From NCBI GenBank assembly GCA_041665345.1, contig JBAYJA010000001.1, positions 201,206-265,205 of the forward strand: 64,000 nt of DNA, given 5' to 3'. Of this stretch, positions 1 through 64,000 are shown in pieces. The position numbers were made by a program, and so were the translations under genes. The stretch is from Patescibacteria group bacterium. GTDB lineage: Bacteria > Patescibacteriota > Patescibacteriia > PEXW01. A model generated the notes under the pieces. The model did no database searches. It was given only the letters and a program-made list of their open reading frames with translations, and was not told the origin of the DNA. Positions within the stretch are counted from its first letter, which is position 1; the number at the start of each line of letters is the position of its first letter.

Positions 1-837
1 AACTTTCATCGGTTTTTCATCAAAAAGTGTTTCGTAAATTACTTGCGCAACTTTCATTGGTTCGGCATAAATTGGTTCTTTACCGTCCCACATTTTTGTC
101 CTTCTGCTAATTTCTTCAACTGCCTTTCTCGTGTGTGGGTTGTCGTACATTCCAGTATCTATTCCGCCAGGTCTTACATCATAAATTTCAATTCCTTCAT
201 CGGCAAGTTCTTTTTCAATCCCTTTGATGTAACCAACCAAAGCGTGTTTAGCTGCGACGTGTGTCGCCCCAAAGTGGTAACCACGCTCACCAGACATCGA
301 TGTGACCAGACAGATTTTTGCTTTTTGTCCTCTTATTAACTGTTCTCTGAAAATTGGTACCAATTTAAGCATTAGTTTGTGAGTCGCCGTCACAATTTGC
401 AGTTCAGCATTAATTAGATCTGGAGAAATCTGTTCAAAAGGTAAATATATATTATCGTTTGGTACTTTATAAGCACCACCTCCCATGCCTATTGATTGCA
501 CCCAGTATATTTCTCGGTCTTTTGGCAAATTGTTGGTTAGTGTGGCAATGCCATCATCTGTTGTAATGTCGGTGGCAACATAAGAAATTAATTTATCATC
601 GCAACCAAGCTCAATCAATCCTCGCTTAATTTTTTCAAGATTTTCAGCGGTGCGAGAAACCATAACAACCTCAAAACCTTTCTTACAAATACAATAAGCG
701 GCGGCGGTGCCGATGTTCATTTTGTGTTCCTCGCCGTCAATTATAATTTGATTATGCGTTGGTTTTTCATCAAATTTATATATGTGAGCAATGGGCTTGG
801 AGCCACATCCAGTTATTAAAATTATTGGTTTATTCAT
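1..837 (-). CDS. short-chain dehydrogenase/reductase (SDR) family oxidoreductase, 5' partial at window edge (runs off the left edge on the minus strand)
   Basis: Manual translation of the reverse strand from ATG at 837-835: MNKPIILITGCGS...PGGIDTGMY, with SDR-like Gly-rich N-terminus, a Y/HxxxK-like segment and a PGxxxT motif. The ORF is absent from the track because it has no in-window end. GC is about 38-40% versus about 57% elsewhere. Confidence 0.5.
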   Translation of the reverse strand, partial: MNKPIILITGCGSKPIAHIYKFDEKPTHNQIIIDGEEHKMNIGTAAAYCICKKGFEVVMVSRTAENLEKIKRGLIELGCDDKLISYVATDITTDDGIATLTNNLPKDREIYWVQSIGMGGGAYKVPNDNIYLPFEQISPDLINAELQIVTATHKLMLKLVPIFREQLIRGQKAKICLVTSMSGERGYHFGATHVAAKHALVGYIKGIEKELADEGIEIYDVRPGGIDTGMYDNPHTRKAVEEISRRTKMWDGKEPIYAEPMKVAQVIYETLFDEKPMKV

Positions 838-867
838 AAAAGCTTATGATTAATTTTTTTTCTCCTT

Positions 868-952
868 TGGTGCCGCTGGTCGGAGTCGAACCGACATGGG
901 TTTCCCCACACGATTTTGAGTCGTGCGTGTCTACCAGTTCCACCACAGCGGC
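868..952 (-). tRNA. tRNA-Leu (anticodon CAA), long variable arm, 85 nt
   Basis: The reverse complement folds as a cloverleaf with anticodon loop cuCAAaa, a GTTCGACTCC T-loop and a long extra arm. Confidence 0.7.
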
Positions 953-1105
953 GAGTTACAATTTTTTCCCTTGGGGACCCCGCAGACGAGGCGCGCAGTC
1001 CCGTTGCGGGACGAGCACGCGTCTGTGGGGCAAAGCGAGGCTTCGCACGACGGGCGGAGCGGAGACGCAGCAGCGTCTACGCGCAGCTCTGAGTGCGAAA
1101 CGAGC

Positions 1106-1182
1106 TGGTACCGGGGGGCGGATTTGAACCGCCGACCTTGGGCTTATGAGTCCCACGCTCTAACCAACTGAGCTACCCCGGC
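1106..1182 (-). tRNA. tRNA-Met/Ile2 (anticodon CAT), elongator-type
   Basis: The reverse complement reads gccggggtagctcagttggttagagcg...ctCATaa...ggttcaaatcc...cca. Elongator Met cannot be distinguished from lysidine-Ile by eye. Confidence 0.7.
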
Positions 1183-1350
1183 AGATACAGCGAAAGCCGC
1201 ATGGCTAGTATACCATCGTAGTACAAATGCGGAGGCTACCCCGACGATCCCGCTACGGGATGTCGGGGCTCCGACCGAAGCGTCGGAGCGGCTTTCAGCT
1301 TTCTCAAACATTCTTGGTCGCTGCTCAACGGTTTTACCGCTGAGCTGCGT

Positions 1351-1390
1351 TGGGTGCGGGAGCCCCGCGGCCGCGGGGCGACCTCCGGAT
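1351..1390 (-). pseudogene. tRNA-fMet 3'-half fragment (positions about 38-49 and 65-76) with the T-arm replaced by the palindrome CCCCGCGGCCGCGGGG
   Basis: On the minus strand: tccggaggtcg + ccccgcggccgcgggg + ctcccgcaccca. These are identical to the corresponding parts of the intact tRNA at 1680-1754. Confidence 0.55.
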
Positions 1391-1635
1391 CACCGAGGGT
1401 GAATAATCTTTCGAAAAATATCCCCGCCTTTTTGACGCTTCAGTTGCCGTTCTCTCTGGATTGCCAAAGCCCGGGATGAAAACGTTTCAGTATAAATAAC
1501 TTTCCAAGGACGACGTCGGGCTGTCGATTTTACCATCCCAAGGTTATGACGGGAGAGTCGTTTAGATATAGACTCTGTTTGTCCAATGTAGTACCCCCCG
1601 TCTTTCAAACTTTGGAGGACGTATACGGTAAACAT
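1390..1635 (-). CDS. GIY-YIG nuclease family protein (81 aa, COG2827/UPF0213-like)
   Basis: MFTVYVLQSLKDGGYYIGQTESISKRLSRHN...WKVIYTETFSSRALAIQRERQLKRQK shows the GIY..YIG motifs plus the downstream R and E/K-rich helix typical of small GIY-YIG proteins. Confidence 0.7.
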   Translation of the reverse strand: MFTVYVLQSLKDGGYYIGQTESISKRLSRHNLGMVKSTARRRPWKVIYTETFSSRALAIQRERQLKRQKGGDIFRKIIHPR

Positions 1636-1679
1636 AGATTATCTGGTCACCCATTTGTGGTTTAGCCACATCTGGGTGT

Positions 1680-1754
1680 TGGGTGCGGGAGGGGGATTTG
1701 CACCCCCGACCTCCGGATTATGAGCCCGGCGAGCTGCTACTGCTCCATCCCGCG
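1680..1754 (-). tRNA. tRNA-Met (CAT), initiator-like (tRNA-fMet)
   Basis: The reverse complement is cgcgggatggagcagtagcagctcgccgggctCATaatccggaggtcgggggtgcaaatccccctcccgcaccca. It closely resembles the E. coli tRNA-fMet backbone, with a C1·A72 mismatch and a GC-rich anticodon stem. Confidence 0.7.
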
Positions 1755-1808
1755 TAGAGCGTTTCCCTGATGTTTTCAGGAACGCTTGTATGCATATTTG
1801 TTGGGTCG

Positions 1809-1855
1809 TATGAGCCCGGTCCCGCGGCCGCGGGACTACTGCTCCATCCCGCGTA
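1809..1855 (-). pseudogene. tRNA-fMet 5'-half fragment (positions 1 to about 37) with the D-arm 3' strand replaced by the palindrome TCCCGCGGCCGCGGGA
   Basis: On the minus strand: tacgcgggatggagcagtag + tcccgcggccgcggga + ccgggctcata. The first 20 nt and the anticodon-loop part are identical to the intact tRNA at 1680-1754. Confidence 0.55.
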
Positions 1856-1994
1856 GGAGGGGGAGTCCCCTCAGCAATCGTAAGCAAGCGCAAATGCGCG
1901 TGTCTGTCTTTCACCATACGTAGGGCAAGCCAGATTGTCAAGCATTGACAGTCTTCTCTATGCACAGTAACGTACCAGCACTTGGGAGGTATGC

Positions 1995-2192
1995 ATGCTA
2001 AAGTTCTTTGATTTCTGTGGGTACGTGGGAATACTTGGAGTGGGGTTCTTCCTCTTGCCAACTGCCTGGCTAACGCAGCTGGGTTGTACGGGGACAGTGT
2101 CCTTTATTGGTACGCTTTGCGCCGTCTTCTTCTTGGGCGTACCAACGTTCTTCAAACCCACAAAAGTAACATCAGAGCCTGGCACACGCTAG
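1995..2192 (+). CDS. small hydrophobic membrane protein (65 aa, 2 predicted TM)
   Basis: A GGGAGG Shine-Dalgarno sits 5 nt before the ATG. The sequence is hydrophobic and the gene lies just upstream of parA. Confidence 0.4.
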   Translation: MLKFFDFCGYVGILGVGFFLLPTAWLTQLGCTGTVSFIGTLCAVFFLGVPTFFKPTKVTSEPGTR

Positions 2193-2245
2193 GCTCTTTT
2201 TCATTCCTATTTCCTTGATATTCTCTGCTATACTAAGCGTACTGT

Positions 2246-3025
2246 ATGGCGAGAATCATTTCCGTGGTGAACCAAAAAGGGGGCGTTGGCAAAACGACTA
2301 CTGCTATCAACTTGGCAGCAGAGTTGGCTGCTATGGGCAAATTCGTCTTACTCGTGGACATTGATCCGCAGGGGAATGCGTCCTCAGGTATTGGCTTAAA
2401 CCACCGGCAAATTGAAAATGGGGTGTACCATGCCATCATTGGCGCGCAGCCTTTCCGCGATATTGTTCACGATACGTCTGTGGACGGATTGCGGGCCGCA
2501 CCAGCCACAATGGATCTGGCCGGAGCAAACGTGGAACTAGTGCCCATGGAGCGGCGCGAGCATCGGCTGCGGGACAGTCTAGCTGAGGTACGCAACGAGT
2601 ACGACTACATTCTCATTGACTGCCCGCCAAGTTTGGGTTTGCTGACGCTCAATGGCCTGGTGGCTGCCGAAGAAGTGCTCATCCCTGTCCAAACTGAGTA
2701 CCTGGCTCTGGAAGGGGTTGGCCAGCTGGTGGAAACCATCAACCTTATTCGTGAGCACCTGCAGCCTGGCTTGCAGGTCTTGGGCGTGGTCATGACCATG
2801 TTCGATGAGCGGAACCGTCTGTCCCAAGCCGTGTTCCGCGATTTGTACCAGTACTTTCCAAACAAAATTTTTCGCACGGTCATTCCACGGAATGTCCGGC
2901 TAGCCGAAGCGCCAAGCTACGGCAAAGCCATCCGGCATTTTGACCCCAAGTCCCGGGGCGCTCGCGCGTACGAGAAATTAGCGCGGGAAATTGTGGAAAC
3001 CGAAACTCTGCCACCTTCACCGTAA
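2246..3025 (+). CDS. parA: chromosome partitioning ATPase ParA/Soj
   Basis: Deviant Walker A motif KGGVGKTT, full-length ParA similarity, followed by parB. Confidence 0.9.
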   Translation: MARIISVVNQKGGVGKTTTAINLAAELAAMGKFVLLVDIDPQGNASSGIGLNHRQIENGVYHAIIGAQPFRDIVHDTSVDGLRAAPATMDLAGANVELVPMERREHRLRDSLAEVRNEYDYILIDCPPSLGLLTLNGLVAAEEVLIPVQTEYLALEGVGQLVETINLIREHLQPGLQVLGVVMTMFDERNRLSQAVFRDLYQYFPNKIFRTVIPRNVRLAEAPSYGKAIRHFDPKSRGARAYEKLAREIVETETLPPSP

Positions 3026-3030
3026 CATTT

Positions 3031-3900
3031 ATGCCAGGCACAACTCTTGGGCGTGGGCTCTCCTCGCTCATTCCGGGCGCGGATGCAAAAAACTACTGGG
3101 GCAAAGCAGACCAGAAAGCCGCTACAGCTGGTGAGCGCATTGAGCGCATCCCGGTCACCCGCATTGTGGCCAACCCGCAGCAGCCGCGCGAGCGCTTTGA
3201 GCGGCAGGGGATGGAAGACCTGGTGGCGTCCATCAAGCAGCATGGCATTCTGCAGCCCTTGGTGGTTACGGAAACGCCACGCGGGTACGAGCTCATTGCC
3301 GGTGAGCGGCGTTTGCGTGCAGCGAAGTTAGCAAACCTTCGAGAAGTCCCGGCAATTGTCCGTAGCGCTACCAACCAGGAGAAATTGGAACTGGCTTTGG
3401 TAGAAAATTTGCAACGCCGAGATTTGAACCCTGTTGAACGAGCTCGTGGCTACCAGCGCATGGTTGATGAATTCAACCTGACGCAAGATGAGGTTGCTAA
3501 AAAGGTTGGGCAAAGCCGGCCAGTGGTGGCAAACGGTTTGCGTATACTTCACTTACCCCCAGAAATGTTGGCCGCCCTGAGTGATGGGAAAATTGCGGAA
3601 GGCCATGCGAAAGTGCTCCTTGGCATCACCGATACCAAAGCCCGGCAGCAGTTATTCAAGAAAATGCTGGAGGAACACCTGAGTGTCCGCGCGGTGGAAG
3701 ATCAATCCACCCAAGTGCGGGGTCACAAGCGCCGAGCCCCAGCGAGTGCCGAACTCAAAGCCAAAGCCAGCCGTATCGAAGGCGTGCTGGGGGCCAAAGT
3801 CAGCCTGAAGCCCAGCGGGAAAGGTGGGAAGATTGTCATTGACTACAACGACGCGGAAGAGCTTGAGGGGATTGTGCGGCGGATTGAACGGGGAACGTAG
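3031..3900 (+). CDS. parB: chromosome partitioning protein ParB/Spo0J
   Basis: ParB box LQPLVV...GERRLRAAKLA, helix-turn-helix region, lies 5 nt after parA. Confidence 0.9.
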   Translation: MPGTTLGRGLSSLIPGADAKNYWGKADQKAATAGERIERIPVTRIVANPQQPRERFERQGMEDLVASIKQHGILQPLVVTETPRGYELIAGERRLRAAKLANLREVPAIVRSATNQEKLELALVENLQRRDLNPVERARGYQRMVDEFNLTQDEVAKKVGQSRPVVANGLRILHLPPEMLAALSDGKIAEGHAKVLLGITDTKARQQLFKKMLEEHLSVRAVEDQSTQVRGHKRRAPASAELKAKASRIEGVLGAKVSLKPSGKGGKIVIDYNDAEELEGIVRRIERGT

Positions 3901-4230
3901 AACCCAGAACAGAGAACTAGAGGGGAGATAGATTGGTGTGGTTGAGGGTTTGGGATTTTGGTTGACGTACCCCTTACGCAGGAGTAGTCTTGGCGTACCG
4001 ATAGTCCAGGAGGTTTTGTGGAATCGAAAGAACCGGCAAACGAAAAACCAAAAGTTGGAAAAGGGTTTTTCTGGCTCATCATTTTCGCACTTTGGGGTGT
4101 CATCATTTTTCTCCTTTGGCAGTTTCCTGAAGTTTTCAAGAGCGACATTCTCAATCATTAAGCGTACTTTCGCCCGCTTGCAAATAAGCGGGTTTTTGTT
4201 TGATTTTATTGGCCTTTTGCTGGGTAGCTC

Positions 4231-4258
4231 TTGACATATTTTCTGGTTCGTGTATACT
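4231..4258 (+). promoter_or_regulatory. consensus sigma70 promoter (TTGACA, 16 nt spacer, TATACT)
   Basis: A perfect -35 box at 4231-4236 and a near-perfect -10 at 4253-4258. No ORF follows. Confidence 0.55.
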
Positions 4259-4264
4259 CTCTGG

Positions 4265-4765
4265 TTAACATTCTGGGTAAGTAGGCCTAGCTACTGAACC
4301 AGCTTAACAGTTCTTTACAACCCCAACCTAGGAAGAAGGGAGTAGACATGGGAACACGTGCTGCGCCGCAAGGCACACATTGTTGCTCGGGCTTAAGAGC
4401 CGCGAGTCGTAATACCACCGAATATTCTTCGACCGCTTCGAACTGATCGCCGGCGCCGACCCAGACGCATTATAGCGTCCATGCATTGGGTCAAATGCCG
4501 ACAGTTGTATACACAAACGATAGGATCTCACATGAAACGTCACTGGCGTGACAAGAAGCCATTCTACTAGCGACGCAATATGATAGAGCATCGCAAGAAG
4601 AAGACACGCCGGGTCTGAAAACGTTGAACGCAGCCTGGCATAACATTGGAGGATAGCGATGATCTTCTTCCCTTCAGGATTCGTCTAGGTTCGCACTACC
4701 AAAATTCACCTGTGCGAATACGCAAAATTTACTGCCCGAGTCAGCAATGGCTCGGGAGTTTTTTT
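4265..4765 (+). ncRNA. candidate about 500-nt noncoding RNA of unknown family
   Basis: It lies between the promoter above and a strong rho-independent terminator (cccgagtcagcaatggctcggg + TTTTTTT at 4735-4765). No ORF over 60 aa with a ribosome-binding site is present. It sits in the parB/topA intergenic gap. I could not match motifs for RNase P RNA, tmRNA, 6S RNA or SRP RNA. Confidence 0.35.
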
Positions 4766-4874
4766 ATCCGCAGAAGAAGTGTGTTTGGATTTGCTTCGCC
4801 CTGAGTTTGGTTAAAAGGCATTCTTCGGAGATCCTTCGTCCTCGAAGACTCGTCCTCAGGATGACAGCAAAAAC

Positions 4875-7364
4875 CTACTTCTTCCGCCCGCGCTTCTTCT
4901 TGGGTTGACCTTCGCGTTCCTTAATAAGTTCCAAGGCTTGCTCCAAGGTAATTGCCGACGGCTCTGTGCCGCGGGGGATGGTGGCATTGGTTTCACCATC
5001 CGTGACGTACGCACCAAAGCGGCCATTCTTCACTTTAATGGGTTTGCCAGAGTCTGGGTGGTTGCCCAGTTCTTTCATGGTAGCGCCACCAGCCGTGCGC
5101 TTGCGGTTTGCGGCTTTGGGCTCAGCCAAGAGCTTTTCTGCTTCTGCCAAGGTGAGGGTAATGGGGGACTGACCGTCGGTTAAGCTCCGGGTTTCCACTC
5201 CCGCTTTCACGTACGGACCAAACCTGCCATTCGCTACAACAATGTCTTCACCCGTTGGGTTTTGGCCCAGGGTTTTTGGCAGGCTCAAGAGCTGCAAGGC
5301 CTGCTCCAGGGTGAGCTCATCTGCTTTCATGTCCGGCAGCAGGGAAGCGCTCTTGGGCTTGGGTGCTTTCTCCTTCTTCTTGCCCTTCACCTTCTTGGGT
5401 GCTTCGGGTTTGTCACCCAGCTGCACGTAGGTGCCAAAGCGGCCAGTCTTCAGGTAAATAGGTAGTTTGGTTGTTGGATCTTCGCCCAGCACTTTTGCCT
5501 CAGGCAGGGGAGCGTGGTTGCCGGCTTTATCCAAGTTAATGGTGTGCTTGCAGTCAGGGTAGCCTGTGCAGGCTAGGAAAGTGCCGTAGCGGCCAAACTT
5601 CTTGATCATGGGCTTGCCGCACTTTTCACACACTTCGTCCGTGGCGCTCTCGGTCAGGTCTTTCTTGTCCAGTTCCGCGTCTTTGACCACCAGGTTTTTC
5701 TTGAACGGATCGTAGAATTCGTGGAGCACGGGTTGCCAGGCAATTTTGCCTTCGGCAATGTCGTCAAACTGCTGCTCCATTTTGGCCGTGAACTGGAAGT
5801 CTACAATGGAAGGAAAGTGTTTTACCAGGAGATCATTCACCATGTAAGCCACTTCGGTGGGTTGCAAGCGGCGCTCCATGCGCTCCACGTAGCCGCGGTC
5901 AATGATGGTGCTGATAGTCGGCGCGTAGGTGGACGGGCGACCAATGCCGTACTCCTCCATGGCCTTCACTAAACCGGCGTCGGAGTACCGCGCTGGGGGT
6001 TCAGTGAAGTGCTGAATGCCGTCAATCTTGTTGGCTTTTACACTGTCGTTGACGGCCATGATGGGCAGCAGGTTCTCCTTCACCCCGTCAGGGTAGACTT
6101 TCAGGAACCCAGGGAAGTTGATGGTGGAACCCGAGGCGCGGAACACTGCAGGGACGCTGGCTGCATGCACATCAATGCTCACGGCATCCATGATGGCGTC
6201 CGGCATTTGCGAGGCGACGGCGCGCTTCCAAATGAGTTCGTAGAGCTTTCGCTGGTCGTCTGACAAGTGCTCGGCAATAGCGTCTGGCGTGTGCTGCACA
6301 TCCGTGGGGCGAATGGCTTCGTGCGCCTCTTGTGCGCCCTTGCTGCTGGTGCGGTAGTGCCGACCTTTGGGAACCACGTACTCCGAACCAAAGGTATGTT
6401 CCAAGTAGCCCCGGGTAGCAGTAACAAAGTTTTCAGAAAGTGACAGCGAGTCTGTACGCATGTAGGTAATCAACCCGGTCTGGCCTTTGCCACCCAGGTG
6501 CACACCTTCGTACAGTTGCTGCGCCAGGCGCATGGTGCGGCTGGCAGAAAAACCCAGGCGGCGGTTGGCATCCTGTTGCAAAGTTGATGTGGTGAACGGC
6601 GCAGCTGGGGAGCGCTTGGTCTGCTTCTTCTGTACATCACCAATGGTGTAGGTTGCACTTCGTAAGCGCGCCAGGACGCCATCGGCGGCTTCCTTGCTCC
6701 CTAAGAAAAATTTATCAACCGTCTTGCTGTCCAGTTTGGAAAGCCGAGCTGGGAAGTTTCCAGCTTTGTGTGCAAACTCCGCTTCCACGGTCCAGTACTC
6801 CTGGGGTTTGAAGGCTTGGATTTCTCGTTCACGTTCTACAATCAGCCGCACGGCTACAGATTGCACGCGACCAGCAGACAGCCCCCGCCGGACTTTCCGC
6901 CAGAGGAAAGGGGAGAGCTCATAGCCCACCAGACGGTCCAGGATGCGCCGGGCTTGCTGGGCATCCACGCGCTTCAGGTCCAGGGGTCTGGGTTTGGTAA
7001 AGGCGTGGCTAATGGCATCTTTGGTAATTTCGTGGAAGACCACGCGCTGCACCTTTTTGTCTGGAATGTGGAGCAATTCTGCCAGGTGCCAGGAAATGGC
7101 CTCACCTTCGCGGTCTTCGTCAGTTGCGAAGAAGACGTGGCCGGTTTTTTTGGCCAGTTGCTGCAGTTTTGCCACATGCGCTTCATCCTCCTTATCCACC
7201 ACATAGGTAGGGGCAAAGTCTTTGTCCACATCCACTCCCATTTTGCTCTTGGGCAAATCCCGCACATGGCCGTAGGATGATTCCACGGCGTAGTCTTTCC
7301 CCAGGAAACGGGAAATAGTTTTGGCTTTGGTGGGGGACTCAACGATGACGAGTGCTTTGGGCAT
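4875..7364 (-). CDS. topA: DNA topoisomerase I
   Basis: TOPRIM N-terminus (MPKALVIVESPTKAKTI), type IA core, C-terminal Cys4 zinc ribbons and a Lys-rich tail. Confidence 0.9.
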   Translation of the reverse strand: MPKALVIVESPTKAKTISRFLGKDYAVESSYGHVRDLPKSKMGVDVDKDFAPTYVVDKEDEAHVAKLQQLAKKTGHVFFATDEDREGEAISWHLAELLHIPDKKVQRVVFHEITKDAISHAFTKPRPLDLKRVDAQQARRILDRLVGYELSPFLWRKVRRGLSAGRVQSVAVRLIVEREREIQAFKPQEYWTVEAEFAHKAGNFPARLSKLDSKTVDKFFLGSKEAADGVLARLRSATYTIGDVQKKQTKRSPAAPFTTSTLQQDANRRLGFSASRTMRLAQQLYEGVHLGGKGQTGLITYMRTDSLSLSENFVTATRGYLEHTFGSEYVVPKGRHYRTSSKGAQEAHEAIRPTDVQHTPDAIAEHLSDDQRKLYELIWKRAVASQMPDAIMDAVSIDVHAASVPAVFRASGSTINFPGFLKVYPDGVKENLLPIMAVNDSVKANKIDGIQHFTEPPARYSDAGLVKAMEEYGIGRPSTYAPTISTIIDRGYVERMERRLQPTEVAYMVNDLLVKHFPSIVDFQFTAKMEQQFDDIAEGKIAWQPVLHEFYDPFKKNLVVKDAELDKKDLTESATDEVCEKCGKPMIKKFGRYGTFLACTGYPDCKHTINLDKAGNHAPLPEAKVLGEDPTTKLPIYLKTGRFGTYVQLGDKPEAPKKVKGKKKEKAPKPKSASLLPDMKADELTLEQALQLLSLPKTLGQNPTGEDIVVANGRFGPYVKAGVETRSLTDGQSPITLTLAEAEKLLAEPKAANRKRTAGGATMKELGNHPDSGKPIKVKNGRFGAYVTDGETNATIPRGTEPSAITLEQALELIKEREGQPKKKRGRKK

Positions 7365-7384
7365 ACAAACGGTTCACGGAGAAA

Positions 7385-8494
7385 TTATTTGCGGACGTAG
7401 CGCAGGCTGCCAAGGTGTTTCACGCGGCCGCGCACTTCCAGCAACACTAAGGATGCGTTGATGACGCTTGGGTCAAGATCGCACAGTGCTGCTAATTCGT
7501 CAACGTGCATTGCCTGATCACGAAGGTTTTTGAGGATCGCGGCAATTTCTGGTGGATCATCTGGCTGGACGTCGGTAGCGCTGCGAGCAGAAGTTTTTTC
7601 AATGGCCAGCACGCGCAGGATGTCCTCAGCGCTGGTGATGGGCGTGGCGCCGTTCTTGATGAGCTCGTTGGGACCCACAGACGTTGGACGGGTAAAGTCG
7701 CCAGGCACGGCCAGCACCTCTCGGTTCTGCTCCAGGGCTTCACGCGCAGTCAGCAAAGCACCAGATTTCACCCCGGCTTCCACCACCAGTGTGGCCTGGC
7801 TCCAGCCGCAGACAATCCGGTTGCGGCGGGGGAAGGCCCCGGGTTCAGGAATCGTGCCGGGTGCAAATTCGCTGACCACTGCACCGCCGTGGGCAACAAT
7901 TTCTGCCGCCAATTTGGCGTGCTGGGGTGGGTACAGCACATCCACCCCGCTCCCTAAAACCGCAACTGTTCTACCGCCAGCGTCCAAAGCCGCTTGGTGT
8001 GCGCAGCCATCAATTCCCAAAGCCAAACCGGAGACAATCACCACCTCCGCAGCTGCCACAGGTTCAATCAACTGCGCGGTGGCCACTTTGCCAAAGTTCG
8101 TGTACGCCCGTGTGCCCACCACAGCCAAGGCAGGGCGGTTGGGTTCTGGTACTGTTCCGCGAACATAGAGCACGGGTGGGGCAGCGTAAATTTCCTTCAG
8201 CAGCGTGGGGTAGTTTGCGTCGAGCAGGGTGAGAACCGACGCGCCAATTTTTTCCATCGCTGGGAGAATTGCATCCAGCTGGATTTCCTGCCGACCAGCA
8301 ATGACTTCCTCCAAGCGTTTGCCTTCTAGTTCCAGCGCGGTGCGGAGTGCACTGGCTGGTGCCTGCCACGCTTCCAGCATGGAAGGAAAAGCATTGCGCA
8401 GCAAGGCAAAACGGCGTGGGCCAATGTGCGGCACGCGAAGCCACGCGCACCAGGCTGCGCGTTCTGTTTCGGTCATGGCTGGTTCAACCTCCAT
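7385..8494 (-). CDS. dprA: DNA processing protein A (DprA/Smf)
   Basis: Rossmann-like DprA core (VVSGLALGIDGCAHQAALDAGGRTVAVLGSGVD) and a C-terminal winged-helix domain. Confidence 0.8.
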   Translation of the reverse strand: MEVEPAMTETERAAWCAWLRVPHIGPRRFALLRNAFPSMLEAWQAPASALRTALELEGKRLEEVIAGRQEIQLDAILPAMEKIGASVLTLLDANYPTLLKEIYAAPPVLYVRGTVPEPNRPALAVVGTRAYTNFGKVATAQLIEPVAAAEVVIVSGLALGIDGCAHQAALDAGGRTVAVLGSGVDVLYPPQHAKLAAEIVAHGGAVVSEFAPGTIPEPGAFPRRNRIVCGWSQATLVVEAGVKSGALLTAREALEQNREVLAVPGDFTRPTSVGPNELIKNGATPITSAEDILRVLAIEKTSARSATDVQPDDPPEIAAILKNLRDQAMHVDELAALCDLDPSVINASLVLLEVRGRVKHLGSLRYVRK

Positions 8495-8543
8495 AGATAG
8501 GAGGAGGGTACCATAGGAGGTTGGGAGCGTGTCAAATGATAGT

Positions 8544-8585
8544 TACGAATTACGAAATAAAGATACGAAAATACGAATGTACGAA
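8544..8585. repeat. array of 5 degenerate TACGAA(A) repeats, equal to TTCGTA on the dprA coding strand, about 50-90 nt upstream of the dprA start
   Basis: tacgaattacgaaataaagatacgaaaatacgaatgtacgaa. The same motif array occurs at 49009-49040 and 58278-58290. Confidence 0.6.
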
Positions 8586-8796
8586 AGGGGATAGGAATGG
8601 GGAGAGGGAATGCAGGAAATGTAGTATTCCGAGTGCGGGTGTCCCTGCCTGCGCTCGACCGGGGATTGTTGAAAGGTGAGGGAGGTAGAGGTGTGGAGGC
8701 TTGTTTGGTCGGAGGTTTTGGGTTTGGTGGAAGAATGCAGGACACCCTCCTTCCATACCCTATACCCTAACGAGCGTCCATACCTTTTTCCGTCCC

Positions 8797-8825
8797 TTGA
8801 CAAAACGCCCTTTTCCCCCTATACT
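8797..8825 (+). promoter_or_regulatory. consensus sigma70 promoter (TTGACA, 17 nt spacer, TATACT) for the small ORF at 8863
   Basis: Seen in sequence at 8797-8802 and 8820-8825. Confidence 0.55.
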
Positions 8826-8862
8826 CGGCAGTTAGAAAATCCTTTTTACCAAGGAGGGTTCC

Positions 8863-9147
8863 TTGCAAAAACAACCGTTATTCTGCTTAGTTTCGAACGG
8901 GACTGGAAGCATAATTGCGATTACCCGGGCGTATTCTGAGAAGCAAGCATTGTACGCCTTGAAACGTCGAGGGGTGCATGTGGACGAGTTGTCCATGGAC
9001 ATTTTTCCGGCAAACAAGGTGAGTGCGGAGAAGCTATTTGCTTTTCGTCGAAAGCAGCATCGTCAAATTGTTCGGGAGCATACAAAGCCTCCAACTGCTA
9101 CGAAAAAGAAAATGCTCGGGCGCCAGCTGTCCCTTCTGGAAAACTAA
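8863..9147 (+). CDS. hypothetical small basic protein (94 aa, TTG start)
   Basis: An AAGGAGGG Shine-Dalgarno precedes the TTG start. It has its own consensus promoter and a bidirectional terminator hairpin at 9166-9188 shared with mfd. Confidence 0.45.
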   Translation: MQKQPLFCLVSNGTGSIIAITRAYSEKQALYALKRRGVHVDELSMDIFPANKVSAEKLFAFRRKQHRQIVREHTKPPTATKKKMLGRQLSLLEN

Positions 9148-9189
9148 CGCCGTCCATTCCAAAAACTCACCATCTGCGGTGAGTTTTTG

Positions 9190-12100
9190 CTATTCCTTCT
9201 TTTTCTTCTTCGGCTCTTCCGGTGACTTCTCCTCAGCTTTCTTTTCGTCTTTGGTAAACACTTGGATAATCCGCTTGAGCGTTTCCAGCCAGTCTTTGCC
9301 CAGGTGTGGTTTATCAATTTTCACCTGATCCGCTGCCAGCTGCCAGCCCTCGGCAATGCTGAAGAGTGCAGGGAGAAACTTTGGGTCAATGGGCCGGAGG
9401 AAGCGGACAATCAAACGCTCGTTGGGCCCCAGGCGTACCAGCTGAATGTTGGTAATGTCTGTGTGCTGGGAGAGGAGTTTGAGTTCCAGGAGTTTGAAGA
9501 GGTCTTCCAAGCTCTGCGGGGCAGCACGTTCGCGCAGGAGCTGACCGTGGTAGCCCCAGAGTTCACCCACAGTGGTAATGTTTGCCAGATCCTGGTACAT
9601 GCGCAGGCGGTTGCGCTCATCGGGTTCAAAGTCACGGGGGATGCCCACGGAGAGTGGCAGGTCAATGGTCACGTCATGCACGCGGGGGAGCGCAGCGCCA
9701 GATTTGAGTTCGGAAATTTCTTGGGCCAGCAAGCGGGAGTACAGCCCCAAGCCCAAGGCCGCAATGTGGCCGTGCTGCTGGCTGCCCAGAATGTTGCCTG
9801 TGCCGCGGATTTCCAAATCCCGTAAGGCAATTTGCATACCGGAGCCCAAAGCCTTGGCTTCTTCCAAACCCACCAGGCGCTGCTTCGCATCGGCCGTCAA
9901 TTTCTGGCTGTGGTAGAGGAAGTACGCATGTGCTTGTCGGTCACCGCGGCCAATGCGGCCACGGAGCTGGTAGAGCTGCGCCAAGCCAAACTTCGGTGCT
10001 TGGTCCACCACCAGGGTGTTCACGTTGGGTAAGTCCAATCCGTTTTCAATAATCGTGGAGCATACTAAAAGATCCACTTTCTGCTGGTCAAAGTCGTGCA
10101 TGACTTTTGCCAGTCCTTCTTCGGGCAGCTGCCCGTGCGCCACGGCAATGCGAATTTTGGGGAAGAGCTCTTTGAGTTCCGTCGCTTTTTCATGGATGGT
10201 TTCCACGTTGTTGTACAGGTAGTAGGCTTGGCCTTTGCGCGCAAACTCTCGGTCAAACGCCTCGCGGATAATCGTCTCGGAGAAGGGGGCGATGGTGGTT
10301 TCCACGGGCATGCGACCTTCGGGCGGGGTTTCAATCATGCTTACGTCACGCAGGTTGGACAGGACGAAGTTGAGCGTGCGGGGGATGGGCGTGGCGGACA
10401 TGGTGAGGACGTGCGCTTGGAGGCGGAACTGCTTCAGGCGTTCCTTCTGCTCCACGCCAAAGCGTTGCTCTTCATCAATAATAATCAACCCCAGATTGCG
10501 GAAGGTGACGTCGCGCGAAAGCAGGCGGTGTGTGCCAATGACAATGTCCACGTCGCCGCGGTTCACGGCGTCAATCGTTTCCGCCTGCTCTTTGGAACTT
10601 TCGAACCGGGAGAGTAAGCCAAGCTTGGCTTTCATGCCTTGGAGGCGTTTGGTGAACGTGTCGAAGTGCTGCTGCACCAGGATAGTGGTGGGCGCCAGCA
10701 CGGCAACTTGGTAGCCGTTCGCCACCGCCTTGTACGCCGCGCGGATCGCCACTTCGGTTTTCCCAAAGCCCACGTCGCCGCAGACCAGGCGGTCCATGGG
10801 CCGGTCAGTCTGCAAATCTGTAAACACTTCGGCAATGGCTCGGGACTGGTCTGGCGTTTCCTGGTAGGGGAAGGCGGCAGCCAGGGCGTGCTCCTCCTTA
10901 CTCATGCTACCCATGGGCTTCACGCGCACCAGCTCTCGCGCGGCGTAGAGCTTCACCAAGCCTTTGGCCAAGGCGCGGGTATCTTCCCGCACCTTGCGCG
11001 TCACCTGGTACCAGTTGGAACCAGACAGCCGGTGCAGTGGGGGATGCGCCACCCCAATGTACTTGGAGAGTTTCTCGGCCAGTTCCACGGGCACGGACAA
11101 GCGGTCTTTCTCTGCGTACTCCAGCACGAAGTACTCCTTGGCCACGCCGTTCACCACATCCGTGCGCATCCCGCGGAAAATCCCAATGCCGTGGTCCATG
11201 TGCACGGCGTAGTCACCCGGGGTCAGTTCAGCCAGGAACGAGGTATCAATGCCTCGGGTACGGACGGCGGGGGCCTCACGCGGAAAAATTTCTCGGTCGG
11301 TGAGGACGGTGAGCTTCGCTGCCTTGGAGCTGAAGCCTGCCACCGGGGTATTGGGCGCAATGTCCCAGCATTCGGGTAAGGGGAGCTCGTGCTCTTTGAA
11401 CAGCTCCGTGAGTTGTTTCTTCCGCGCTGTGAGAATGAGCGTGCGGTGGGGAGCCTTCCAGGTTTTCGCATCCGCCATCATGCGGGCATACTGGCCGGCG
11501 TACAGCGGGGCAGGTCGGGCATCCATCACCACATCTGCGTCCGTACCGCCAAAGGTCCGGACACTCAGGGTTGGTAAACGTCGAAGCGTGGCCAGTGCGG
11601 TGTCACGGTCAGAGCTGCCAGGGTCATCAGCATCTGTCACCACCACCAGAATGTCCGACGGGTTGGTGTGCAAGTAGTCGCGCAAGGTTGTATCTGGATC
11701 GCGGGCGGGCATGCGGGCGGGTGGTACCTGCGCACTGGCAATGGCTTTTGCGGTTTTGTTTGCATGGTCTACACCGTGCAAGCTCAGGAGTTCCCGGTCG
11801 CTGCATTCCAAGCGGAGTGGGCCAGTGCCGCCGACGGGGTAAATATCCACAATACCGCCCCGGCGCGCGAACTCACCAGGTCCGCCCACCATGGACTCGG
11901 CCATGTACCCGTGTGCCACAAAGTGCCGCGAGAGGTCCGTGGGGGTGGTGGCAATTCCGGGCCGAAGGGTGAGAATGCCGTTGCGGAAATTCTTTGGTGT
12001 GGGGAGGGGCGTGAGCAGAGCCCGGGGCGGAAGCACCAGTATCAGGGGTTGGTTGGTAACCAGGGCAGCGAGGGCAGGTGGGGTGAGTTCTGCGTACAGA

Positions 12101-12339
12101 CTCCGGTCATGCGTCAGTCGCAGCGCGTGCAGGGCAGCAATGACGCGACGCTGGTGATCTTCATCATCCACCAGCCAAAGAAGGACGCGGTGGGGGACCA
12201 GGTGCAGGGCATCAGCCACCACAGCCACTTGCGCAGCAATTTCCGGCACGCCGGTAATCTGGACACGAGGAACTCCCTGCAGCTGCTTGCGGGCTGTAGG
12301 GGGAAGCGGAAGGCGAAGTGGCGCCAGAGTTTCGGGCAT
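9190..12339 (-). CDS. mfd: transcription-repair coupling factor Mfd
   Basis: 1049 aa with superfamily-2 helicase motifs (GDVGFGKTEVA, DEEQRFG) and a C-terminal TRCF domain. Confidence 0.85.
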   Translation of the reverse strand: MPETLAPLRLPLPPTARKQLQGVPRVQITGVPEIAAQVAVVADALHLVPHRVLLWLVDDEDHQRRVIAALHALRLTHDRSLYAELTPPALAALVTNQPLILVLPPRALLTPLPTPKNFRNGILTLRPGIATTPTDLSRHFVAHGYMAESMVGGPGEFARRGGIVDIYPVGGTGPLRLECSDRELLSLHGVDHANKTAKAIASAQVPPARMPARDPDTTLRDYLHTNPSDILVVVTDADDPGSSDRDTALATLRRLPTLSVRTFGGTDADVVMDARPAPLYAGQYARMMADAKTWKAPHRTLILTARKKQLTELFKEHELPLPECWDIAPNTPVAGFSSKAAKLTVLTDREIFPREAPAVRTRGIDTSFLAELTPGDYAVHMDHGIGIFRGMRTDVVNGVAKEYFVLEYAEKDRLSVPVELAEKLSKYIGVAHPPLHRLSGSNWYQVTRKVREDTRALAKGLVKLYAARELVRVKPMGSMSKEEHALAAAFPYQETPDQSRAIAEVFTDLQTDRPMDRLVCGDVGFGKTEVAIRAAYKAVANGYQVAVLAPTTILVQQHFDTFTKRLQGMKAKLGLLSRFESSKEQAETIDAVNRGDVDIVIGTHRLLSRDVTFRNLGLIIIDEEQRFGVEQKERLKQFRLQAHVLTMSATPIPRTLNFVLSNLRDVSMIETPPEGRMPVETTIAPFSETIIREAFDREFARKGQAYYLYNNVETIHEKATELKELFPKIRIAVAHGQLPEEGLAKVMHDFDQQKVDLLVCSTIIENGLDLPNVNTLVVDQAPKFGLAQLYQLRGRIGRGDRQAHAYFLYHSQKLTADAKQRLVGLEEAKALGSGMQIALRDLEIRGTGNILGSQQHGHIAALGLGLYSRLLAQEISELKSGAALPRVHDVTIDLPLSVGIPRDFEPDERNRLRMYQDLANITTVGELWGYHGQLLRERAAPQSLEDLFKLLELKLLSQHTDITNIQLVRLGPNERLIVRFLRPIDPKFLPALFSIAEGWQLAADQVKIDKPHLGKDWLETLKRIIQVFTKDEKKAEEKSPEEPKKKKKE

Positions 12340-12406
12340 GCCAGAAAACGTTGCGAGACGCTCGTCCGGATAGACGCGCTAAGAAAAAAATTCAGTACTG
12401 TGGGGC

Positions 12407-12435
12407 TTGACAGAACGACTGACTGATGCTAGGTT
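12407..12435 (+). promoter_or_regulatory. consensus sigma70 promoter (TTGACA, 17 nt spacer, TAGGTT) pointing away from the flanking minus-strand genes
   Basis: The -35 box is at 12407-12412 and the -10 box at 12430-12435. Confidence 0.5.
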
Positions 12436-12441
12436 AGTTGA

Positions 12442-12668
12442 CTATCGCTGTGTATTGCCATCCTACGTCCACGTCGTGATCATGGGGTGACCCCTCCTAG
12501 AACCTCGTGGTGACTGTGAAGGATTGAACGGTTTACCGGCCAACTCTTCCTCGTGGGCGTAGGGTGCAAGTACAGAGCGAGCACCGTGAACACCGAAAGG
12601 GAAGCGCCGAAGGGCGCGTCGTGTCAAAAGCGTAGCATAGGCCAGCCCACGTGTCTACGCGGTTTTTG
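12442..12668 (+). ncRNA. ffs: candidate signal recognition particle RNA (ffs, long form) of about 225 nt
   Basis: This is an ORF-free transcription unit between pth and mfd. The segment 12591-12616, caccGAAAGGGAAGCGCCGAAGGGCG, aligns well with E. coli 4.5S RNA helix 8 (guccGGAAGGAAGCAGCCAAGGCAG). It ends in a bidirectional hairpin followed by TTTTT at 12631-12667. Confidence 0.45.
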
Positions 12669-13293
12669 CGTTGATGGTGGTTGCCGCGCGTTCGGGCCCT
12701 TGGCTGAGAATCAGGGTGATGGCTTCCACAATTTTTGGCAGGAAGGCTGACTGGAGTTCGGCTTTTTGGTTAGCATCAAAATCATCCAGCACGTAGTCAG
12801 CACCGGTGTACTTGGCCATAGCCCATTCTCGTGAGTCCACCCGGCCGTCAGCATTGGTGTCCATCTGCTGTGCTCGGCCAATACCACACCGCACACGCCA
12901 GAAATTTTTGGTGTGCAGGGTTTCAATAATGGAGTCCACGCCGTTGTGCCCGGCAGCGGACGCGTTGCGTTGCAAGCGGATGGTGCCAAAGGGGAGGTCC
13001 AAATCATCATGCACCACCCACAGGTTATCTGGTGCAATGTGGTAGAAGCCGGTGAAGGCCTGCACGGACCGGCCGGAATCATTCATGTAGGTCGTGGGTT
13101 TCAGCAACCAGACGGTTTGCTGTGCGTCATTCTTGCTGGTGCTCTGCCCGTGAAACTGCTCTTGGTTCTGGAAAGCAGGCAGGTGCCAAGCCGTTGCCAG
13201 TGCATCCAGTACCATGAAGCCCAGGTTGTGCCGGGTGTTGGTGTGCTTGGCTTCTGGGTTACCAAGCCCCACAAAGCAAAAGGGTTTGCTCAT
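12655..13293 (-). CDS. pth: peptidyl-tRNA hydrolase
   Basis: MSKPFCFVGLGNP...HNG motifs. The ATG at 13293 overlaps the der stop (ATGA). The track ORF is extended upstream, but the true start is the internal Met. Confidence 0.85.
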   Translation of the reverse strand: MSKPFCFVGLGNPEAKHTNTRHNLGFMVLDALATAWHLPAFQNQEQFHGQSTSKNDAQQTVWLLKPTTYMNDSGRSVQAFTGFYHIAPDNLWVVHDDLDLPFGTIRLQRNASAAGHNGVDSIIETLHTKNFWRVRCGIGRAQQMDTNADGRVDSREWAMAKYTGADYVLDDFDANQKAELQSAFLPKIVEAITLILSQGPERAATTINAKTA

Positions 13294-14639
13294 ACGCGTT
13301 TTGCATAAGGTTGTTGAAGGATAACTCGGATGGGTGTGCCGGGTAAGGGGAAGCTGAGGCGAATTTTCTTTTCCACGCTGCGGCGGTATGCATCGGGCAA
13401 AGCTTCGCGCTTCGTCGTGGTCAGGTGGAAGGTGGGGGGTGCCACACTCACCTGAATGAGTTTCGAAAGGATGGGCCGCTTCTTGCCCTTGCCTGCGCTG
13501 GGCCGAAGCTCGCGCTTCACGGTCCACAGAATGTGCTTCAGGGCTTCGGGTTCCACCCACTGCTGCCGGTTGTCATAGGCGGCAAAAGCCAGAGAGAGGA
13601 CGCGGTGGAGGTTGTGGGGTTTGGTGGCAGACGTGCAGACCATGGGCGCCCAGCGAATGTACGGTAAATCACCCTGCACCACGCGTTCCAGCGCCACGGT
13701 CGAACGCGGGTCTTTGTACTTCGTTCGGTCCCACTGGTTGGCAATGAGAATCAGACCCTTGCCCTTCTTGGCTACTTCGCCAGCCAGGGTTTTCTCCACC
13801 AGTCCCAGGGGTTCATTCGCGTCCCACATGAGTAAGGCGACGTCTGCATTTTCCAAGGCCTCGTAGGTTGCCTTCAAGCTCATAGCTTCAATGCGGTTGG
13901 CGGTTTTCCCATGCGCGCGCACCCCGGCAGTATCAATGACCGTGCAAGTGCGCTGCTGCACGTTCAGCTGGAACGCTGCGGCATCGCGGGTGGTGTGCGG
14001 TGAATCAGCGACCACGCGCACTTCGTCTCGCAGCAAGGCATTCACCAGCGAGGACTTACCCACATTCGTCCGGCCAATGAAAACGAAGGTCGGGTTGGTA
14101 CCCGGTTTTGCTATTGCCTGGGGCTCCCGAGGTCGGATGGCTTGAGCAACTGCATCCAGCAAATCACCAGAACCCCCACCATTTTTGGCCGACACTGGGA
14201 TGACGGGTACCCCGCCAAAGGCAAACTTGGCCACCAGCGCATCAGCAGTCTGGCGGGCGGTGGGCTTGTCCACTTTGTTCACCGCGATGATCACCGGCAG
14301 CTTCTTCTTCAAAACGGTTTTCAGGAACGTGCGTTCCTCTGTGCGCAAACCTTGCTGGGCTTCCACTACCAAGATCACCGCAGTCGTCCCTTCCAGTGCG
14401 CGATCCACCTGCCGCAAGATTCCCGCACCAACCATGTCTGGCTTGCCAACGTCAAAGCCGCCGCTGTCGGTCAGCAAGAAGTGGGTGTGCTCCCAGGCAA
14501 TCACTTCTTCTTGTAAATCGCGCGTGGTGTGCGGGGAGGGATCGGCAATGGCTAAACGGCGCCGGGTGAGCCGATTGAAGAGCGTGGATTTCCCGACATT
14601 CGTCCGACCCAGGAGCAGGACGCGTGGGGGGGTTGGCAT
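13290..14639 (-). CDS. der: ribosome-associated GTPase Der/EngA
   Basis: Two tandem GTPase domains (GRTNVGKSTL and GRTNVGKSSL) and a C-terminal KH-like domain. Confidence 0.9.
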   Translation of the reverse strand: MPTPPRVLLLGRTNVGKSTLFNRLTRRRLAIADPSPHTTRDLQEEVIAWEHTHFLLTDSGGFDVGKPDMVGAGILRQVDRALEGTTAVILVVEAQQGLRTEERTFLKTVLKKKLPVIIAVNKVDKPTARQTADALVAKFAFGGVPVIPVSAKNGGGSGDLLDAVAQAIRPREPQAIAKPGTNPTFVFIGRTNVGKSSLVNALLRDEVRVVADSPHTTRDAAAFQLNVQQRTCTVIDTAGVRAHGKTANRIEAMSLKATYEALENADVALLMWDANEPLGLVEKTLAGEVAKKGKGLILIANQWDRTKYKDPRSTVALERVVQGDLPYIRWAPMVCTSATKPHNLHRVLSLAFAAYDNRQQWVEPEALKHILWTVKRELRPSAGKGKKRPILSKLIQVSVAPPTFHLTTTKREALPDAYRRSVEKKIRLSFPLPGTPIRVILQQPYAKRV

Positions 14640-14647
14640 ACAGGCAG

Positions 14648-16192
14648 CTAGGTTGCGGAGGCGCGGGGCAGGGTCCGAGCAGCCGGAGAGAGAGTATTGT
14701 TGACGATCGTAATGGCACTTTGGCCAAGCACCACCAGCACCTCAGCTGGGCGCTGGGTGGCGGTGTTGCGGTTCAGCAGCGTTCCGGTTTGGAGCGTGAG
14801 ATCCCCAGGCAGGGTTGTGGTAACGCTCGCACCAAACTTCTCTTTAAGCATGGCCACGGTTTGACTCGCGCGTCCGTTGGAGAGGTCCACAATCACCGAC
14901 TGCTCGTACCGGAGGTCTTTGGGATTGGCAACTGACTCAACGTCAAAAGAGTAGGAGCGTAAGCTACGGCCCGCAATTTCAGCAATGCCGGTTTGGCCCG
15001 TGCCGTTCTGCAGCTGCACTGGAACATTTTCCTTTGCAATCGCATTGTAGGTGAAGATGTTCGTGAAGAGTTCGTGAATCTCTTGGTAGTTTCCAATGCC
15101 CAGCCGGGGCTGAATGATGTACGCCCCGTCTGTGCCGCTACTCGACTTCACCAGGCTATCAGCCTCCGTGGCATCCAGGACGCGCGTAGCAACTGCGCTG
15201 GCATTAAGGTTTTTCAGGATGCTGGCCATGCGCATGACCTCCCAGAGCTCCATGGAGCTGCCAACGTGGTTTCCTAAGGTACTTAAGAGATCAGAGATGC
15301 GGCCGGGGTTGGTGAGCGTTCCCAGTGAGAGCGCTTTTTCCCGGAAGGCGAAGAGGAGTTTCTGCTGGCGCAGGGAACGGGCAAAGTCGCTGCCTTCACC
15401 GTTCGACCCCTTGCGCGACCGGGCAAACTGCAAAGCTTTTTCCCCGGCCATTTTTTGCTCCCCAGCTTCAAACTGTATTGTTTGGTAGCCGTAATTATAG
15501 GTGGGGTAGGAGCTGTCCACAAATGGTGTATCCACGGTAATGGTAACGCCGCCCACATCATCCACCGCTTTCTTAAAACCCGTAAAGTCTACTCGGGCAA
15601 AGTAGTGAATGGGTTGGCCAATCACTTCGGACACGACACTGGAAATCAGCGCATCGCCTCCGTTTGGGTTTGCTTTGGTGCGGCCAAACGCCAAAGCGTT
15701 GTTTATTTTTCGGTAGCCGTAGTCTGGTAGGTTCGCAATGAAATCGCGGGGGATGGAGAGCGTCGCCACCTCACCTGTTTTTTGCTGCAGACTTGCCACG
15801 ATGATGGTGTCGGCTAACCACGGACCTTCGTGACCATCACCACCGTGCCCAACCAGAAGAATGTTGGTTCGACCTTGGTCGTCTGCTTTCAGTTCACGAT
15901 CCCCAGGCACAATGAGCCGGCCCAGTTGCTGCAGGGTCGAGCTGTTATCGTTCCCATGGAAAATGCGGGTTCCCGTGCTCACCATTTTCCAGCCAATGGC
16001 CATGATCATGAGCGCCACGGCAATGCCAGCACCTGCGGCAATGCGTCCCCAGTGGAAGTGCCAGGTGCGTTTGGTGGATTGTGACGTTGAAAGACCCGAC
16101 GCAAGGTCGGGAGCGATTGGGGCTACTGGTTTGGACTGCACACCAGGCAATGCTTCGGATTGCTCCGGGGTGCGTTTTTGCTTTCTTGGCAT
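14648..16192 (-). CDS. LytR-CpsA-Psr (LCP) family cell-envelope phosphotransferase with an extra C-terminal domain
   Basis: N-terminal TM helix and an LCP core (NILLVGHGGDG...TLSIPRDF...FARVDFTGFKKAVDDVGGVTI). The start could instead be the ATG at 16372. Confidence 0.75.
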   Translation of the reverse strand: MPRKQKRTPEQSEALPGVQSKPVAPIAPDLASGLSTSQSTKRTWHFHWGRIAAGAGIAVALMIMAIGWKMVSTGTRIFHGNDNSSTLQQLGRLIVPGDRELKADDQGRTNILLVGHGGDGHEGPWLADTIIVASLQQKTGEVATLSIPRDFIANLPDYGYRKINNALAFGRTKANPNGGDALISSVVSEVIGQPIHYFARVDFTGFKKAVDDVGGVTITVDTPFVDSSYPTYNYGYQTIQFEAGEQKMAGEKALQFARSRKGSNGEGSDFARSLRQQKLLFAFREKALSLGTLTNPGRISDLLSTLGNHVGSSMELWEVMRMASILKNLNASAVATRVLDATEADSLVKSSSGTDGAYIIQPRLGIGNYQEIHELFTNIFTYNAIAKENVPVQLQNGTGQTGIAEIAGRSLRSYSFDVESVANPKDLRYEQSVIVDLSNGRASQTVAMLKEKFGASVTTTLPGDLTLQTGTLLNRNTATQRPAEVLVVLGQSAITIVNNTLSPAARTLPRASAT

Positions 16193-16569
16193 ACGGAAAT
16201 ATATTTGCACTGTACCGATTTTTTTTGCATTCGTCAACGCAGGGGTGAAGGAAAAAACGAACCGTTCGACCCCCTTGCGGATAGCTGTAGATGTGCTACA
16301 ATTCCGCACATTCGCTAGGTTTTCTAAGGGTTTTTCCATTCGGCAGGCTTTGGTCGCTTCCTGTTGCTTCATACCTCGTTCACGTACGGGCGGGAAGCGA
16401 ACGGCTGTAACATCCCCGGTACTCAGTAGGGACTTTCTTCAGGGCGCGTAGTCCCGTCCCGATGCCAGAGCATCGTGGACGTGGATCCTCGATTGCCTGC
16501 CGCAGGCAATCGGGACTCAGGCTCTCTATCCTTCAGCTGGATCGTCGGGATTGGTTAGTACATTCTTCA

Positions 16570-16646
16570 GGGCGCGTAGCTCAGCTGGTTAGAGCGTACG
16601 GTTCACATCCGTAAGGTCAGAGGTTCAAATCCTCTCGCGCCCACCA
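16570..16646 (+). tRNA. tRNA-Val (anticodon CAC)
   Basis: gggcgcgtagctcagctggttagagcgtacggttCACatccgtaaggtcagaggttcaaatcctctcgcgcccacca is a canonical cloverleaf. Confidence 0.85.
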
Positions 16647-16736
16647 CTCGACTCATCCCGCTGTGCGGGATTCGCTCGTGGTCTGCGACCGCTTGGTTCA
16701 TAGAAACACGTTTCGTTCCATCACTCTTCGTCTGCT

Positions 16737-17351
16737 ATGCCCACAACGTCTCCAACAAAAAAGTCCGACCTCATGACCGGTTGGCAGTTACTGTTTGAAG
16801 TGGTGAAGGTCGTTGTCATATCACTCGCAATCATTATTCCAGTCCGAGCATTCTTGCTGCAACCTTTCTACGTGAAAGGTGCGTCCATGGAACCAAACTT
16901 TGAAGACCGTGAGTACCTGCTCATTGATGAAATTAGCTATCGCATCCGTGACCCCAAACGGGGTGAAGTGGTGGTGTTCCGCTACCCCAAAGACCCTAGC
17001 CAATTCTTCATTAAGCGGGTCATTGGTTTGCCCGGAGAGTCCATCCACGTGGCGGATGACCGCATTGTGGTCAATGGCCGCGTTTTGGATGAGTCGGCGT
17101 ACTTAGCCAGTGATGTGCTCACCAGCGGCACCGTGGATTTGACCCTTGGCCAAGATGAGTACATGGTTTTTGGTGATAATCGCATGGCCAGCCTTGATTC
17201 TCGAATATTCGGCGCTGTGCCGCGTTCGGACATTGTGGGGAAAGCGTGGATCCGCGCCTGGCCCTTCACCCGCATCTCGCATTTCAGTGCTCCAGTCTAC
17301 CTTACCCAAGATCCCGCCGCTTCACTCCTGCGCGCCTATGCTACCCCGTAA
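16737..17351 (+). CDS. lepB: signal peptidase I
   Basis: S26 catalytic Ser region (GASMEPNF), Lys region (RGEVVVFRYP), GDNR box. Confidence 0.85.
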   Translation: MPTTSPTKKSDLMTGWQLLFEVVKVVVISLAIIIPVRAFLLQPFYVKGASMEPNFEDREYLLIDEISYRIRDPKRGEVVVFRYPKDPSQFFIKRVIGLPGESIHVADDRIVVNGRVLDESAYLASDVLTSGTVDLTLGQDEYMVFGDNRMASLDSRIFGAVPRSDIVGKAWIRAWPFTRISHFSAPVYLTQDPAASLLRAYATP

Positions 17352-17394
17352 AGCCCCACCAGTTCCCGAACCCCCAACCCCCCGAAAGGGGAAA

Positions 17395-27610: not shown

Positions 27611-28756
27611 ATGTTTGAATCAATCACACCCGCAGCACAACCCACACCAGACGTACCTCGCGCCCCAGCACCTCCCAGCACACCTCTGGAGATTCACACC
27701 ATGCCCGAACGTTTCCTGGGTGGCGGGGCGCCAGGGAAGGGTTTACCCATGGGCGCGCCCAAGCCCAAGGGTTCTGGCCGTGGCTTGATTATTGCCATTA
27801 GCATCATTGTGGTGGTTGGCCTGGGTGTTGTGGCAGCACTGTTCTTCACGGATATCTTCAACAAGAATGCGGCCAATACGAATAATACAAATTTGGTTAC
27901 AAACACTGCAAATACCAATGCGAACTCGAACAGCAATGCCAATACGAACGCCAACGGCAATGCAAACCTGAACAGCAACGCAAATACGAATAGTAACCAA
28001 AATGGAAACTTGAACAGTAATGGCAACGTCAATACGAATGTGAATGCACCAACCAACCAAAATGTGAACAGCGATCCGCAGGCAAAATCCAGTGCAGATG
28101 CAGATAAAGATGAATTGACGAATGCAGAAGAGAGCATCTTTGGCACGAATCCCAGCTCCTCGGACTCCGATGGTGATAGCTTCTTGGATGGAAAAGAATT
28201 GAAATTAGGCTACTACCCACTCGGCGCTGGCAAGTTGGTGGCATCCTCACTCGTAAGCACATTCACAAACGCGCTCTACGGGAGTTCTGTGCTCTACCCG
28301 CGGCAGTGGGTAACGGTTGCCCGCAGCAGTACCGAGCAAATTTTCACCAATCCAACGGGTGATGAGAACATCACCTTGGCGGTGTATGACAATCCTGCCC
28401 GTCTTACTGCGAAGCAGTGGTACATGCAGCAAACCGGCTCGGTGGTAGACGCCACTGGTCTGGTGGATGTGGCCTCCTGGGATACGCTCAGCACCGGAGT
28501 GATTAGCCCAAATGGTTTAGTGTACTACTTTGCCAACGCAGGTCAGCTCTACGTGATTTCCCTGAATTACGGTCTGAAGCCCACGGTTGATTCCCGTGCG
28601 ACCTTTGAGATGCTGGCTCGGAGTTTGACCGTGGATCCCACGAAGGTGAATGTGAACACGAATACGGTAAATGCAAATGCCAACACGAATAGTGTGGGGA
28701 ACACGAATACCGCCGGGAATACCAACGGGAACAGTAATACCAACAGCAGCACCTAG
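27611..28756 (+). CDS. paralogous membrane protein with an (NTNANSN)n low-complexity linker, Asp-rich repeats and a C-terminal domain of unknown function
   Basis: It shares with the preceding gene the same architecture and the DG.E.K.GY.P.GAG.L module. Confidence 0.6.
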   Translation: MFESITPAAQPTPDVPRAPAPPSTPLEIHTMPERFLGGGAPGKGLPMGAPKPKGSGRGLIIAISIIVVVGLGVVAALFFTDIFNKNAANTNNTNLVTNTANTNANSNSNANTNANGNANLNSNANTNSNQNGNLNSNGNVNTNVNAPTNQNVNSDPQAKSSADADKDELTNAEESIFGTNPSSSDSDGDSFLDGKELKLGYYPLGAGKLVASSLVSTFTNALYGSSVLYPRQWVTVARSSTEQIFTNPTGDENITLAVYDNPARLTAKQWYMQQTGSVVDATGLVDVASWDTLSTGVISPNGLVYYFANAGQLYVISLNYGLKPTVDSRATFEMLARSLTVDPTKVNVNTNTVNANANTNSVGNTNTAGNTNGNSNTNSST

Positions 28757-28757
28757 C

Positions 28758-29213
28758 ATGGAGTTCCGCGTGGTCAATCTGAGTGGCCAACGGCTGCTCC
28801 AACCACGCTGCAACGGTGTGCGCGTGACCTGGAAAGCGCTTTTCCACAAGACCCAAGGCATCCAAGGCGCCTGGTCAGGGATCAGTGTGGCCTTGGTGGT
28901 GTGCACCGGCCAAAAAATGGCCAGGCTCAATAAGCAGTACCGTGGGAAGCCAACGGCAACGGACGTTTTGGCCTTTCCGGATTCCACGGTGGATTCTGCC
29001 GGTAACGTGCGGAAGGGGAGTGGTGATATCTGCATATGTCCAACCGCCTTGCGACGCCGAAACCCGAAAGCAAATCTCGCTGAACTCCTTGCTCACCGGT
29101 TTGTGCACTCCCTCCTCCATCTCCATGGGTTTCTCCACGAAAGCGATGCTGCCGCCGCACGGATGGAAGCGCGCACCCAACTGATTTTACACGCATATGG
29201 TCGCCATCACTAG
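28758..29213 (+). CDS. ybeY: rRNA maturation endoribonuclease YbeY
   Basis: H..H.....H zinc motif (HSLLHLHGFLHE). The true start is the internal Met, since the track ORF is extended upstream. Confidence 0.8.
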   Translation: MEFRVVNLSGQRLLQPRCNGVRVTWKALFHKTQGIQGAWSGISVALVVCTGQKMARLNKQYRGKPTATDVLAFPDSTVDSAGNVRKGSGDICICPTALRRRNPKANLAELLAHRFVHSLLHLHGFLHESDAAAARMEARTQLILHAYGRHH

Positions 29214-29220
29214 CCAGAGT

Positions 29221-29577
29221 ATGAAGAACAGCGTGCGCTACGCCCGACGGGGGATAGTCCATGCCTATAAAACCCAGCAGAGCCTCCGCGTCCAAGTGGT
29301 TACGGCAGCCGTGGTCATTATTGGCATGCTGGTTTTACGCGTTTCTACGCGCGATGCAGTCATTCTGATTTTTCTCATTGCCGCTGTCCTTACCTTAGAG
29401 CTCATCAATACCGTGGTTGAGCACCTCACCGACATGGTCAGCCCACGTCTGCAGGCAGCTGCGCAGGTCGTCAAAGACACAATGGCTGGCGCAGTCCTCC
29501 TCGTTTCCCTGGTGGCCGCGGTCGTGGGAATCATTGTCCTGTGGCCATACCTTAGCCACGCCCTGAGCTTGTCCTAG
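29221..29577 (+). CDS. dgkA: diacylglycerol kinase (DgkA, prokaryotic type)
   Basis: Three TM helices and the ELINTVVEHLTD motif. ybeY-dgkA is a conserved gene pair. Confidence 0.65.
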   Translation: MKNSVRYARRGIVHAYKTQQSLRVQVVTAAVVIIGMLVLRVSTRDAVILIFLIAAVLTLELINTVVEHLTDMVSPRLQAAAQVVKDTMAGAVLLVSLVAAVVGIIVLWPYLSHALSLS

Positions 29578-29609
29578 GGGCTCTTTTCTTGTATACTAGG
29601 CGCAACCCT

Positions 29610-30848
29610 ATGCCCCATGCACCCACCCTTGTCGGACTCGATCTCGGGTCCACGACTGTCCGTGTCGTGGTCGGCTCCGTTTTGGAAGCTGGCCAAGGTA
29701 TTCAGGTACTTGGGGTAGGTGAGCATGTGGCCGACGGTATTAGTAAGGGCGCAATCACCAGTATTGAGGATGCCATTTCTTCTATTTCCGGCGCGCTAGA
29801 GCAGGCTGAGCGTATGACTGGCATTCCCATAACCCACGCCTACGTTGGTATCAACGGGACGCACATCACCAGCCAGGAAGCGCATGGGGTTGTTGCGGTA
29901 GCGAAGGCTGATGGCGAAATTAAAGAAGCAGATGTGGAGCGGGTGATTGAAGCCGCGCAAACTATGGCAGTTCCTTCGAATACGGAAATATTGCACGTCA
30001 TTCCACGCACGTTCACCGTGGATAATCAAAAAGGGGTAAAAGACCCCATTGGCATGTCTGGGATTCGCTTGGAGGTGGACGCGCAGATTATTCAAGGCCT
30101 GCAAGCGCAAGTGAAGAACTTGACGAAGTGCATTTACCGCACTGGGGTGGAAATTGATGATATGGTGATGGGCGTTCTCGCGGCATCTGAAGCTGTTCTG
30201 ACGAAGCGCCAGAAGGAAATTGGGGTGTGCTTGGTGAACCTCGGTGCTTCCACCACCAGCGTCATTGTCTTTGAGGAGGGCGATGTTTTGCACACGGCAA
30301 TACTCCCCGTGGGTGCTGGGCACGTGACGAATGACATTGCTATTGGCCTGCGAACCTCCATTGATGTGGCTGAGCAGGTGAAACTGGAATACGGGACGGC
30401 TACTCCAGAAGAAGTGAGTAAGCGTGATGAAATAAATCTCGCAGAAGTGGATAGCAAAGAAACAGGCGTTGTGTCCCGCAAGCACGTGGCAGAGATCATT
30501 GAGGCGCGAACCTCAGAAATTTTCAGCATGGTAGAGAAAGAATTGCAGAAGGTTGATCGCTCTGGGTTGCTTCCAGCCGGGATTGTACTGGTGGGTGGAG
30601 GCGCAAAACTATTGGGTATTGTGGACATTGCAAAACGGGAGTTTCGCTTGCCAGCCGCCGTCGGCACCCCGTTGAATCTCATGACGGCTATTGATAAAGT
30701 GCAAGACCCGCAGTACGCTGCAGCGGTAGGGTTGGTTGCTTGGGGAGCTGCGCTCAACCAATCGTCAGGCAACCATTCATCGAAGTTCTCCACGGTCAAT
30801 GATGTCATTGGGAAGCTCCGTGGTTGGGTGAAGCACCTCACCTCCTAA
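29610..30848 (+). CDS. ftsA: cell division protein FtsA
   Basis: Actin-like ATPase (LVGLDLGSTTVRVVVG) and a C-terminal amphipathic tail. Confidence 0.85.
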   Translation: MPHAPTLVGLDLGSTTVRVVVGSVLEAGQGIQVLGVGEHVADGISKGAITSIEDAISSISGALEQAERMTGIPITHAYVGINGTHITSQEAHGVVAVAKADGEIKEADVERVIEAAQTMAVPSNTEILHVIPRTFTVDNQKGVKDPIGMSGIRLEVDAQIIQGLQAQVKNLTKCIYRTGVEIDDMVMGVLAASEAVLTKRQKEIGVCLVNLGASTTSVIVFEEGDVLHTAILPVGAGHVTNDIAIGLRTSIDVAEQVKLEYGTATPEEVSKRDEINLAEVDSKETGVVSRKHVAEIIEARTSEIFSMVEKELQKVDRSGLLPAGIVLVGGGAKLLGIVDIAKREFRLPAAVGTPLNLMTAIDKVQDPQYAAAVGLVAWGAALNQSSGNHSSKFSTVNDVIGKLRGWVKHLTS

Positions 30849-30851
30849 CCT

Positions 30852-32042
30852 TTGCGTATGGCCAGAAGCGCTATGGAAATTAAACCGGATATCGAAACCT
30901 TCGCCAAAATTAAAGTGGTGGGCGTGGGTGGTTCTGGCGGATCCGCCGTTGACCGCATGATTGCCTCCAAGATTCGGGGGGTGGAATTTTTGGTCGTGAA
31001 CACCGATGCACAGGCGCTCCACCACTCGAAGGCGCAGACCAAAATTCACATTGGGAAAACGGTCACCCGGGGCTTAGGCGCCGGTATGGATCCAGAGCTT
31101 GGCCGGAAGGCTGCCGAAGAGAGCCAGGACGAGCTCCACGATGCGTTGAAGGGCGCAGATATGGTTTTCATCACCTGCGGCCTGGGTGGCGGCACTGGCA
31201 CGGGCGCCTCACCGGTTGTTGCAGAAATTGCGCAGGACGTGGGAGCGCTTACCGTTGCCGTCGTCACCAAGCCGTTTGCTTTTGAAGGTGCGCAGCGGAA
31301 AGACATTGGCGAATCTGGCTTGCAAGAGTTGAGCGATCGGGTTGATACTCTCATTACCATCCCGAATGACCGGCTTCTGCAAATCATCGACAAGAAAACT
31401 TCGCTCCTCGACGCATTTGGCACGGTTGATGACGTCCTTCGTCAAGGTGTCCAGGGGATTTCTGAGCTCATCACCATTCCTGGACTTATTAATGTGGACT
31501 TTGCAGACGTCAAATCCATCATGGAAGATGCGGGATCCGCGCTCATGGGTATTGGGAAAGGGAGTGGGGATAATCGAGCTGTTGATGCGGCAAAAGCGGC
31601 CATTGATAGTCCTTTGCTGGAGCTCAGTATTGACGGAGCCAAGGGTATTCTCTTCACGGTCACGGGTGGGTCTGACCTGAGCATGTTTGAGGTGAACGAA
31701 GCTGCCCGGATTATCACTGCCTCCATTGATCCAAATGCGAAAGTCATCTTTGGTACGGTGATTGACGAAGCCTTGAAAGGTGAAGTCCGCATTACCGTCA
31801 TTGCCACAGGTTTTGGGAAGGGCGCGACGCCCCGGCCAATGGGAAAAAAGATTACCCCCCAGGGTCTCACCCCCATGGAACCATCTCCCAGAACGACGCC
31901 CCGGCCCGCACCTGAGCCAGTGAAACCCACACCGCCACCAGCACGGCCAACCCCCCGACCAATGCCCGAACCAGCCACGCCACCCAAGGCGGCGGAAGAG
32001 GATCTGGAAATCCCCGCGTTTATTCGCCGGAAAATGATGTAA
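30852..32042 (+). CDS. ftsZ: cell division GTPase FtsZ
   Basis: Tubulin signature GGGTGTG, a Pro-rich linker and the conserved C-terminal peptide [11 protein letters not shown]. Confidence 0.9.
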
Positions 32043-32184
32043 GTCAGGGTGTGCGGCAGGAGGAGCACGCTATCCACAGGCAACCAGGTGTGTCGTCATC
32101 TTCTTCCTAATGCGACACACGTAAAGTTCAATACGTACTAGCAATTTCACCCCACGTTCGTCAGAGTAGGGGAGATTTGCTTTT

Positions 32185-32235
32185 TCCCATATCTAGTGGT
32201 ATACTACCCATTGGAACCACTACATGTAGTATTTC
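32185..32235 (+). promoter_or_regulatory. probable nrdR-nrdJ promoter (extended -10 TGgTATACT at 32197-32205) overlapping palindromes that resemble NrdR boxes
   Basis: Palindromes ccatatctagtgg and accactacatgtagtat. NrdR operators are normally AT-rich palindromes overlapping nrd promoters. Confidence 0.4.
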
Positions 32236-32514
32236 TTAGGAAAAGCAGAAAAGAAGCGTAGCGATCGAAAGCCGCGTGATCGCCTCGGAGCTTGTCCCGT
32301 GTCAGCTTCTTTCACAAAACCCACACCCACCCCAACACCAGGGTATAGCAACCTTGCCCGTTGCCGGCCGTTCGCGTGGAAAGCACCTCGCAACACGTCC
32401 AGAGCAGCAGGCTATGGTTTCTGGTCGCTTGCCAGCTTGGCGAAGTCGGGCTTTCTCCTGTACGATGGAGAACCCCGCCACTGTTGGCGACCCTGGAATA
32501 CTCCGCGTTGTGCT

Positions 32515-33036
32515 ATGAAATGCCCTGCCTGCCATAAGTTGGATACGCGCGTTATGGACTCCCGCCTCATTGAAGACGGGCTGGCCATTCGGCGACGCCG
32601 GGAATGCCCGCGGTGCAGCTTCCGCTTCTCCACGGTGGAGGAAACGGAAATTTTGAACCTCAGCGTCATCAAGCGGGACGGCCGGCACGAGCCGTATAGC
32701 CGGGAAAAGCTAGAAGTGGGGATTCGGCGGTCATTCCAGAAGCTGCCCCAGACCCAGGATGAGTTCAAGCGGCTCATCAACCAGATTGAACGGGACATCC
32801 AAACCTCGGGTCGTACGGAAATCAAGAGTTCAGCCATTGGAGAAATTGTCATGAAGCACCTGAAGCGGGCCAGCCACGTGGCCTACATCCGCTTCGCCTC
32901 GGTCTACCGCTCCTTCACCGACGTGGCTACCTTCCAAGACGAACTGAACGGTTTACTGCGGCCAGTGCGGCAGCGAAAACTTCCAACCCGCAGTGGGTCT
33001 CGCCGCCGAACAGTCGTGCGTCGAAATCGAAAATAA
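32515..33036 (+). CDS. nrdR: transcriptional repressor NrdR
   Basis: MKCPACHKLDTRVMDSR...CPRC zinc ribbon plus an ATP-cone. The track ORF is over-extended upstream. Confidence 0.85.
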   Translation: MKCPACHKLDTRVMDSRLIEDGLAIRRRRECPRCSFRFSTVEETEILNLSVIKRDGRHEPYSREKLEVGIRRSFQKLPQTQDEFKRLINQIERDIQTSGRTEIKSSAIGEIVMKHLKRASHVAYIRFASVYRSFTDVATFQDELNGLLRPVRQRKLPTRSGSRRRTVVRRNRK

Positions 33037-33072
33037 TTTGCAAACCCCTCGTTCCCTAATTGACGCGTTCCC

Positions 33073-36000
33073 ATGCCTAACGCCGCCACCCTCACGCACA
33101 CCTCCACTCAGACTGCAGCACCTGCTCTGCCGCCAGTGCGGTATAGTCCAACAGGTTTGCGGGTGAAGCGGCGGAACACCACCCCCGGGGTCAACCCGTT
33201 GGACCAGGTGGCGTATGAGAAGCGGACTTCAGTCATCAAAAATCCTGATGGCCGGATTGTGCATGAGATAACTGACGTGGAAGTGCCTAAAGGCTGGTCC
33301 CAAGTGGCCACCGATATTTTGGCGCAGAAGTACTTTCGCAAAGCCGGGGTACCGCAGCTGGATGCGGAAGGAAATCCGGTGCTGGATAGTCAGGGCAACC
33401 CCGTGCTGGGGTCAGAGCGAAGTGCGCGGCAGGTCGTGCACCGTTTGGCACACTGCTGGCGCTGGTGGGGTGAGCGCTACGGCTACTTTGCCTCCGCCGA
33501 AGATGCGCAGGCCTACGAAGACGAAATGGCCTTCATTCTCATTAACCAGTTTGGCGCGCCCAATTCCCCCCAGTGGTTCAACACCGGTCTGGCGACGGTC
33601 TACGGCATTACCAGCTCCCCCCAGGGGCACTACTACGTGGTGCCAGAAACCGGCGAGCTCCGGAAGTCCGAAGACGCCTACACCCACCCCCAGCCGCACG
33701 CCTGCTTCATCCAGAGTGTGAAAGATGACCTGGTGAACGAAGGTGGGATTTTTGACCTGATTACCCGCGAAGCGCGGCTTTTCAAGTACGGTTCGGGCAC
33801 GGGCAGCAACTTCTCCACCCTCCGCGGCAAAGGCGAACGCCTGGGCGGCGGCGGCCAGTCCTCGGGCATGATGTCCTTCCTGAAGATTTTTGACCGGGCA
33901 GCCGGAGCCATCAAGAGCGGTGGTACCACGCGTCGGGCAGCCAAGATGGTTATCGTCAACGTGGACCACCCAGACGTGGAAGAGTTCATTACCTGGAAAG
34001 TCCAGGAAGAGCAGAAGGTGGCAGACCTGGTCACGGGTAGCAAAATTAACGCCAAGGCGCTGAATGAGATTATGCGCGTGGCGCACGAAGCCGGCACCAC
34101 CAACGTGCAGCAGTCGCCGGAGCTGAAGCGGGTCATCAAAGACGCGGCACGGTCCAATGTTCCCCTCAACTACGTGGCGCGGGTATTGGATTTGGTTCGC
34201 CAAGGTCGGACCAGCATTGACTTCCCGGTGTTTGACACGCACTTCGAAGGCGAAGCGTACACTACCGTCTCTGGGCAGAACAGCAACAACACCGTGCGCG
34301 TGACCAATGCGTACATGGATGCGGTGCGCGTGAATGCTCCCTGGAACCTCACCAACCGCACCACCGGGGAAGTGGTTCGCACCGTTCCCGCCCGGGACCT
34401 GTGGGATCAAATTTCCTACGCTGCTTGGGCGTGCGCGGATCCGGGCTTGCAGTTTGACACCACGGTGAACGAGTGGCACACCTGCCCGGCTGATGGCCGC
34501 ATTAACGGTTCCAACCCGTGCAGCGAGTACATGTTCATGGATGACACGGCCTGCAACCTGGCTTCCCTCAACCTGGCCAAGTACCTGGACGCGGAAACCG
34601 GCATCTTTGACATTGACGGCTACCGCCACAGCATCCGGCTGTGGACCCTTACCCTGGAACTCTCCGTGCTCATGGCGCAGTTCCCCGGCGCGGAGATTGC
34701 CCGCCGCAGCTACGAGTACCGCACCCTGGGCTTGGGCTACGCCAACCTGGGCACAGTCCTGATGACCATGGGCATTCCCTACGACTCCGACGAAGGCCGC
34801 GCCATTGCCGGTGCCCTCACTGCTGTCATGACCGGGGAATCCTACGCGGCTTCAGCTGAAGTTGCCAGTGTGGTGGGCTCCTTCCCCGCCTACGAGCGCA
34901 ACAAGCGGCACATGCTCCGCGTCATCCGCAACCACCGCCGCGCCGCGTACAATGCGCCGGCAGATGAGTACGAAGGCCTCTCCATTCTCCCCATGGGCAT
35001 TGCGGGCGACGTTTGTCCACCCTACCTCCTGGACGCAGCCAAGCACGCCTGGGACCGCGCCATCACCCTGGGTGAGCAGCATGGCTACCGCAACGCGCAG
35101 ACCACAGTCATTGCCCCCACCGGCACCATTGGCCTGGTCATGGACTGTGACACCACGGGCATTGAGCCAGACTTCGCCATTGTGAAATTCAAGAAGTTGG
35201 CCGGCGGCGGGTTCTTCAAAATCGTCAACCAATCTTTGGACAAAGCCTTGAAGCACTTGGGTTACACCCCAACGCAGGTGCAGGAAATTGAAGCCTACGC
35301 CAAAGGTCACGGCACCCTGGTGGGCTGCCCCACCATCAACCCCGCGGTGCTCCGAGACAAAGGCTTCACCGACGCTGACCTGCAGAAAATTGAAGCCAGC
35401 CTCTCCACGGCTTTTGACCTCCGTTTCGCCTTCACTCCCTTCACTTTGGGTGAGGACATGCTCAAGCGCATTGGCATGACGGACGGGCAAGTGGCAGACC
35501 GCGAATTGAACGTGCTGAAAGCCCTGGGTTTTACCGATGCGGAAGTGGAAGAAGCGAATGCGTACGTCTGCGGCACCATGACCATTGAAGGCGCGCCCCA
35601 CCTGAAGCCAGAGCACTACGCGGTCTTTGACTGCGCCAACAAGTGCGGCACCAAAGGCAAGCGCTACATTCACTACGACGCGCACCTGCAGATGATGGCC
35701 GCAGCCCAGCCCTTCATCTCTGGCGCCATTTCCAAAACCATCAACATGCCCAACGATGCCACGTTGGTGGACATTGCTACGGCCTACGACAAGAGCTGGA
35801 AACTCATGCTGAAAGCCGTTGCCCTGTACCGGGATGGTTCCAAACTTTCCCAACCGCTGAACTCCACCTCAGGTCTGGACGAGCTTGCCCAGGCAGACAC
35901 CGAGGAAGATGAAGTGAACGAGCAAGTGACGCCCCAGCAGGTCTCGGACGCCGTGGCTGCCCAGGCCGTGCGTTCCGCCTTGCCCAACAAGCGCCGGGGC

Positions 36001-36579
36001 TTTGTGCAGAAGGCGTACGTGGGCGGGCACAAGGTCTACCTCCGCACGGGTGAGTACCCCGACGGGAAGTTGGGTGAGATCTTCATTGACATGTACAAAG
36101 AGGGGACGGCGTACCGCAGCTTGCTTTCCATGTTCGCCATTTCCATTTCCAAAGGGTTGCAGTACGGCATTCCCTTGGAAGACTACGTGGATACGTACAC
36201 CTACACAAGATTTGAACCCGCGGGCTCGGTGCAGGGGCACTCCAACGTGAAGATGTCCACCTCCATTCTGGACTACGTCTTCCGCGTGTTGGGCTACGAG
36301 TACCTGGGCCGCAATGACCTGGTGCACGTAAAGCCCGAGGTGAAGGAAGTGGAAGGGAAGACCGCCACCCAGGCCAGCCTGCCCATGGAGATTGCCAAGA
36401 CCACCAGCAATAGCCACGCCATGAAGCAGACCGTCAGCTTTGGCATGGAAGCCAAGGACGAAGCTCGGCAGCAGGGTTTCACCGGTGACCAGTGCGGCGC
36501 CTGCGGCAGCATGAAGATGAAGCGCAACGGCACCTGCATATTATGTCTCGACTGTGGTGAGACGACAGGGTGTAGTTAA
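33073..36579 (+). CDS. nrdJ: ribonucleoside-diphosphate/triphosphate reductase, adenosylcobalamin-dependent (class II, NrdJ-like, 1168 aa)
   Basis: RNR core motifs ([29 protein letters not shown]) and a C-terminal CxxC...CxxC tail. It is a single large gene with no nrdB partner and directly follows nrdR. Assignment to class II rather than class I is an inference. Confidence 0.65.
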
Positions 36580-36615
36580 ACAAACTTCACCTCCCCCAAC
36601 CCCCTCCTTCGTAAG

Positions 36616-36645
36616 GAGGGGGTTTTGAGATGTGTGTACCACCCG
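36616..36645 (+). terminator. rho-independent terminator after nrdJ
   Basis: cccctccttcgtaaggaggggg followed by TTTTG. Confidence 0.6.
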
Positions 36646-36725
36646 CCCCTTGCGAAGGGGCCGTCTGCGGCGGGCGCGACCCATTGGAAGCACCCCGGAC
36701 GGGGAGGGTGGGGTAGAATGTTTGT

Positions 36726-37115
36726 ATGACCGAGATTTTCAACAAGCGAGAAGAGAAGGAGAAACGGAGGAGGCTCCGCAGTGACATGCCACGGGCTGAA
36801 GGGATGCTTTGGGAGCAACTTCGGGGGAAACGCCTTGGGGAGCATCGATTTCGTCGGCAGGTAAGTATTGGGAAGTATGTCGTAGATTTTTACTGCCCAC
36901 GTCTCCGGCTAGTTGTTGAGGTTGATGGCGAGTCACATTTTCAGGAAGGTGCACGTGAGTACGATTGGGAAAGGCAGCAGATAATTGAGAATCTGGGGTT
37001 ACATTTTATTCGCGTAACGAACACGGATGTTTACAGTAATCTCCAAGGAGTTGTTGATGAGATTCTTCATGAGATGAAGCGAATCGAGAATAGAAGAATT
37101 TCTTTCCCGAAATAA
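36726..37115 (+). CDS. DUF559/Vsr-like endonuclease-domain protein
   Basis: YVVDFYCPRLRLVVEVDGESH...ENLGLHFIRVTNTDV is the hallmark of the DUF559 restriction-endonuclease-fold family. Confidence 0.7.
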   Translation: MTEIFNKREEKEKRRRLRSDMPRAEGMLWEQLRGKRLGEHRFRRQVSIGKYVVDFYCPRLRLVVEVDGESHFQEGAREYDWERQQIIENLGLHFIRVTNTDVYSNLQGVVDEILHEMKRIENRRISFPK

Positions 37116-37118
37116 AAA

Positions 37119-37143
37119 AGAGCAACCCGGGTGAGGTTGCTCT
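37119..37143. repeat. conserved terminator hairpin AGAGCAACC-cgggtga-GGTTGCTCT, copy 1 of 4 (others at 37830-37854, 38219-38243, 38630-38653)
   Basis: The copies are nearly identical 25-nt stem-loops, each preceded by an A-run and followed by a T-run, placed after each small gene of the 37.1-39.6 kb cluster. Confidence 0.7.
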
Positions 37144-37751
37144 TAAAGAGATTTTTTGGGGTGACGCTGGGCAAGGAGTCCAACGCCGCCATGAAGGATG
37201 AAACAGAGTATGGGGTAGGCGAGTTGGTACAGACCGTCATCAGGCCGGGGATCATGCTCCCATTGGAGGAAGATTGCTATCAGGCTCACCAGGTAGGCAA
37301 TGCTCCACAAGTACCAGGGGAAGACCCGAGTTTCGGTTTTTGGATCTCGCCACACACCGCGGTAGGTGGGGTAGAAAGACAACGCGATAGGAATTTGCAC
37401 TAAAAGGTTTGCCATCTTTGCGTCGTGGAACAAAAGCCACAGCAGACCAATGAGCGAGCCCAGGAGCAAGATTACTTTTTCCAACTGGTCCAGGGGTCTA
37501 AACTTACCCAGCCGTAATGCCACTACAAATACGTATATGTTCGCCAAGCTGCTGGCAATCGGTAACGCACTTTTAATTATGTCTGAAGTGCTGGTGAGGT
37601 AGGTTGCACAGTTCAGCGTGGTAAGAATGACCCAGAGCATCCAGGTGGCGGGGTTTGGCGTGGCCATTCCTTTGCCCATATTCCGTTTGTAAAGGAGAAA
37701 AGCCGCGACGTGCATTGACGCGGCAATTACTGCAAACGTCATTGCAAGCAC
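37143..37751 (-). CDS. polytopic membrane protein (202 aa, about 6 TM), paralog A
   Basis: Paralogous to 38936-39559, with shared motifs TPNPA.W..W and W.....TE. Confidence 0.55.
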   Translation of the reverse strand: MLAMTFAVIAASMHVAAFLLYKRNMGKGMATPNPATWMLWVILTTLNCATYLTSTSDIIKSALPIASSLANIYVFVVALRLGKFRPLDQLEKVILLLGSLIGLLWLLFHDAKMANLLVQIPIALSFYPTYRGVWRDPKTETRVFPWYLWSIAYLVSLIAIFLQWEHDPRPDDGLYQLAYPILCFILHGGVGLLAQRHPKKSL

Positions 37752-37860
37752 AGGTATCCTTTCTGTTTGCGTTTTTGTTAGTCAGCAAGAATAGCAAGAA
37801 TGTTGGTTTTGTCAACCGAGAAAAGAAAAAGAGCAACCTAGGTGAGGTTGCTCGTAGTGA

Positions 37861-38136
37861 TCAGTTTTTTAAGTTCTGCTGGGGTGTGGTCTCTCTCCAC
37901 AAAACTCGATCTTCATACATGAAGAACAGTGCAACCAGACCTCCGAGAACTACGGCGACGGTTGTGAATGTACTTCGGAGATCATGCACTGCGACGCTAC
38001 CGTTAGTCATTGCGCTCAGGCCTAGGAGGAGCGCACAAATGAGTCCGCTGCCAACAATGCCAAAGAGCACGCTCGCAAATCCGCTAATCAAAATGGAAAT
38101 GTACAGGTTGCCCAAGAATTCAACGAAACGATTCAT
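37861..38136 (-). CDS. small membrane protein (about 91 aa)
   Basis: The ATG at 38136 lies 4 nt after GGAGG. Upstream is TTGACA, 17 nt spacer, TAGATT. The track ORF's TTG start at 38181 is an upstream extension. Confidence 0.5.
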   Translation of the reverse strand: MNRFVEFLGNLYISILISGFASVLFGIVGSGLICALLLGLSAMTNGSVAVHDLRSTFTTVAVVLGGLVALFFMYEDRVLWRETTPQQNLKN

Positions 38137-38260
38137 TATTCCTCCAATTTTTTGTTTTCTTGTAGTCAGTGAATCTAGCAAGAAGTTATTTTCTTGTCAA
38201 TTGCCAAACCAGAAAAAAAGAGCAGCCTGGGTGAGGTTGCTCTATGAAGAAATTTGGATT

Positions 38261-38542
38261 TTAGACCACGATTTCGTTTTTGCAATTGGAATTGACCCAG
38301 AGTAATTTTCCGTTTCCGTCACGGATACAGCGTAAGTAGCGGTATCCCCAGCAGAAGGTTTTCCTATCAGCAGTAAAATCAATTCCCCCCATATTCTGCT
38401 GCACCTTTCCAGAATGTACACGGGCTACTGACTTATTCAGCTCAACGTTCGCTGGGATATGGCTCGTGGGAGAACCAGGCACGAATTCAATGGAGTATGA
38501 TCCTGTATGGGACCAGAGACCAGTTGGATTTACAAACGTCAC
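38261..38542 (-). CDS. hypothetical small protein (93 aa, GTG start)
   Basis: The GTG lies 4 nt after GGGAGG. Upstream is TTGACA, 18 nt spacer, TAGGCT. Confidence 0.5.
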   Translation of the reverse strand: MTFVNPTGLWSHTGSYSIEFVPGSPTSHIPANVELNKSVARVHSGKVQQNMGGIDFTADRKTFCWGYRYLRCIRDGNGKLLWVNSNCKNEIVV

Positions 38543-38672
38543 ATTTCCTCCCTGTCATTGGGTTAATACTGTTTGTTTGAATGAGCCTAGCAAAGAGTGA
38601 GAAGGTGTGTCAAATTCATGAGTAGAAAAAGAGCAACCCGGGTGAGTTGCTCTTAAGAAATTTTCCGCGAAT

Positions 38673-38858
38673 CTACGAAATCTCGTATATAAGACCGCAC
38701 TTGTCACATTGAGACACTTCGATAGCCCCTTCATGCGTTTGCATCGCCGATTGTTGCGGAGGGTGAACCTTAACCCAATTTCGCTCTTGAATAATAGTGC
38801 CGCCGCATGCAGTTGGCTTGCCATTCTCCATTCGGAGTACAGTGCATTTTTTTTCCAT
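38673..38858 (-). CDS. small zinc-ribbon-like protein (about 61 aa)
   Basis: Cys pairs C..CGG...CDKCG. Upstream is TTGACA, 17 nt spacer, TAAATT. Confidence 0.45.
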   Translation of the reverse strand: MEKKCTVLRMENGKPTACGGTIIQERNWVKVHPPQQSAMQTHEGAIEVSQCDKCGLIYEIS

Positions 38859-38935
38859 ATTTCTCAACCTTTCTTTTGGGTTTCAAAGGAATTTACCAAA
38901 ATGTAATTCTTGTGTCAAGGGTAGAAAAAACCGCT

Positions 38936-39559
38936 TCAGAGGGAAGCGGTTTGCGTTAGAGCATTCTTTGGTTTTTTGATGAAGATCACCAGGGTGGCAA
39001 TGCTATTGAAGAGCACGCCCAGGCCTGGGTAGAGGAGAGCCAGGAATTGGCCATCCCAGCGGAGCAGGACAATGCAGAATGTCAGTGCATGGCAGACGGT
39101 CCAGAGTACCCACGGTAGGGGACGTTCGGTGTGCTTTCCACCCCACACACTACTCACCATCGTGAAGAAGGAAATGGCAATTGCCATTTGGATGAACACA
39201 TTGCCGTACCAGGCATTGCCAGAGAACACCCAGCAGAGAATTGCACCAACCGCAATGCAAATAGCAATTTTATCGCGCTTCGTGACCTGGCGCATTCGGC
39301 CTTTCCACAGACAGTAGCTGAACATCAGCGTGCAGTTAAAGGTGGAGACGACGCTGTTAATGGCCTTCACCCAATCGTGCGTGCCGGTTTGGTAGGTGAG
39401 TAAATTCACCACGGTTACCACAAACCAAATGGCCCAGGCTGCCGGGTTGGGGGTAATCCCACCTCGTCGGTCTTGGTAAAAGTAGAAACCTATTGCAGTA
39501 AGGTTTACCAGAATGAGTACACCACCAAGGAGCAAGCTTAGACTTCGATGTTCTTCCAT
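38936..39559 (-). CDS. polytopic membrane protein (207 aa), paralog B of 37143-37751
   Basis: ITPNPAAWAIWFVVTVVNLLTY matches ATPNPATWMLWVILTTLNCATY in paralog A. Confidence 0.55.
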   Translation of the reverse strand: MEEHRSLSLLLGGVLILVNLTAIGFYFYQDRRGGITPNPAAWAIWFVVTVVNLLTYQTGTHDWVKAINSVVSTFNCTLMFSYCLWKGRMRQVTKRDKIAICIAVGAILCWVFSGNAWYGNVFIQMAIAISFFTMVSSVWGGKHTERPLPWVLWTVCHALTFCIVLLRWDGQFLALLYPGLGVLFNSIATLVIFIKKPKNALTQTASL

Positions 39560-39565
39560 ATAAAC

Positions 39566-40234
39566 CTACTTCCTCCAGAACTTCGCCATGTAGGCAAAAT
39601 CGCATAGCGGGGTAAGGGTGACGTGCATGTGCACTTCCCGAGCCAGCTGTTCGATCATGAGTTTACTATAGGAAAGGGAGAACATACCATCGTCACTCAC
39701 GATTGCTCCTTGCAGCCGGTCATGCCGCGCATTCTTCCAGCCTTCCTCGGTGTACATTTGCACGCGCTTGGCAATTGCCCGGAGCGTGGGTGGATAGAAG
39801 TCAGCGTAGACAACCGGCGCCACACGTTGCATTTCTCGCAGTGCACCAATGTGGTCGTCCAGCGTTCCTAGGGTACCCATATTCATCACCACAGCGTCAA
39901 AGGTATTTTTGGCAAAGGGCAGCTGCATCACATCGCCCTGCAGGAAGTGGACATTTTGCAATCCCCGCTGCAGCAGATATTCTGTCGCCCGCGCAACCAG
40001 GATCGGGTGCAGTTCAATGCCCACTACTTTCTGGTTGTACGCCGAGAGTGTAAACGCGTCATGCCCCAACCCTGCGCCGGCAACCAGTACTCGTTGGCCT
40101 TGAATGTACTTTGCAAAGAATGCATTTTCAGCTTCAAAGAATTGTGCACGAATTTGTGATTTTTTAGGATCGTGCGCTGCTTCTAAGCGGGCAATGGCTA
40201 TCCCACTACTATTCAGGTAATCAAGAGCCATAGC
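39566..40234 (-). CDS. class I SAM-dependent methyltransferase (about 222 aa)
   Basis: Motif I VLVAGAGLGHDAFTL. The true ATG at 40234 lies 5 nt after AAGGAGG. Confidence 0.7.
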   Translation of the reverse strand, partial: AMALDYLNSSGIAIARLEAAHDPKKSQIRAQFFEAENAFFAKYIQGQRVLVAGAGLGHDAFTLSAYNQKVVGIELHPILVARATEYLLQRGLQNVHFLQGDVMQLPFAKNTFDAVVMNMGTLGTLDDHIGALREMQRVAPVVYADFYPPTLRAIAKRVQMYTEEGWKNARHDRLQGAIVSDDGMFSLSYSKLMIEQLAREVHMHVTLTPLCDFAYMAKFWRK

Positions 40235-40359
40235 TCCCTCCTTTATGAAATTGTGAAAGATCGGTAATTGGCTACAGTACAATACCCGCGCAGGTTCGTC
40301 AATAAGAAAAACCGCCACAGGGGTACTGGGCGGTTCATATGATGATGATTTTGGAATCC

Positions 40360-40680
40360 TTACGTTTTCGGTTCAACGTGCATTTTAGTGATTGCGCTTT
40401 TTACTCGCCGCACCCCGAGAAAGAGGCTGAGGGTGTAAATGACGAATGCAGCGTCGCTCGTTAGTATCTCAAACATGGTCTTCGGGGCACTTTCAAAAAG
40501 TCTTTGCATCATGACAAGAACCACCACACTCATGATGGCGGAAATGAAGAATTCCAGAACCATGAGCTGCGCTATCCAAAGTCTTTTCTTTTTCGTCTTC
40601 TGGGCTTGCCTCACAAAGAATACTTTTCCTGTGCTAGAAAAGAGCAAGACGCCGAAGAGGAGGAGAATATTCCAGAACAT
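40360..40680 (-). CDS. small membrane protein (106 aa)
   Basis: Hydrophobic, no recognisable family. Confidence 0.4.
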   Translation of the reverse strand: MFWNILLLFGVLLFSSTGKVFFVRQAQKTKKKRLWIAQLMVLEFFISAIMSVVVLVMMQRLFESAPKTMFEILTSDAAFVIYTLSLFLGVRRVKSAITKMHVEPKT

Positions 40681-40796
40681 TTTTCCTTCCTTTTTTGGAT
40701 TTTTCTGTTCTGTGCAACATACCGCGCTTCTATTTGTACGTCAATAGCGGATTGCAAAAACCGCCTAGGATGTACCCAGGCGGCAAGAGTGATGAT

Positions 40797-41120
40797 TTAG
40801 TTTTTTGTGACCTGATACGTTGGCTCATGGAGAGCAATGATGCCTTTTAGTCCACCCCCTATGAAACCACAGCCGATTAGCAACAGCTGGAAGTTTGTTG
40901 TTGGCGGGACACCATTCGAGAGAAAAATGAGACCCCCGAAGACAAATTCTAAGATGCTAGCCCCGCCAATCGCACATACAATGGGGTATGCAATTTTACA
41001 AATCCAGATGCCGCGCGCATTCCCCGAGCGGTATGCCCGCTGCAGGAGGGGCCGAAAACCAAATCTTGCCCAGAGTAGGCTCAAAAGAAAAATTACACTC
41101 GTAGAAATGAAAAGTACCAT
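40797..41120 (-). CDS. small membrane protein (107 aa)
   Basis: Hydrophobic, 3 predicted TM. Confidence 0.4.
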   Translation of the reverse strand: MVLFISTSVIFLLSLLWARFGFRPLLQRAYRSGNARGIWICKIAYPIVCAIGGASILEFVFGGLIFLSNGVPPTTNFQLLLIGCGFIGGGLKGIIALHEPTYQVTKN

Positions 41121-41144
41121 TTTGCTTCTCCTGGTTTACAATAT

Positions 41145-41714
41145 TTATACCAAGCTCAGGCCAAAGTAGTAGTGGTAGGCGTTATCCTCTAATACTATTG
41201 GATTTCGTGAGATAGTCTCGAAACCTTTGAACCGCGTAAAACTATTCAGCCGTTCAGCAGGCGTTAGAGTGTTTTGGTAGAACCAATATTCTCCTGTTTC
41301 GATTGGCTCAGACGTATCGAGACCGCGGCCACCTTTGAACGTCTTGCTTTGGTATGCGTGCGTCAGGACTCGTTTCAGGAATGGGATTACCTCCGGTGGG
41401 TACACACCACCGTAGGCCATCATCCATACTGGAATGTCGTCTTGGAGAATAGTCGTACTCCCCGCACTTTTCCTAGTCCCAGGATTTGCAATAAAAATAT
41501 CGCGGAGGTACAGTCCGTTCTTTTTGTACTCGTACCCTTTGTACCCCGGCATGCCTGCCACGGGTTGTGCCTGCGTGTTGGGATTGACCCAACCCTGGAG
41601 CATGGCCTCAAAGAAGAAGGCCTCAATTTCCTTCATGTCAACGATCATAGAACACCTCACATTTTTGTAGTTTTTTCGTTCCCACAAGTTTATACCACTC
41701 AGAGTGTGTGTCAA
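41145..41714 (-). CDS. hypothetical protein (up to 189 aa)
   Basis: A long ORF with coding-like composition. The start is uncertain, and an internal Met at about 41648 is plausible. Confidence 0.4.
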   Translation of the reverse strand: MTHTLSGINLWERKNYKNVRCSMIVDMKEIEAFFFEAMLQGWVNPNTQAQPVAGMPGYKGYEYKKNGLYLRDIFIANPGTRKSAGSTTILQDDIPVWMMAYGGVYPPEVIPFLKRVLTHAYQSKTFKGGRGLDTSEPIETGEYWFYQNTLTPAERLNSFTRFKGFETISRNPIVLEDNAYHYYFGLSLV

Positions 41715-41761
41715 ATGAGAAAAGCCACGTCCGGGGGCGTGGCTTTTGTAGGGTACAAGTT

Positions 41762-42253
41762 TTAGTCGTCTGACCCGCAGTCGGAGGAATCCGAGCTATC
41801 TGATGCGTCATCTGAATCGTTGTTGTCAGTAGAGTCTGATTGCTCTACTGAGTCGCCACGTTCCCGATCAACCTCGTCGTGTTGATTCACGGGTTGATCA
41901 TCTTGATCCAGTGCTCCAGCGATAGCTCCTAATGTTGTGTCTCCGGTGAGACCGGTGGCCATAGCGGCGGTCAGGCCGTCACCCCCAGCAGCCTCGGCAA
42001 TGATGGCCGCGGCAAGTGGGTCACTGTTGGGACTTCGGCTATCATTGTGGATGGGGCTGTATGGCTCAGGATCGCGATGCTTCGTAGGTGTTGCCATTCT
42101 GTTGGCAAACTTTCCGCTACTCGCTCCAGGGCGAATTGCATGCGCTGGCCAGTTGATACGACCCGTGCCGTGGCAGCTCGGGCAATCTTTTTCCTGTCGC
42201 CACAGAAAGCCACAGCGTTTGTAGCCTTTCCCATTACAATTTTGACATTCCAT
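41762..42253 (-). CDS. DnaJ-type CxxCxGxG zinc-finger protein with a highly acidic Asp/Ser-rich C-terminal tail
   Basis: CQNCNGKGYKRCG...CPSCHGTG, then ...DSDDASDSSDSSDCGSDD. Confidence 0.45.
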   Translation of the reverse strand: MECQNCNGKGYKRCGFLWRQEKDCPSCHGTGRINWPAHAIRPGASSGKFANRMATPTKHRDPEPYSPIHNDSRSPNSDPLAAAIIAEAAGGDGLTAAMATGLTGDTTLGAIAGALDQDDQPVNQHDEVDRERGDSVEQSDSTDNNDSDDASDSSDSSDCGSDD

Positions 42254-42371
42254 TGGTCTCTCCTCTTTATTCGTGTGCCTTGATTTTTGTTAACAAAAGA
42301 GTGTATCTGAAAATGGAAAAAAAGTCAAGCCCAGCACGAAAAACCCCCGCACAGTGCAGGGGGTTGCTGGC

Positions 42372-42647
42372 TTATAAAACACCTCTCGTCTTTCTACTCA
42401 GCCAGTCAAAAGTACGGCACATTCTGCGCCCACCGCCTATGCTCACCCCCAGAACCAGTAGGCTTGCGATGATCAGGAATATGCTTCCCGCAAGATCTCC
42501 GGTGGTTTCGGCTCGGGGGACGTAGAATATACAGCCGGTGATTATGCCAAGGCTGCCAATGAACACGAAGAAGCCATTGATGAGCCGTGCAAATGATCGG
42601 AATTCTGGTTCGGTATCAAACCTTTGAACGAGCAATGCGGGTGCCAT
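42372..42647 (-). CDS. small membrane protein (91 aa)
   Basis: Two hydrophobic helices. Confidence 0.35.
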   Translation of the reverse strand: MAPALLVQRFDTEPEFRSFARLINGFFVFIGSLGIITGCIFYVPRAETTGDLAGSIFLIIASLLVLGVSIGGGRRMCRTFDWLSRKTRGVL

Positions 42648-42782
42648 TTTTCCTCCTCTAGTGAAAGTATTTTCTCCATTCTACGTCCTTTGGTAGGCAT
42701 GTCAACTTGGGCATTGGTCTGTTGACGGTTCCACAGCGTAGCGCTAGGCTTTGAGCAAATTGCTTTTTTCCAAGGAGGAGAC

Positions 42783-43286
42783 ATGTTTGGTAGGTGGTTG
42801 AGATCCAAAAAAGGGATGCGGGTTGTTGCCGCGGCAGGTGCAGTACCTCAGCCCGAGAAGCTCCCAACGGCGCACGATGAGGTAAAAATCGTGCAACAAT
42901 CAGAGATGCTACGGATTTATAGTTGTGGGCATCGTGGCAGCAAGGAATACGCTCTGGATATTTACGGTCAGGTAAGTCAGCGCATTACCGACACTTCGGA
43001 TTGTCCGATGTGCCGAGTAGCGAGAATAAAAAAACACACAATCAGATGCGCTGCTTGCGGGCTGCCTATTTTTCCGGGTGAGGGTGTGGCGCTCTACGCT
43101 TTTGACGGTGAACTTTTTGACCGAAACAAATGCACTTTTGTGAAGGAGAGTGTGCTTGGGTGCATGCGTTGGGACTGCTGCCCATCTGGTGCATTCTTCG
43201 CGGGCAATTGGTCGGAACAAGGTTTTGTACCGCGCTTTGCGGGGAACAACACCATGGGCGAGCAGTGTGTGCAAGACAATGAGTAG
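42783..43286 (+). CDS. Cys-rich hypothetical protein (167 aa)
   Basis: An AAGGAGG ribosome-binding site. It shares its promoter and leader module with the next gene. Confidence 0.45.
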   Translation: MFGRWLRSKKGMRVVAAAGAVPQPEKLPTAHDEVKIVQQSEMLRIYSCGHRGSKEYALDIYGQVSQRITDTSDCPMCRVARIKKHTIRCAACGLPIFPGEGVALYAFDGELFDRNKCTFVKESVLGCMRWDCCPSGAFFAGNWSEQGFVPRFAGNNTMGEQCVQDNE

Positions 43287-43401
43287 CACCTTTCTACAAG
43301 ACAGGCACGGAAGTCCGGCCTGTCTTTTTCTATTATATTGACGCCAGAAATGAAGCGCGCTAGGCTTTGAGCAAATTGTTTTTTCAAAGGAGAGTTTATC
43401 T

Positions 43402-43956
43402 ATGCGCACATTCTTTGCCGTGCTCATTGCTACTTGGTTTGGCTCAGGATTCATTCCTCGGATTCCCAAGGTTACCACCCGCGGTTTTGCGGGGACGTGG
43501 GGTTCGCTGGCAGCACTGCCACTGTGCATTTGTACACTTTGGCTATGTCATCAACTTCCACTTCTCGACGGTTGGATGCTGTACGCCAGCATAGTAGGAA
43601 GTGTCATGCTCCTCGGTGCCTGGTCCCTGGAACCCGCCATGGCCTGGCTCAGCGGCTGGCTGGTGCGGCATCGGCAGCGTGACCGGAAAATGTTCCACGA
43701 CCAGTACGAAGTGGTCATTGATGAGGTCTTTGGGATGCTCATTAGCTGCGCCCCGTTGTACTTCCTCCCGGACGTGCCACTGTGGCTGGGTCTTGGATTG
43801 AGCTTCCTCTGCTTCCGGATTTTTGACGGCACCAAGCCCTGGCCAGTGCGGTACTTTGACCAGCAGAAATCACCCCTGAGCATCATTTGGGATGATGGGG
43901 TTGCTGGACTTATGGCGGCAGCAGTCGTCACCATAATTTTACAAGTTTTTTTCTAA
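43402..43956 (+). CDS. pgpA: phosphatidylglycerophosphatase A
   Basis: PgpA family motifs WFGSGF...GTWGSLAALP...VIDEVFGM. Confidence 0.75.
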   Translation: MRTFFAVLIATWFGSGFIPRIPKVTTRGFAGTWGSLAALPLCICTLWLCHQLPLLDGWMLYASIVGSVMLLGAWSLEPAMAWLSGWLVRHRQRDRKMFHDQYEVVIDEVFGMLISCAPLYFLPDVPLWLGLGLSFLCFRIFDGTKPWPVRYFDQQKSPLSIIWDDGVAGLMAAAVVTIILQVFF

Positions 43957-44037
43957 GCACAACTTACAGGCTGGGGAACCAGCCTGTTTTCATAACCATG
44001 AGAAAAAAGACCTTCAGCGTGGGCTGAAGGTCAGAGA

Positions 44038-44265
44038 CTAGTGGACACCCTCCGGGTGCTTACGGATGTACTGGATAAGGAAGAACAGGCCAATGCCAGC
44101 ACAGCCACCAAGCAGTGGACCAAGCCAGTTCCAGTAGGTACCAAGGCCAGGCTCCAGAAATGTGAGAATGCCGACCGTCATCCAGCCAATGAGGATCCCG
44201 ATGGCAGAGAAAATAACGGCTAGCACAAGGAGCGTCAAAAGGTTCTTGGATGACGCTGGTTGCAT
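44038..44265 (-). CDS. small membrane protein (75 aa)
   Basis: A GGAGG sits 6 nt before the ATG. Two TM helices. Confidence 0.45.
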   Translation of the reverse strand: MQPASSKNLLTLLVLAVIFSAIGILIGWMTVGILTFLEPGLGTYWNWLGPLLGGCAGIGLFFLIQYIRKHPEGVH

Positions 44266-44599
44266 GGCCAGCCTCCTTTCAAAGAGAAAAGCGATGTTGG
44301 TACTTCTACCCTAGGCGTGTGTTGGCAACCTGTCAAAGTGGGGTACCAAAAACCCTTCGCTTTCGCGAAGGGCTGTATAGGCTTAGGCAGCTGCTGTCTC
44401 CACTGTTGGCTCTTTGTCCAGCTCCACGTGGAGTTGGGTCAGGGCGTCCAGGACCTCGTGGTACCCCAGCTGGGGGTGGAGCTCGCTGCGGAGTGCTTCA
44501 ATGCGTTGGATATCCATAGAAAAGTAGCGGTAAAAGTGAACCGGATATCGTAGCACGGGGTGGGTTTCTTGTCAATCCTGGGTAAGAAAAAGTCCCTTC

Positions 44600-45019
44600 C
44601 TAAGAAGGGACTTGGGTTGGACACGCAAGAAGATCGAAAACGTCCTGGCAAAGGGAGAGTTTGCAAATTTTCATGTACAGGATTTCCAGCGCACCCCGAC
44701 GATGCGTAAAAAGCTCTACCATTGCATACGCAATCTGATCCGCATCTTCTACCTCCACGAGAAAGGTATGGAAGAAGAATTGTTCAATGTCGCGGTCAAG
44801 AATGGCCGCACACTTCAGCATTTCCGCAAAGACCACTTGGACCGGAATGAATTGCGCCGCGGTGTGCACGAGAACTAGCTGTTCATTCCGTGGGATATCC
44901 TTCTGCAAAAATTGTTTCAAGATCGCTTTTACATTTTCTAGTAAAATTGTCTCATCTGGGGAGCGTGCTTTTTGGATTGCTTGGACGAATTCTGTTACAT
45001 GTTCGTTGTGGTGTGCCAT
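44600..45019 (-). CDS. hypothetical protein (139 aa)
   Basis: A GGAGG sits 4 nt before the ATG. It is divergent from the adenosyltransferase gene. Confidence 0.45.
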   Translation of the reverse strand: MAHHNEHVTEFVQAIQKARSPDETILLENVKAILKQFLQKDIPRNEQLVLVHTAAQFIPVQVVFAEMLKCAAILDRDIEQFFFHTFLVEVEDADQIAYAMVELFTHRRGALEILYMKICKLSLCQDVFDLLACPTQVPS

Positions 45020-45082
45020 GACGCCTCCTTCATGTTTCGTGCATTTTTTCTTCTGGTCTTTTGTGCTACCTTAGCCGTACCT

Positions 45083-45673
45083 ATGCCAGCTGTCAAACGA
45101 AAAAAAGCACCGAAGACTGTTCCCAAACTCCAGCCTTTTCCCGGGGGTTTGACCATTTGTTACGTAGGCAACGGAAAGGGGAAAACGACGGCTGCGGTAG
45201 GAGTGGCCGTGCGCGCGGCCGGGGACGGGAAACGTGTCCTCTTCTTTCAATTTTTCAAAAGTCCAGAGTGGCCATCTGGGGAACGGGAGAGTTTGCGGAA
45301 GCTGGGCATCCAGGTGGAAGTACATGGCAAGGGGTTTGTGGGCATTTGGGGGGACAAGAAACCCAAGGCGGAGCACCAAGCTGCAGCACGCGCGGCGTTG
45401 GGGAAAGCCAAGCGCCTACTCATTGCAAAGAAGTTTGATGTCATTATTTTGGATGAACTCATTTCCTGCGTGGAGGAAGGGTTGCTGAGCGTGAAGGATG
45501 TTGTTGCACTCATCCAAGCGAAACGTGATAAAGCAAAAAATCTCCACCTCGTGCTCACCGGGCACACCAAATATTCAGCGATTCTCAAAGTCTGTGATGT
45601 GGTGTCGGAAATGCAAATGGTGAAGCATCCGTTCTACCAAGGTTTCTTGGCGGTGAAGGGGATTGATTATTGA
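45083..45673 (+). CDS. corrinoid adenosyltransferase (CobA/CobO/BtuR family)
   Basis: P-loop ICYVGNGKGKTTAAVG and full-length similarity to the CobA_CobO_BtuR family. The real start is the internal Met, since the track ORF is over-extended. Confidence 0.7.
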   Translation: MPAVKRKKAPKTVPKLQPFPGGLTICYVGNGKGKTTAAVGVAVRAAGDGKRVLFFQFFKSPEWPSGERESLRKLGIQVEVHGKGFVGIWGDKKPKAEHQAAARAALGKAKRLLIAKKFDVIILDELISCVEEGLLSVKDVVALIQAKRDKAKNLHLVLTGHTKYSAILKVCDVVSEMQMVKHPFYQGFLAVKGIDY

Positions 45674-46087
45674 AGGGGAATAAGCGAGTTAGCAAATTGG
45701 CGAGCTTGCGAGTTGAGATGAGGGTAGAGCCGCCCGCCCCGACATCCCGTTGTGGGATCGTCGGGGTAGAGATCTTGGAGGTATAGTCCTTGAACTAAAG
45801 ATACAAGAACGGTCTACGCTTCTGATTAGCAGGGTAGGGTGGGGCTTTTATGCCCCGTCCACACAAGTTTGTTACATGGCTATTTCGAAGGCCGAGGCAT
45901 GAAAGCCTCGGCTACCCACCACAGGGTAGCCGCGAGCCCTCGCTCGCGGCTGAGGGGCAGAACAACTTCCAACTAAGGCCAAAGCGAGGGCTTTGGCCTA
46001 CCCGCGTTTGAAAAAACTAAGGTTTTGTTTTCTATTTACTCTGCCGTAGTCTTTGCTAGACTAAAGGCAACAACACAAGGAGGAAAA

Positions 46088-46195
46088 ATGCAAATTGTAG
46101 CTTGGATTGTGGTAGCCTGCGTGGCAGCAATTATTGTCACTTATGCTGGAGAGGGAGTCTGGCCCTGGCAGATACCAAGAAAGAAAAGGTAGCGT
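46088..46195 (+). CDS. 35-aa hydrophobic peptide (MQIVAWIVVACVAAIIVTYAGEGVWPWQIPRKKR)
   Basis: AAGGAGG sits 5 nt before the ATG. A terminator ggtagcgtaagctacc + TTTTTT follows immediately. Too short for the ORF track. Confidence 0.35.
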
Positions 46196-46263
46196 AAGCT
46201 ACCTTTTTTGTATGTGAAAGAGACCAGCAGGGTTGCTGGTCTCTAAAAAAGAATGGTTAGGCA

Positions 46264-46815
46264 TTAATTTTTGCTTTTCAGAATCGAGTCCGCTTCAGCA
46301 AGGACCGGACTGCTGGGAGTGCGTTCTTGGTCTTCAATTTTGGCAATGAAGGCTTGCGCAATGCCATACAGCAGGAGGAGCGAAAAATCATCGAGGTTGA
46401 GGTCTTGTTGCAAAGCGGCAAGTGCACCCCACCAATCTTTGCACGTAGAACGAATTTTTGAACGGACGGTATTCGGATCCCATCGACCCTTCGATCCTTT
46501 TCTAAATACTGACTTGATATCCGCACGGGTAACGAGTACCGAGTAATGTGCATATTCTTGCTGAAGTGGCCTGAGGAGCAGGACGAGAAACGCGGTTTGC
46601 GCTAGCACTTTACGTTTTTCCTCCTCTGACATATCCCTTGCCTTTTTTGGAGTAGCGGCCGGTGTTTTCCCCCTCACGTTATCCACCAGCAAGCAGGCGA
46701 TGGTGTCAAAAGTCTCCTGCTGCATAATGCCAAACAAGAAGCTGTCCAGCTTGATGGTTGGATTTTTCAAAAATTGTACTGTTTCTTCAACTGATTCCTT
46801 GGAAACCTGTAACAT
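46264..46815 (-). CDS. hypothetical protein (183 aa), paralog 1
   Basis: Paralogous to 46926-47537. It is followed by the hairpin agagaccagcagggttgctggtctct. Confidence 0.5.
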   Translation of the reverse strand: MLQVSKESVEETVQFLKNPTIKLDSFLFGIMQQETFDTIACLLVDNVRGKTPAATPKKARDMSEEEKRKVLAQTAFLVLLLRPLQQEYAHYSVLVTRADIKSVFRKGSKGRWDPNTVRSKIRSTCKDWWGALAALQQDLNLDDFSLLLLYGIAQAFIAKIEDQERTPSSPVLAEADSILKSKN

Positions 46816-46925
46816 TTTTCCTCACTTTTTTGGTGCTGTGTTTATCAAGAGAAAGTAGGTCAGGGTTAGGCTTTTGTCAAGTGAATATGAAAAGAGACCA
46901 GCGGGGTTGCTGGTCTCCAATGAAC

Positions 46926-47537
46926 TTATACGGCTTGAGGCCCAAGGATGTCCCGTAGCTGCCGCTCAATAGAAGATTCATTCTCGCGTGTTTCGTCTTC
47001 TACTTTTTCTGCAATTTTGGATATGAAGGCCTGGGCGACTATGAATACAGAGAATTGTGATTCTTCATGAAGTACGCTCGCACACTGTTGAATGGTTACG
47101 TACCATTCTATATTAGCCTCCAGAATCTCCTGCAGCAGCACTGTAGGCTCCCACTCGCCTGCAATCCCACGATCGAAAACGGTGTTAATATCCTGCCGGG
47201 AAATTACCGGTAAACGTCCATTCCTTTGGACTTTGATAGGCAGGAGAATTAAGGCGAGCAATCTTGCCTGACCTGAAATTTCTTCGTGCTTTTCGCTCAA
47301 GCTATTCCCAGGAATATGGTCCATGTTCCCGCCACGGGTGAGAAGGTTTGCAACAGTACCATAGGCATCCTCAGTCGTGAGATTTTGCAGAAAACTTAGT
47401 AAGTTCGCGGATATACACGACGAAACGCCTTTTACAAATGCCTCATTGCTAATAGGGACCATTATTTGCTCCTTGAATTTGTAAATTATTTGTGTTAATT
47501 GACAGGAAAAAATAGCAAATTTTGTCATCTCTGTCAA
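46926..47537 (-). CDS. hypothetical protein (203 aa), paralog 2
   Basis: Shared segments include ...VFDRGIAGEWEPTVL... against ...VFRKGSKGRWDPNTV... and IVAQAFISKIAEKVED against GIAQAFIAKIEDQERT. It is followed by a near-identical hairpin at 46893-46918. Confidence 0.5.
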   Translation of the reverse strand: MTEMTKFAIFSCQLTQIIYKFKEQIMVPISNEAFVKGVSSCISANLLSFLQNLTTEDAYGTVANLLTRGGNMDHIPGNSLSEKHEEISGQARLLALILLPIKVQRNGRLPVISRQDINTVFDRGIAGEWEPTVLLQEILEANIEWYVTIQQCASVLHEESQFSVFIVAQAFISKIAEKVEDETRENESSIERQLRDILGPQAV

Positions 47538-47556
47538 GCCGTGCTACACTCCTAAG

Positions 47557-47890
47557 GCTTAACAACTAGCAGGTAATCTGGTGCGGAGCACCCCGAGCGA
47601 GATCTTGAGCAAAGCGAAAGATTGAGTCGAAGGGTACGACAATTCCAGAACGGTCCCGCCACGGTATTTCACCCTTTTGGGGTGATGAGTCCGACACCTG
47701 GTCTGAAGACAACAGACAACCATCAACAAACTACTACCGACCAGAATTGACCTCAAAAAGCTATCTGGTTGAAAGTTACTCGTTGTATGTTGTTCGTTGC
47801 CGTCAGGCCGAAGACAAATCCTTCGGGGAAAAGGTCGAACATGGATGGGTGTATCCTACGACTGCCTGAGGTCGTAGGTATTTTTTCGTC
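47557..47890 (+). ncRNA. probable cobalamin (AdoCbl) riboswitch with a terminator-type expression platform
   Basis: The promoter is TTGTCA, 17 nt spacer, TACACT at 47522-47550. The leader carries cgAAGGGtAc...AATTCC...CGGtCCCGCCACgGTA, which resembles the conserved AAnnGGGAA, GGUGnAAnUCC and B12-box elements. It ends in the hairpin cctacgac-tgcctga-ggtcgtagg + TTTTTT (47855-47887) just before a DUF4430-like gene. Confidence 0.5.
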
Positions 47891-47908
47891 ACTAAAGCAC
47901 ATGCACGT

Positions 47909-48313
47909 ATGAAACATCTTCAACGTTTCCGCATCTTGGGTCTTGGGCTTTTCGCCGTCATTCTTTTGGCAGCCTGTACAGCCGTTAACACCAATTCCAC
48001 TTCAAATCCAAATACGAATGTCGCGAATCAGAATGTCAATGGTACAGTCAGTAACACCAATACGTCTGCAGCTAGCTACCTCTACCCGGGACAGGAGGGG
48101 AAGAATGCCCTGGAACTTTTGAAGGCAAAGTACCCAAACACCACCACCAAAACGTCTACGGCAGGGGAGTACGTCACTGGGATTGATGGGAAGGAAGCAG
48201 GCGCAACGGAGTACTGGCAGTTCTTGGTGAATGGCACAGAAGCACCCGTGGGCGCTGGGGCGTACAAAACCAAAGCCACCGATACTATTGAGTGGAAACT
48301 CGTTTCGTTCTAG
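47909..48313 (+). CDS. lipoprotein with a DUF4430/transcobalamin-like C-terminal domain (putative B12-binding)
   Basis: Lipobox LLAAC, an N/T-rich linker, and the C-terminal YWQFLVNG...GAYKTKATDTIEWKLVSF. Confidence 0.55.
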   Translation: MKHLQRFRILGLGLFAVILLAACTAVNTNSTSNPNTNVANQNVNGTVSNTNTSAASYLYPGQEGKNALELLKAKYPNTTTKTSTAGEYVTGIDGKEAGATEYWQFLVNGTEAPVGAGAYKTKATDTIEWKLVSF

Positions 48314-48325
48314 GCTACATCTACT

Positions 48326-48886
48326 ATGACCTTTCGCCAACACCTGACCCCCAAGAATTTCATTATCCTAGGACTCATTGCCTTTGCGGCAGTGTCTCGG
48401 TTCTTGCCCCATCCCATGAACTTTGCGCCGGTAGCTGCCGTGGCCTTGTTCAGCGGGGTGTACCTGGAGAAGCGCGCGTCGCTGTTCGTACCTTTGGTGG
48501 CCATGATTGTGTCTGATATTTTCATTGGCTTCCACAACGTCATTGCGTTTACCTGGGGCTCCATGGTGTTGGTGGGGGTTATTGGTCTCCTTGTCCGGCG
48601 ACGGAAGAATGTGTGGACCGTAGCTGGCGGAGCTCTGCTGGGCTCAGTGCTCTTCTTCTTGATTACCAACGCCGCGGTGTGGTGGGTTGGTCATGGAGAT
48701 TTTTACCCCATGAACTTCTCCGGGTTGCTTCTGGCCTACGAGTACGGACTGCCTTTTTTCCGCAACACATTGCTGGGTGACCTCTTCTACGTGGGTGCGC
48801 TATTCGGTGTAGCTGAATTGGCTTTTGCTTGGTTGCGCGCAAGGCAGGAGCGGGGAGTACGGCAATCGGTTGCGGAAAATGTATAG
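48326..48886 (+). CDS. small polytopic membrane protein, putative vitamin (cobalamin) uptake S-component-like transporter
   Basis: 186 aa with 5-6 TM helices. It follows the DUF4430 gene in the same riboswitch-controlled unit. The function is inferred from context only. Confidence 0.35.
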   Translation: MTFRQHLTPKNFIILGLIAFAAVSRFLPHPMNFAPVAAVALFSGVYLEKRASLFVPLVAMIVSDIFIGFHNVIAFTWGSMVLVGVIGLLVRRRKNVWTVAGGALLGSVLFFLITNAAVWWVGHGDFYPMNFSGLLLAYEYGLPFFRNTLLGDLFYVGALFGVAELAFAWLRARQERGVRQSVAENV

Positions 48887-49008
48887 GGCGGTAAAGCTGT
48901 AGAGATCGTGGTGGGGTGACGTCTTCGACGCGAAGAAGCAGAACCATTCCCTTCGATACCCCCTATCAATACCGCAATCCACGCCCGAACCCTTCATCTC
49001 TGCAGCTA

Positions 49009-49040
49009 TTCGTATATTCGTACCGATTCGTAATTCGTAA
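49009..49040 (+). repeat. four tandem TTCGTA(A) repeats immediately upstream of the deacetylase gene promoter
   Basis: attcgtatattcgtaccgattcgtaattcgtaa. Confidence 0.6.
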
Positions 49041-49049
49041 CGCTAGGGA

Positions 49050-50030
49050 TTGCCTTTATCACCCCTCAGGGGTACACTAGCAGCCATGCGGAACTACCGT
49101 CGCTATGGAGCAGAATACGGCCGCCAGCCTGTCCGAGGTGGCCAAAAACCCGACCGAAATCGGCTTGTGGTCATTGGGCTGATTGCCGTGGTGGTCATCC
49201 TTTTTGGTCTGTACCTGCGCACGGGGAAGCGAAATACTCCAGCCAATGAGAATGCAAATACTAGTACGTTGGTGAACACCAATGCGTTTTCGCTTACCCC
49301 AACCGGACCCGCTTTGACCACAGTTGACTGCACGGCAGTGGTGAGCCGAGGGACGACCACAGAAAAAGTTATTGCTCTCACCTACGACGTGGGTACGAAA
49401 CCTGGGGACGTGGACAAGACCGTCCCGGTGGTCAAAGCGGCAAATGTCCCTGCAGCATTTTTTGTTCCAGGGAAATTAGCAGAGACAGAGCGAGCAAGCG
49501 TGGAGCTCATTCGGGATGCTGGTTTCCCCGTCTACAATCACAGCTACGATAACTTACGTTTCCCAACGCTGACGGCGCAGGAAATAACCGCGCAACTGGA
49601 GAGTACGGAGAGCTTCATATCTGGCATCACGAACACCACCACCAAGCCGTACATGCGTTTGCCGGCCGGTGCGTCTAACGCGGCAGTTATTGAAGCAGTC
49701 CGCGCTGCTGGGTACTGCCCGCTTACCTGGACGGTGGATGGTTTGGATATTCAGAGTGACGCCACGGCGACCAGCGTGGTGACCCGGGTCATGCGGTTTG
49801 TGGAACCAGGCGCAATTATTCTCCTGCATGCTGGCAGTGATTTAGCCGCAACCGTAACCCCACAGATTGTGAGCCAGGCGCAGGCAGAAGGTTTCCGCTT
49901 CGTTTCTCTGGATGAGCTCTTCCGTTTGGGGAAGCCGGCTGGAGCAGTGACGAATACGAATACCACACCAACGAGTAATGGAAATGCGTCAGCGAGTGAA
50001 CGTAGTGTGAACACCACGCAGCCAGCCTAG
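49050..50030 (+). CDS. membrane-anchored polysaccharide deacetylase (NodB-homology domain)
   Basis: Motifs LTYDVG, FFVPG, HSYDN, LHAG. There is an N-terminal TM and an N/T-rich linker. Confidence 0.75.
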   Translation: MPLSPLRGTLAAMRNYRRYGAEYGRQPVRGGQKPDRNRLVVIGLIAVVVILFGLYLRTGKRNTPANENANTSTLVNTNAFSLTPTGPALTTVDCTAVVSRGTTTEKVIALTYDVGTKPGDVDKTVPVVKAANVPAAFFVPGKLAETERASVELIRDAGFPVYNHSYDNLRFPTLTAQEITAQLESTESFISGITNTTTKPYMRLPAGASNAAVIEAVRAAGYCPLTWTVDGLDIQSDATATSVVTRVMRFVEPGAIILLHAGSDLAATVTPQIVSQAQAEGFRFVSLDELFRLGKPAGAVTNTNTTPTSNGNASASERSVNTTQPA

Positions 50031-50118
50031 GGATTTTTCGCAATTTTTTTCACCTGGAGCGGCTACTACAGCGTGTGGTATACTAGGCTTCGCCAACACG
50101 AATTGTCTTTTTACTCCT

Positions 50119-51357
50119 ATGGAAAATTTTCAATCATCACTCCATTCCACACCTGCACCAGAAAAACCCCGCGGTATAACCAAGCAGACCTTGGTGATTG
50201 CCGTTGTGCTCAGCTTGGTCCTGGGTACCGTGGGCGGGGGACTGGCCGGGAGTTTGGTTTCCAATGGGACGTTTGATCAGTGGCTCAATCGCACGTCCGT
50301 GGCAACGGATGCCACGGGTACGGCGACAACGGTGCAAGTAGAAGAAGAGTCAGCCACCATTGAGGTGGTGAATAAGGTACAGAACAGCGTGGTGAGCATT
50401 GTGGGGACGCAAGATTTGAGCAAAGTTACCACTGCGTACCCAGACGACTTTTTCAATAACTTCTTTGGCATGCCAACGCAGCCGCAGACTGGGTCGCGGG
50501 AAGTGAGCAGTGGGTCGGGGTTCATTGTCACCGCGGACGGGTTTGTGATGACCAACAAGCACGTCATTGACGGAACGAATACGGATTACACTGTGCTGAC
50601 AAATGATGGGAAAAAGTATGCAGCGAAAATCATCGCTTCGGATCCAACCAATGATTTAGCAATTCTGAAAATTGAGGCGAAGGACTTGCAGCCGGTGAGT
50701 TTTGGTGATTCGTCCAAACTGCAAATTGGCCAGACCGTCATAGCCATTGGCAATGCCCTGGGGCAGTTCCGCAACACCGTGACCAAAGGGGTTATCTCTG
50801 GTTTGTCCCGTCGCATCACGGCCGGGGATGGGCAGAGTGCAGAAACTCTGGAAGACGTCATTCAAACCGACGCAGCAATCAACCGTGGCAATTCTGGTGG
50901 ACCACTCCTGGACATTACTGGTCGGGTCATTGGCGTGAACACGGCCGTGAGCCAGGATGGCCAGCTCATTGGCTTTGCCATTACCGGGAACCAGGCCAAG
51001 CAGGTATTTGAGAGCGTGCAGAAGGACGGGAAAATTATCCGGCCGTACCTGGGTGTGCGGTACATTCCGGTCACCAAAGCCTTGCAAGAGCAGAATAAGC
51101 TCACCGTGGATTACGGCGTGCTGGTGCTGCGTGGCGAATCCAGTGCTGATCTCGCGGTAATTCCGGGTAGCCCAGCAGACAAAGCCGGGATTGTAGAAAA
51201 CGATATCATTTTGGAAATGGACGGGACGAAGCTCAATGCAGAGCACAGCCTGGCTGGCCAGATTCAGAAGAAGAAGCCAGGGGATGTGGTGTCGCTGAAA
51301 GTCCTGAGCAAGGGGAAGGAGAAAACTGTCCAAGCCACACTGGAGGAATCCAAGTAG
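50119..51357 (+). CDS. htrA: HtrA/DegP-family serine protease with a PDZ domain
   Basis: Catalytic triad context (HVIDG...D...GNSGGPLLD), an N-terminal TM and a C-terminal PDZ domain. Confidence 0.85.
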   Translation: MENFQSSLHSTPAPEKPRGITKQTLVIAVVLSLVLGTVGGGLAGSLVSNGTFDQWLNRTSVATDATGTATTVQVEEESATIEVVNKVQNSVVSIVGTQDLSKVTTAYPDDFFNNFFGMPTQPQTGSREVSSGSGFIVTADGFVMTNKHVIDGTNTDYTVLTNDGKKYAAKIIASDPTNDLAILKIEAKDLQPVSFGDSSKLQIGQTVIAIGNALGQFRNTVTKGVISGLSRRITAGDGQSAETLEDVIQTDAAINRGNSGGPLLDITGRVIGVNTAVSQDGQLIGFAITGNQAKQVFESVQKDGKIIRPYLGVRYIPVTKALQEQNKLTVDYGVLVLRGESSADLAVIPGSPADKAGIVENDIILEMDGTKLNAEHSLAGQIQKKKPGDVVSLKVLSKGKEKTVQATLEESK

Positions 51358-51400
51358 CCACCGCTTGCCGGTCAGATGCAGCGCTGCTACACTCTGCCCA

Positions 51401-52501
51401 TGCCCGCACTCCGCGACCAAATCCAGGACCTCCAAGCGAAGCTGACTTCGACTTGGGGGTTACTTTGACCTCGACCAACGTCGCCAGCACTTGGGGGAAC
51501 TTGATGATGCAATTAGTCAGCCGGACTTTTGGCATGATCAAGCACGAGCCCGAAAGGTAAGCCAGCAAGCTGAAGCCCTTCGGAAAGAGCTGCAGCAGTG
51601 GGACACCCTCAAGCAGGGTGTCACCGAGCTTTTGGCATTTGCAGAGGAAGCAGGGACTGAACCCAGTTTGCAAGCGGACATGGAAAAGCAATTAGCGGAT
51701 TTACAGGCGCAGTACCAGGGTTTGGAATTCCAAGTGCTCCTGGCACAGCCGTATGATGAAAAAGATGCCATTGTTGCTTTGCATGCGGGAACGGGTGGGA
51801 CGGACGCGCAGGACTGGGCAGAAATGCTGCTGCGCATGCTCCTCCGGTTCTGCGAAAAAAAAGGCTGGCAGGCGCGTTTGGTCGACGAGTCCCGGGGCCA
51901 GGAAGCGGGCATCAAGAGCGCAACGTTCACCGTCAGCGGCCGGTTTGCGTACGGGTACTTGAAGGCTGAAGCAGGAGTACACCGGTTGGTGCGCATATCA
52001 CCGTTCGATGCAGAAAAAATGCGACACACATCTTTTGCGCTGGTTGAAGTTCTGCCATCGTTTGATGAAGTGGAAGAGACGCCCATTGATGAGAAGGATT
52101 TACGCGTTGATACCTTCCTCTCCTCTGGCCATGGCGGGCAGAGCGTGCAGACCACGTACTCCGCGGTCCGCATTGTCCACATTCCCACGGGCATTACCGT
52201 GTCCTGTCAGAATGAGCGTTCCCAGAAGCAGAACCGGGAAACCGCCATGAAAATTCTGCGTGCCAAGCTGCACCAAATTTCCCTTACTGCGCGGGAAGAG
52301 GAGAAGCAGGCGCTCCGCGGGGCGTACAGCGAGGCTGCCTGGGGTAACCAAATTCGGAGCTACGTGCTGCAGCCGTACCAGCTGGTGAAAGACCATCGGA
52401 CCAACGTGGAAACCACGGATCCAGAAAGTGTACTCAACGGAGACATCGACCCCTTCATTGAGGGGTATTTACGGCAGGAAGCAGGGAAGCGAATGGCGTA
52501 A
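51401..52501 (+). CDS. prfB: peptide chain release factor 2 with the programmed +1 ribosomal frameshift
   Basis: Frame 0 encodes MPALRDQIQDLQAKLTSTWGLL and ends at CTT TGA C (about 51464-51470), preceded by a GGGGG Shine-Dalgarno-like element. The +1 frame continues as DLDQRRQHLGELDD...SPF...GGQ. The track shows only the downstream frame (51491-52501). Confidence 0.8.
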
Positions 52502-52605
52502 TCGGCTTTTGACAGCTTGCTCCAGGAGGAGTAAGGTTGCTTCCTGTACACCAAAAATTGAAATTTTTTCATTGACAATACTTTTTGTGAAAGCGAGGAA
52601 GTTTT

Positions 52606-54459
52606 ATGTGTGGAATCGTAGGTTATGTTGGCAGCAAGCCAGCTGTACCTATACTGGTACGCGGCTTAGAAAGGGGCGAGTACCGGGGCTACGATTCAAG
52701 TGGGCTTACCATTTTGGAAGCAGGTAAGCTTTTGACAGTGAAACGGGCTGGGAAGCTGGTAAACCTGATTGCGGCGCTGGGCGAGATGCAGCAGGCAACT
52801 GCAACCTTTGGGATTGCACACACGCGTTGGGCAACGCACGGGGCACCCACCGACCAAAATGCGCACCCGCACGTTTCTTGTCGGCAGCATGTGGCGGTGG
52901 TGCATAATGGCATCATCACTAATTACCTGGCTCTGCGGGAAATGCTGGAGGGCCGGCAGCACGTTTTTCGGTCGGAGACAGACTCGGAGACTCTCGCGCA
53001 TCTGATTGCGGAGTACCTGAATACTGACCCGCTGGAGGCAGTTCGCACTGCGTTGACGGAAGTGGAAGGGACGTATGCCCTGGCAGTCATATTTCGGGAT
53101 CATCCGAATATCATCATTTTTGCTAAGAATGGGAAATGTCCTTTGCTCTTGGGCATTGGGGATGGCGCATTATTCGTGGCATCGGACGCTGCTTCCTTTC
53201 GTGAGCACACAGACCAGTACATTCCGCTGGAGGATGGGCAGATTGGTTGCATCTCCGCGGATGGGTACAGAATTACTGATCTGGCGAGCATTCCGCTTTC
53301 ACCAAAAGTGGAAACGTTGCAGTGGACCTTGGACGCAATTGAGAAAGGTGGAAAGCCGCACTTCATGCTCAAGGAGATTGAAGAGCAGCCGCAGAGTTTA
53401 AGCACGGCGATGGCCGGACGTTTGAAAGCGGGACGGCCCATCAAACTCGGTGGCCTGGAAAACGGTCCCAATGACATCCGGCAAATGCTGGAATCCGCTT
53501 CAAACATCATTCTCACTGCGGCCGGTACCTCCGGTAACGCAGCGCAGTATGGTGAAATTCTCCTCCAGGAAATCGCTGGTGTTCCGACGCAGTACAAAGT
53601 TGCGTCAGAATTAGCCGGCCAGGTGCGGCCCTGCTTCGTGCCCGGTGCTGTTGCCTTTGCCATCAGTCAGTCCGGTGAAACTGCAGATCTCCTGCACGCA
53701 ATGGAAACGCTCAAGCGCTTGGCAATTCCCACCCTGGGAATTGTGAACTTGGTGGATAGCACCATTGCACGCGAAGTGTTGGCAGGTATTTACCTCCACG
53801 TGGGGCCGGAAATTGGCGTTGCTTCCACGAAGGCCTACACCGGGCAGTGTGTTATTTTTAATCTGCTGGCATTCTACCTACGGCACATCCGGGGCTTACC
53901 GGCAGAACCGTGGATGACACGGTACTTGCAGGAACTTGCTCAGGTACCAGAAGTTATTGCTGAAATAATTGCTACCCAAGCAGTCAACGTGAAAATGTTG
54001 GCGGAAAAGTACGTTGGGCATCCCAGCTTTTACTTTTTAGGTCGCGGTGTGAACCACCCAACAGCACTGGAAGGCGCATTGAAACTCAAGGAGGTCTCCT
54101 ACATTCATGCCGAGGCGTACCCCTCCGGCGCGATGAAGCACGGCCCAATAGCGCTGATCACGAAAGACTTTCCGACAGTGATAATCGCATTGCATCAGGA
54201 TGATGGTTATCAAAAAAATATTTCCAATATTATGGAGATAAAAGCGCGCGGTGGGCCGGTCATTGCCGTGGCCACCGTCGGTGATACCAAAATTCAGAAA
54301 CTGACAGATGATGTCATTTACGTGCCAAAGGTTCCGTACTACCTCACGCCTTTGGTTGCAGTTGTGCCCCTGCAGCTCTTCGCCTACTACGCAGCAGTTC
54401 TGCTAGGGCACGATCCTGATAAGCCCCGGAACCTAGCGAAAGCGGTAGTCGTGGAGTAA
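52606..54459 (+). CDS. glmS: glutamine--fructose-6-phosphate aminotransferase
   Basis: MCGIVGYVG, an N-terminal Cys amidotransferase domain and two SIS domains. Confidence 0.9.
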   Translation: MCGIVGYVGSKPAVPILVRGLERGEYRGYDSSGLTILEAGKLLTVKRAGKLVNLIAALGEMQQATATFGIAHTRWATHGAPTDQNAHPHVSCRQHVAVVHNGIITNYLALREMLEGRQHVFRSETDSETLAHLIAEYLNTDPLEAVRTALTEVEGTYALAVIFRDHPNIIIFAKNGKCPLLLGIGDGALFVASDAASFREHTDQYIPLEDGQIGCISADGYRITDLASIPLSPKVETLQWTLDAIEKGGKPHFMLKEIEEQPQSLSTAMAGRLKAGRPIKLGGLENGPNDIRQMLESASNIILTAAGTSGNAAQYGEILLQEIAGVPTQYKVASELAGQVRPCFVPGAVAFAISQSGETADLLHAMETLKRLAIPTLGIVNLVDSTIAREVLAGIYLHVGPEIGVASTKAYTGQCVIFNLLAFYLRHIRGLPAEPWMTRYLQELAQVPEVIAEIIATQAVNVKMLAEKYVGHPSFYFLGRGVNHPTALEGALKLKEVSYIHAEAYPSGAMKHGPIALITKDFPTVIIALHQDDGYQKNISNIMEIKARGGPVIAVATVGDTKIQKLTDDVIYVPKVPYYLTPLVAVVPLQLFAYYAAVLLGHDPDKPRNLAKAVVVE

Positions 54460-54535
54460 GTTGTTGCTCTTTTTCTCAACACCCTTCTTCGGAAGGGTGT
54501 TTTGACATCCTCAACTATTTCGTTTACACTCCCCA

Positions 54536-55960
54536 GTGACAAGCGGGCGAGGTCTCTACATGACCCCATCTCGTTGGCTTTTCATTCTCGCGCTCAGTCT
54601 GTGCACTGGAATTACCTTGGTGGTTCCAGAGTTGCCCCTATGGATTCGGATTGCCATAGGCTGCAGCTTGGCCGGCGTGCTCCTTCGTTGGCATGGCTCA
54701 TGGCGTGTCTGGGGAGTCAGCTTGCTCTGCATTGCTGGTGCGGCTGTCCACACCACACATTTTCTCGTTCTCCCCTCAGCACCGCAGGGTGCCGTCGCTG
54801 CGCCCGGTGTTGTTCGCCGGGTGACGCACGTGGATGCAGATACCAGTCGCGTCGTCATTGACCTGGGTCAGGGCGTGCTGGTTTCTGCTTCCTTGGGTGC
54901 GGAGCCGCCACAGGTGGGGGACAAGGGTCAGCTCCGGTGTCGCTCCGTAAAAACGGACGCGCTTCGGCCCAGCATTGCCCGGCGGGAGCGGCTGGTCGGC
55001 ACCTGCGCCACCCCCAATTTCAGCGTCCACGCTCCAGGGGTGTGGTACAACCCGTACCGCATTCTCGCCCAGGCCCGGCAGGCATTCATGGCTGCGGTGC
55101 ATCGGGCACTGCCCTTTGCGGAAGCGAGCTTGGGCATTGGGATGGTCATTGGGGACACCAGCGGCGTTGACCGTCCAACCCTGGATGCCTTTCGCGCCAC
55201 AGGTCTCACGCACCTGGTTGCAGTCTCAGGCGCAAACTTAGCACTGGTCTTAGCAGTAGTCATAACCTTTTTACAATCGCGATTATCCCGCGGCCCCCGG
55301 CTTGTGGTATTCTCACTGCTCACGGTTGGCTTCGTGCTGCTTACGGGTGGCGACTCGTCAATTGTCCGCGCGGGCATTATGGCTGTGCTCGCGTTGGTCG
55401 TCCAAGCCCGTGGCCGTCGGCCAGCCACGCTCAATGTCCTGGTGGTTGCAGGTATGGTCATGTTGTGCGCAAACCCAACCTTCCTCTGGGATGACCGCGG
55501 GTTTGCACTCTCATTTGGCGCAACGTACGGACTCATTGCCTGGGGTCAGCCCATGCAGCGGGGGATGGAGCGTTGGCGCTTTCCGGGTTGGCTGGCCGAA
55601 GCCTTGGCCGCCACCTTCGCCGCGAGTCTTGCGACACTCCCTATCTCTCTCAGTTCCTTCCAACGCCTGCCGGTCATTAGCCCGCTGGCGAATATTGCAG
55701 TTGTCCCATTCATCCCCTGGATCATGACGCTGGTGTCCACGGCCGGAATTCTCGCCCTGGTTTTCCCGCCCCTGGCCATGGTGCCGGGGACGGTGGCGTG
55801 GCTACTCATTCGGGTGGTGGCTTGGGTCGCGCAGGTTGGCAGCTCCGTCACCTGGGCGAGCATGGCCATGACGCCAATTACCGCCTCACTCCTGGGGCTC
55901 TGCATCTTCCTCCTCACCTCCTTCTTCTTTCGCAAACATGTCCGCCAACTCTTTCAGTAG
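54536..55960 (+). CDS. comEC: ComEC/Rec2 competence channel, membrane part (DUF4131 + competence domain)
   Basis: Polytopic, with GLTHLVAVSGANLALV. Confidence 0.75.
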   Translation: MTSGRGLYMTPSRWLFILALSLCTGITLVVPELPLWIRIAIGCSLAGVLLRWHGSWRVWGVSLLCIAGAAVHTTHFLVLPSAPQGAVAAPGVVRRVTHVDADTSRVVIDLGQGVLVSASLGAEPPQVGDKGQLRCRSVKTDALRPSIARRERLVGTCATPNFSVHAPGVWYNPYRILAQARQAFMAAVHRALPFAEASLGIGMVIGDTSGVDRPTLDAFRATGLTHLVAVSGANLALVLAVVITFLQSRLSRGPRLVVFSLLTVGFVLLTGGDSSIVRAGIMAVLALVVQARGRRPATLNVLVVAGMVMLCANPTFLWDDRGFALSFGATYGLIAWGQPMQRGMERWRFPGWLAEALAATFAASLATLPISLSSFQRLPVISPLANIAVVPFIPWIMTLVSTAGILALVFPPLAMVPGTVAWLLIRVVAWVAQVGSSVTWASMAMTPITASLLGLCIFLLTSFFFRKHVRQLFQ

Positions 55961-56825
55961 ACTCAAGGCACCGTTCCTGTTCTTGGCGGTCTGCCTAGTC
56001 GCGGTTGGCATTTGGACCTTCCAAGCCAAAGAGCCTAACACCCTCCGGGTCTGGTTTGCTGACGTGGGCCAAGGTGACGGGATTATCCTGCGTACCCCTG
56101 ACCAGTCCACGATCATCGTGGACGGCGGACCCAGTCGCAGTTTTTTAAAAGATGTGGACCGGCACGTGCCGATGAATGACAAAGATATTGATTTGTTGGT
56201 GAGTACAAATCCTGATGCCGATCATCTTGTGGGCTTGGTCCCGCTCTTGGAGAGCGGCCGTGTTCGCAATGTGCTCCTGAATCGCATTGAGAAGAATACC
56301 ACGGTGTACAAAAAATTTTTGGAAGTTATTGATGCCCAGCACATTCACAGTATTGAAGCCGCGGTTGGACAGGTGTACACCTTTGGCGACGTATCACTCA
56401 CCGTGCTCTGGCCAGACCCCGGGTTACTTCCGGGATTGATTGGCAAACGAGTTGATTACAACACCGGGTCGATTATTCTGCACGTCCAGCATGGAGACAA
56501 TGATTTTTTGTTGACCGGCGATGCCACAATCCGGGCAGAAGACGCACTCCTTGCCAGCCACGGTGTTCCAGACGTTGAAATTTTGAAAGTTGGGCACCAC
56601 GGCAGTCGCACCTCTACTGGGAAAAAGTTACTCGACGTTATCAAACCCGAGTACGGGATTATTTCCGTTGGCCAGAAGAACCGCTACGGCCACCCCACAG
56701 CGGAAGCCTTGGCCCGGCTGACTGCTGCCGGCGCCAAGATTTTTCGTACGGATCAGCAAGGAACCATTCTGGTGGAAAGTAGCCAGAACCAACTCCGTGT
56801 CATCCCAGAACGTGCCGTACCTTGA
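55938..56825 (+). CDS. ComEC C-terminal metallo-beta-lactamase domain encoded as a separate overlapping ORF
   Basis: HxHxDH-like DADHLVG plus HHGSRTS. It overlaps the previous ORF by 23 nt in another frame. Confidence 0.7.
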   Translation: MSANSFSRLKAPFLFLAVCLVAVGIWTFQAKEPNTLRVWFADVGQGDGIILRTPDQSTIIVDGGPSRSFLKDVDRHVPMNDKDIDLLVSTNPDADHLVGLVPLLESGRVRNVLLNRIEKNTTVYKKFLEVIDAQHIHSIEAAVGQVYTFGDVSLTVLWPDPGLLPGLIGKRVDYNTGSIILHVQHGDNDFLLTGDATIRAEDALLASHGVPDVEILKVGHHGSRTSTGKKLLDVIKPEYGIISVGQKNRYGHPTAEALARLTAAGAKIFRTDQQGTILVESSQNQLRVIPERAVP

Positions 56826-57028
56826 CGCGCTAGCGGTGGAAGCAGTAAGGTGCAGCAAATAGACAATTTTCCTCCCCTGTAGGTGTTTTCACACCTGATG
56901 CGCTTTCTGCCTAGAGGTGAGCTCCCCGCTCACCTCGTTTTTTACCCTTGACAAAAGGATGGAAATGGGGGTAAGGTTGGGCGTTGAAAAAGCAAAGAAA
57001 ACAAACGTTTAACAAGGAAGGAGAGAGT

Positions 57029-57982
57029 ATGATACTGTTCATACTTTTCATTCTCGCCCTAGGGATTGGGGCGGTCTTCTATATTAAGTATCGGAAACGT
57101 GAAATTCCCATCGGCAATGTCGGCGTCCTTACATTCATGAAAGGAAGGACACGTCGGATTTTCGGTGAAGGGATTGTTTTCGTTCCTCCCTTCTGTGAGG
57201 TGGAGGTTGTCTCCGTTATGGTACGGAGTCTTCCGCTCACCACGGAGGATACGGCCACCCACGATGGCTTCAGGGTTGTGATAACGGAACCTATGGTGAT
57301 GTTTGAACTTCTGCAAGCGGCTGATGATTCGAATAAGACCATGACGCGACTACGATTGAACACTCGCATTTGGCGAAGATTCATCCCGTACCAAATGGAT
57401 GATCAACTGGCGTTGTTTCTCAATATTCGTGGTGAATTAGAGAGGCAAATCCAGGTTCGAGCGCTGACAACTATCAGCACGTTTACGGCAATGACCGATC
57501 ATGATAAACTTCTTGGTTTTCATGTCGTAAAGCTTGTCAAACAGCTCATGTCAGATGGTGATCTTGAAATGGCAAAGGCTTCGCCCGAAGAGGTGCTGAA
57601 GACACGTGACGCGCTCATGAAAACCGTAACACAGGAGCTGACGACCGAGTTTAGCCCCTACGGTGTTACCAACATCCGTTTTGCGTATCGTGACCTCGAT
57701 CCGTCCGGTAAGCTGAAGGAGCTTATGGATGAAATGGAAGGCAAGTTGCAGGAGATGCAACGCGAGCAGATTGCCACAACGATTGAAGTAAATCGTGCCT
57801 TGGTCATTGCAAATGCGGTTGTGAAGTTCAAGAAAGAAAATCCTGAAGCTAATCTGGAGGAAATCTATCAGATGATGCGGGAACAGGATAACTTTCAAAT
57901 CGCTGCAGAAAAAGGAACAGTAGAAGCAATTGGCCAAATGGCATTACGGATGTTTGCCAAGAATGCAAAAGCCGTCGCCTAA
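57029..57982 (+). CDS. SPFH/band-7 (stomatin/prohibitin-like) domain membrane protein
   Basis: An N-terminal TM then an SPFH-like core (IGNVGVLTFMKGRTRRIFGEGIVFVPPF...). The true ATG follows AAGGAAGGAGAG. The track start at 56984 is an upstream extension. Confidence 0.55.
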   Translation: MILFILFILALGIGAVFYIKYRKREIPIGNVGVLTFMKGRTRRIFGEGIVFVPPFCEVEVVSVMVRSLPLTTEDTATHDGFRVVITEPMVMFELLQAADDSNKTMTRLRLNTRIWRRFIPYQMDDQLALFLNIRGELERQIQVRALTTISTFTAMTDHDKLLGFHVVKLVKQLMSDGDLEMAKASPEEVLKTRDALMKTVTQELTTEFSPYGVTNIRFAYRDLDPSGKLKELMDEMEGKLQEMQREQIATTIEVNRALVIANAVVKFKKENPEANLEEIYQMMREQDNFQIAAEKGTVEAIGQMALRMFAKNAKAVA

Positions 57983-58277
57983 TGTTCATTCGATAGTAGA
58001 AAGCCCACTGGCGACAGTGGGCTTTTTTTGTCATCCTGAATCATATGAAGGATCCCCAGACAATGGATGAACCTCGGAGATTCTTCGTCGGACTCAGAAT
58101 GACAGAGGGGAGGCAAGGGTGTGGATGCTTGTTAGGGTGTACGGCATGGAAGGAGGGCATCCTGCATGCTTCCATCAAACCTAAGACTTCTAACCTAACA
58201 AGCCTCTATACCTCCACCCCCCCATCCTCATTTCCGGCGAACCGGGATCCCGCTCCGCGGGGCGTATCTCTTTTCCC

Positions 58278-58322
58278 TCCGTAATTCGTAAGGTTGACAA
58301 AATGACCAATACATGCTAGTAT
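58278..58322 (+). promoter_or_regulatory. TCCGTAA-TTCGTAA repeats abutting the promoter (TTGACA at 58294-58299, 17 nt spacer, TAGTAT at 58317-58322) of the 58423 operon
   Basis: The architecture matches that upstream of dprA and of the deacetylase gene. Confidence 0.5.
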
Positions 58323-58422
58323 ACGCTGTTATGCCAAGGCTCCCCCTGGTATAGCTCCACAGCAATGTGGACGTTCGTTGAAAAGTAAATAATGAACATA
58401 GAGCTAAACACAGGAGGAAGCC

Positions 58423-59418
58423 ATGGCATATGGCAACAAAAATCGTGGTGGTGGCGGTGGAGATAACCGCACGCCAAAACTCTCTTATCGAAAGACGTGG
58501 GTATTAACAAAAGGGATTCTTACCCTTACGTTGATGTTCACCACGTCAAAACCAGTGAACGGTAAGCTCGCTGGCACAGTTTTTGGGCAGGAAATTGATA
58601 CTGAGTTGAATGACGGGAAAGCCCGCGTTGAAATTCAGAACATCAATCCAATGGACGGGAAAAGTCAGTTGGAAGTAACCGCAGAAACGGATCAAGACGG
58701 CGTCCTCACGCTCTCCGAGGAGATTGTCATCTCCCAGCCTACGAATTCATATAATATCGATCTGGGTATTACTGAATATGAGGTGGAGAAAGCGGGTCAG
58801 CCGAACGAGCTTCGGTTTCTATTGAGTGTACAGGTGTCGCGAGCAAACGGATTGCCATACAGCAATCTGGTGGGCCTGCAGATTACTTGTCTCAACGAAA
58901 CCAAAACCATCATCGTTAACGCAAGTGGAATTGGTGAAGCTGATTTTGGTCCAGGTGAGTATGGGAAGGAATATGAGGTGACGCTTTCTACTCCGGATTA
59001 CGGGAGTTTGAAGCGTGTCATTGCATTATCAGTCCCCACTATTGCCTTTACGGTTGCGGATGCTTTGGAAGACAGAGGTGTGAATAATCAGCCGATTGTT
59101 CCCACAACGTTCCGTGCAACGGTGAGTACGTTTGACGAGGAGAAGCACACAAACCCTGTAATACGGGTTTCAATTCAAGTCGGCACAACATTTTTTTCAA
59201 CGCTCACCGAGCCGGATGGTCGGGCAACGTTCATGAATCTCCCGCTCACCGCAGGTGAAAAGGAGACGAAGTACATCGTGTGGGTTCCTGGTGACGTTCA
59301 TAAGAACTGCACCATCGTTCATGCTGATAAGACAGCAACCCCCGCTGCACAACCCAAAGACAAGTCTTTCCTCAGAATTTTCAAGGAAACTCTGAAGGAA
59401 ACGGTAGGTAAGAAATGA
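58423..59418 (+). CDS. hypothetical secreted/membrane-anchored protein (331 aa)
   Basis: A GGAGGAAG ribosome-binding site, a Gly-rich N-terminus and a hydrophobic segment. Confidence 0.5.
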   Translation: MAYGNKNRGGGGGDNRTPKLSYRKTWVLTKGILTLTLMFTTSKPVNGKLAGTVFGQEIDTELNDGKARVEIQNINPMDGKSQLEVTAETDQDGVLTLSEEIVISQPTNSYNIDLGITEYEVEKAGQPNELRFLLSVQVSRANGLPYSNLVGLQITCLNETKTIIVNASGIGEADFGPGEYGKEYEVTLSTPDYGSLKRVIALSVPTIAFTVADALEDRGVNNQPIVPTTFRATVSTFDEEKHTNPVIRVSIQVGTTFFSTLTEPDGRATFMNLPLTAGEKETKYIVWVPGDVHKNCTIVHADKTATPAAQPKDKSFLRIFKETLKETVGKK

Positions 59419-60821
59419 AGAATTATTTTAAATCCCTTCTCGGTATGTTTTCCAAGAAAGCAAAGCCGGGAGTGAAGGACATTGACGCAACTGTCAATGC
59501 CGGTGTAGTGCAGGAAGCAGAAATTGTTGATGTTCAATCAACGCCGACCATTGCGCCGCAAGAGCCTATCGCTCCGGTGGTGCCAACCGAGGCGATTCCT
59601 GCCGCACTGATGGAGCGCATTCAGTCTCTCGAGGAGAATGTTACAGAACAGCAACGTCTCCGGAAAGAGGAAAATGCTCAACGGGAAGAGCGACGACTGC
59701 AACAGGAGGAGCGCAAGCTTCAACTGAAAGCCGAAGCATTGAAGATGAAGCAAGAACAACTTGCGGCCAAGCAGGCGCAGCGTGATCAAGAGCAAGCTCG
59801 GAAGGCTGAGCAAAAAGCCCAACAGCAGACTCTGCAAATTCGTAAGAAGGCAGTGAAGGTACGTGCACTTCGAATTGCACGTATCACCAAGGCAAGTTGG
59901 AAAGCCGAAAAGTCTGAACGCCGGAAGCAATTCTGGACAACTGTTGGCTTTCAAGTTGCTAGGGTTTTTTTCAGCATCTGGAATTTCATTTCCTTCCCAT
60001 TCCGCAAGGGTCGTCCCAAGAAAATTGGGAAGGGTCTGTGGATTACCGTGAAAGTGCTCTGGGCCTTCCCGGTTGCATTTTGGCGGTGGTGGTGCCAGTC
60101 CAATAACCTGCGTGCCCGGGTTGGCATGTGGGTCGCATTAGTGGTAACGGTCTGGTTTATCTGGCACGGAGTGAATCAATTTCAACTACGTGCAGAATAT
60201 CCTTTTACGAATGATATCGTGAAAGAGTTTACGCCAGCGCCGAAGAAGTCAATAATAAAATCCGATAGCTACCCTGATCCCTTTGAATTTTTCGGTCATA
60301 AACGGCCGGCAAAGAAGAAGGCTCCGCAAACCAGAGATAGTGCCTACACTACCTTGTTCGCAAATGCACAAGAGCAGCATGCTAAAGATGAGGAAAGCCT
60401 TGTCATGCAAGCAAGCCTTGATTCACCTCTCTCCCTAGGCATTCGTTACTTAGTGATTTTACCCTTGGTATGGCTTTTAGCGATTCTGTACTGGATTATT
60501 TCTAGGAATGACGAAACGTTGAAGTTCTTTAAAGAACGACTAGAAAGTATCAAAGAGGCTAGGGCACAAAAAAAGCAGGGAGCAATCACGCACGGGAGTG
60601 GGTCGAAAGGGAGGTCTGTGGGTGGTCAACCTGCACGGGTAATTACCGCCTTTACACCAGTGGCCGTTGCCGCAGGTGGTGCAGTTGCTGTACCAGTGGT
60701 TGAAGAGAAGCATGGTAAATTTGAAAGCTTGCTTCTCAAAGCTTTGGCAGCTGAAGAAGTTATTGAGTATTCAATCAAGTTCATTGACTGGTTGATTAAA
60801 CGGAAAGGAAAACAGTCGTGA
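59415..60821 (+). CDS. hypothetical coiled-coil plus membrane protein (468 aa)
   Basis: The start overlaps the previous stop (ATGA). It has a long Q/E/K/R-rich coiled coil and then TM helices. Confidence 0.5.
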   Translation: MKNYFKSLLGMFSKKAKPGVKDIDATVNAGVVQEAEIVDVQSTPTIAPQEPIAPVVPTEAIPAALMERIQSLEENVTEQQRLRKEENAQREERRLQQEERKLQLKAEALKMKQEQLAAKQAQRDQEQARKAEQKAQQQTLQIRKKAVKVRALRIARITKASWKAEKSERRKQFWTTVGFQVARVFFSIWNFISFPFRKGRPKKIGKGLWITVKVLWAFPVAFWRWWCQSNNLRARVGMWVALVVTVWFIWHGVNQFQLRAEYPFTNDIVKEFTPAPKKSIIKSDSYPDPFEFFGHKRPAKKKAPQTRDSAYTTLFANAQEQHAKDEESLVMQASLDSPLSLGIRYLVILPLVWLLAILYWIISRNDETLKFFKERLESIKEARAQKKQGAITHGSGSKGRSVGGQPARVITAFTPVAVAAGGAVAVPVVEEKHGKFESLLLKALAAEEVIEYSIKFIDWLIKRKGKQS

Positions 60822-61834
60822 AAAAGGTTTTAGTTTATCTCTGGTTTACGCCGTGGTTTATAGTGAGCATGACATTATTGGCAATAGTCGTCACTGCAAG
60901 TATTGGTTTCAATACGAGCGTTGGGATTATCTACCTTTTTGTCTGTGCTTGCCGCTTAGCCTTCATCGGCGGCAAATCAGCTGGCGTCATAGCAATCATC
61001 GTTTCATGCGCAGTTATTGTATTCATGGCAGAAAATGCCGTGAAAGATCGGTCGCAGGACAGCCTGATTGTGCTCTATGCAAAAGTAACAGCCGACTTGC
61101 ATAAGAACAATAAGGAAGCAGCTTCGACATATGTCCCTGGAGCTGCACAGACGAGCCAGTTAATCAGAGGTGTGGAGGAAGTTGAAGCTCTGCACACCGA
61201 GGCACTTGAGGTTGTAGTGGATACCGCAATCGCCTCCCAAGTTGGTCAGACCGGCTTTTCAGGTGGGGTTGAAAATTCTCAATTATTCAAGGCGGCTCAA
61301 ATAGTCAGAAAGAATATTGAGGATTATAAAACAGTACTCCGAGCAGGAGGGTTGTTAAATCCTGAGGTGACTAAGCCGAAGTCAGTTGACCTCACGGTTG
61401 ACTTAACCGATTCGGACGGAAGTACAGTCACCGTACTTCCGGGTGAAAAAATCGAGTTCAGTGTTAAATTCGCACATTACTCGATTATGCCGGTTTTTTT
61501 CACCGATCCGAATGGAACAACACGAACCATGTCGGATAACTATGTCGATGCAAACGGTATGGTCATCGACGATCCGGATGATCGTTTCGTAGCCCCTGCA
61601 CTACCTCGGTACGGCACAATTTACCGAGTGGGCGATGGGCTGTGGAAACCATTAGGCATGGGTGTCACTATTGTTGAAAAAAACGACAGTGGTGCGCCTA
61701 TAGAAGTTACCTTTAGCGTCAACGACATCAAGTCGAGCTTCAATAATTCGCATACCTTTGATGACAACAAAGGAAAACTAATTATTCAGCTCCATGAGTC
61801 AGACATCGTTGAAGGGTATGCTTCAGCCTATTAA
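60818..61834 (+). CDS. hypothetical membrane-anchored protein (338 aa)
   Basis: The start overlaps the previous stop. Two N-terminal TM helices. Confidence 0.5.
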   Translation: MKKVLVYLWFTPWFIVSMTLLAIVVTASIGFNTSVGIIYLFVCACRLAFIGGKSAGVIAIIVSCAVIVFMAENAVKDRSQDSLIVLYAKVTADLHKNNKEAASTYVPGAAQTSQLIRGVEEVEALHTEALEVVVDTAIASQVGQTGFSGGVENSQLFKAAQIVRKNIEDYKTVLRAGGLLNPEVTKPKSVDLTVDLTDSDGSTVTVLPGEKIEFSVKFAHYSIMPVFFTDPNGTTRTMSDNYVDANGMVIDDPDDRFVAPALPRYGTIYRVGDGLWKPLGMGVTIVEKNDSGAPIEVTFSVNDIKSSFNNSHTFDDNKGKLIIQLHESDIVEGYASAY

Positions 61835-61951
61835 CATCAAATTACATTGAACGTTGAAGAGCCTTTGCAGAAATGCGGGGCTCTTTTCTTTTTCCCGCAG
61901 AAATGCTATACTACTTGTGAAAATAAACCTCCTCACAAGTAACTCTTTTTT

Positions 61952-64000
61952 TATGGTCCAGACCCTTCGTCGAACCATTCTTACCCTCGTCACACTCAGC
62001 GTGGGCTTTTTTCTTATCCCCGCTGCGGTGCACGCAGCGTATGGTGATACGTCCACGTTCCTGGGCAAAGTCTACAGCGGTGATGGTGGCACACGTACCC
62101 AAGCTTTGCTGGATTTCCCTGAGGACGTAGAAATTGCCGCAGATGGTACGTTCTACATTGCCGATACCTACAACAACGTCATTCGGCGGGTAACCCCAGC
62201 GGGTGTGGTTTCCACGTACGCGGGAACCGGGGAGTATGGTATGGGTGATGGCGCAGCGAACAAAGCGCTGTTCGCGTTGCCGCGCGGGTTGGCCCGAGAC
62301 AGCGCGGGGAATGTGTACGTGGCAGATTCGGCGAACAATCGTGTCCGGAAAATTTCTGCAGCTGGAGTAGTAACTACAATTGCTAGTGGGTTGAAGAACC
62401 CGCAGGGCGTGCTCGTCAGTGGCAGCACGGTGTTCATTGCGGACACGGATGGGAACATCATCCGGAGAGTATCAACGACCGGTGGAAAAGTCACAACTGT
62501 CTCAACTCAGGTGAAGCGACCCAAGAAACTTGCGCTCAGCGCAGATGGTTTGTATTTGTACGTTGCAGATAGTGGCAGTTTCCGGGTGCTGCAAGTGCGG
62601 ATTAGTACCGGGGTGGCCACGGTGGTCGCGGGCTCGGGTGCGGCTGGGTATGCAGAAGGTGTGGGTGCTGAAGCACGGTTCCGGAATGTATACGGCGTGA
62701 CGCGCGATGGAAATACGTTGTACGTCAGTGATGGAAACGGCCTCACGGATTACGTTCGGGCTATTGATCTGACGACCAAGCAGACGTCGCTCTTTGCCAC
62801 AGACTTCCGCATGCAAGATCTGAACTTCCCGGCTGGGTTGCGTGCCTACGGCGCAAATGTGTATGTGGCGAACTCTGGCATTGGGACCATCCACCGGTAC
62901 AGCAAGACCACCCCCACTGACGAAGAGGCATACATTGGGTCAGTACGTTTTGGGAATACCAACGGAGCACAGGCAGATGTGCTGCTGGGCCGGCCTGCTG
63001 CTTTTGCTATAACGGCAGATGGGGCAGTGATGTACGCCGCAGTGAACAATCACATTCGCAAAATTATTTTGGCCACTGGTGAAACTTCCACCATCATCGG
63101 TGATATCGTTGATGACTACGGTGAAGGACCGGCCGACCAGGTGAGTCCACGAACCCGGTTCAGTACCATTGCATCGCTCGCTTTGAGTCCGGACGAAACC
63201 AAGCTCTACCTCACGGATCGGTGGAATAACCGGATTCGGCAGGTCACCTTGGCTGGCACGCCAACTTCCGCCTTGGTGAGTGGTGCGGGGTATATTAATT
63301 CTAGTGGCAGCACAAATAATGGCTACCAGGACGGTATAGCATGTGCAACGGAAACTTTGGCGCAGGCCGGGTGTGCGTACTTCCGCGCACCGCAGGGCAT
63401 TGCAGTTTCACCTGATGGAACCACGCTGTACGTCTCGGATACGGGGAACCATCGCATTCGTACGGTGCGGATAAGTGACGGGCAGACTGCACTTCTTGCT
63501 GGGTCAGGCGTGGCTGGCTTTAAGGATGGTACCGGCGCTGCGGCGCAGTTCAACATTCCCACGCGCATTGCCCTCAGCCCAGATGGAGCAACCTTGTACG
63601 TCGCAGAGCAGGGGAATCATCGCGTCCGTGCGGTTGCGGTTGCAACCGGGGTCGTGAGTACGCTGGCAGGCGCTCGCCAAGGTTTTGCTGAAGGGATTGG
63701 CGCGGTTGCATCTTTCTCCGTACCGGTTGGTATTGCCGTGGGGCCTTCAGGTGAGGTGTACGTCACTGCAGACCGGATTATGGTCATTCAACCCAAGACC
63801 AGACTCGTGACGCTTGTATCTGGCTCTGGTATTCGCGGGTTGCGGAATGGTGTTCGATTGGGCACACGTTTCAATAGTTTGGCTGGGATTGCGGTCAGCC
63901 CCGATGGCAAGAAACTGTACGTCGCAGACAGTTGGAATGACCTAATTCGAACCGTAGACATTGTAGGTGGACCCAAGTTCAGCCAAGCTGCGCCAACCTT
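61952..64000 (+). CDS. secreted NHL-repeat (six-bladed beta-propeller) protein, 3' partial at window edge
   Basis: Manual translation gives a signal peptide (MVQTLRRTILTLVTLSVGFFLIPAAVHA) then at least 12 NHL-like repeats (..P.GLA.D..GN.YVADS.NNRIRKI...). It is absent from the ORF track because there is no stop in the window. Confidence 0.65.

What the first reader, a model, noticed from the sequence alone, without database searches (positions are those of the whole stretch)
1351..1855. Initiator-type tRNA-Met and a GIY-YIG endonuclease gene nested between duplicated tRNA ends and two identical GC palindromes
Read on the minus strand, the order is:
1. a 5' tRNA fragment (nt 1 to about 37, 1855-1809) with its D-arm half replaced by TCCCGCGGCCGCGGGA
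2. a hairpin spacer
3. an intact initiator-like tRNA-Met (1754-1680)
4. an 81-aa GIY-YIG ORF (1635-1390)
5. a 3' tRNA fragment (nt about 38-49 plus 65-76) with its T-arm replaced by CCCCGCGGCCGCGGGG (1390-1351)

The two fragments together reconstitute the ends of the same tRNA, split at the canonical 37/38 anticodon-loop position. The roughly 440-bp interior is bounded by the identical NotI-containing palindromes (1363-1378 and 1820-1835).

This looks like a GIY-YIG homing or mobile cassette that carries its own tRNA copy and has inserted into, or gene-converted, an ancestral tRNA-fMet gene. A split tRNA with a large insertion is the alternative reading. Either would be unusual in bacteria. 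GIY-YIG endonucleases are classic group I intron and homing passengers, and cyanobacterial tRNA-fMet is a known intron host.
Basis: partly seen in the sequence, partly recalled or inferred. Interest (0 to 1): 0.7.

Follow-up and report, generated by a model that had tools for sequence, protein, structure and literature searches.

The report
tRNA-invading GIY-YIG nuclease cassette
A 418-bp selfish cassette, made of a tiny nuclease gene plus a spare initiator tRNA, has split this bacterium's own initiator-tRNA gene, and it belongs to a widespread family of tRNA-gene invaders that I could not find described in the literature.

Summary
On the minus strand the order is: 5' tRNA fragment, spacer, intact initiator tRNA-Met, 81-aa GIY-YIG ORF, 3' tRNA fragment. 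The fragments abut exactly at canonical nt 37|38, and each carries a 16-nt GC palindrome.

Nine related genomes or contigs carry the identical tRNA. Seven have an uninterrupted gene. One has a related ORF (56% identical) inserted at the same 37|38 bond in a different layout. One has a decayed ORF remnant. In the window, the native promoter lies upstream of the 5' fragment and the orthologous native trailer follows the 3' fragment. The 418-bp interior (1808-1391) is therefore an insertion, and it is compositionally foreign (GC3 41% against 62-67%).

In 80 homologous loci from Patescibacteria, Ignavibacteria, Bacteroidota, Chloroflexota and others:
- 62 have a same-strand tRNA within 100 nt.
- Partial tRNA copies flank the ORF.
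- TCC...GGA hairpins replace arms of those copies (131 observed, 4.2 expected).

No group I intron is present, and the joined halves are not a tRNA.

Best reading: a free-standing homing-endonuclease-like element (SLX1/UPF0213-type fold) that restores its tRNA target. Cleavage and the role of the hairpin are untested. I found no prior description.

The parts
1913..1941 (-). Native sigma-70-like promoter of the ancestral tRNA gene (TTGACA-17-TATGGT), upstream of the 5' fragment
   Evidence: It is the only promoter-like site on the minus strand in 800-2300. A TTGACA/TATTCT-type promoter lies at the same relative position before the uninterrupted gene in L090, L088, L094, L095, L097 and L098.
1809..1856 (-). 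psiA, the old 5' half of the ancestral initiator tRNA gene: leader CTA plus nt 1-37, with D-arm bases CAGCTCG replaced
   Evidence: Exact repeats D4 and D19. Alignment to the intact tRNA. It keeps the native promoter context. It is homologous to the upstream arm in L092, which ends at the same base.
1820..1835 (.). Hairpin/palindrome H_D, TCCCGCGGCCGCGGGA, a member of the TCC...GGA hairpin class
   Evidence: The class is enriched 131 against 4.2 expected across the family loci.
1391..1808 (-). The 418-bp inserted cassette, made of a tRNA-3'-end-like 9-mer, a spacer, an intact tRNA, a second spacer and the ORF
   Evidence: It is absent from seven related loci that carry the identical tRNA. It is bounded by adjacent tRNA positions 37|38. 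Excluding the tRNA, its GC is 45% against 53% for the window.
1800..1808 (-). CGACCCAAC at the left end of the insert, resembling the tRNA 3' end plus 2 nt (CGCACCCAAC)
   Evidence: Read from the sequence. Its origin is unexplained.
1755..1799 (-). 45-nt spacer with an imperfect hairpin, ending in the same CTA that precedes the tRNA in native loci
1680..1754 (-). Intact initiator-type tRNA-Met(CAT) carried inside the cassette. It is the only intact initiator-type copy in the window.
   Evidence: ARAGORN and Rfam at 54.9 bits. It is 100% identical to the gene in nine related genomes or contigs, including the odd T loop TGCAAAT.
1636..1679 (-). 44-nt tRNA-to-ORF spacer. It is not related to the native trailer.
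1390..1635 (-). 81-aa GIY-YIG nuclease ORF of SLX1/UPF0213 type. Its stop codon TGA is completed by the first base of psiC.
   Evidence: Pfam at 1.5e-15. Conserved Y5, Y16, G18, R26 and E62. AF2 pLDDT 87.6. Foldseek finds UPF0213 BH0048 and Slx1. PDB profile hits 1zg2, 1ywl and 6seh. GC3 41.5%.
1349..1390 (-). psiC, the old 3' half of the ancestral gene: nt 38-76 plus AC, with the T hairpin replaced
   Evidence: Exact repeats D12 and D7. The sequence downstream is orthologous to the native trailer of L090 and L088.
1363..1378 (.). Hairpin/palindrome H_T, CCCCGCGGCCGCGGGG, standing in for the T arm

Best explanation
This is a selfish mobile cassette of the free-standing homing-endonuclease kind.

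What is shown:
- A 418-bp unit (spacer, intact initiator tRNA, 81-aa GIY-YIG nuclease gene) sits exactly between canonical nt 37 and 38 of the chromosomal initiator-tRNA gene.
- The two old halves remain in their native promoter and trailer context. Each is disabled by a 16-nt GC hairpin that replaces part of the D arm or the whole T arm.
- Translation therefore depends on the tRNA copy carried inside the cassette.
- The whole array is probably transcribed from the original tRNA promoter.

What is inferred:
- The nuclease breaks an unoccupied copy of the tRNA gene at or near 37|38.
- Recombinational repair from an occupied copy uses the tRNA-derived arms and flanks as homology and copies the cassette in.
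- Because a working tRNA is regenerated, an essential single-copy gene can be colonised.
- Because the regenerated tRNA is identical to the empty allele, the target is not destroyed. This fits the tandem ORF/pseudo-tRNA arrays seen in other members.

The TCC...GGA hairpins are a conserved cis component of the family. Their role is not established. Candidates are a structure-specific nuclease substrate or anchor, disabling of the target in the arms, or stabilisation of the transcript.
For: 1. Empty, occupied and decayed alleles of one locus.
- Seven related genomes or contigs (L088, L090, L093, L095, L096, L097, L098) have an uninterrupted gene of identical sequence, with no ORF and no fragments.
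- L092 has a 56%-identical ORF whose ATG uses nt 37. It is preceded by a hairpin-bearing nt 1-37 arm and followed by the intact tRNA.
- L094 keeps only the C-terminal third of such an ORF.

2. Native context of the outer halves. The promoter lies upstream of psiA, and the trailer downstream of psiC is orthologous to the native trailer.

3. Foreign composition. ORF GC3 is 41.5% against 62-67% in parA, parB and topA.

4. Family-level evidence.
- 506 relatives were found among the first 600 pattern matches in species-representative genomes.
- 62 of 80 loci have a same-strand tRNA within 100 nt.
- 77 of 91 ORFs end inside, or within 12 nt of, tRNA-derived sequence.
- Partial tRNA duplicates flank the ORF.
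- ORF clusters track tRNA identity.
- Tandem arrays occur in L015, L023, L027 and L035.
- There are 3,150 protein clusters at E<=1e-10.

5. Hairpins.
- 131 TCC...GGA hairpins were found against 4.2 +/- 1.8 in shuffles, and 55 of 80 loci have one within 150 nt of an ORF end.
- None occur in the empty relatives L088 and L090.

6. The nuclease fold is closest to UPF0213 and Slx1.
Against: - No cleavage has been shown. An 81-aa catalytic core has no obvious DNA-binding domain.
- The intact inner tRNA is 100% identical to the empty alleles, so the usual rule that insertion destroys the target does not hold. Self-cleavage would have to be tolerated, or recognition must involve something else.
- The insert begins with a tRNA-3'-end-like 9-mer (CGACCCAAC) that a simple one-step insertion does not explain.
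- In other family members the upstream and downstream pseudo-tRNA pieces overlap rather than abut. A two-step history therefore cannot be excluded for the window: an old upstream element that lost its ORF, plus a downstream element.
- ORF clusters that track tRNA identity could partly reflect vertical inheritance within phyla.
- The hairpins were collected as perfect hairpins, so the 100% pairing is by construction.
Confidence: 0.65

Rival explanations
1. Two independent events rather than one insertion. An older upstream element, laid out like L092 as psi5'-ORF-tRNA, lost its ORF and left psiA plus the 54-nt spacer. A separate downstream element (tRNA-ORF-psi3') gave the present ORF and psiC. 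Both broke at 37|38 because that is the cleavage site of this nuclease clade.
For: - L092 has an upstream arm that ends at nt 37 and shares the right-hand junction ...CGCGGGA|CCGGGC with psiA.
- L094 shows that such ORFs decay by deletion.
- ORF-less pseudo-tRNA units upstream of intact tRNAs are common: L072, L080, L078, L027, L096 and the window's tRNA-Val.
- The CGACCCAAC 9-mer suggests a more complex history.
Against: - The 54 nt between psiA and the intact tRNA show no similarity to any ORF end (inspection).
- Exact abutment of the fragments with no overlap is what one insertion predicts. Chance coincidence is about 1 in 40, unless the shared cleavage site forces it.
- The intact tRNA has non-native sequence on both sides.
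Confidence: 0.2
2. Campbell-type integration. A small non-replicating circle (tRNA plus ORF) integrates by ordinary homologous recombination within the tRNA gene, without site-specific cleavage. Redundant copies then decay.
For: - The general layout tRNA copy - ORF - tRNA copy, with duplications ranging from partial to full length (L023, L008), and the tandem arrays.
- Direct repeats that could pop out circles.
Against: - A crossover between two hairpins on a circle predicts that the copy in native 5' context keeps its own D arm. In the window psiA, which sits in native 5' context, carries the D-arm hairpin. This is the opposite of the prediction (reasoning).
- The recurrence of the exact 37|38 junction in two differently ordered cassettes points to a defined break, not to random crossovers.
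- A conserved nuclease ORF would be unnecessary.
Confidence: 0.08
3. Not mobile. A housekeeping UPF0213/SLX1-like repair nuclease happens to sit in tRNA operons. The fragments are ordinary decay products of local tRNA duplications, and the palindromes are REP-like or terminator hairpins.
For: - The function of UPF0213 proteins is unknown.
- Within phyla, ORF clusters follow tRNA type.
- Hairpins could stabilise transcripts.
Against: - Presence, absence and decay polymorphism occurs at one locus among close relatives.
- The composition is foreign.
- Multiple tRNA species are occupied, and there are several copies per genome and arrays.
- The hairpins are not followed by T runs, and the palindrome occurs only twice in 64 kb.
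- The essential tRNA gene is physically split.
Confidence: 0.05
4. Split or intron-containing tRNA. The outer halves are transcribed and joined, by a group I intron or by bulge-helix-bulge (BHB) splicing at 37/38, to give a functional initiator tRNA.
For: - The position 37/38 is the canonical archaeal and eukaryotic intron site.
- The two GC palindromes could pair and bring the halves together. The minimum-free-energy fold of the joined halves pairs them (-57.9 kcal/mol).
Against: - There is no group I intron or any other Rfam hit in 700-2300 at E<=1.
- ARAGORN does not call the joined halves a tRNA, because the D and T arms are replaced.
- An intact copy lies inside the cassette.
- Relatives have uninterrupted genes.
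- Reported bacterial tRNA-fMet group I introns sit at 33/34 (PMC13011429).
Confidence: 0.02

Closest known systems
Free-standing GIY-YIG homing endonucleases of T4-like phages, especially SegB in the T4 tRNA gene cluster (PMC2330249)
   Same: - A GIY-YIG nuclease gene that lies between genes rather than in an intron, next to tRNA genes.
- It spreads, or is inferred to spread, by cutting the ORF-less allele and being copied in with flanking markers.
   Different: - This ORF is an 81-aa catalytic core of SLX1/UPF0213 type with no DNA-binding domain. I-TevI is a weaker structural match.
- It is chromosomal, in bacteria of several phyla.
- It sits inside or abutting the tRNA gene, duplicates part or all of it to keep it functional, and is accompanied by conserved hairpins.
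- Only 13 distant hits were found in 50,697 phage records.
Group I intron homing (I-TevI; tRNA group I introns of Cyanobacteria and Patescibacteria, PMC13011429)
   Same: - An endonuclease-linked insertion in the anticodon loop of a tRNA gene.
- An invasion, degeneration and loss pattern.
   Different: - There is no ribozyme.
- Function is rescued at the DNA level by a spare tRNA copy, not by RNA splicing.
- The insertion bond is 37|38, not 33/34 or 35/36.
Integrase-mediated genomic islands and prophages that target tRNA genes
   Same: The element carries a replacement for the displaced tRNA part, so an intact tRNA plus a direct repeat of a tRNA fragment flank the element.
   Different: - There is no tyrosine or serine recombinase.
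- The element is only about 0.3-0.45 kb.
- The displaced fragment is systematically altered by hairpins.
- Either the 5' or the 3' side can be the displaced one.
SLX1 and bacterial UPF0213 (BH0048, EF2693; YhbQ-like) GIY-YIG proteins
   Same: Closest in sequence profile and predicted fold. SLX1 cuts branched and stem-loop DNA, which fits hairpin-associated biology.
   Different: - There is no RING domain and no SLX4 partner.
- The searched literature, including the superfamily survey PMC1564403, does not link UPF0213-like proteins to tRNA genes or to mobility.
Hairpin-associated bacterial elements (REP/RAYT, IS200/IS605 subterminal hairpins)
   Same: Short conserved hairpins are genetically linked to a nuclease gene. 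ORF-less hairpin copies exist.
   Different: - The nuclease class differs (GIY-YIG, not HUH).
- The hairpins are not dispersed genome-wide. They are confined to tRNA-derived sequence.
Archaeal split tRNA genes (Nanoarchaeum) and 37/38 tRNA introns
   Same: The break is at 37/38, and GC-rich complementary sequences are associated with the two halves.
   Different: The halves here lack D and T arms, are not recognisable as a tRNA when joined, and an intact gene is present.

Membership tests
GIY-YIG nuclease superfamily (PF01541) | Profile match above the curated threshold | tested here: met
   57.7 bits against a cut-off of 22.6, E=1.5e-15.
GIY-YIG nuclease superfamily (PF01541) | Conserved GIY / YIG tyrosines, Gly, Arg and catalytic Glu | tested here: met
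   Y5, Y16, G18, R26 and E62 are invariant in 23 homologues.
GIY-YIG nuclease superfamily (PF01541) | Three-stranded sheet plus helices fold | tested here: met
   AF2 pLDDT 87.6. Foldseek finds UPF0213 1zg2 and Slx1 at TM about 0.7, with I-TevI weaker.
GIY-YIG nuclease superfamily (PF01541) | Endonuclease activity | not testable with these tools
   Needs biochemistry.
SLX1 proper | C-terminal RING/PHD domain and an SLX4 partner | tested here: not met
   The protein is 81 aa and consists of the GIY-YIG core only.
Free-standing homing endonuclease gene | Presence/absence polymorphism of the ORF at the same site among related genomes | tested here: met
   Seven empty alleles, two intact but differently organised occupied alleles, and one decayed allele.
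Free-standing homing endonuclease gene | Degenerate copies, as expected from an invasion, decay and loss cycle | tested here: met
   L094 carries a 5'-truncated ORF remnant. ORF-less pseudo-tRNA relics also exist.
Free-standing homing endonuclease gene | Site-specific cleavage of the ORF-less allele, followed by copying of the ORF by repair | not testable with these tools
   Inferred only. The 37|38 junction recurs in two related elements.
Free-standing homing endonuclease gene | The occupied allele is protected because its target is altered | tested here: inconclusive
   The old halves are split and altered by hairpins, but the inner tRNA is identical to the empty alleles.
Group I intron in a tRNA gene | Group I ribozyme core | tested here: not met
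   No Rfam family other than tRNA reaches even half of its gathering score in 700-2300 at E<=1. The only other listed hits (Plastid-ycf2, Tymo_tRNA-like) overlap the tRNA genes themselves.
Group I intron in a tRNA gene | The flanking exons form a functional tRNA when joined | tested here: not met
   ARAGORN finds no tRNA in the joined halves.
Archaeal-type split or BHB-intron tRNA | The halves join to a cloverleaf with intact D and T arms | tested here: not met
   The D and T arms are replaced by palindromes.
Archaeal-type split or BHB-intron tRNA | A bulge-helix-bulge motif and a splicing endonuclease in the genome | not tested
   Only a 64-kb window was available.
Integrase-mediated tRNA-targeting island | A tyrosine or serine recombinase gene in the element | tested here: not met
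   The 418-bp insert holds only the 81-aa ORF and a tRNA.
Integrase-mediated tRNA-targeting island | A direct repeat of a tRNA part bounding the element | tested here: met
   nt 38-76 plus AC is repeated.
REP/MITE-type dispersed palindromes | Many copies scattered through the genome | tested here: not met
   There are two copies in 64 kb. One further strong TCC...GGA hairpin (stem of at least 6) lies 9 nt after tRNA-Val; weaker stem-5 matches elsewhere in the window occur at roughly chance density.

The most novel reading that the evidence does not exclude
The nuclease and the 13-21-nt TCC...GGA hairpin form a two-component system.

- A minimal SLX1-like, structure-specific GIY-YIG enzyme recognises the hairpin as single-stranded DNA, as a cruciform, or as RNA flanked by tRNA-derived sequence.
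- It uses the hairpin as a cis anchor or as a homology- or RNA-guided targeting module.
- Swapping the short tRNA-derived arms then retargets the element to any tRNA gene.
- The hairpins themselves are inserted at broken loops of tRNA gene copies in trans, which would explain the ORF-less relics.

This would be a new mechanism of target choice for homing elements.
Probability: 0.15. Interest if true: 0.9.

Novelty: new variant of a known kind. Interest (0 to 1): 0.78.

Why it matters
If the reading holds, five things follow.

1. Essential single-copy tRNA genes, including the initiator tRNA, can be colonised by very small selfish elements. Homing normally needs an intron or intein to keep the host gene working. 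Here the element brings a spare tRNA, or a spare tRNA half.

2. The family is large: 3,150 protein clusters at 50% identity. It spans Patescibacteria, Ignavibacteria, Bacteroidota, Chloroflexota, Zixibacteria and Acidobacteriota, yet I could not find it described. That would give a concrete biological role to many small "GIY-YIG nuclease family protein" / UPF0213-like ORFs.

3. It explains a class of pseudo-tRNA fragments and false tRNA calls, for example a "tRNA-Thr" in L008 that is a tRNA-Gln copy whose anticodon arm has been replaced by a hairpin. It also explains artificial N-terminal extensions in protein databases.

4. An 81-aa nuclease that finds tRNA genes, together with a conserved hairpin, is an attractive minimal system for studying target recognition.

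5. Cultured hosts exist, so experiments are possible: Melioribacter roseus P3M-2, Gracilimonas tropica DSM 19535, Cyclobacterium salsum and Mangrovivirga halotolerans.

Tried and rejected
- **Group I intron or other known RNA.** Rfam at E<=1 on 700-2300, and at E<=0.1 on seven family loci, gave only tRNA above or near its gathering score (the only other listed hits, Plastid-ycf2 and Tymo_tRNA-like, overlap the tRNA genes at well under half their gathering scores).
- **Phage vector.** tblastn against 50,697 phage records gave 13 distant hits (<=42% identity), none in relevant hosts.
- **Exact look-ups.** Look-ups of the ORF and of ParA found nothing on record. ParB worked.
- **First alignment too diverse.** Alignment A1 was too diverse for the locus search and was replaced by A2.
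- **Hairpin as intrinsic terminator.** Rejected, because no T runs follow it.
- **Hairpin as a fixed-spacing binding site for a dimer on duplex DNA.** Unlikely, because total length varies from 13 to 23 nt and the loops are often not palindromic.
- **Hairpin derived from the local tRNA.** In the window and in L092 the arms resemble the initiator tRNA's acceptor strands turned inside-out (TCCCGC|GGC|CGCGGGA; CCCCGCA|GG|CGCGGGG). This does not hold for elements associated with Ala, Asp, Lys or Val tRNAs, so I left it as an unexplained resemblance.
- **Hairpin as an anti-deletion poison.** Works for the window, but not where 80 nt of uninterrupted repeat remains.
- **Campbell-type circle model.** It predicts the opposite distribution of hairpins (see the rival explanations).
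- **The hairpin at 998-1012.** It turned out to be a native hairpin, conserved in the empty relative L090, not a relic. With a stem of only 5 bp the hairpin criterion is noisy.
- **Literature.** Nine searches, including the literal hairpin sequences, found no description. The GIY-YIG superfamily survey does not mention tRNA-gene linkage.
Full report
**1. What is in the window**

All features below are read on the minus strand.

- ARAGORN and Rfam find an intact tRNA-Met(CAT) at 1754-1680. It has a C1xA72 mismatch and A11:U24, which are initiator marks.
- An ORF at 1635-1390 (81 aa) matches Pfam GIY-YIG at E=1.5e-15.
- Exact repeats show that 1853-1809 copies tRNA nt 1-37, except that CAGCTCG of the D arm is replaced by TCCCGCGGCCGCGGGA (1835-1820).
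- 1390-1349 copies nt 38-76 plus two trailer bases, except that the T hairpin is replaced by CCCCGCGGCCGCGGGG (1378-1363).
- The two fragments correspond to adjacent bases of the intact gene (1719|1718), so there is no gap and no overlap.
- CCGCGGCCGCGG occurs only at these two places in 64 kb.
- The stop codon of the ORF is completed by the first base of the 3' fragment.
- The 5' fragment is followed by CGACCCAAC, which resembles the tRNA 3' end.
- Two other assemblies of the same organism (a Patescibacteria MAG) are identical across the locus. A third breaks inside the repeated tRNA.

**2. It is an insertion**

I found relatives in two ways: through ParB and by scanning metagenomes with the lineage-specific T arm. 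This gave nine further genomes or contigs whose initiator tRNA is 100% identical to the inner copy. The identity includes an unusual T loop, TGCAAAT.

The state of the same locus in these nine:

| State | Loci | Notes |
|---|---|---|
| Uninterrupted gene | L088, L090, L093, L095, L096, L097, L098 | Promoter, about 50-nt leader, tRNA, conserved trailer, then tRNA-Met2 and tRNA-Leu. No ORF and no fragments; no TCC...GGA hairpin in the two MAG loci scanned, L088 and L090, while L096 carries an ORF-less hairpin relic further downstream, at tRNA-Met2 (section 7). |
| Occupied, different layout | L092 | See section 3. |
| Decayed | L094 | See section 3. |

In the window, the only promoter-like site on this strand lies about 58 nt upstream of the 5' fragment. 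This matches the promoter position in the empty alleles. The sequence after the 3' fragment is orthologous to the native trailer of L090 and L088. The inner tRNA has unrelated sequence on both sides, apart from 3 nt upstream and 2 nt downstream. The outer fragments are therefore the halves of the ancestral gene, and 1808-1391 (418 bp) is inserted DNA. The ORF has GC3 of 41.5%, against 62-67% in parA, parB and topA.

**3. The same bond is used by a related element**

In L092 the layout is:

- native promoter and leader;
- tRNA nt 1-12;
- a GC hairpin block, CCCCGCAGGCGCGGGGCGGTCGCGGGA;
- nt 27-37;
- then directly an ORF whose ATG begins with nt 37.

That ORF is 56% identical to the window's ORF. 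It reads into an intact tRNA and stops at the TAG of the D loop. The tRNA keeps its native trailer. The insertion point is again exactly 37|38, but the cassette order is ORF followed by a new 5' half, instead of a whole tRNA followed by the ORF.

In L094 only the C-terminal third of such an ORF survives, fused after tRNA nt 1-5.

One locus therefore shows empty, occupied and decayed states. That is the pattern expected from the invasion, degeneration and loss cycle of homing endonuclease genes (established knowledge of that cycle).

**4. It is one member of a large family**

- The nearest database homologues are only 52-55% identical.
- The first two I inspected had the same anatomy:
  - Melioribacter roseus: tRNA-Asn, then the ORF, then a duplicate of tRNA nt 36-76 plus its terminator, with TCCGTTAGCTAACGGA in the T loop.
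  - Candidate division Kazan: a 5' tRNA-Asn fragment with TCCGCCAGCTGGCGGA in the D loop, then the ORF, then the intact tRNA overlapping the ORF's stop codon.
- In the 80 loci kept:
  - 62 have a same-strand tRNA within 100 nt. Seven more have one within 270 nt, and most of the rest are cut by contig ends.
  - The tRNA lies either 25-75 nt upstream of the ATG (mostly Bacteroidota and Ignavibacteria) or overlaps the stop codon (mostly Patescibacteria).
  - 77 of 91 ORFs end inside, or within 12 nt of, tRNA-derived sequence.
  - ORF clusters follow tRNA identity: Asn, initiator Met, Ala, Pro, Lys, Gln, Asp and others.
  - Tandem arrays of ORF plus pseudo-tRNA occur behind one tRNA (L015, L023, L027, L035).
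  - Arrays of ORF-less pseudo-tRNA units occur in front of one (L072, L080, L074, L078, L027).
- A profile search of 1.84 billion representatives finds 3,150 clusters at E<=1e-10.

**5. The hairpin**

The partial tRNA copies carry hairpins of the form TCC(G/C)NN - loop of 0-5 - NN(C/G)GGA. Most are 16 nt, with a range of 13-23.

- They replace or interrupt the D loop, the anticodon arm, nt 38-47, the T loop or the trailer. They usually lie 3-22 nt from the junction with the ORF.
- Across the 80 loci there are 131 such hairpins, against 4.2 +/- 1.8 in shuffled sequence. 55 loci have one within 150 nt of an ORF end.
- The empty relatives L088 and L090 have none.
- The four or five base pairs at the foot of the stem are conserved across phyla, while the inner pairs change on both sides. 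This set was selected as perfect hairpins, so the pairing itself is by construction.
- Variable length and non-palindromic loops argue for a folded single strand rather than a rigid dimer site on duplex DNA.
- No T run follows the hairpins, so they are not intrinsic terminators.
- Their function and origin are not explained.

The window's two palindromes are members of this class. The second begins with CCC instead of TCC.

**6. The protein**

AlphaFold gives a confident GIY-YIG core (pLDDT 87.6). The best structural and profile matches are the uncharacterised UPF0213 proteins BH0048 and EF2693 and the structure-specific nuclease Slx1. I-TevI is more distant. There is no DNA-binding domain.

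**7. Interpretation**

Shown:
- an insertion at 37|38 that carries a spare tRNA;
- family-wide linkage to tRNA genes;
- duplicated tRNA parts;
- conserved hairpins;
- gain, decay and loss polymorphism.

Inferred:
- the nuclease breaks unoccupied tRNA genes;
- the cassette is copied in by recombinational repair, using tRNA-derived arms and flanks as homology.

The inner tRNA is identical to the empty alleles, so the target is regenerated rather than destroyed. I take the tandem arrays as indirect signs of continued breakage and unequal repair.

A two-step history for the window cannot be excluded. In that history an old upstream element lost its ORF and a downstream element arrived separately, with both breaking at the same site. 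ORF-less relics of exactly this type exist:
- at the window's own tRNA-Val;
- at tRNA-Met2 of L096.

A split or intron-containing tRNA is rejected, for three reasons:
- no ribozyme;
- the joined halves are not a tRNA;
- relatives have uninterrupted genes.

**8. Comparison and novelty**

It works like a free-standing homing endonuclease gene; T4 SegB also lives among tRNA genes (PMC2330249). It also works like integrase-borne islands, which restore the tRNA they split. It differs from both in four ways:
- the enzyme is a minimal SLX1/UPF0213-type core;
- the size is 0.3-0.45 kb;
- either tRNA side can be the displaced one;
- hairpins are substituted into the displaced tRNA parts.

Nine literature searches found no description. 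These included the GIY-YIG superfamily survey (PMC1564403) and the recent study of tRNA introns in Patescibacteria (PMC13011429). The library lacks most subscription papers, so prior description cannot be excluded.

I rate it a new variant of a known kind, with interest 0.78.

Noticed in passing
window 16435-16515 and 16655-16671 (+ strand, around tRNA-Val 16570-16646): An ORF-less relic. A 17-nt duplicate of the tRNA-Val leader plus nt 1-10 (TTCTTCAGGGCGCGTAG) is followed by two abutting imperfect TCC...GGA hairpins and D-loop-like pieces. A further hairpin, ATCCCGCTGTGCGGGAT, lies 9 nt after the tRNA. The layout is the same as a relic at tRNA-Met2 in L096 (GCCGGGGTAG|TCC..GGA|TCC..GGA|CTCAG).
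   Followed up: partly
window 1696-1702 (- strand), and the same tRNA in L088, L090 and L092-L098: The initiator tRNA of this lineage has the T loop TGCAAAT, with G where the near-universal U55 stands. It is conserved in ten genomes or contigs. Other initiator tRNAs in the data set have TTCGAGT or TTCAAAT.
   Followed up: partly
window 1183-1348 (- strand): The native trailer between psiC and tRNA-Met2 is about 75 nt longer than in relatives. The extra part holds nested hairpins, including ATCCCGTAGCGGGAT (1247-1261), followed by GTCGGGGTAGCC, which resembles the 5' end of tRNA-Met2. This may be another relic.
   Followed up: partly
L002/L073, L005, L006, L026, L036, L047, L051, L056, L059, L082, L083, L092: Where the ORF lies upstream of the tRNA, its stop codon lies inside the tRNA (often the TAG of the D stem/loop). 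RNase P processing would therefore remove the stop codon and leave a non-stop mRNA. This is a possible built-in limit on nuclease expression.
   Followed up: no
L008 525-601: ARAGORN and Rfam call a 'tRNA-Thr(TGT)' that is really a full-length copy of the neighbouring tRNA-Gln, with its anticodon arm replaced by the hairpin TCCCGTCGC-TGT-GCGACGGGA. Such copies can be mis-annotated as tRNA genes.
   Followed up: partly
P0009, P0021, P0024; P0145, P0147, P0149, P0175: Database proteins of this family often carry false N-terminal extensions. These are translations of the pseudo-tRNA plus hairpin (for example ...LRQLA... from CTCCGCCAGCTGGCGGAG). Others are fused tandem copies with two GIY-YIG stretches.
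   Followed up: no
L032 79-702 and L052 1133-1743: One tRNA-Pro(GGG) is flanked on both sides by GIY-YIG ORFs of different sequence clusters, one upstream overlapping the tRNA and one downstream. The arrangement is conserved in an Ignavibacteria MAG and a Bacteroidota MAG.
   Followed up: no
L024 1772-1799; L015 1738-1770: In L024, a truncated hairpin (TCCGTTAGCTAA) is directly followed by a different complete one (TCCGTCAATTGACGGA). In L015, the last unit of the array ends two bases into the hairpin position (GGTTCGA|TC) and then runs into unrelated DNA. Both suggest the hairpin position is a recurrent breakpoint.
   Followed up: no
window 1809-1855 joined to 1349-1390: If the two old halves were joined, or brought together in one transcript, the two palindromes would pair with each other (minimum free energy -57.9 kcal/mol), enclosing the anticodon stem under the acceptor stem. 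No evidence suggests this structure forms.
   Followed up: no
L087 (Logan SRR6484324 contig) starts at window 1728: An independent short-read assembly breaks inside the intact tRNA, at the repeated 5' part. Many family loci also lie at contig ends. These elements fragment assemblies and are probably under-counted.
   Followed up: no

Follow-up and report, generated by a model that had tools for sequence, protein, structure and literature searches.

The locus lies in a MAG of an ultra-small Patescibacteria bacterium with a genome of ~1.08 Mb, between cobA/btuR and nrdJ-nrdR-ftsZ-ftsA, and its neighbours are housekeeping genes. We analyzed a 64-kb stretch of this genome, called the window below. 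Five small minus-strand genes, described as a cassette-like array in a first-pass annotation of the sequence, make up the right-hand third of a variable island (Table 1). The interval corresponding to the island is ~1 kb in the related locus L004 and ~2.6 kb in L008. The sequence of the array is the same in independent ENA, JGI/NCBI and Logan assemblies and is therefore not an assembly artefact. The G+C content of the array is 43-49% compared with 58-60% in nrdJ, in agreement with the low value relative to the flanks that had been noted before.

Table 1. Features of the variable island, with positions numbered from the first nucleotide of the window
Feature	Position	Strand	Description
Hairpin H, copy 1	37119..37143	(-)	Native intrinsic terminator of the 7-TM-A gene
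7-TM-A gene (202 aa)	37143..37751	(-)	Membrane protein; conserved resident gene next to nrdJ
Promoter of 7-TM-A	37788..37815	(-)	TTGACA, 16 nt, TG-TATTCT; conserved in L004, L005 and L040
Hairpin H, copy 2	37830..37854	(-)	Behind gene 2
Payload gene 2 (91 aa)	37861..38136	(-)	Orphan, hydrophobic, ~3 membrane segments
Promoter and 5' UTR of gene 2	38172..38200	(-)	From the promoter scan
Hairpin H, copy 3	38219..38243	(-)	Behind gene 3; one A-C stem mismatch
Payload gene 3 (93 aa)	38261..38542	(-)	Orphan soluble protein
Putative promoter of gene 3	38584..38613	(-)	TTGACA (38613-38608), 18 nt, TG-c-TAGGCT
Hairpin H, copy 4	38630..38653	(-)	Behind the Cys-rich gene 4; 24-nt variant with a 1-nt deletion
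Payload gene 4, ZnR (61 aa)	38673..38858	(-)	Cys-rich, zinc-ribbon-like orphan, C-x13-C ... C-x2-C
Promoter of gene 4	38890..38918	(-)	TTGACA, 17 nt, TG-TAAATT; orthologous in L004 and L008
Hairpin T2	38928..38952	(-)	Terminator of 7-TM-B; second boundary type
7-TM-B gene (207 aa)	38936..39559	(-)	Paralog of 7-TM-A; without its own promoter in the window
Class-I SAM methyltransferase gene (221 aa)	39566..40231	(-)	ATG at 40231; absent from L004 and L008
T2-like terminator and promoter	40274..40335	(-)	GAACCGCC...GGCGGTTTTT, TTGACG-17-TACTGT directly after; repeat D10
Whole variable island	37100..44037	(-)	Between a 75-aa gene (44038-44265) and the DUF559/nrdJ flank

The first and last genes of the array had been taken for paralogs with six transmembrane segments. 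They are indeed paralogs (30% identity, E 2e-26), but the structure model of the 7-TM protein contains seven helices in a 3+1+3 arrangement (pLDDT 86, pTM 0.83). Using Foldseek, KDELR was matched at E values of 5e-4 to 3e-3 with TM-scores of 0.54-0.62, followed by SWEET and cystinosin, and both paralogs are predicted to have a KDEL-receptor/SWEET/PQ-loop-like fold. Neither Pfam nor NCBIfam gave a match that would place the proteins in MtN3_slv, PQ-loop or ER_lumen_recept; the family to which they belong has no name and comprises 2149 representatives (E <= 1e-3). The dN/dS of 7-TM-A relative to L004 is 0.09. A distant homolog of the 7-TM proteins adjoins a large serine recombinase and a Y1 transposase in two other loci, L006 and L007. 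The ATG of 7-TM-B lies only 7 nt past the methyltransferase stop codon, so the two genes probably form a single operon and 7-TM-B is probably co-transcribed with the methyltransferase upstream of it. In L008 the 7-TM-B gene is preceded by a TTGACA promoter of its own, and the methyltransferase is missing there.

As had been proposed, the middle three genes are mutually unrelated, one encoding a hydrophobic protein and two encoding soluble proteins. The sole similarity detected among payloads was a marginal one between two Cys-rich proteins (E 0.009). None of the five array proteins gave a match in Pfam, NCBIfam, PHROGs or PADLOC, while the neighbouring methyltransferase and DUF559 genes did match in family searches. 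An exact-protein look-up found gene 2 in this organism only and gene 3 in the same genomic context only, and in homolog searches neither the Cys-rich gene 4 protein nor the 75-aa flank protein matched anything but itself. The single-sequence structure model of gene 3 is unreliable (pLDDT 39). The gene 4 ortholog in L004 is 90% identical with a dN/dS of 0.06, and gene 4 is on this account a real gene under purifying selection. At least this one short gene is absent from the gene calls recorded for the GenBank assembly. We also considered the payloads as degraded 7-TM sequence, but Smith-Waterman comparison against codon shuffles gave z <1.3 in all cases, and this origin was rejected. As to function, the payloads probably belong to the envelope or are small accessory proteins, exposed to ecological pressure that favours diversification.

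Repeated hairpins and promoters

A copy of hairpin H, AGAGCAACC-TCACCYR-GGTTGCTCT plus a T-run, lies on the minus strand directly after each of the first four genes. This result confirms the four copies of the first-pass annotation, except that one copy is 24 nt rather than 25 nt long. A search with <=3 mismatches returned three copies versus 0.00 expected from shuffles, and the fourth was recovered by the repeat finder and the terminator scan. The repeat finder placed the four copies in a 37-nt family with 70-86% identity. The H stem is G+C-rich, has 9-11 bp and is accompanied by a T-run, with the one mismatch in copy 3, and RNA folding of the hairpins gave -10.7 to -15.9 kcal/mol (z -3.2 to -6.5).

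H corresponds to the predicted Rho-independent terminator that ends the resident 7-TM gene and was copied behind unrelated orphan genes. The TAA stop codon of 7-TM-A (37143-37145) overlaps the first stem base of copy 1. In the more distant relatives L005 and L040, whose 7-TM protein is 68-71% identical, an orthologous terminator, AGAGCGGACC-CAyyC-GGATCCGCTCT, directly follows the stop codon at the equivalent site. By inspection, stem positions 6-8 are changed in both arms in these two loci, AAC/GTT versus GGA/TCC, with pairing kept. Both contain a single hairpin and no repetition of it. Copying of H in the present clade took along ~17 nt of the 3' coding end of 7-TM-A. A remnant of this coding tail is found upstream of copy 4, and it is clearest in L004, where CAAAAAAATCTTTGTAA and the hairpin form a 43-nt repeat with 93% identity. 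The remnants sit downstream of the payloads' own stop codons. Among ten copies the hairpin cores are 77-100% identical, compared with a pS of 0.52-0.56 at synonymous sites of the adjacent genes, and the loop CACCC is conserved within them well above synonymous divergence.

The first-pass annotation had named a ubiquitous, genome-wide terminator, together with an invariant gene order, as the outcome that would refute its reading. No extra copy was found elsewhere in the 64-kb window, within which H does not serve as a general terminator; further copies may be present in the remainder of the ~1.08-Mb genome. A scan of a genome collection for the hairpin gave one related array, L008, and two unrelated single matches; a metagenome scan gave 29 single matches, none encoding a related protein; and viral contigs gave 0 matches. 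It could be argued that H is a small mobile or REP-like palindrome inserted downstream of genes, in which case the array would be a coincidence of insertion preference. A short conserved palindrome at extragenic sites, with single unrelated matches to the degenerate pattern in other metagenomes, is what such an element would look like. However, the four copies of this ~1.08-Mb genome that were found in the 64-kb scan are all in one array and in the same orientation, and each has the 7-TM coding tail upstream and, copy 1 apart, a promoter downstream. The RAYT or Y1 transposase that would be expected for REP/RAYT systems or MITE-like repeats is not present in the window, and no related proteins are encoded by the 31 single matches found elsewhere. 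From the 64 kb scanned, we regard a mobile palindrome as very unlikely.

A TTGACA promoter is located within 20 nt (8-20 nt) after every H copy except copy 1. The promoter scan identified TTGACA-N16/17-(TG)TAnnnT promoters upstream of genes 1, 2 and 4. The -10 element of gene 3 is weaker (TGCTAGGCT) and below the threshold of the scan; it was read by eye and from the alignment. The earlier statement that every gene carries its own TTGACA is thus correct for these four genes and incorrect for the fifth, and the promoter of the methyltransferase/7-TM-B unit has TTGACG instead, at 40302-40297. The fifth gene does end in a different hairpin, T2, as had been reported. T2 is present twice in L008, with the second copy behind an unrelated 84-aa gene. 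The layout is composite: a hairpin with its T-run followed by TTGACA-N16-18-(TG)TAnnnT at three junctions, and T2 followed by a promoter at a fourth.

The promoters are not near-identical, as had been claimed, but near-consensus sigma-70 sites of which only some pairs are clearly homologous. The similarity of most promoter parts, 0.65-0.78, falls in the range of shuffled controls (mean 0.54, maximum 0.75) and is not above background; instead of common descent, it may reflect constraints shared by sigma-70 sites and UTRs. The promoters have in common an extended -10 and a CTGACTAA-like motif. The promoter/UTR module of gene 2 is 87% identical, up to the ATG, to that of the 114-aa gene of L008. 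Since the two genes behind these modules are unrelated, one 5' module carries different genes.

Maintenance of the module by a common factor, either a protein or an RNA, would make the array a set of co-regulated mini-operons whose variation between relatives is incidental. The strong conservation of the hairpin cores, including the loop, and the features shared by the promoters are consistent with such control. However, only standard promoter and terminator features are conserved, no match was obtained in Rfam at gathering or permissive thresholds, and both the coding-tail remnants and the cassette turnover described below are left unexplained. We consider co-regulation as the explanation of the locus quite unlikely; it is compatible with the recombination model presented below and not a true alternative to it.

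Variation of the array among relatives

Three variants of the array were compared, those of the window, L004 and L008, and statistics on breakpoints are anecdotal at this number. The order in the window is MT-7TMB/T2/ZnR/H/g3/H/g2/H/7TMA/H. In L004 it is ZnR/H/7TMA/H, and in L008 it is 7TMB/T2/ZnR/H/84aa/T2/97aa/H/78aa/H/114aa/H. Gene sets and orders between the shared hairpins therefore differ in relatives whose flanks are 91-96% identical. Between the window and L004, nrdJ identity is 91% at the DNA level and 98% at the protein level. L004 and L008 share 96.5% identity in their flanks, yet five cassettes distinguish their arrays, and this points to events that were recent and repeated. The genome comparison thus supports the suggestion of the first-pass annotation that this is a hypervariable locus with heterogeneous payloads between repeats; the invariant gene order that it named as the opposite outcome was not observed. 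Because close relatives hold different genes between the copies, the repeats bound a fast-changing accessory locus.

The junctions could be located from the alignments. The alignment of L004 with L008 stays collinear across ZnR, H and TTGACAAAAATA, past which the two diverge. The spacer between ZnR and 7-TM-A in L004 is a chimera that joins the left part of the ZnR/g3 spacer of the window to the right part of its g2/7TMA spacer. The 7-TM-B cassette of L008 is bounded by a 13-nt repeat, GCGGTTTYTTTCT. The breakpoints are inside the hairpin/-35 module but at no single fixed position, one occurring after -35+6 nt and one in the T-run. In a comparison for concerted evolution, the similarity of modules within a genome was 0.82 versus 0.77-0.79 at orthologous positions. 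This value is barely higher, and there is consequently no strong sign of ongoing gene conversion.

The array might be the relic of a tandem duplication, in which a 7-TM unit was duplicated several times, the coding parts were later replaced or destroyed by unrelated illegitimate events, and the hairpins are passive leftovers that play no part in turnover today. 7-TM-A and 7-TM-B are tandem paralogs, the modules hold remnants of the 7-TM 3' coding tail, and gene 3 begins with GTGACGTTTG, which resembles codons 4-7 of 7-TM-A; the lack of a strong signal of concerted evolution also fits. A passive relic, however, does not agree with a difference of five cassettes between loci with nearly identical flanks, with junctions that fall on the modules, with the shuffled order of modules in the window relative to L008, or with payload interiors free of any 7-TM trace. 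We believe that a duplication relic is rather unlikely.

Capture of cassettes as in integrons would require that H acts as an attC-like single-strand hairpin and that an enzyme encoded elsewhere inserts and excises circular cassettes. The array resembles an integron in that single-gene cassettes in one orientation are separated by imperfect palindromes, their content varies between strains and their presence or absence is delimited exactly by the hairpins. The recombinase and transposase next to the 7-TM homolog of L006 and L007 would also be in keeping with it. In contrast to an integron, the gene calls and large ORFs of the window contain no integrase, recombinase or transposase domain, and neither IntI with attI and Pc nor any attC-type site was detected in the window. 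H is an intrinsic terminator, simply the ancestral one of the 7-TM gene, with no RYYYAAC/GTTRRRY cores, no extrahelical bases and no R''/L''-L'/R' architecture of attC. In addition, the cassettes carry their own promoters and the position of the breakpoint varies. The integron-like logic seen by the first-pass annotation consequently stands as a loose analogy, and capture of this kind is very unlikely.

Comparison with known systems and proposed mechanism

PeSL (promoter-early stem-loop) motifs have been shown experimentally in T4-like phages (Arbiol et al. 2010, PMC2839356; Comeau et al. 2014, PMC4122927). They consist of a strong sigma-70 promoter and a terminator stem-loop within ~100 bp of conserved, repeated sequence, and small ORFans of hyperplastic regions are found between them. 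Where close relatives differ by an insertion, deletion or replacement, its ends lie in the motifs; no dedicated recombinase is needed, and nrd genes are among the plastic loci associated with PeSL (PMC2839356, PMC4122927). As judged from its sequence, the present locus likewise has an intergenic sigma-70 promoter with a stable stem-loop terminator. Conservation of its repeats extends beyond the consensus elements (the 37-nt family, the 43-nt repeat of L004 and the one 87% pair), and across the three array variants the repeats flank orphans in a region that varies between relatives, and they contain the endpoints of indels. It differs from PeSL in that it lies in a Patescibacteria chromosome with housekeeping neighbours, that it has 4-5 copies at one locus compared with ~50 per phage genome, and that its stem-loop is upstream of the -35 and can be traced to a resident terminator and coding tail. 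No match was obtained in PHROGs or in phage nucleotide or phage protein databases. Given its place in a bacterial chromosome and the lack of phage matches, the locus would work like PeSL but outside the phage family. By analogy, recombination of the PeSL type between composite terminator/promoter motifs appears to be a better match than an integron.

Phage morons (PMC3594210) are also similar, being single genes of deviant G+C content with their own promoter and factor-independent terminator, located between other genes. The present locus, however, is not set in a prophage, and one and the same terminator serves its units. Clostridia CAG-217 likewise has, between purF and radC, short acrIIA22 islands of small, mostly uncharacterized ORFs with near-identical flanks and one anchor gene, in which no recombinase was found (Forsberg et al. 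2021, PMC8545432). However, PMC8545432 describes no repeated boundary module and traces the payloads to phages. No source of the payloads was detectable at the present locus by database searches. Neisseria, after natural transformation, exchanges the genes of its minimal mobile elements through homologous recombination within the conserved flanks, and in the vlp/vsp loci of Mycoplasma conserved 5' expression modules front variable genes. These systems differ from ours in that they rely either on complete flanking genes or on site-specific inversion plus slippage, and their payloads are known surface antigens.

We favour, as the probable explanation, a chromosomal hyperplastic locus in which repeated terminator-promoter modules serve as handles for homologous recombination in a manner similar to PeSL. 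The locus would be built of single-gene transcription units, each with a promoter, a Shine-Dalgarno sequence, a small orphan gene and an intrinsic terminator, and from this layout we infer that the units are transcribed independently. H, together with ~17 nt of the 7-TM coding end, the adjoining T-run and the -35 box, would have been copied to unrelated genes, and T2 would have spread likewise from the paralogous 7-TM-B gene. The resulting composite terminator/promoter repeats of 45-110 nt would insulate and express each payload. Short tracts of homology in these repeats would then allow RecA-type recombination to delete, duplicate, reorder or swap genes, the partner being either another part of the chromosome or imported DNA of relatives; the window encodes both comEC and dprA. 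Turnover of the cassettes would thus be caused by recombination between the repeats. The strongly repeated core is ~37-60 nt, close to the lower limit for efficient RecA recombination. The model leaves out how new payloads first gain their flanking modules.

A broader and, we believe, unlikely reading is that CPR bacteria possess a chromosomal platform that shuffles regulatory cassettes without a recombinase, where copies of the terminator-promoter of one gene are the docking sites. At one fixed site beside nrdJ, a naturally competent population would use this platform to take up small orphan proteins, express them and pass them on. If this is true, the platform would be a cellular counterpart of the PeSL mini-circles of phages. 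If recognition instead involves the hairpin in its folded single-stranded form, either in the course of transformation or through another enzyme, it would represent a new kind of site-directed cassette capture.

The locus also draws attention to a large unnamed 7-TM family with a predicted KDEL-receptor/SWEET-like fold. Patescibacteria have tiny genomes that encode mostly small uncharacterized proteins, and little is understood of how these organisms gain and exchange accessory genes when mobile elements are not evident. A resident gene whose terminator and promoter are used as handles for both expression and recombination would offer a simple, testable route of gene turnover, and it would extend to a cellular chromosome a mechanism documented so far in T4-like phages.

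Anatomy of the array

Five open reading frames with Shine-Dalgarno sites were found on the minus strand within 37119-39560, together with four copies of a terminator hairpin, H (AGAGCAACC-TCACCYR-GGTTGCTCT, then a T-run). A search of the 64-kb window at ≤3 mismatches gave three copies, compared with 0.00 expected from shuffles, and none outside the array. A repeat finder placed all four in one 37-nt family, while a terminator scan reported three, leaving out the copy with a stem mismatch. Folded as RNA, the hairpin reached -10.7 to -15.9 kcal/mol (z -3.2 to -6.5). Identity among the hairpin cores of ten copies is 77-100%, while adjoining synonymous sites have a pS of about 0.5, which argues that the hairpin is under constraint.

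Promoter-like sites (TTGACA-N16/17-TG-TAnnnT) lie downstream of three terminators; gene 3, read from the sequence, has TTGACA with a weaker -10. The first-pass annotation had given all five genes their own promoter, which did not hold for gene 5: it starts 7 nt past a methyltransferase stop codon, and one promoter probably serves the pair. The other observations of that annotation on the layout (genes, Shine-Dalgarno sites, four repeated hairpins, a different hairpin, T2, at the end of gene 5) were borne out, as was a G+C content below the flanks (43-49% in the array versus 58-60% in nrdJ). A second boundary family, ...CC(C)CTG-GCGGTTTTTYCT..., lies directly upstream of a TTGAC -35 box. By exact-protein look-up, identical copies of the array occur in a 1.08-Mb ENA contig, in JGI/NCBI (GCA_041660445.1) and in Logan assemblies; the array is therefore not an assembly artefact. 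NCBI lists the source as a Patescibacteria group bacterium.

Features of the array and its flanks, with the order of units in three array variants (MT, methyltransferase; 7TMA and 7TMB, genes 1 and 5; g2 and g3, genes 2 and 3; ZnR, Cys-rich gene 4; L004 and L008, loci of close relatives)
Feature	Position	Strand	Remark
H copy 1	37119-37143	minus	hairpin + T-run
H copy 2	37830-37854	minus	hairpin + T-run
H copy 3	38219-38243	minus	hairpin + T-run; stem mismatch
H copy 4	38630-38653	minus	hairpin + T-run; one base fewer
T2 hairpin	38928-38952	minus	3′ end of gene 5; differs from H
Promoter	40302-40274	minus	probably serves methyltransferase + gene 5
Second boundary family	38928-38952, 40306-40335; L004 7606-7633
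cobA/btuR adenosyltransferase, DUF4430, DUF6580	45209-48886		cobalamin-related flank
nrdJ	33073-36579		B12-dependent ribonucleotide reductase with TSCPD domain; cobalamin-related flank
Window units			MT-7TMB / T2 / ZnR / H / g3 / H / g2 / H / 7TMA / H
L004 units			ZnR / H / 7TMA / H
L008 units			7TMB / T2 / ZnR / H / 84 aa / T2 / 97 aa / H / 78 aa / H / 114 aa / H

Copying of terminators and cassette turnover

In two more distant relatives (L005, L040) the 7-TM-A protein (gene 1) is 68-71% identical, and AGAGCGGACC-CAyyC-GGATCCGCTCT comes immediately after its gene. By inspection this hairpin shares the outer stem and loop of H, and three inner stem positions differ on both arms with pairing kept; an automatic count of these changes was blurred by a one-column alignment shift. 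The matching hairpin after the same gene marks H as the native terminator of 7-TM-A. In L005, 7-TM-A shares this terminator with the convergent nrdJ gene. Each neighbouring small gene in both relatives comes with its own promoter but a unique terminator, and there are no repeats. In the clade of the window, the 7-TM-A terminator also stands behind unrelated genes, having been copied there along with the last about 17 nt of the 7-TM-A coding sequence. L004 has CAAAAAAATCTTTGTAA and the hairpin twice, as a 43-nt repeat of 93% identity: once at the 3′ end of 7-TM-A and once past the stop codon that belongs to the Cys-rich gene itself. T2 behaves like H: L008 has one copy after 7-TM-B (gene 5) and another after an 84-aa gene that is unrelated, where part of the 7-TM-B tail comes with it.

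A comparison across relatives, as the first-pass annotation had proposed, covered three variants (window, L004, L008), and cassette content and order differ between their H and T2 boundaries. The L004 nrdJ is 98% identical to that of the window in protein and 91% in DNA; L004 and L008 flanks are 96.5% identical. L008 was found by a hairpin scan of a genome collection, and its array joins the nrdJ end directly. Its 3.6-kb contig (CAZBMC010000089.1) is binned in an uncultured Gammaproteobacteria MAG and is very likely misbinned, because the nrdJ end and the flank genes on it are those of the Patescibacteria locus, at 93-96% identity.

Breakpoints among the three variants fall in the boundary modules (terminator plus adjoining promoter). 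L004 and L008 stay collinear across ZnR, H and TTGACAAAAATA; collinearity is lost thereafter. The L004 ZnR-to-7TMA spacer consists of the left part of the window ZnR/g3 spacer and the right part of the g2/7TMA spacer. The L008 7-TM-B cassette has the 13-nt repeat GCGGTTTYTTTCT on both sides. The window g2 promoter and UTR have a counterpart in L008 (87% identity as far as the ATG), where the module drives an unrelated 114-aa gene. The hairpin and promoter behind the L008 97-aa gene match the window g2/7TMA junction, so module order has been shuffled.

We consider repeat-mediated cassette turnover the probable explanation. Its weak points are the number of array variants (three), a hairpin search that covered the 64-kb window of a 1.08-Mb contig, promoter similarity that is mostly within the shuffled background, and the lack of a clear signal of concerted evolution of the modules. 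That the repeats are passive relics of duplication seems unlikely, and every other explanation more unlikely still. Between window and L004, the dS of island genes (37143-38858) is about 0.9-1.0, roughly twice that of nrdJ (34528-36579; 0.47), which would fit either weaker codon constraint on the island or exchange of alleles with lineages farther away.

Proteins of the array

The first-pass annotation had called the first and last genes paralogous 6-TM proteins. Paralogy stands (30% identity, E 2e-26), while alignment-based AlphaFold modelling gives seven helices (pLDDT 86, pTM 0.83). Structural matches to the model are KDEL receptors (E 5e-4 to 3e-3, TM-scores 0.54-0.62), followed by SWEET and cystinosin, and a KDEL-receptor/SWEET/PQ-loop-like fold is predicted for both paralogs (37143-37751, 38936-39559). 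This large family, for which Pfam has no model, numbers 2149 cluster representatives at E ≤ 1e-3 and includes a few fusions with SET or GtrA domains.

The middle genes had been described as unrelated micro-proteins, and no homology was found among them; gene 2 is hydrophobic and genes 3 and 4 are not. Family searches gave no matches, and no homologs were found in 5.8 billion proteins. Derivation from the 7-TM genes was ruled out (z < 1.3). The Cys-rich gene has a dN/dS of 0.06 between window and L004; it is thus a real gene, under purifying selection. It starts ATGG-A8-TG, with the A8 run (38847-38854) just past the ATG. L008 has A7 (about 2110-2125) and a differing later G-run (about 2012-2022), giving two frameshifts, for which phase variation at homopolymers, pseudogene formation or an assembly error may account. 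GenBank gene calls for GCA_041660445.1 (JBAZWI010000016.1) lack this 61-aa gene and the 93-aa gene 3 (both within 38261-38858) and, farther upstream, a 107-aa membrane-protein gene (window 40797-41120).

Genomic setting and known systems

The array is one part of a variable island of ~6.9 kb with cobalamin-related genes on both sides. About 4.4 kb of it (39566-44037) is missing from L004 and L008 and holds pgpA, a 167-aa gene, the methyltransferase and small proteins of 91, 163, 167, 107 and 106 aa, of which three are membrane proteins; most genes there come with their own promoter and a unique terminator. Housekeeping neighbours on one side are nrdJ, nrdR, ftsZ and ftsA; cobA/btuR, DUF4430 and DUF6580 lie on the other, and parAB, topA, dprA, mfd, comEC and glmS farther away. 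A DUF559 gene (Vsr-like endonuclease fold; 36726-37115, plus strand) separates the array from nrdJ; at this position L004 carries an unrelated gene that matches DUF4760 weakly, and L005 and L008 carry none. In the distant relative L006, a T5orf172/GIY-YIG-like gene lies downstream of the 7-TM gene. Selfish-nuclease-like genes repeatedly adjoin the locus; nrd genes are classic homing targets. NrdR (32299-33036) is called as 245 aa in the window versus 149 aa in L005, which reflects either extra sequence at the N or C terminus or a miscalled start site. Adjacent unannotated paralogs (46264-46815, 183 aa; 46926-47462, 178 aa) are 28% identical (E 3e-13). A giant ORF (19919-26992) encodes 2357 aa, probably a surface or pilus-associated protein, its product on a partial JGI contig having T4SS_pilin and Big_5 domains. 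Natural-transformation genes are present, since the window has dprA (7385-8494) and comEC, the latter as two overlapping ORFs (54536-55960, 55938-56825) with a Competence and a Lactamase_B domain, and so possibly split.

In the gene calls and large ORFs of the window, no domain of an integrase, recombinase or transposase turned up, in line with the first reading, which had likened the locus to an integron in its logic while seeing no integrase. Turnover between boundaries agrees with that likeness as a loose analogy; an integron itself was rejected, as neither integrase, attC nor promoterless cassettes were found. The locus also fits two looser classes, morons (PMC3594210) and integrase-free hypervariable small-ORF islands (PMC8545432). 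In T4-like phages, PeSLs combine a promoter and a terminator in a repeated motif of about 100 bp. They lie beside ORFans in hyperplastic regions and serve as homologous exchange points and expression signals without a dedicated recombinase (Arbiol et al., PMC2839356; Comeau et al., PMC4122927). Both the array anatomy and the pattern across relatives agree with PeSLs, but the present locus is chromosomal, small and made from a resident gene's own terminator. By this analogy, it would work like PeSLs.
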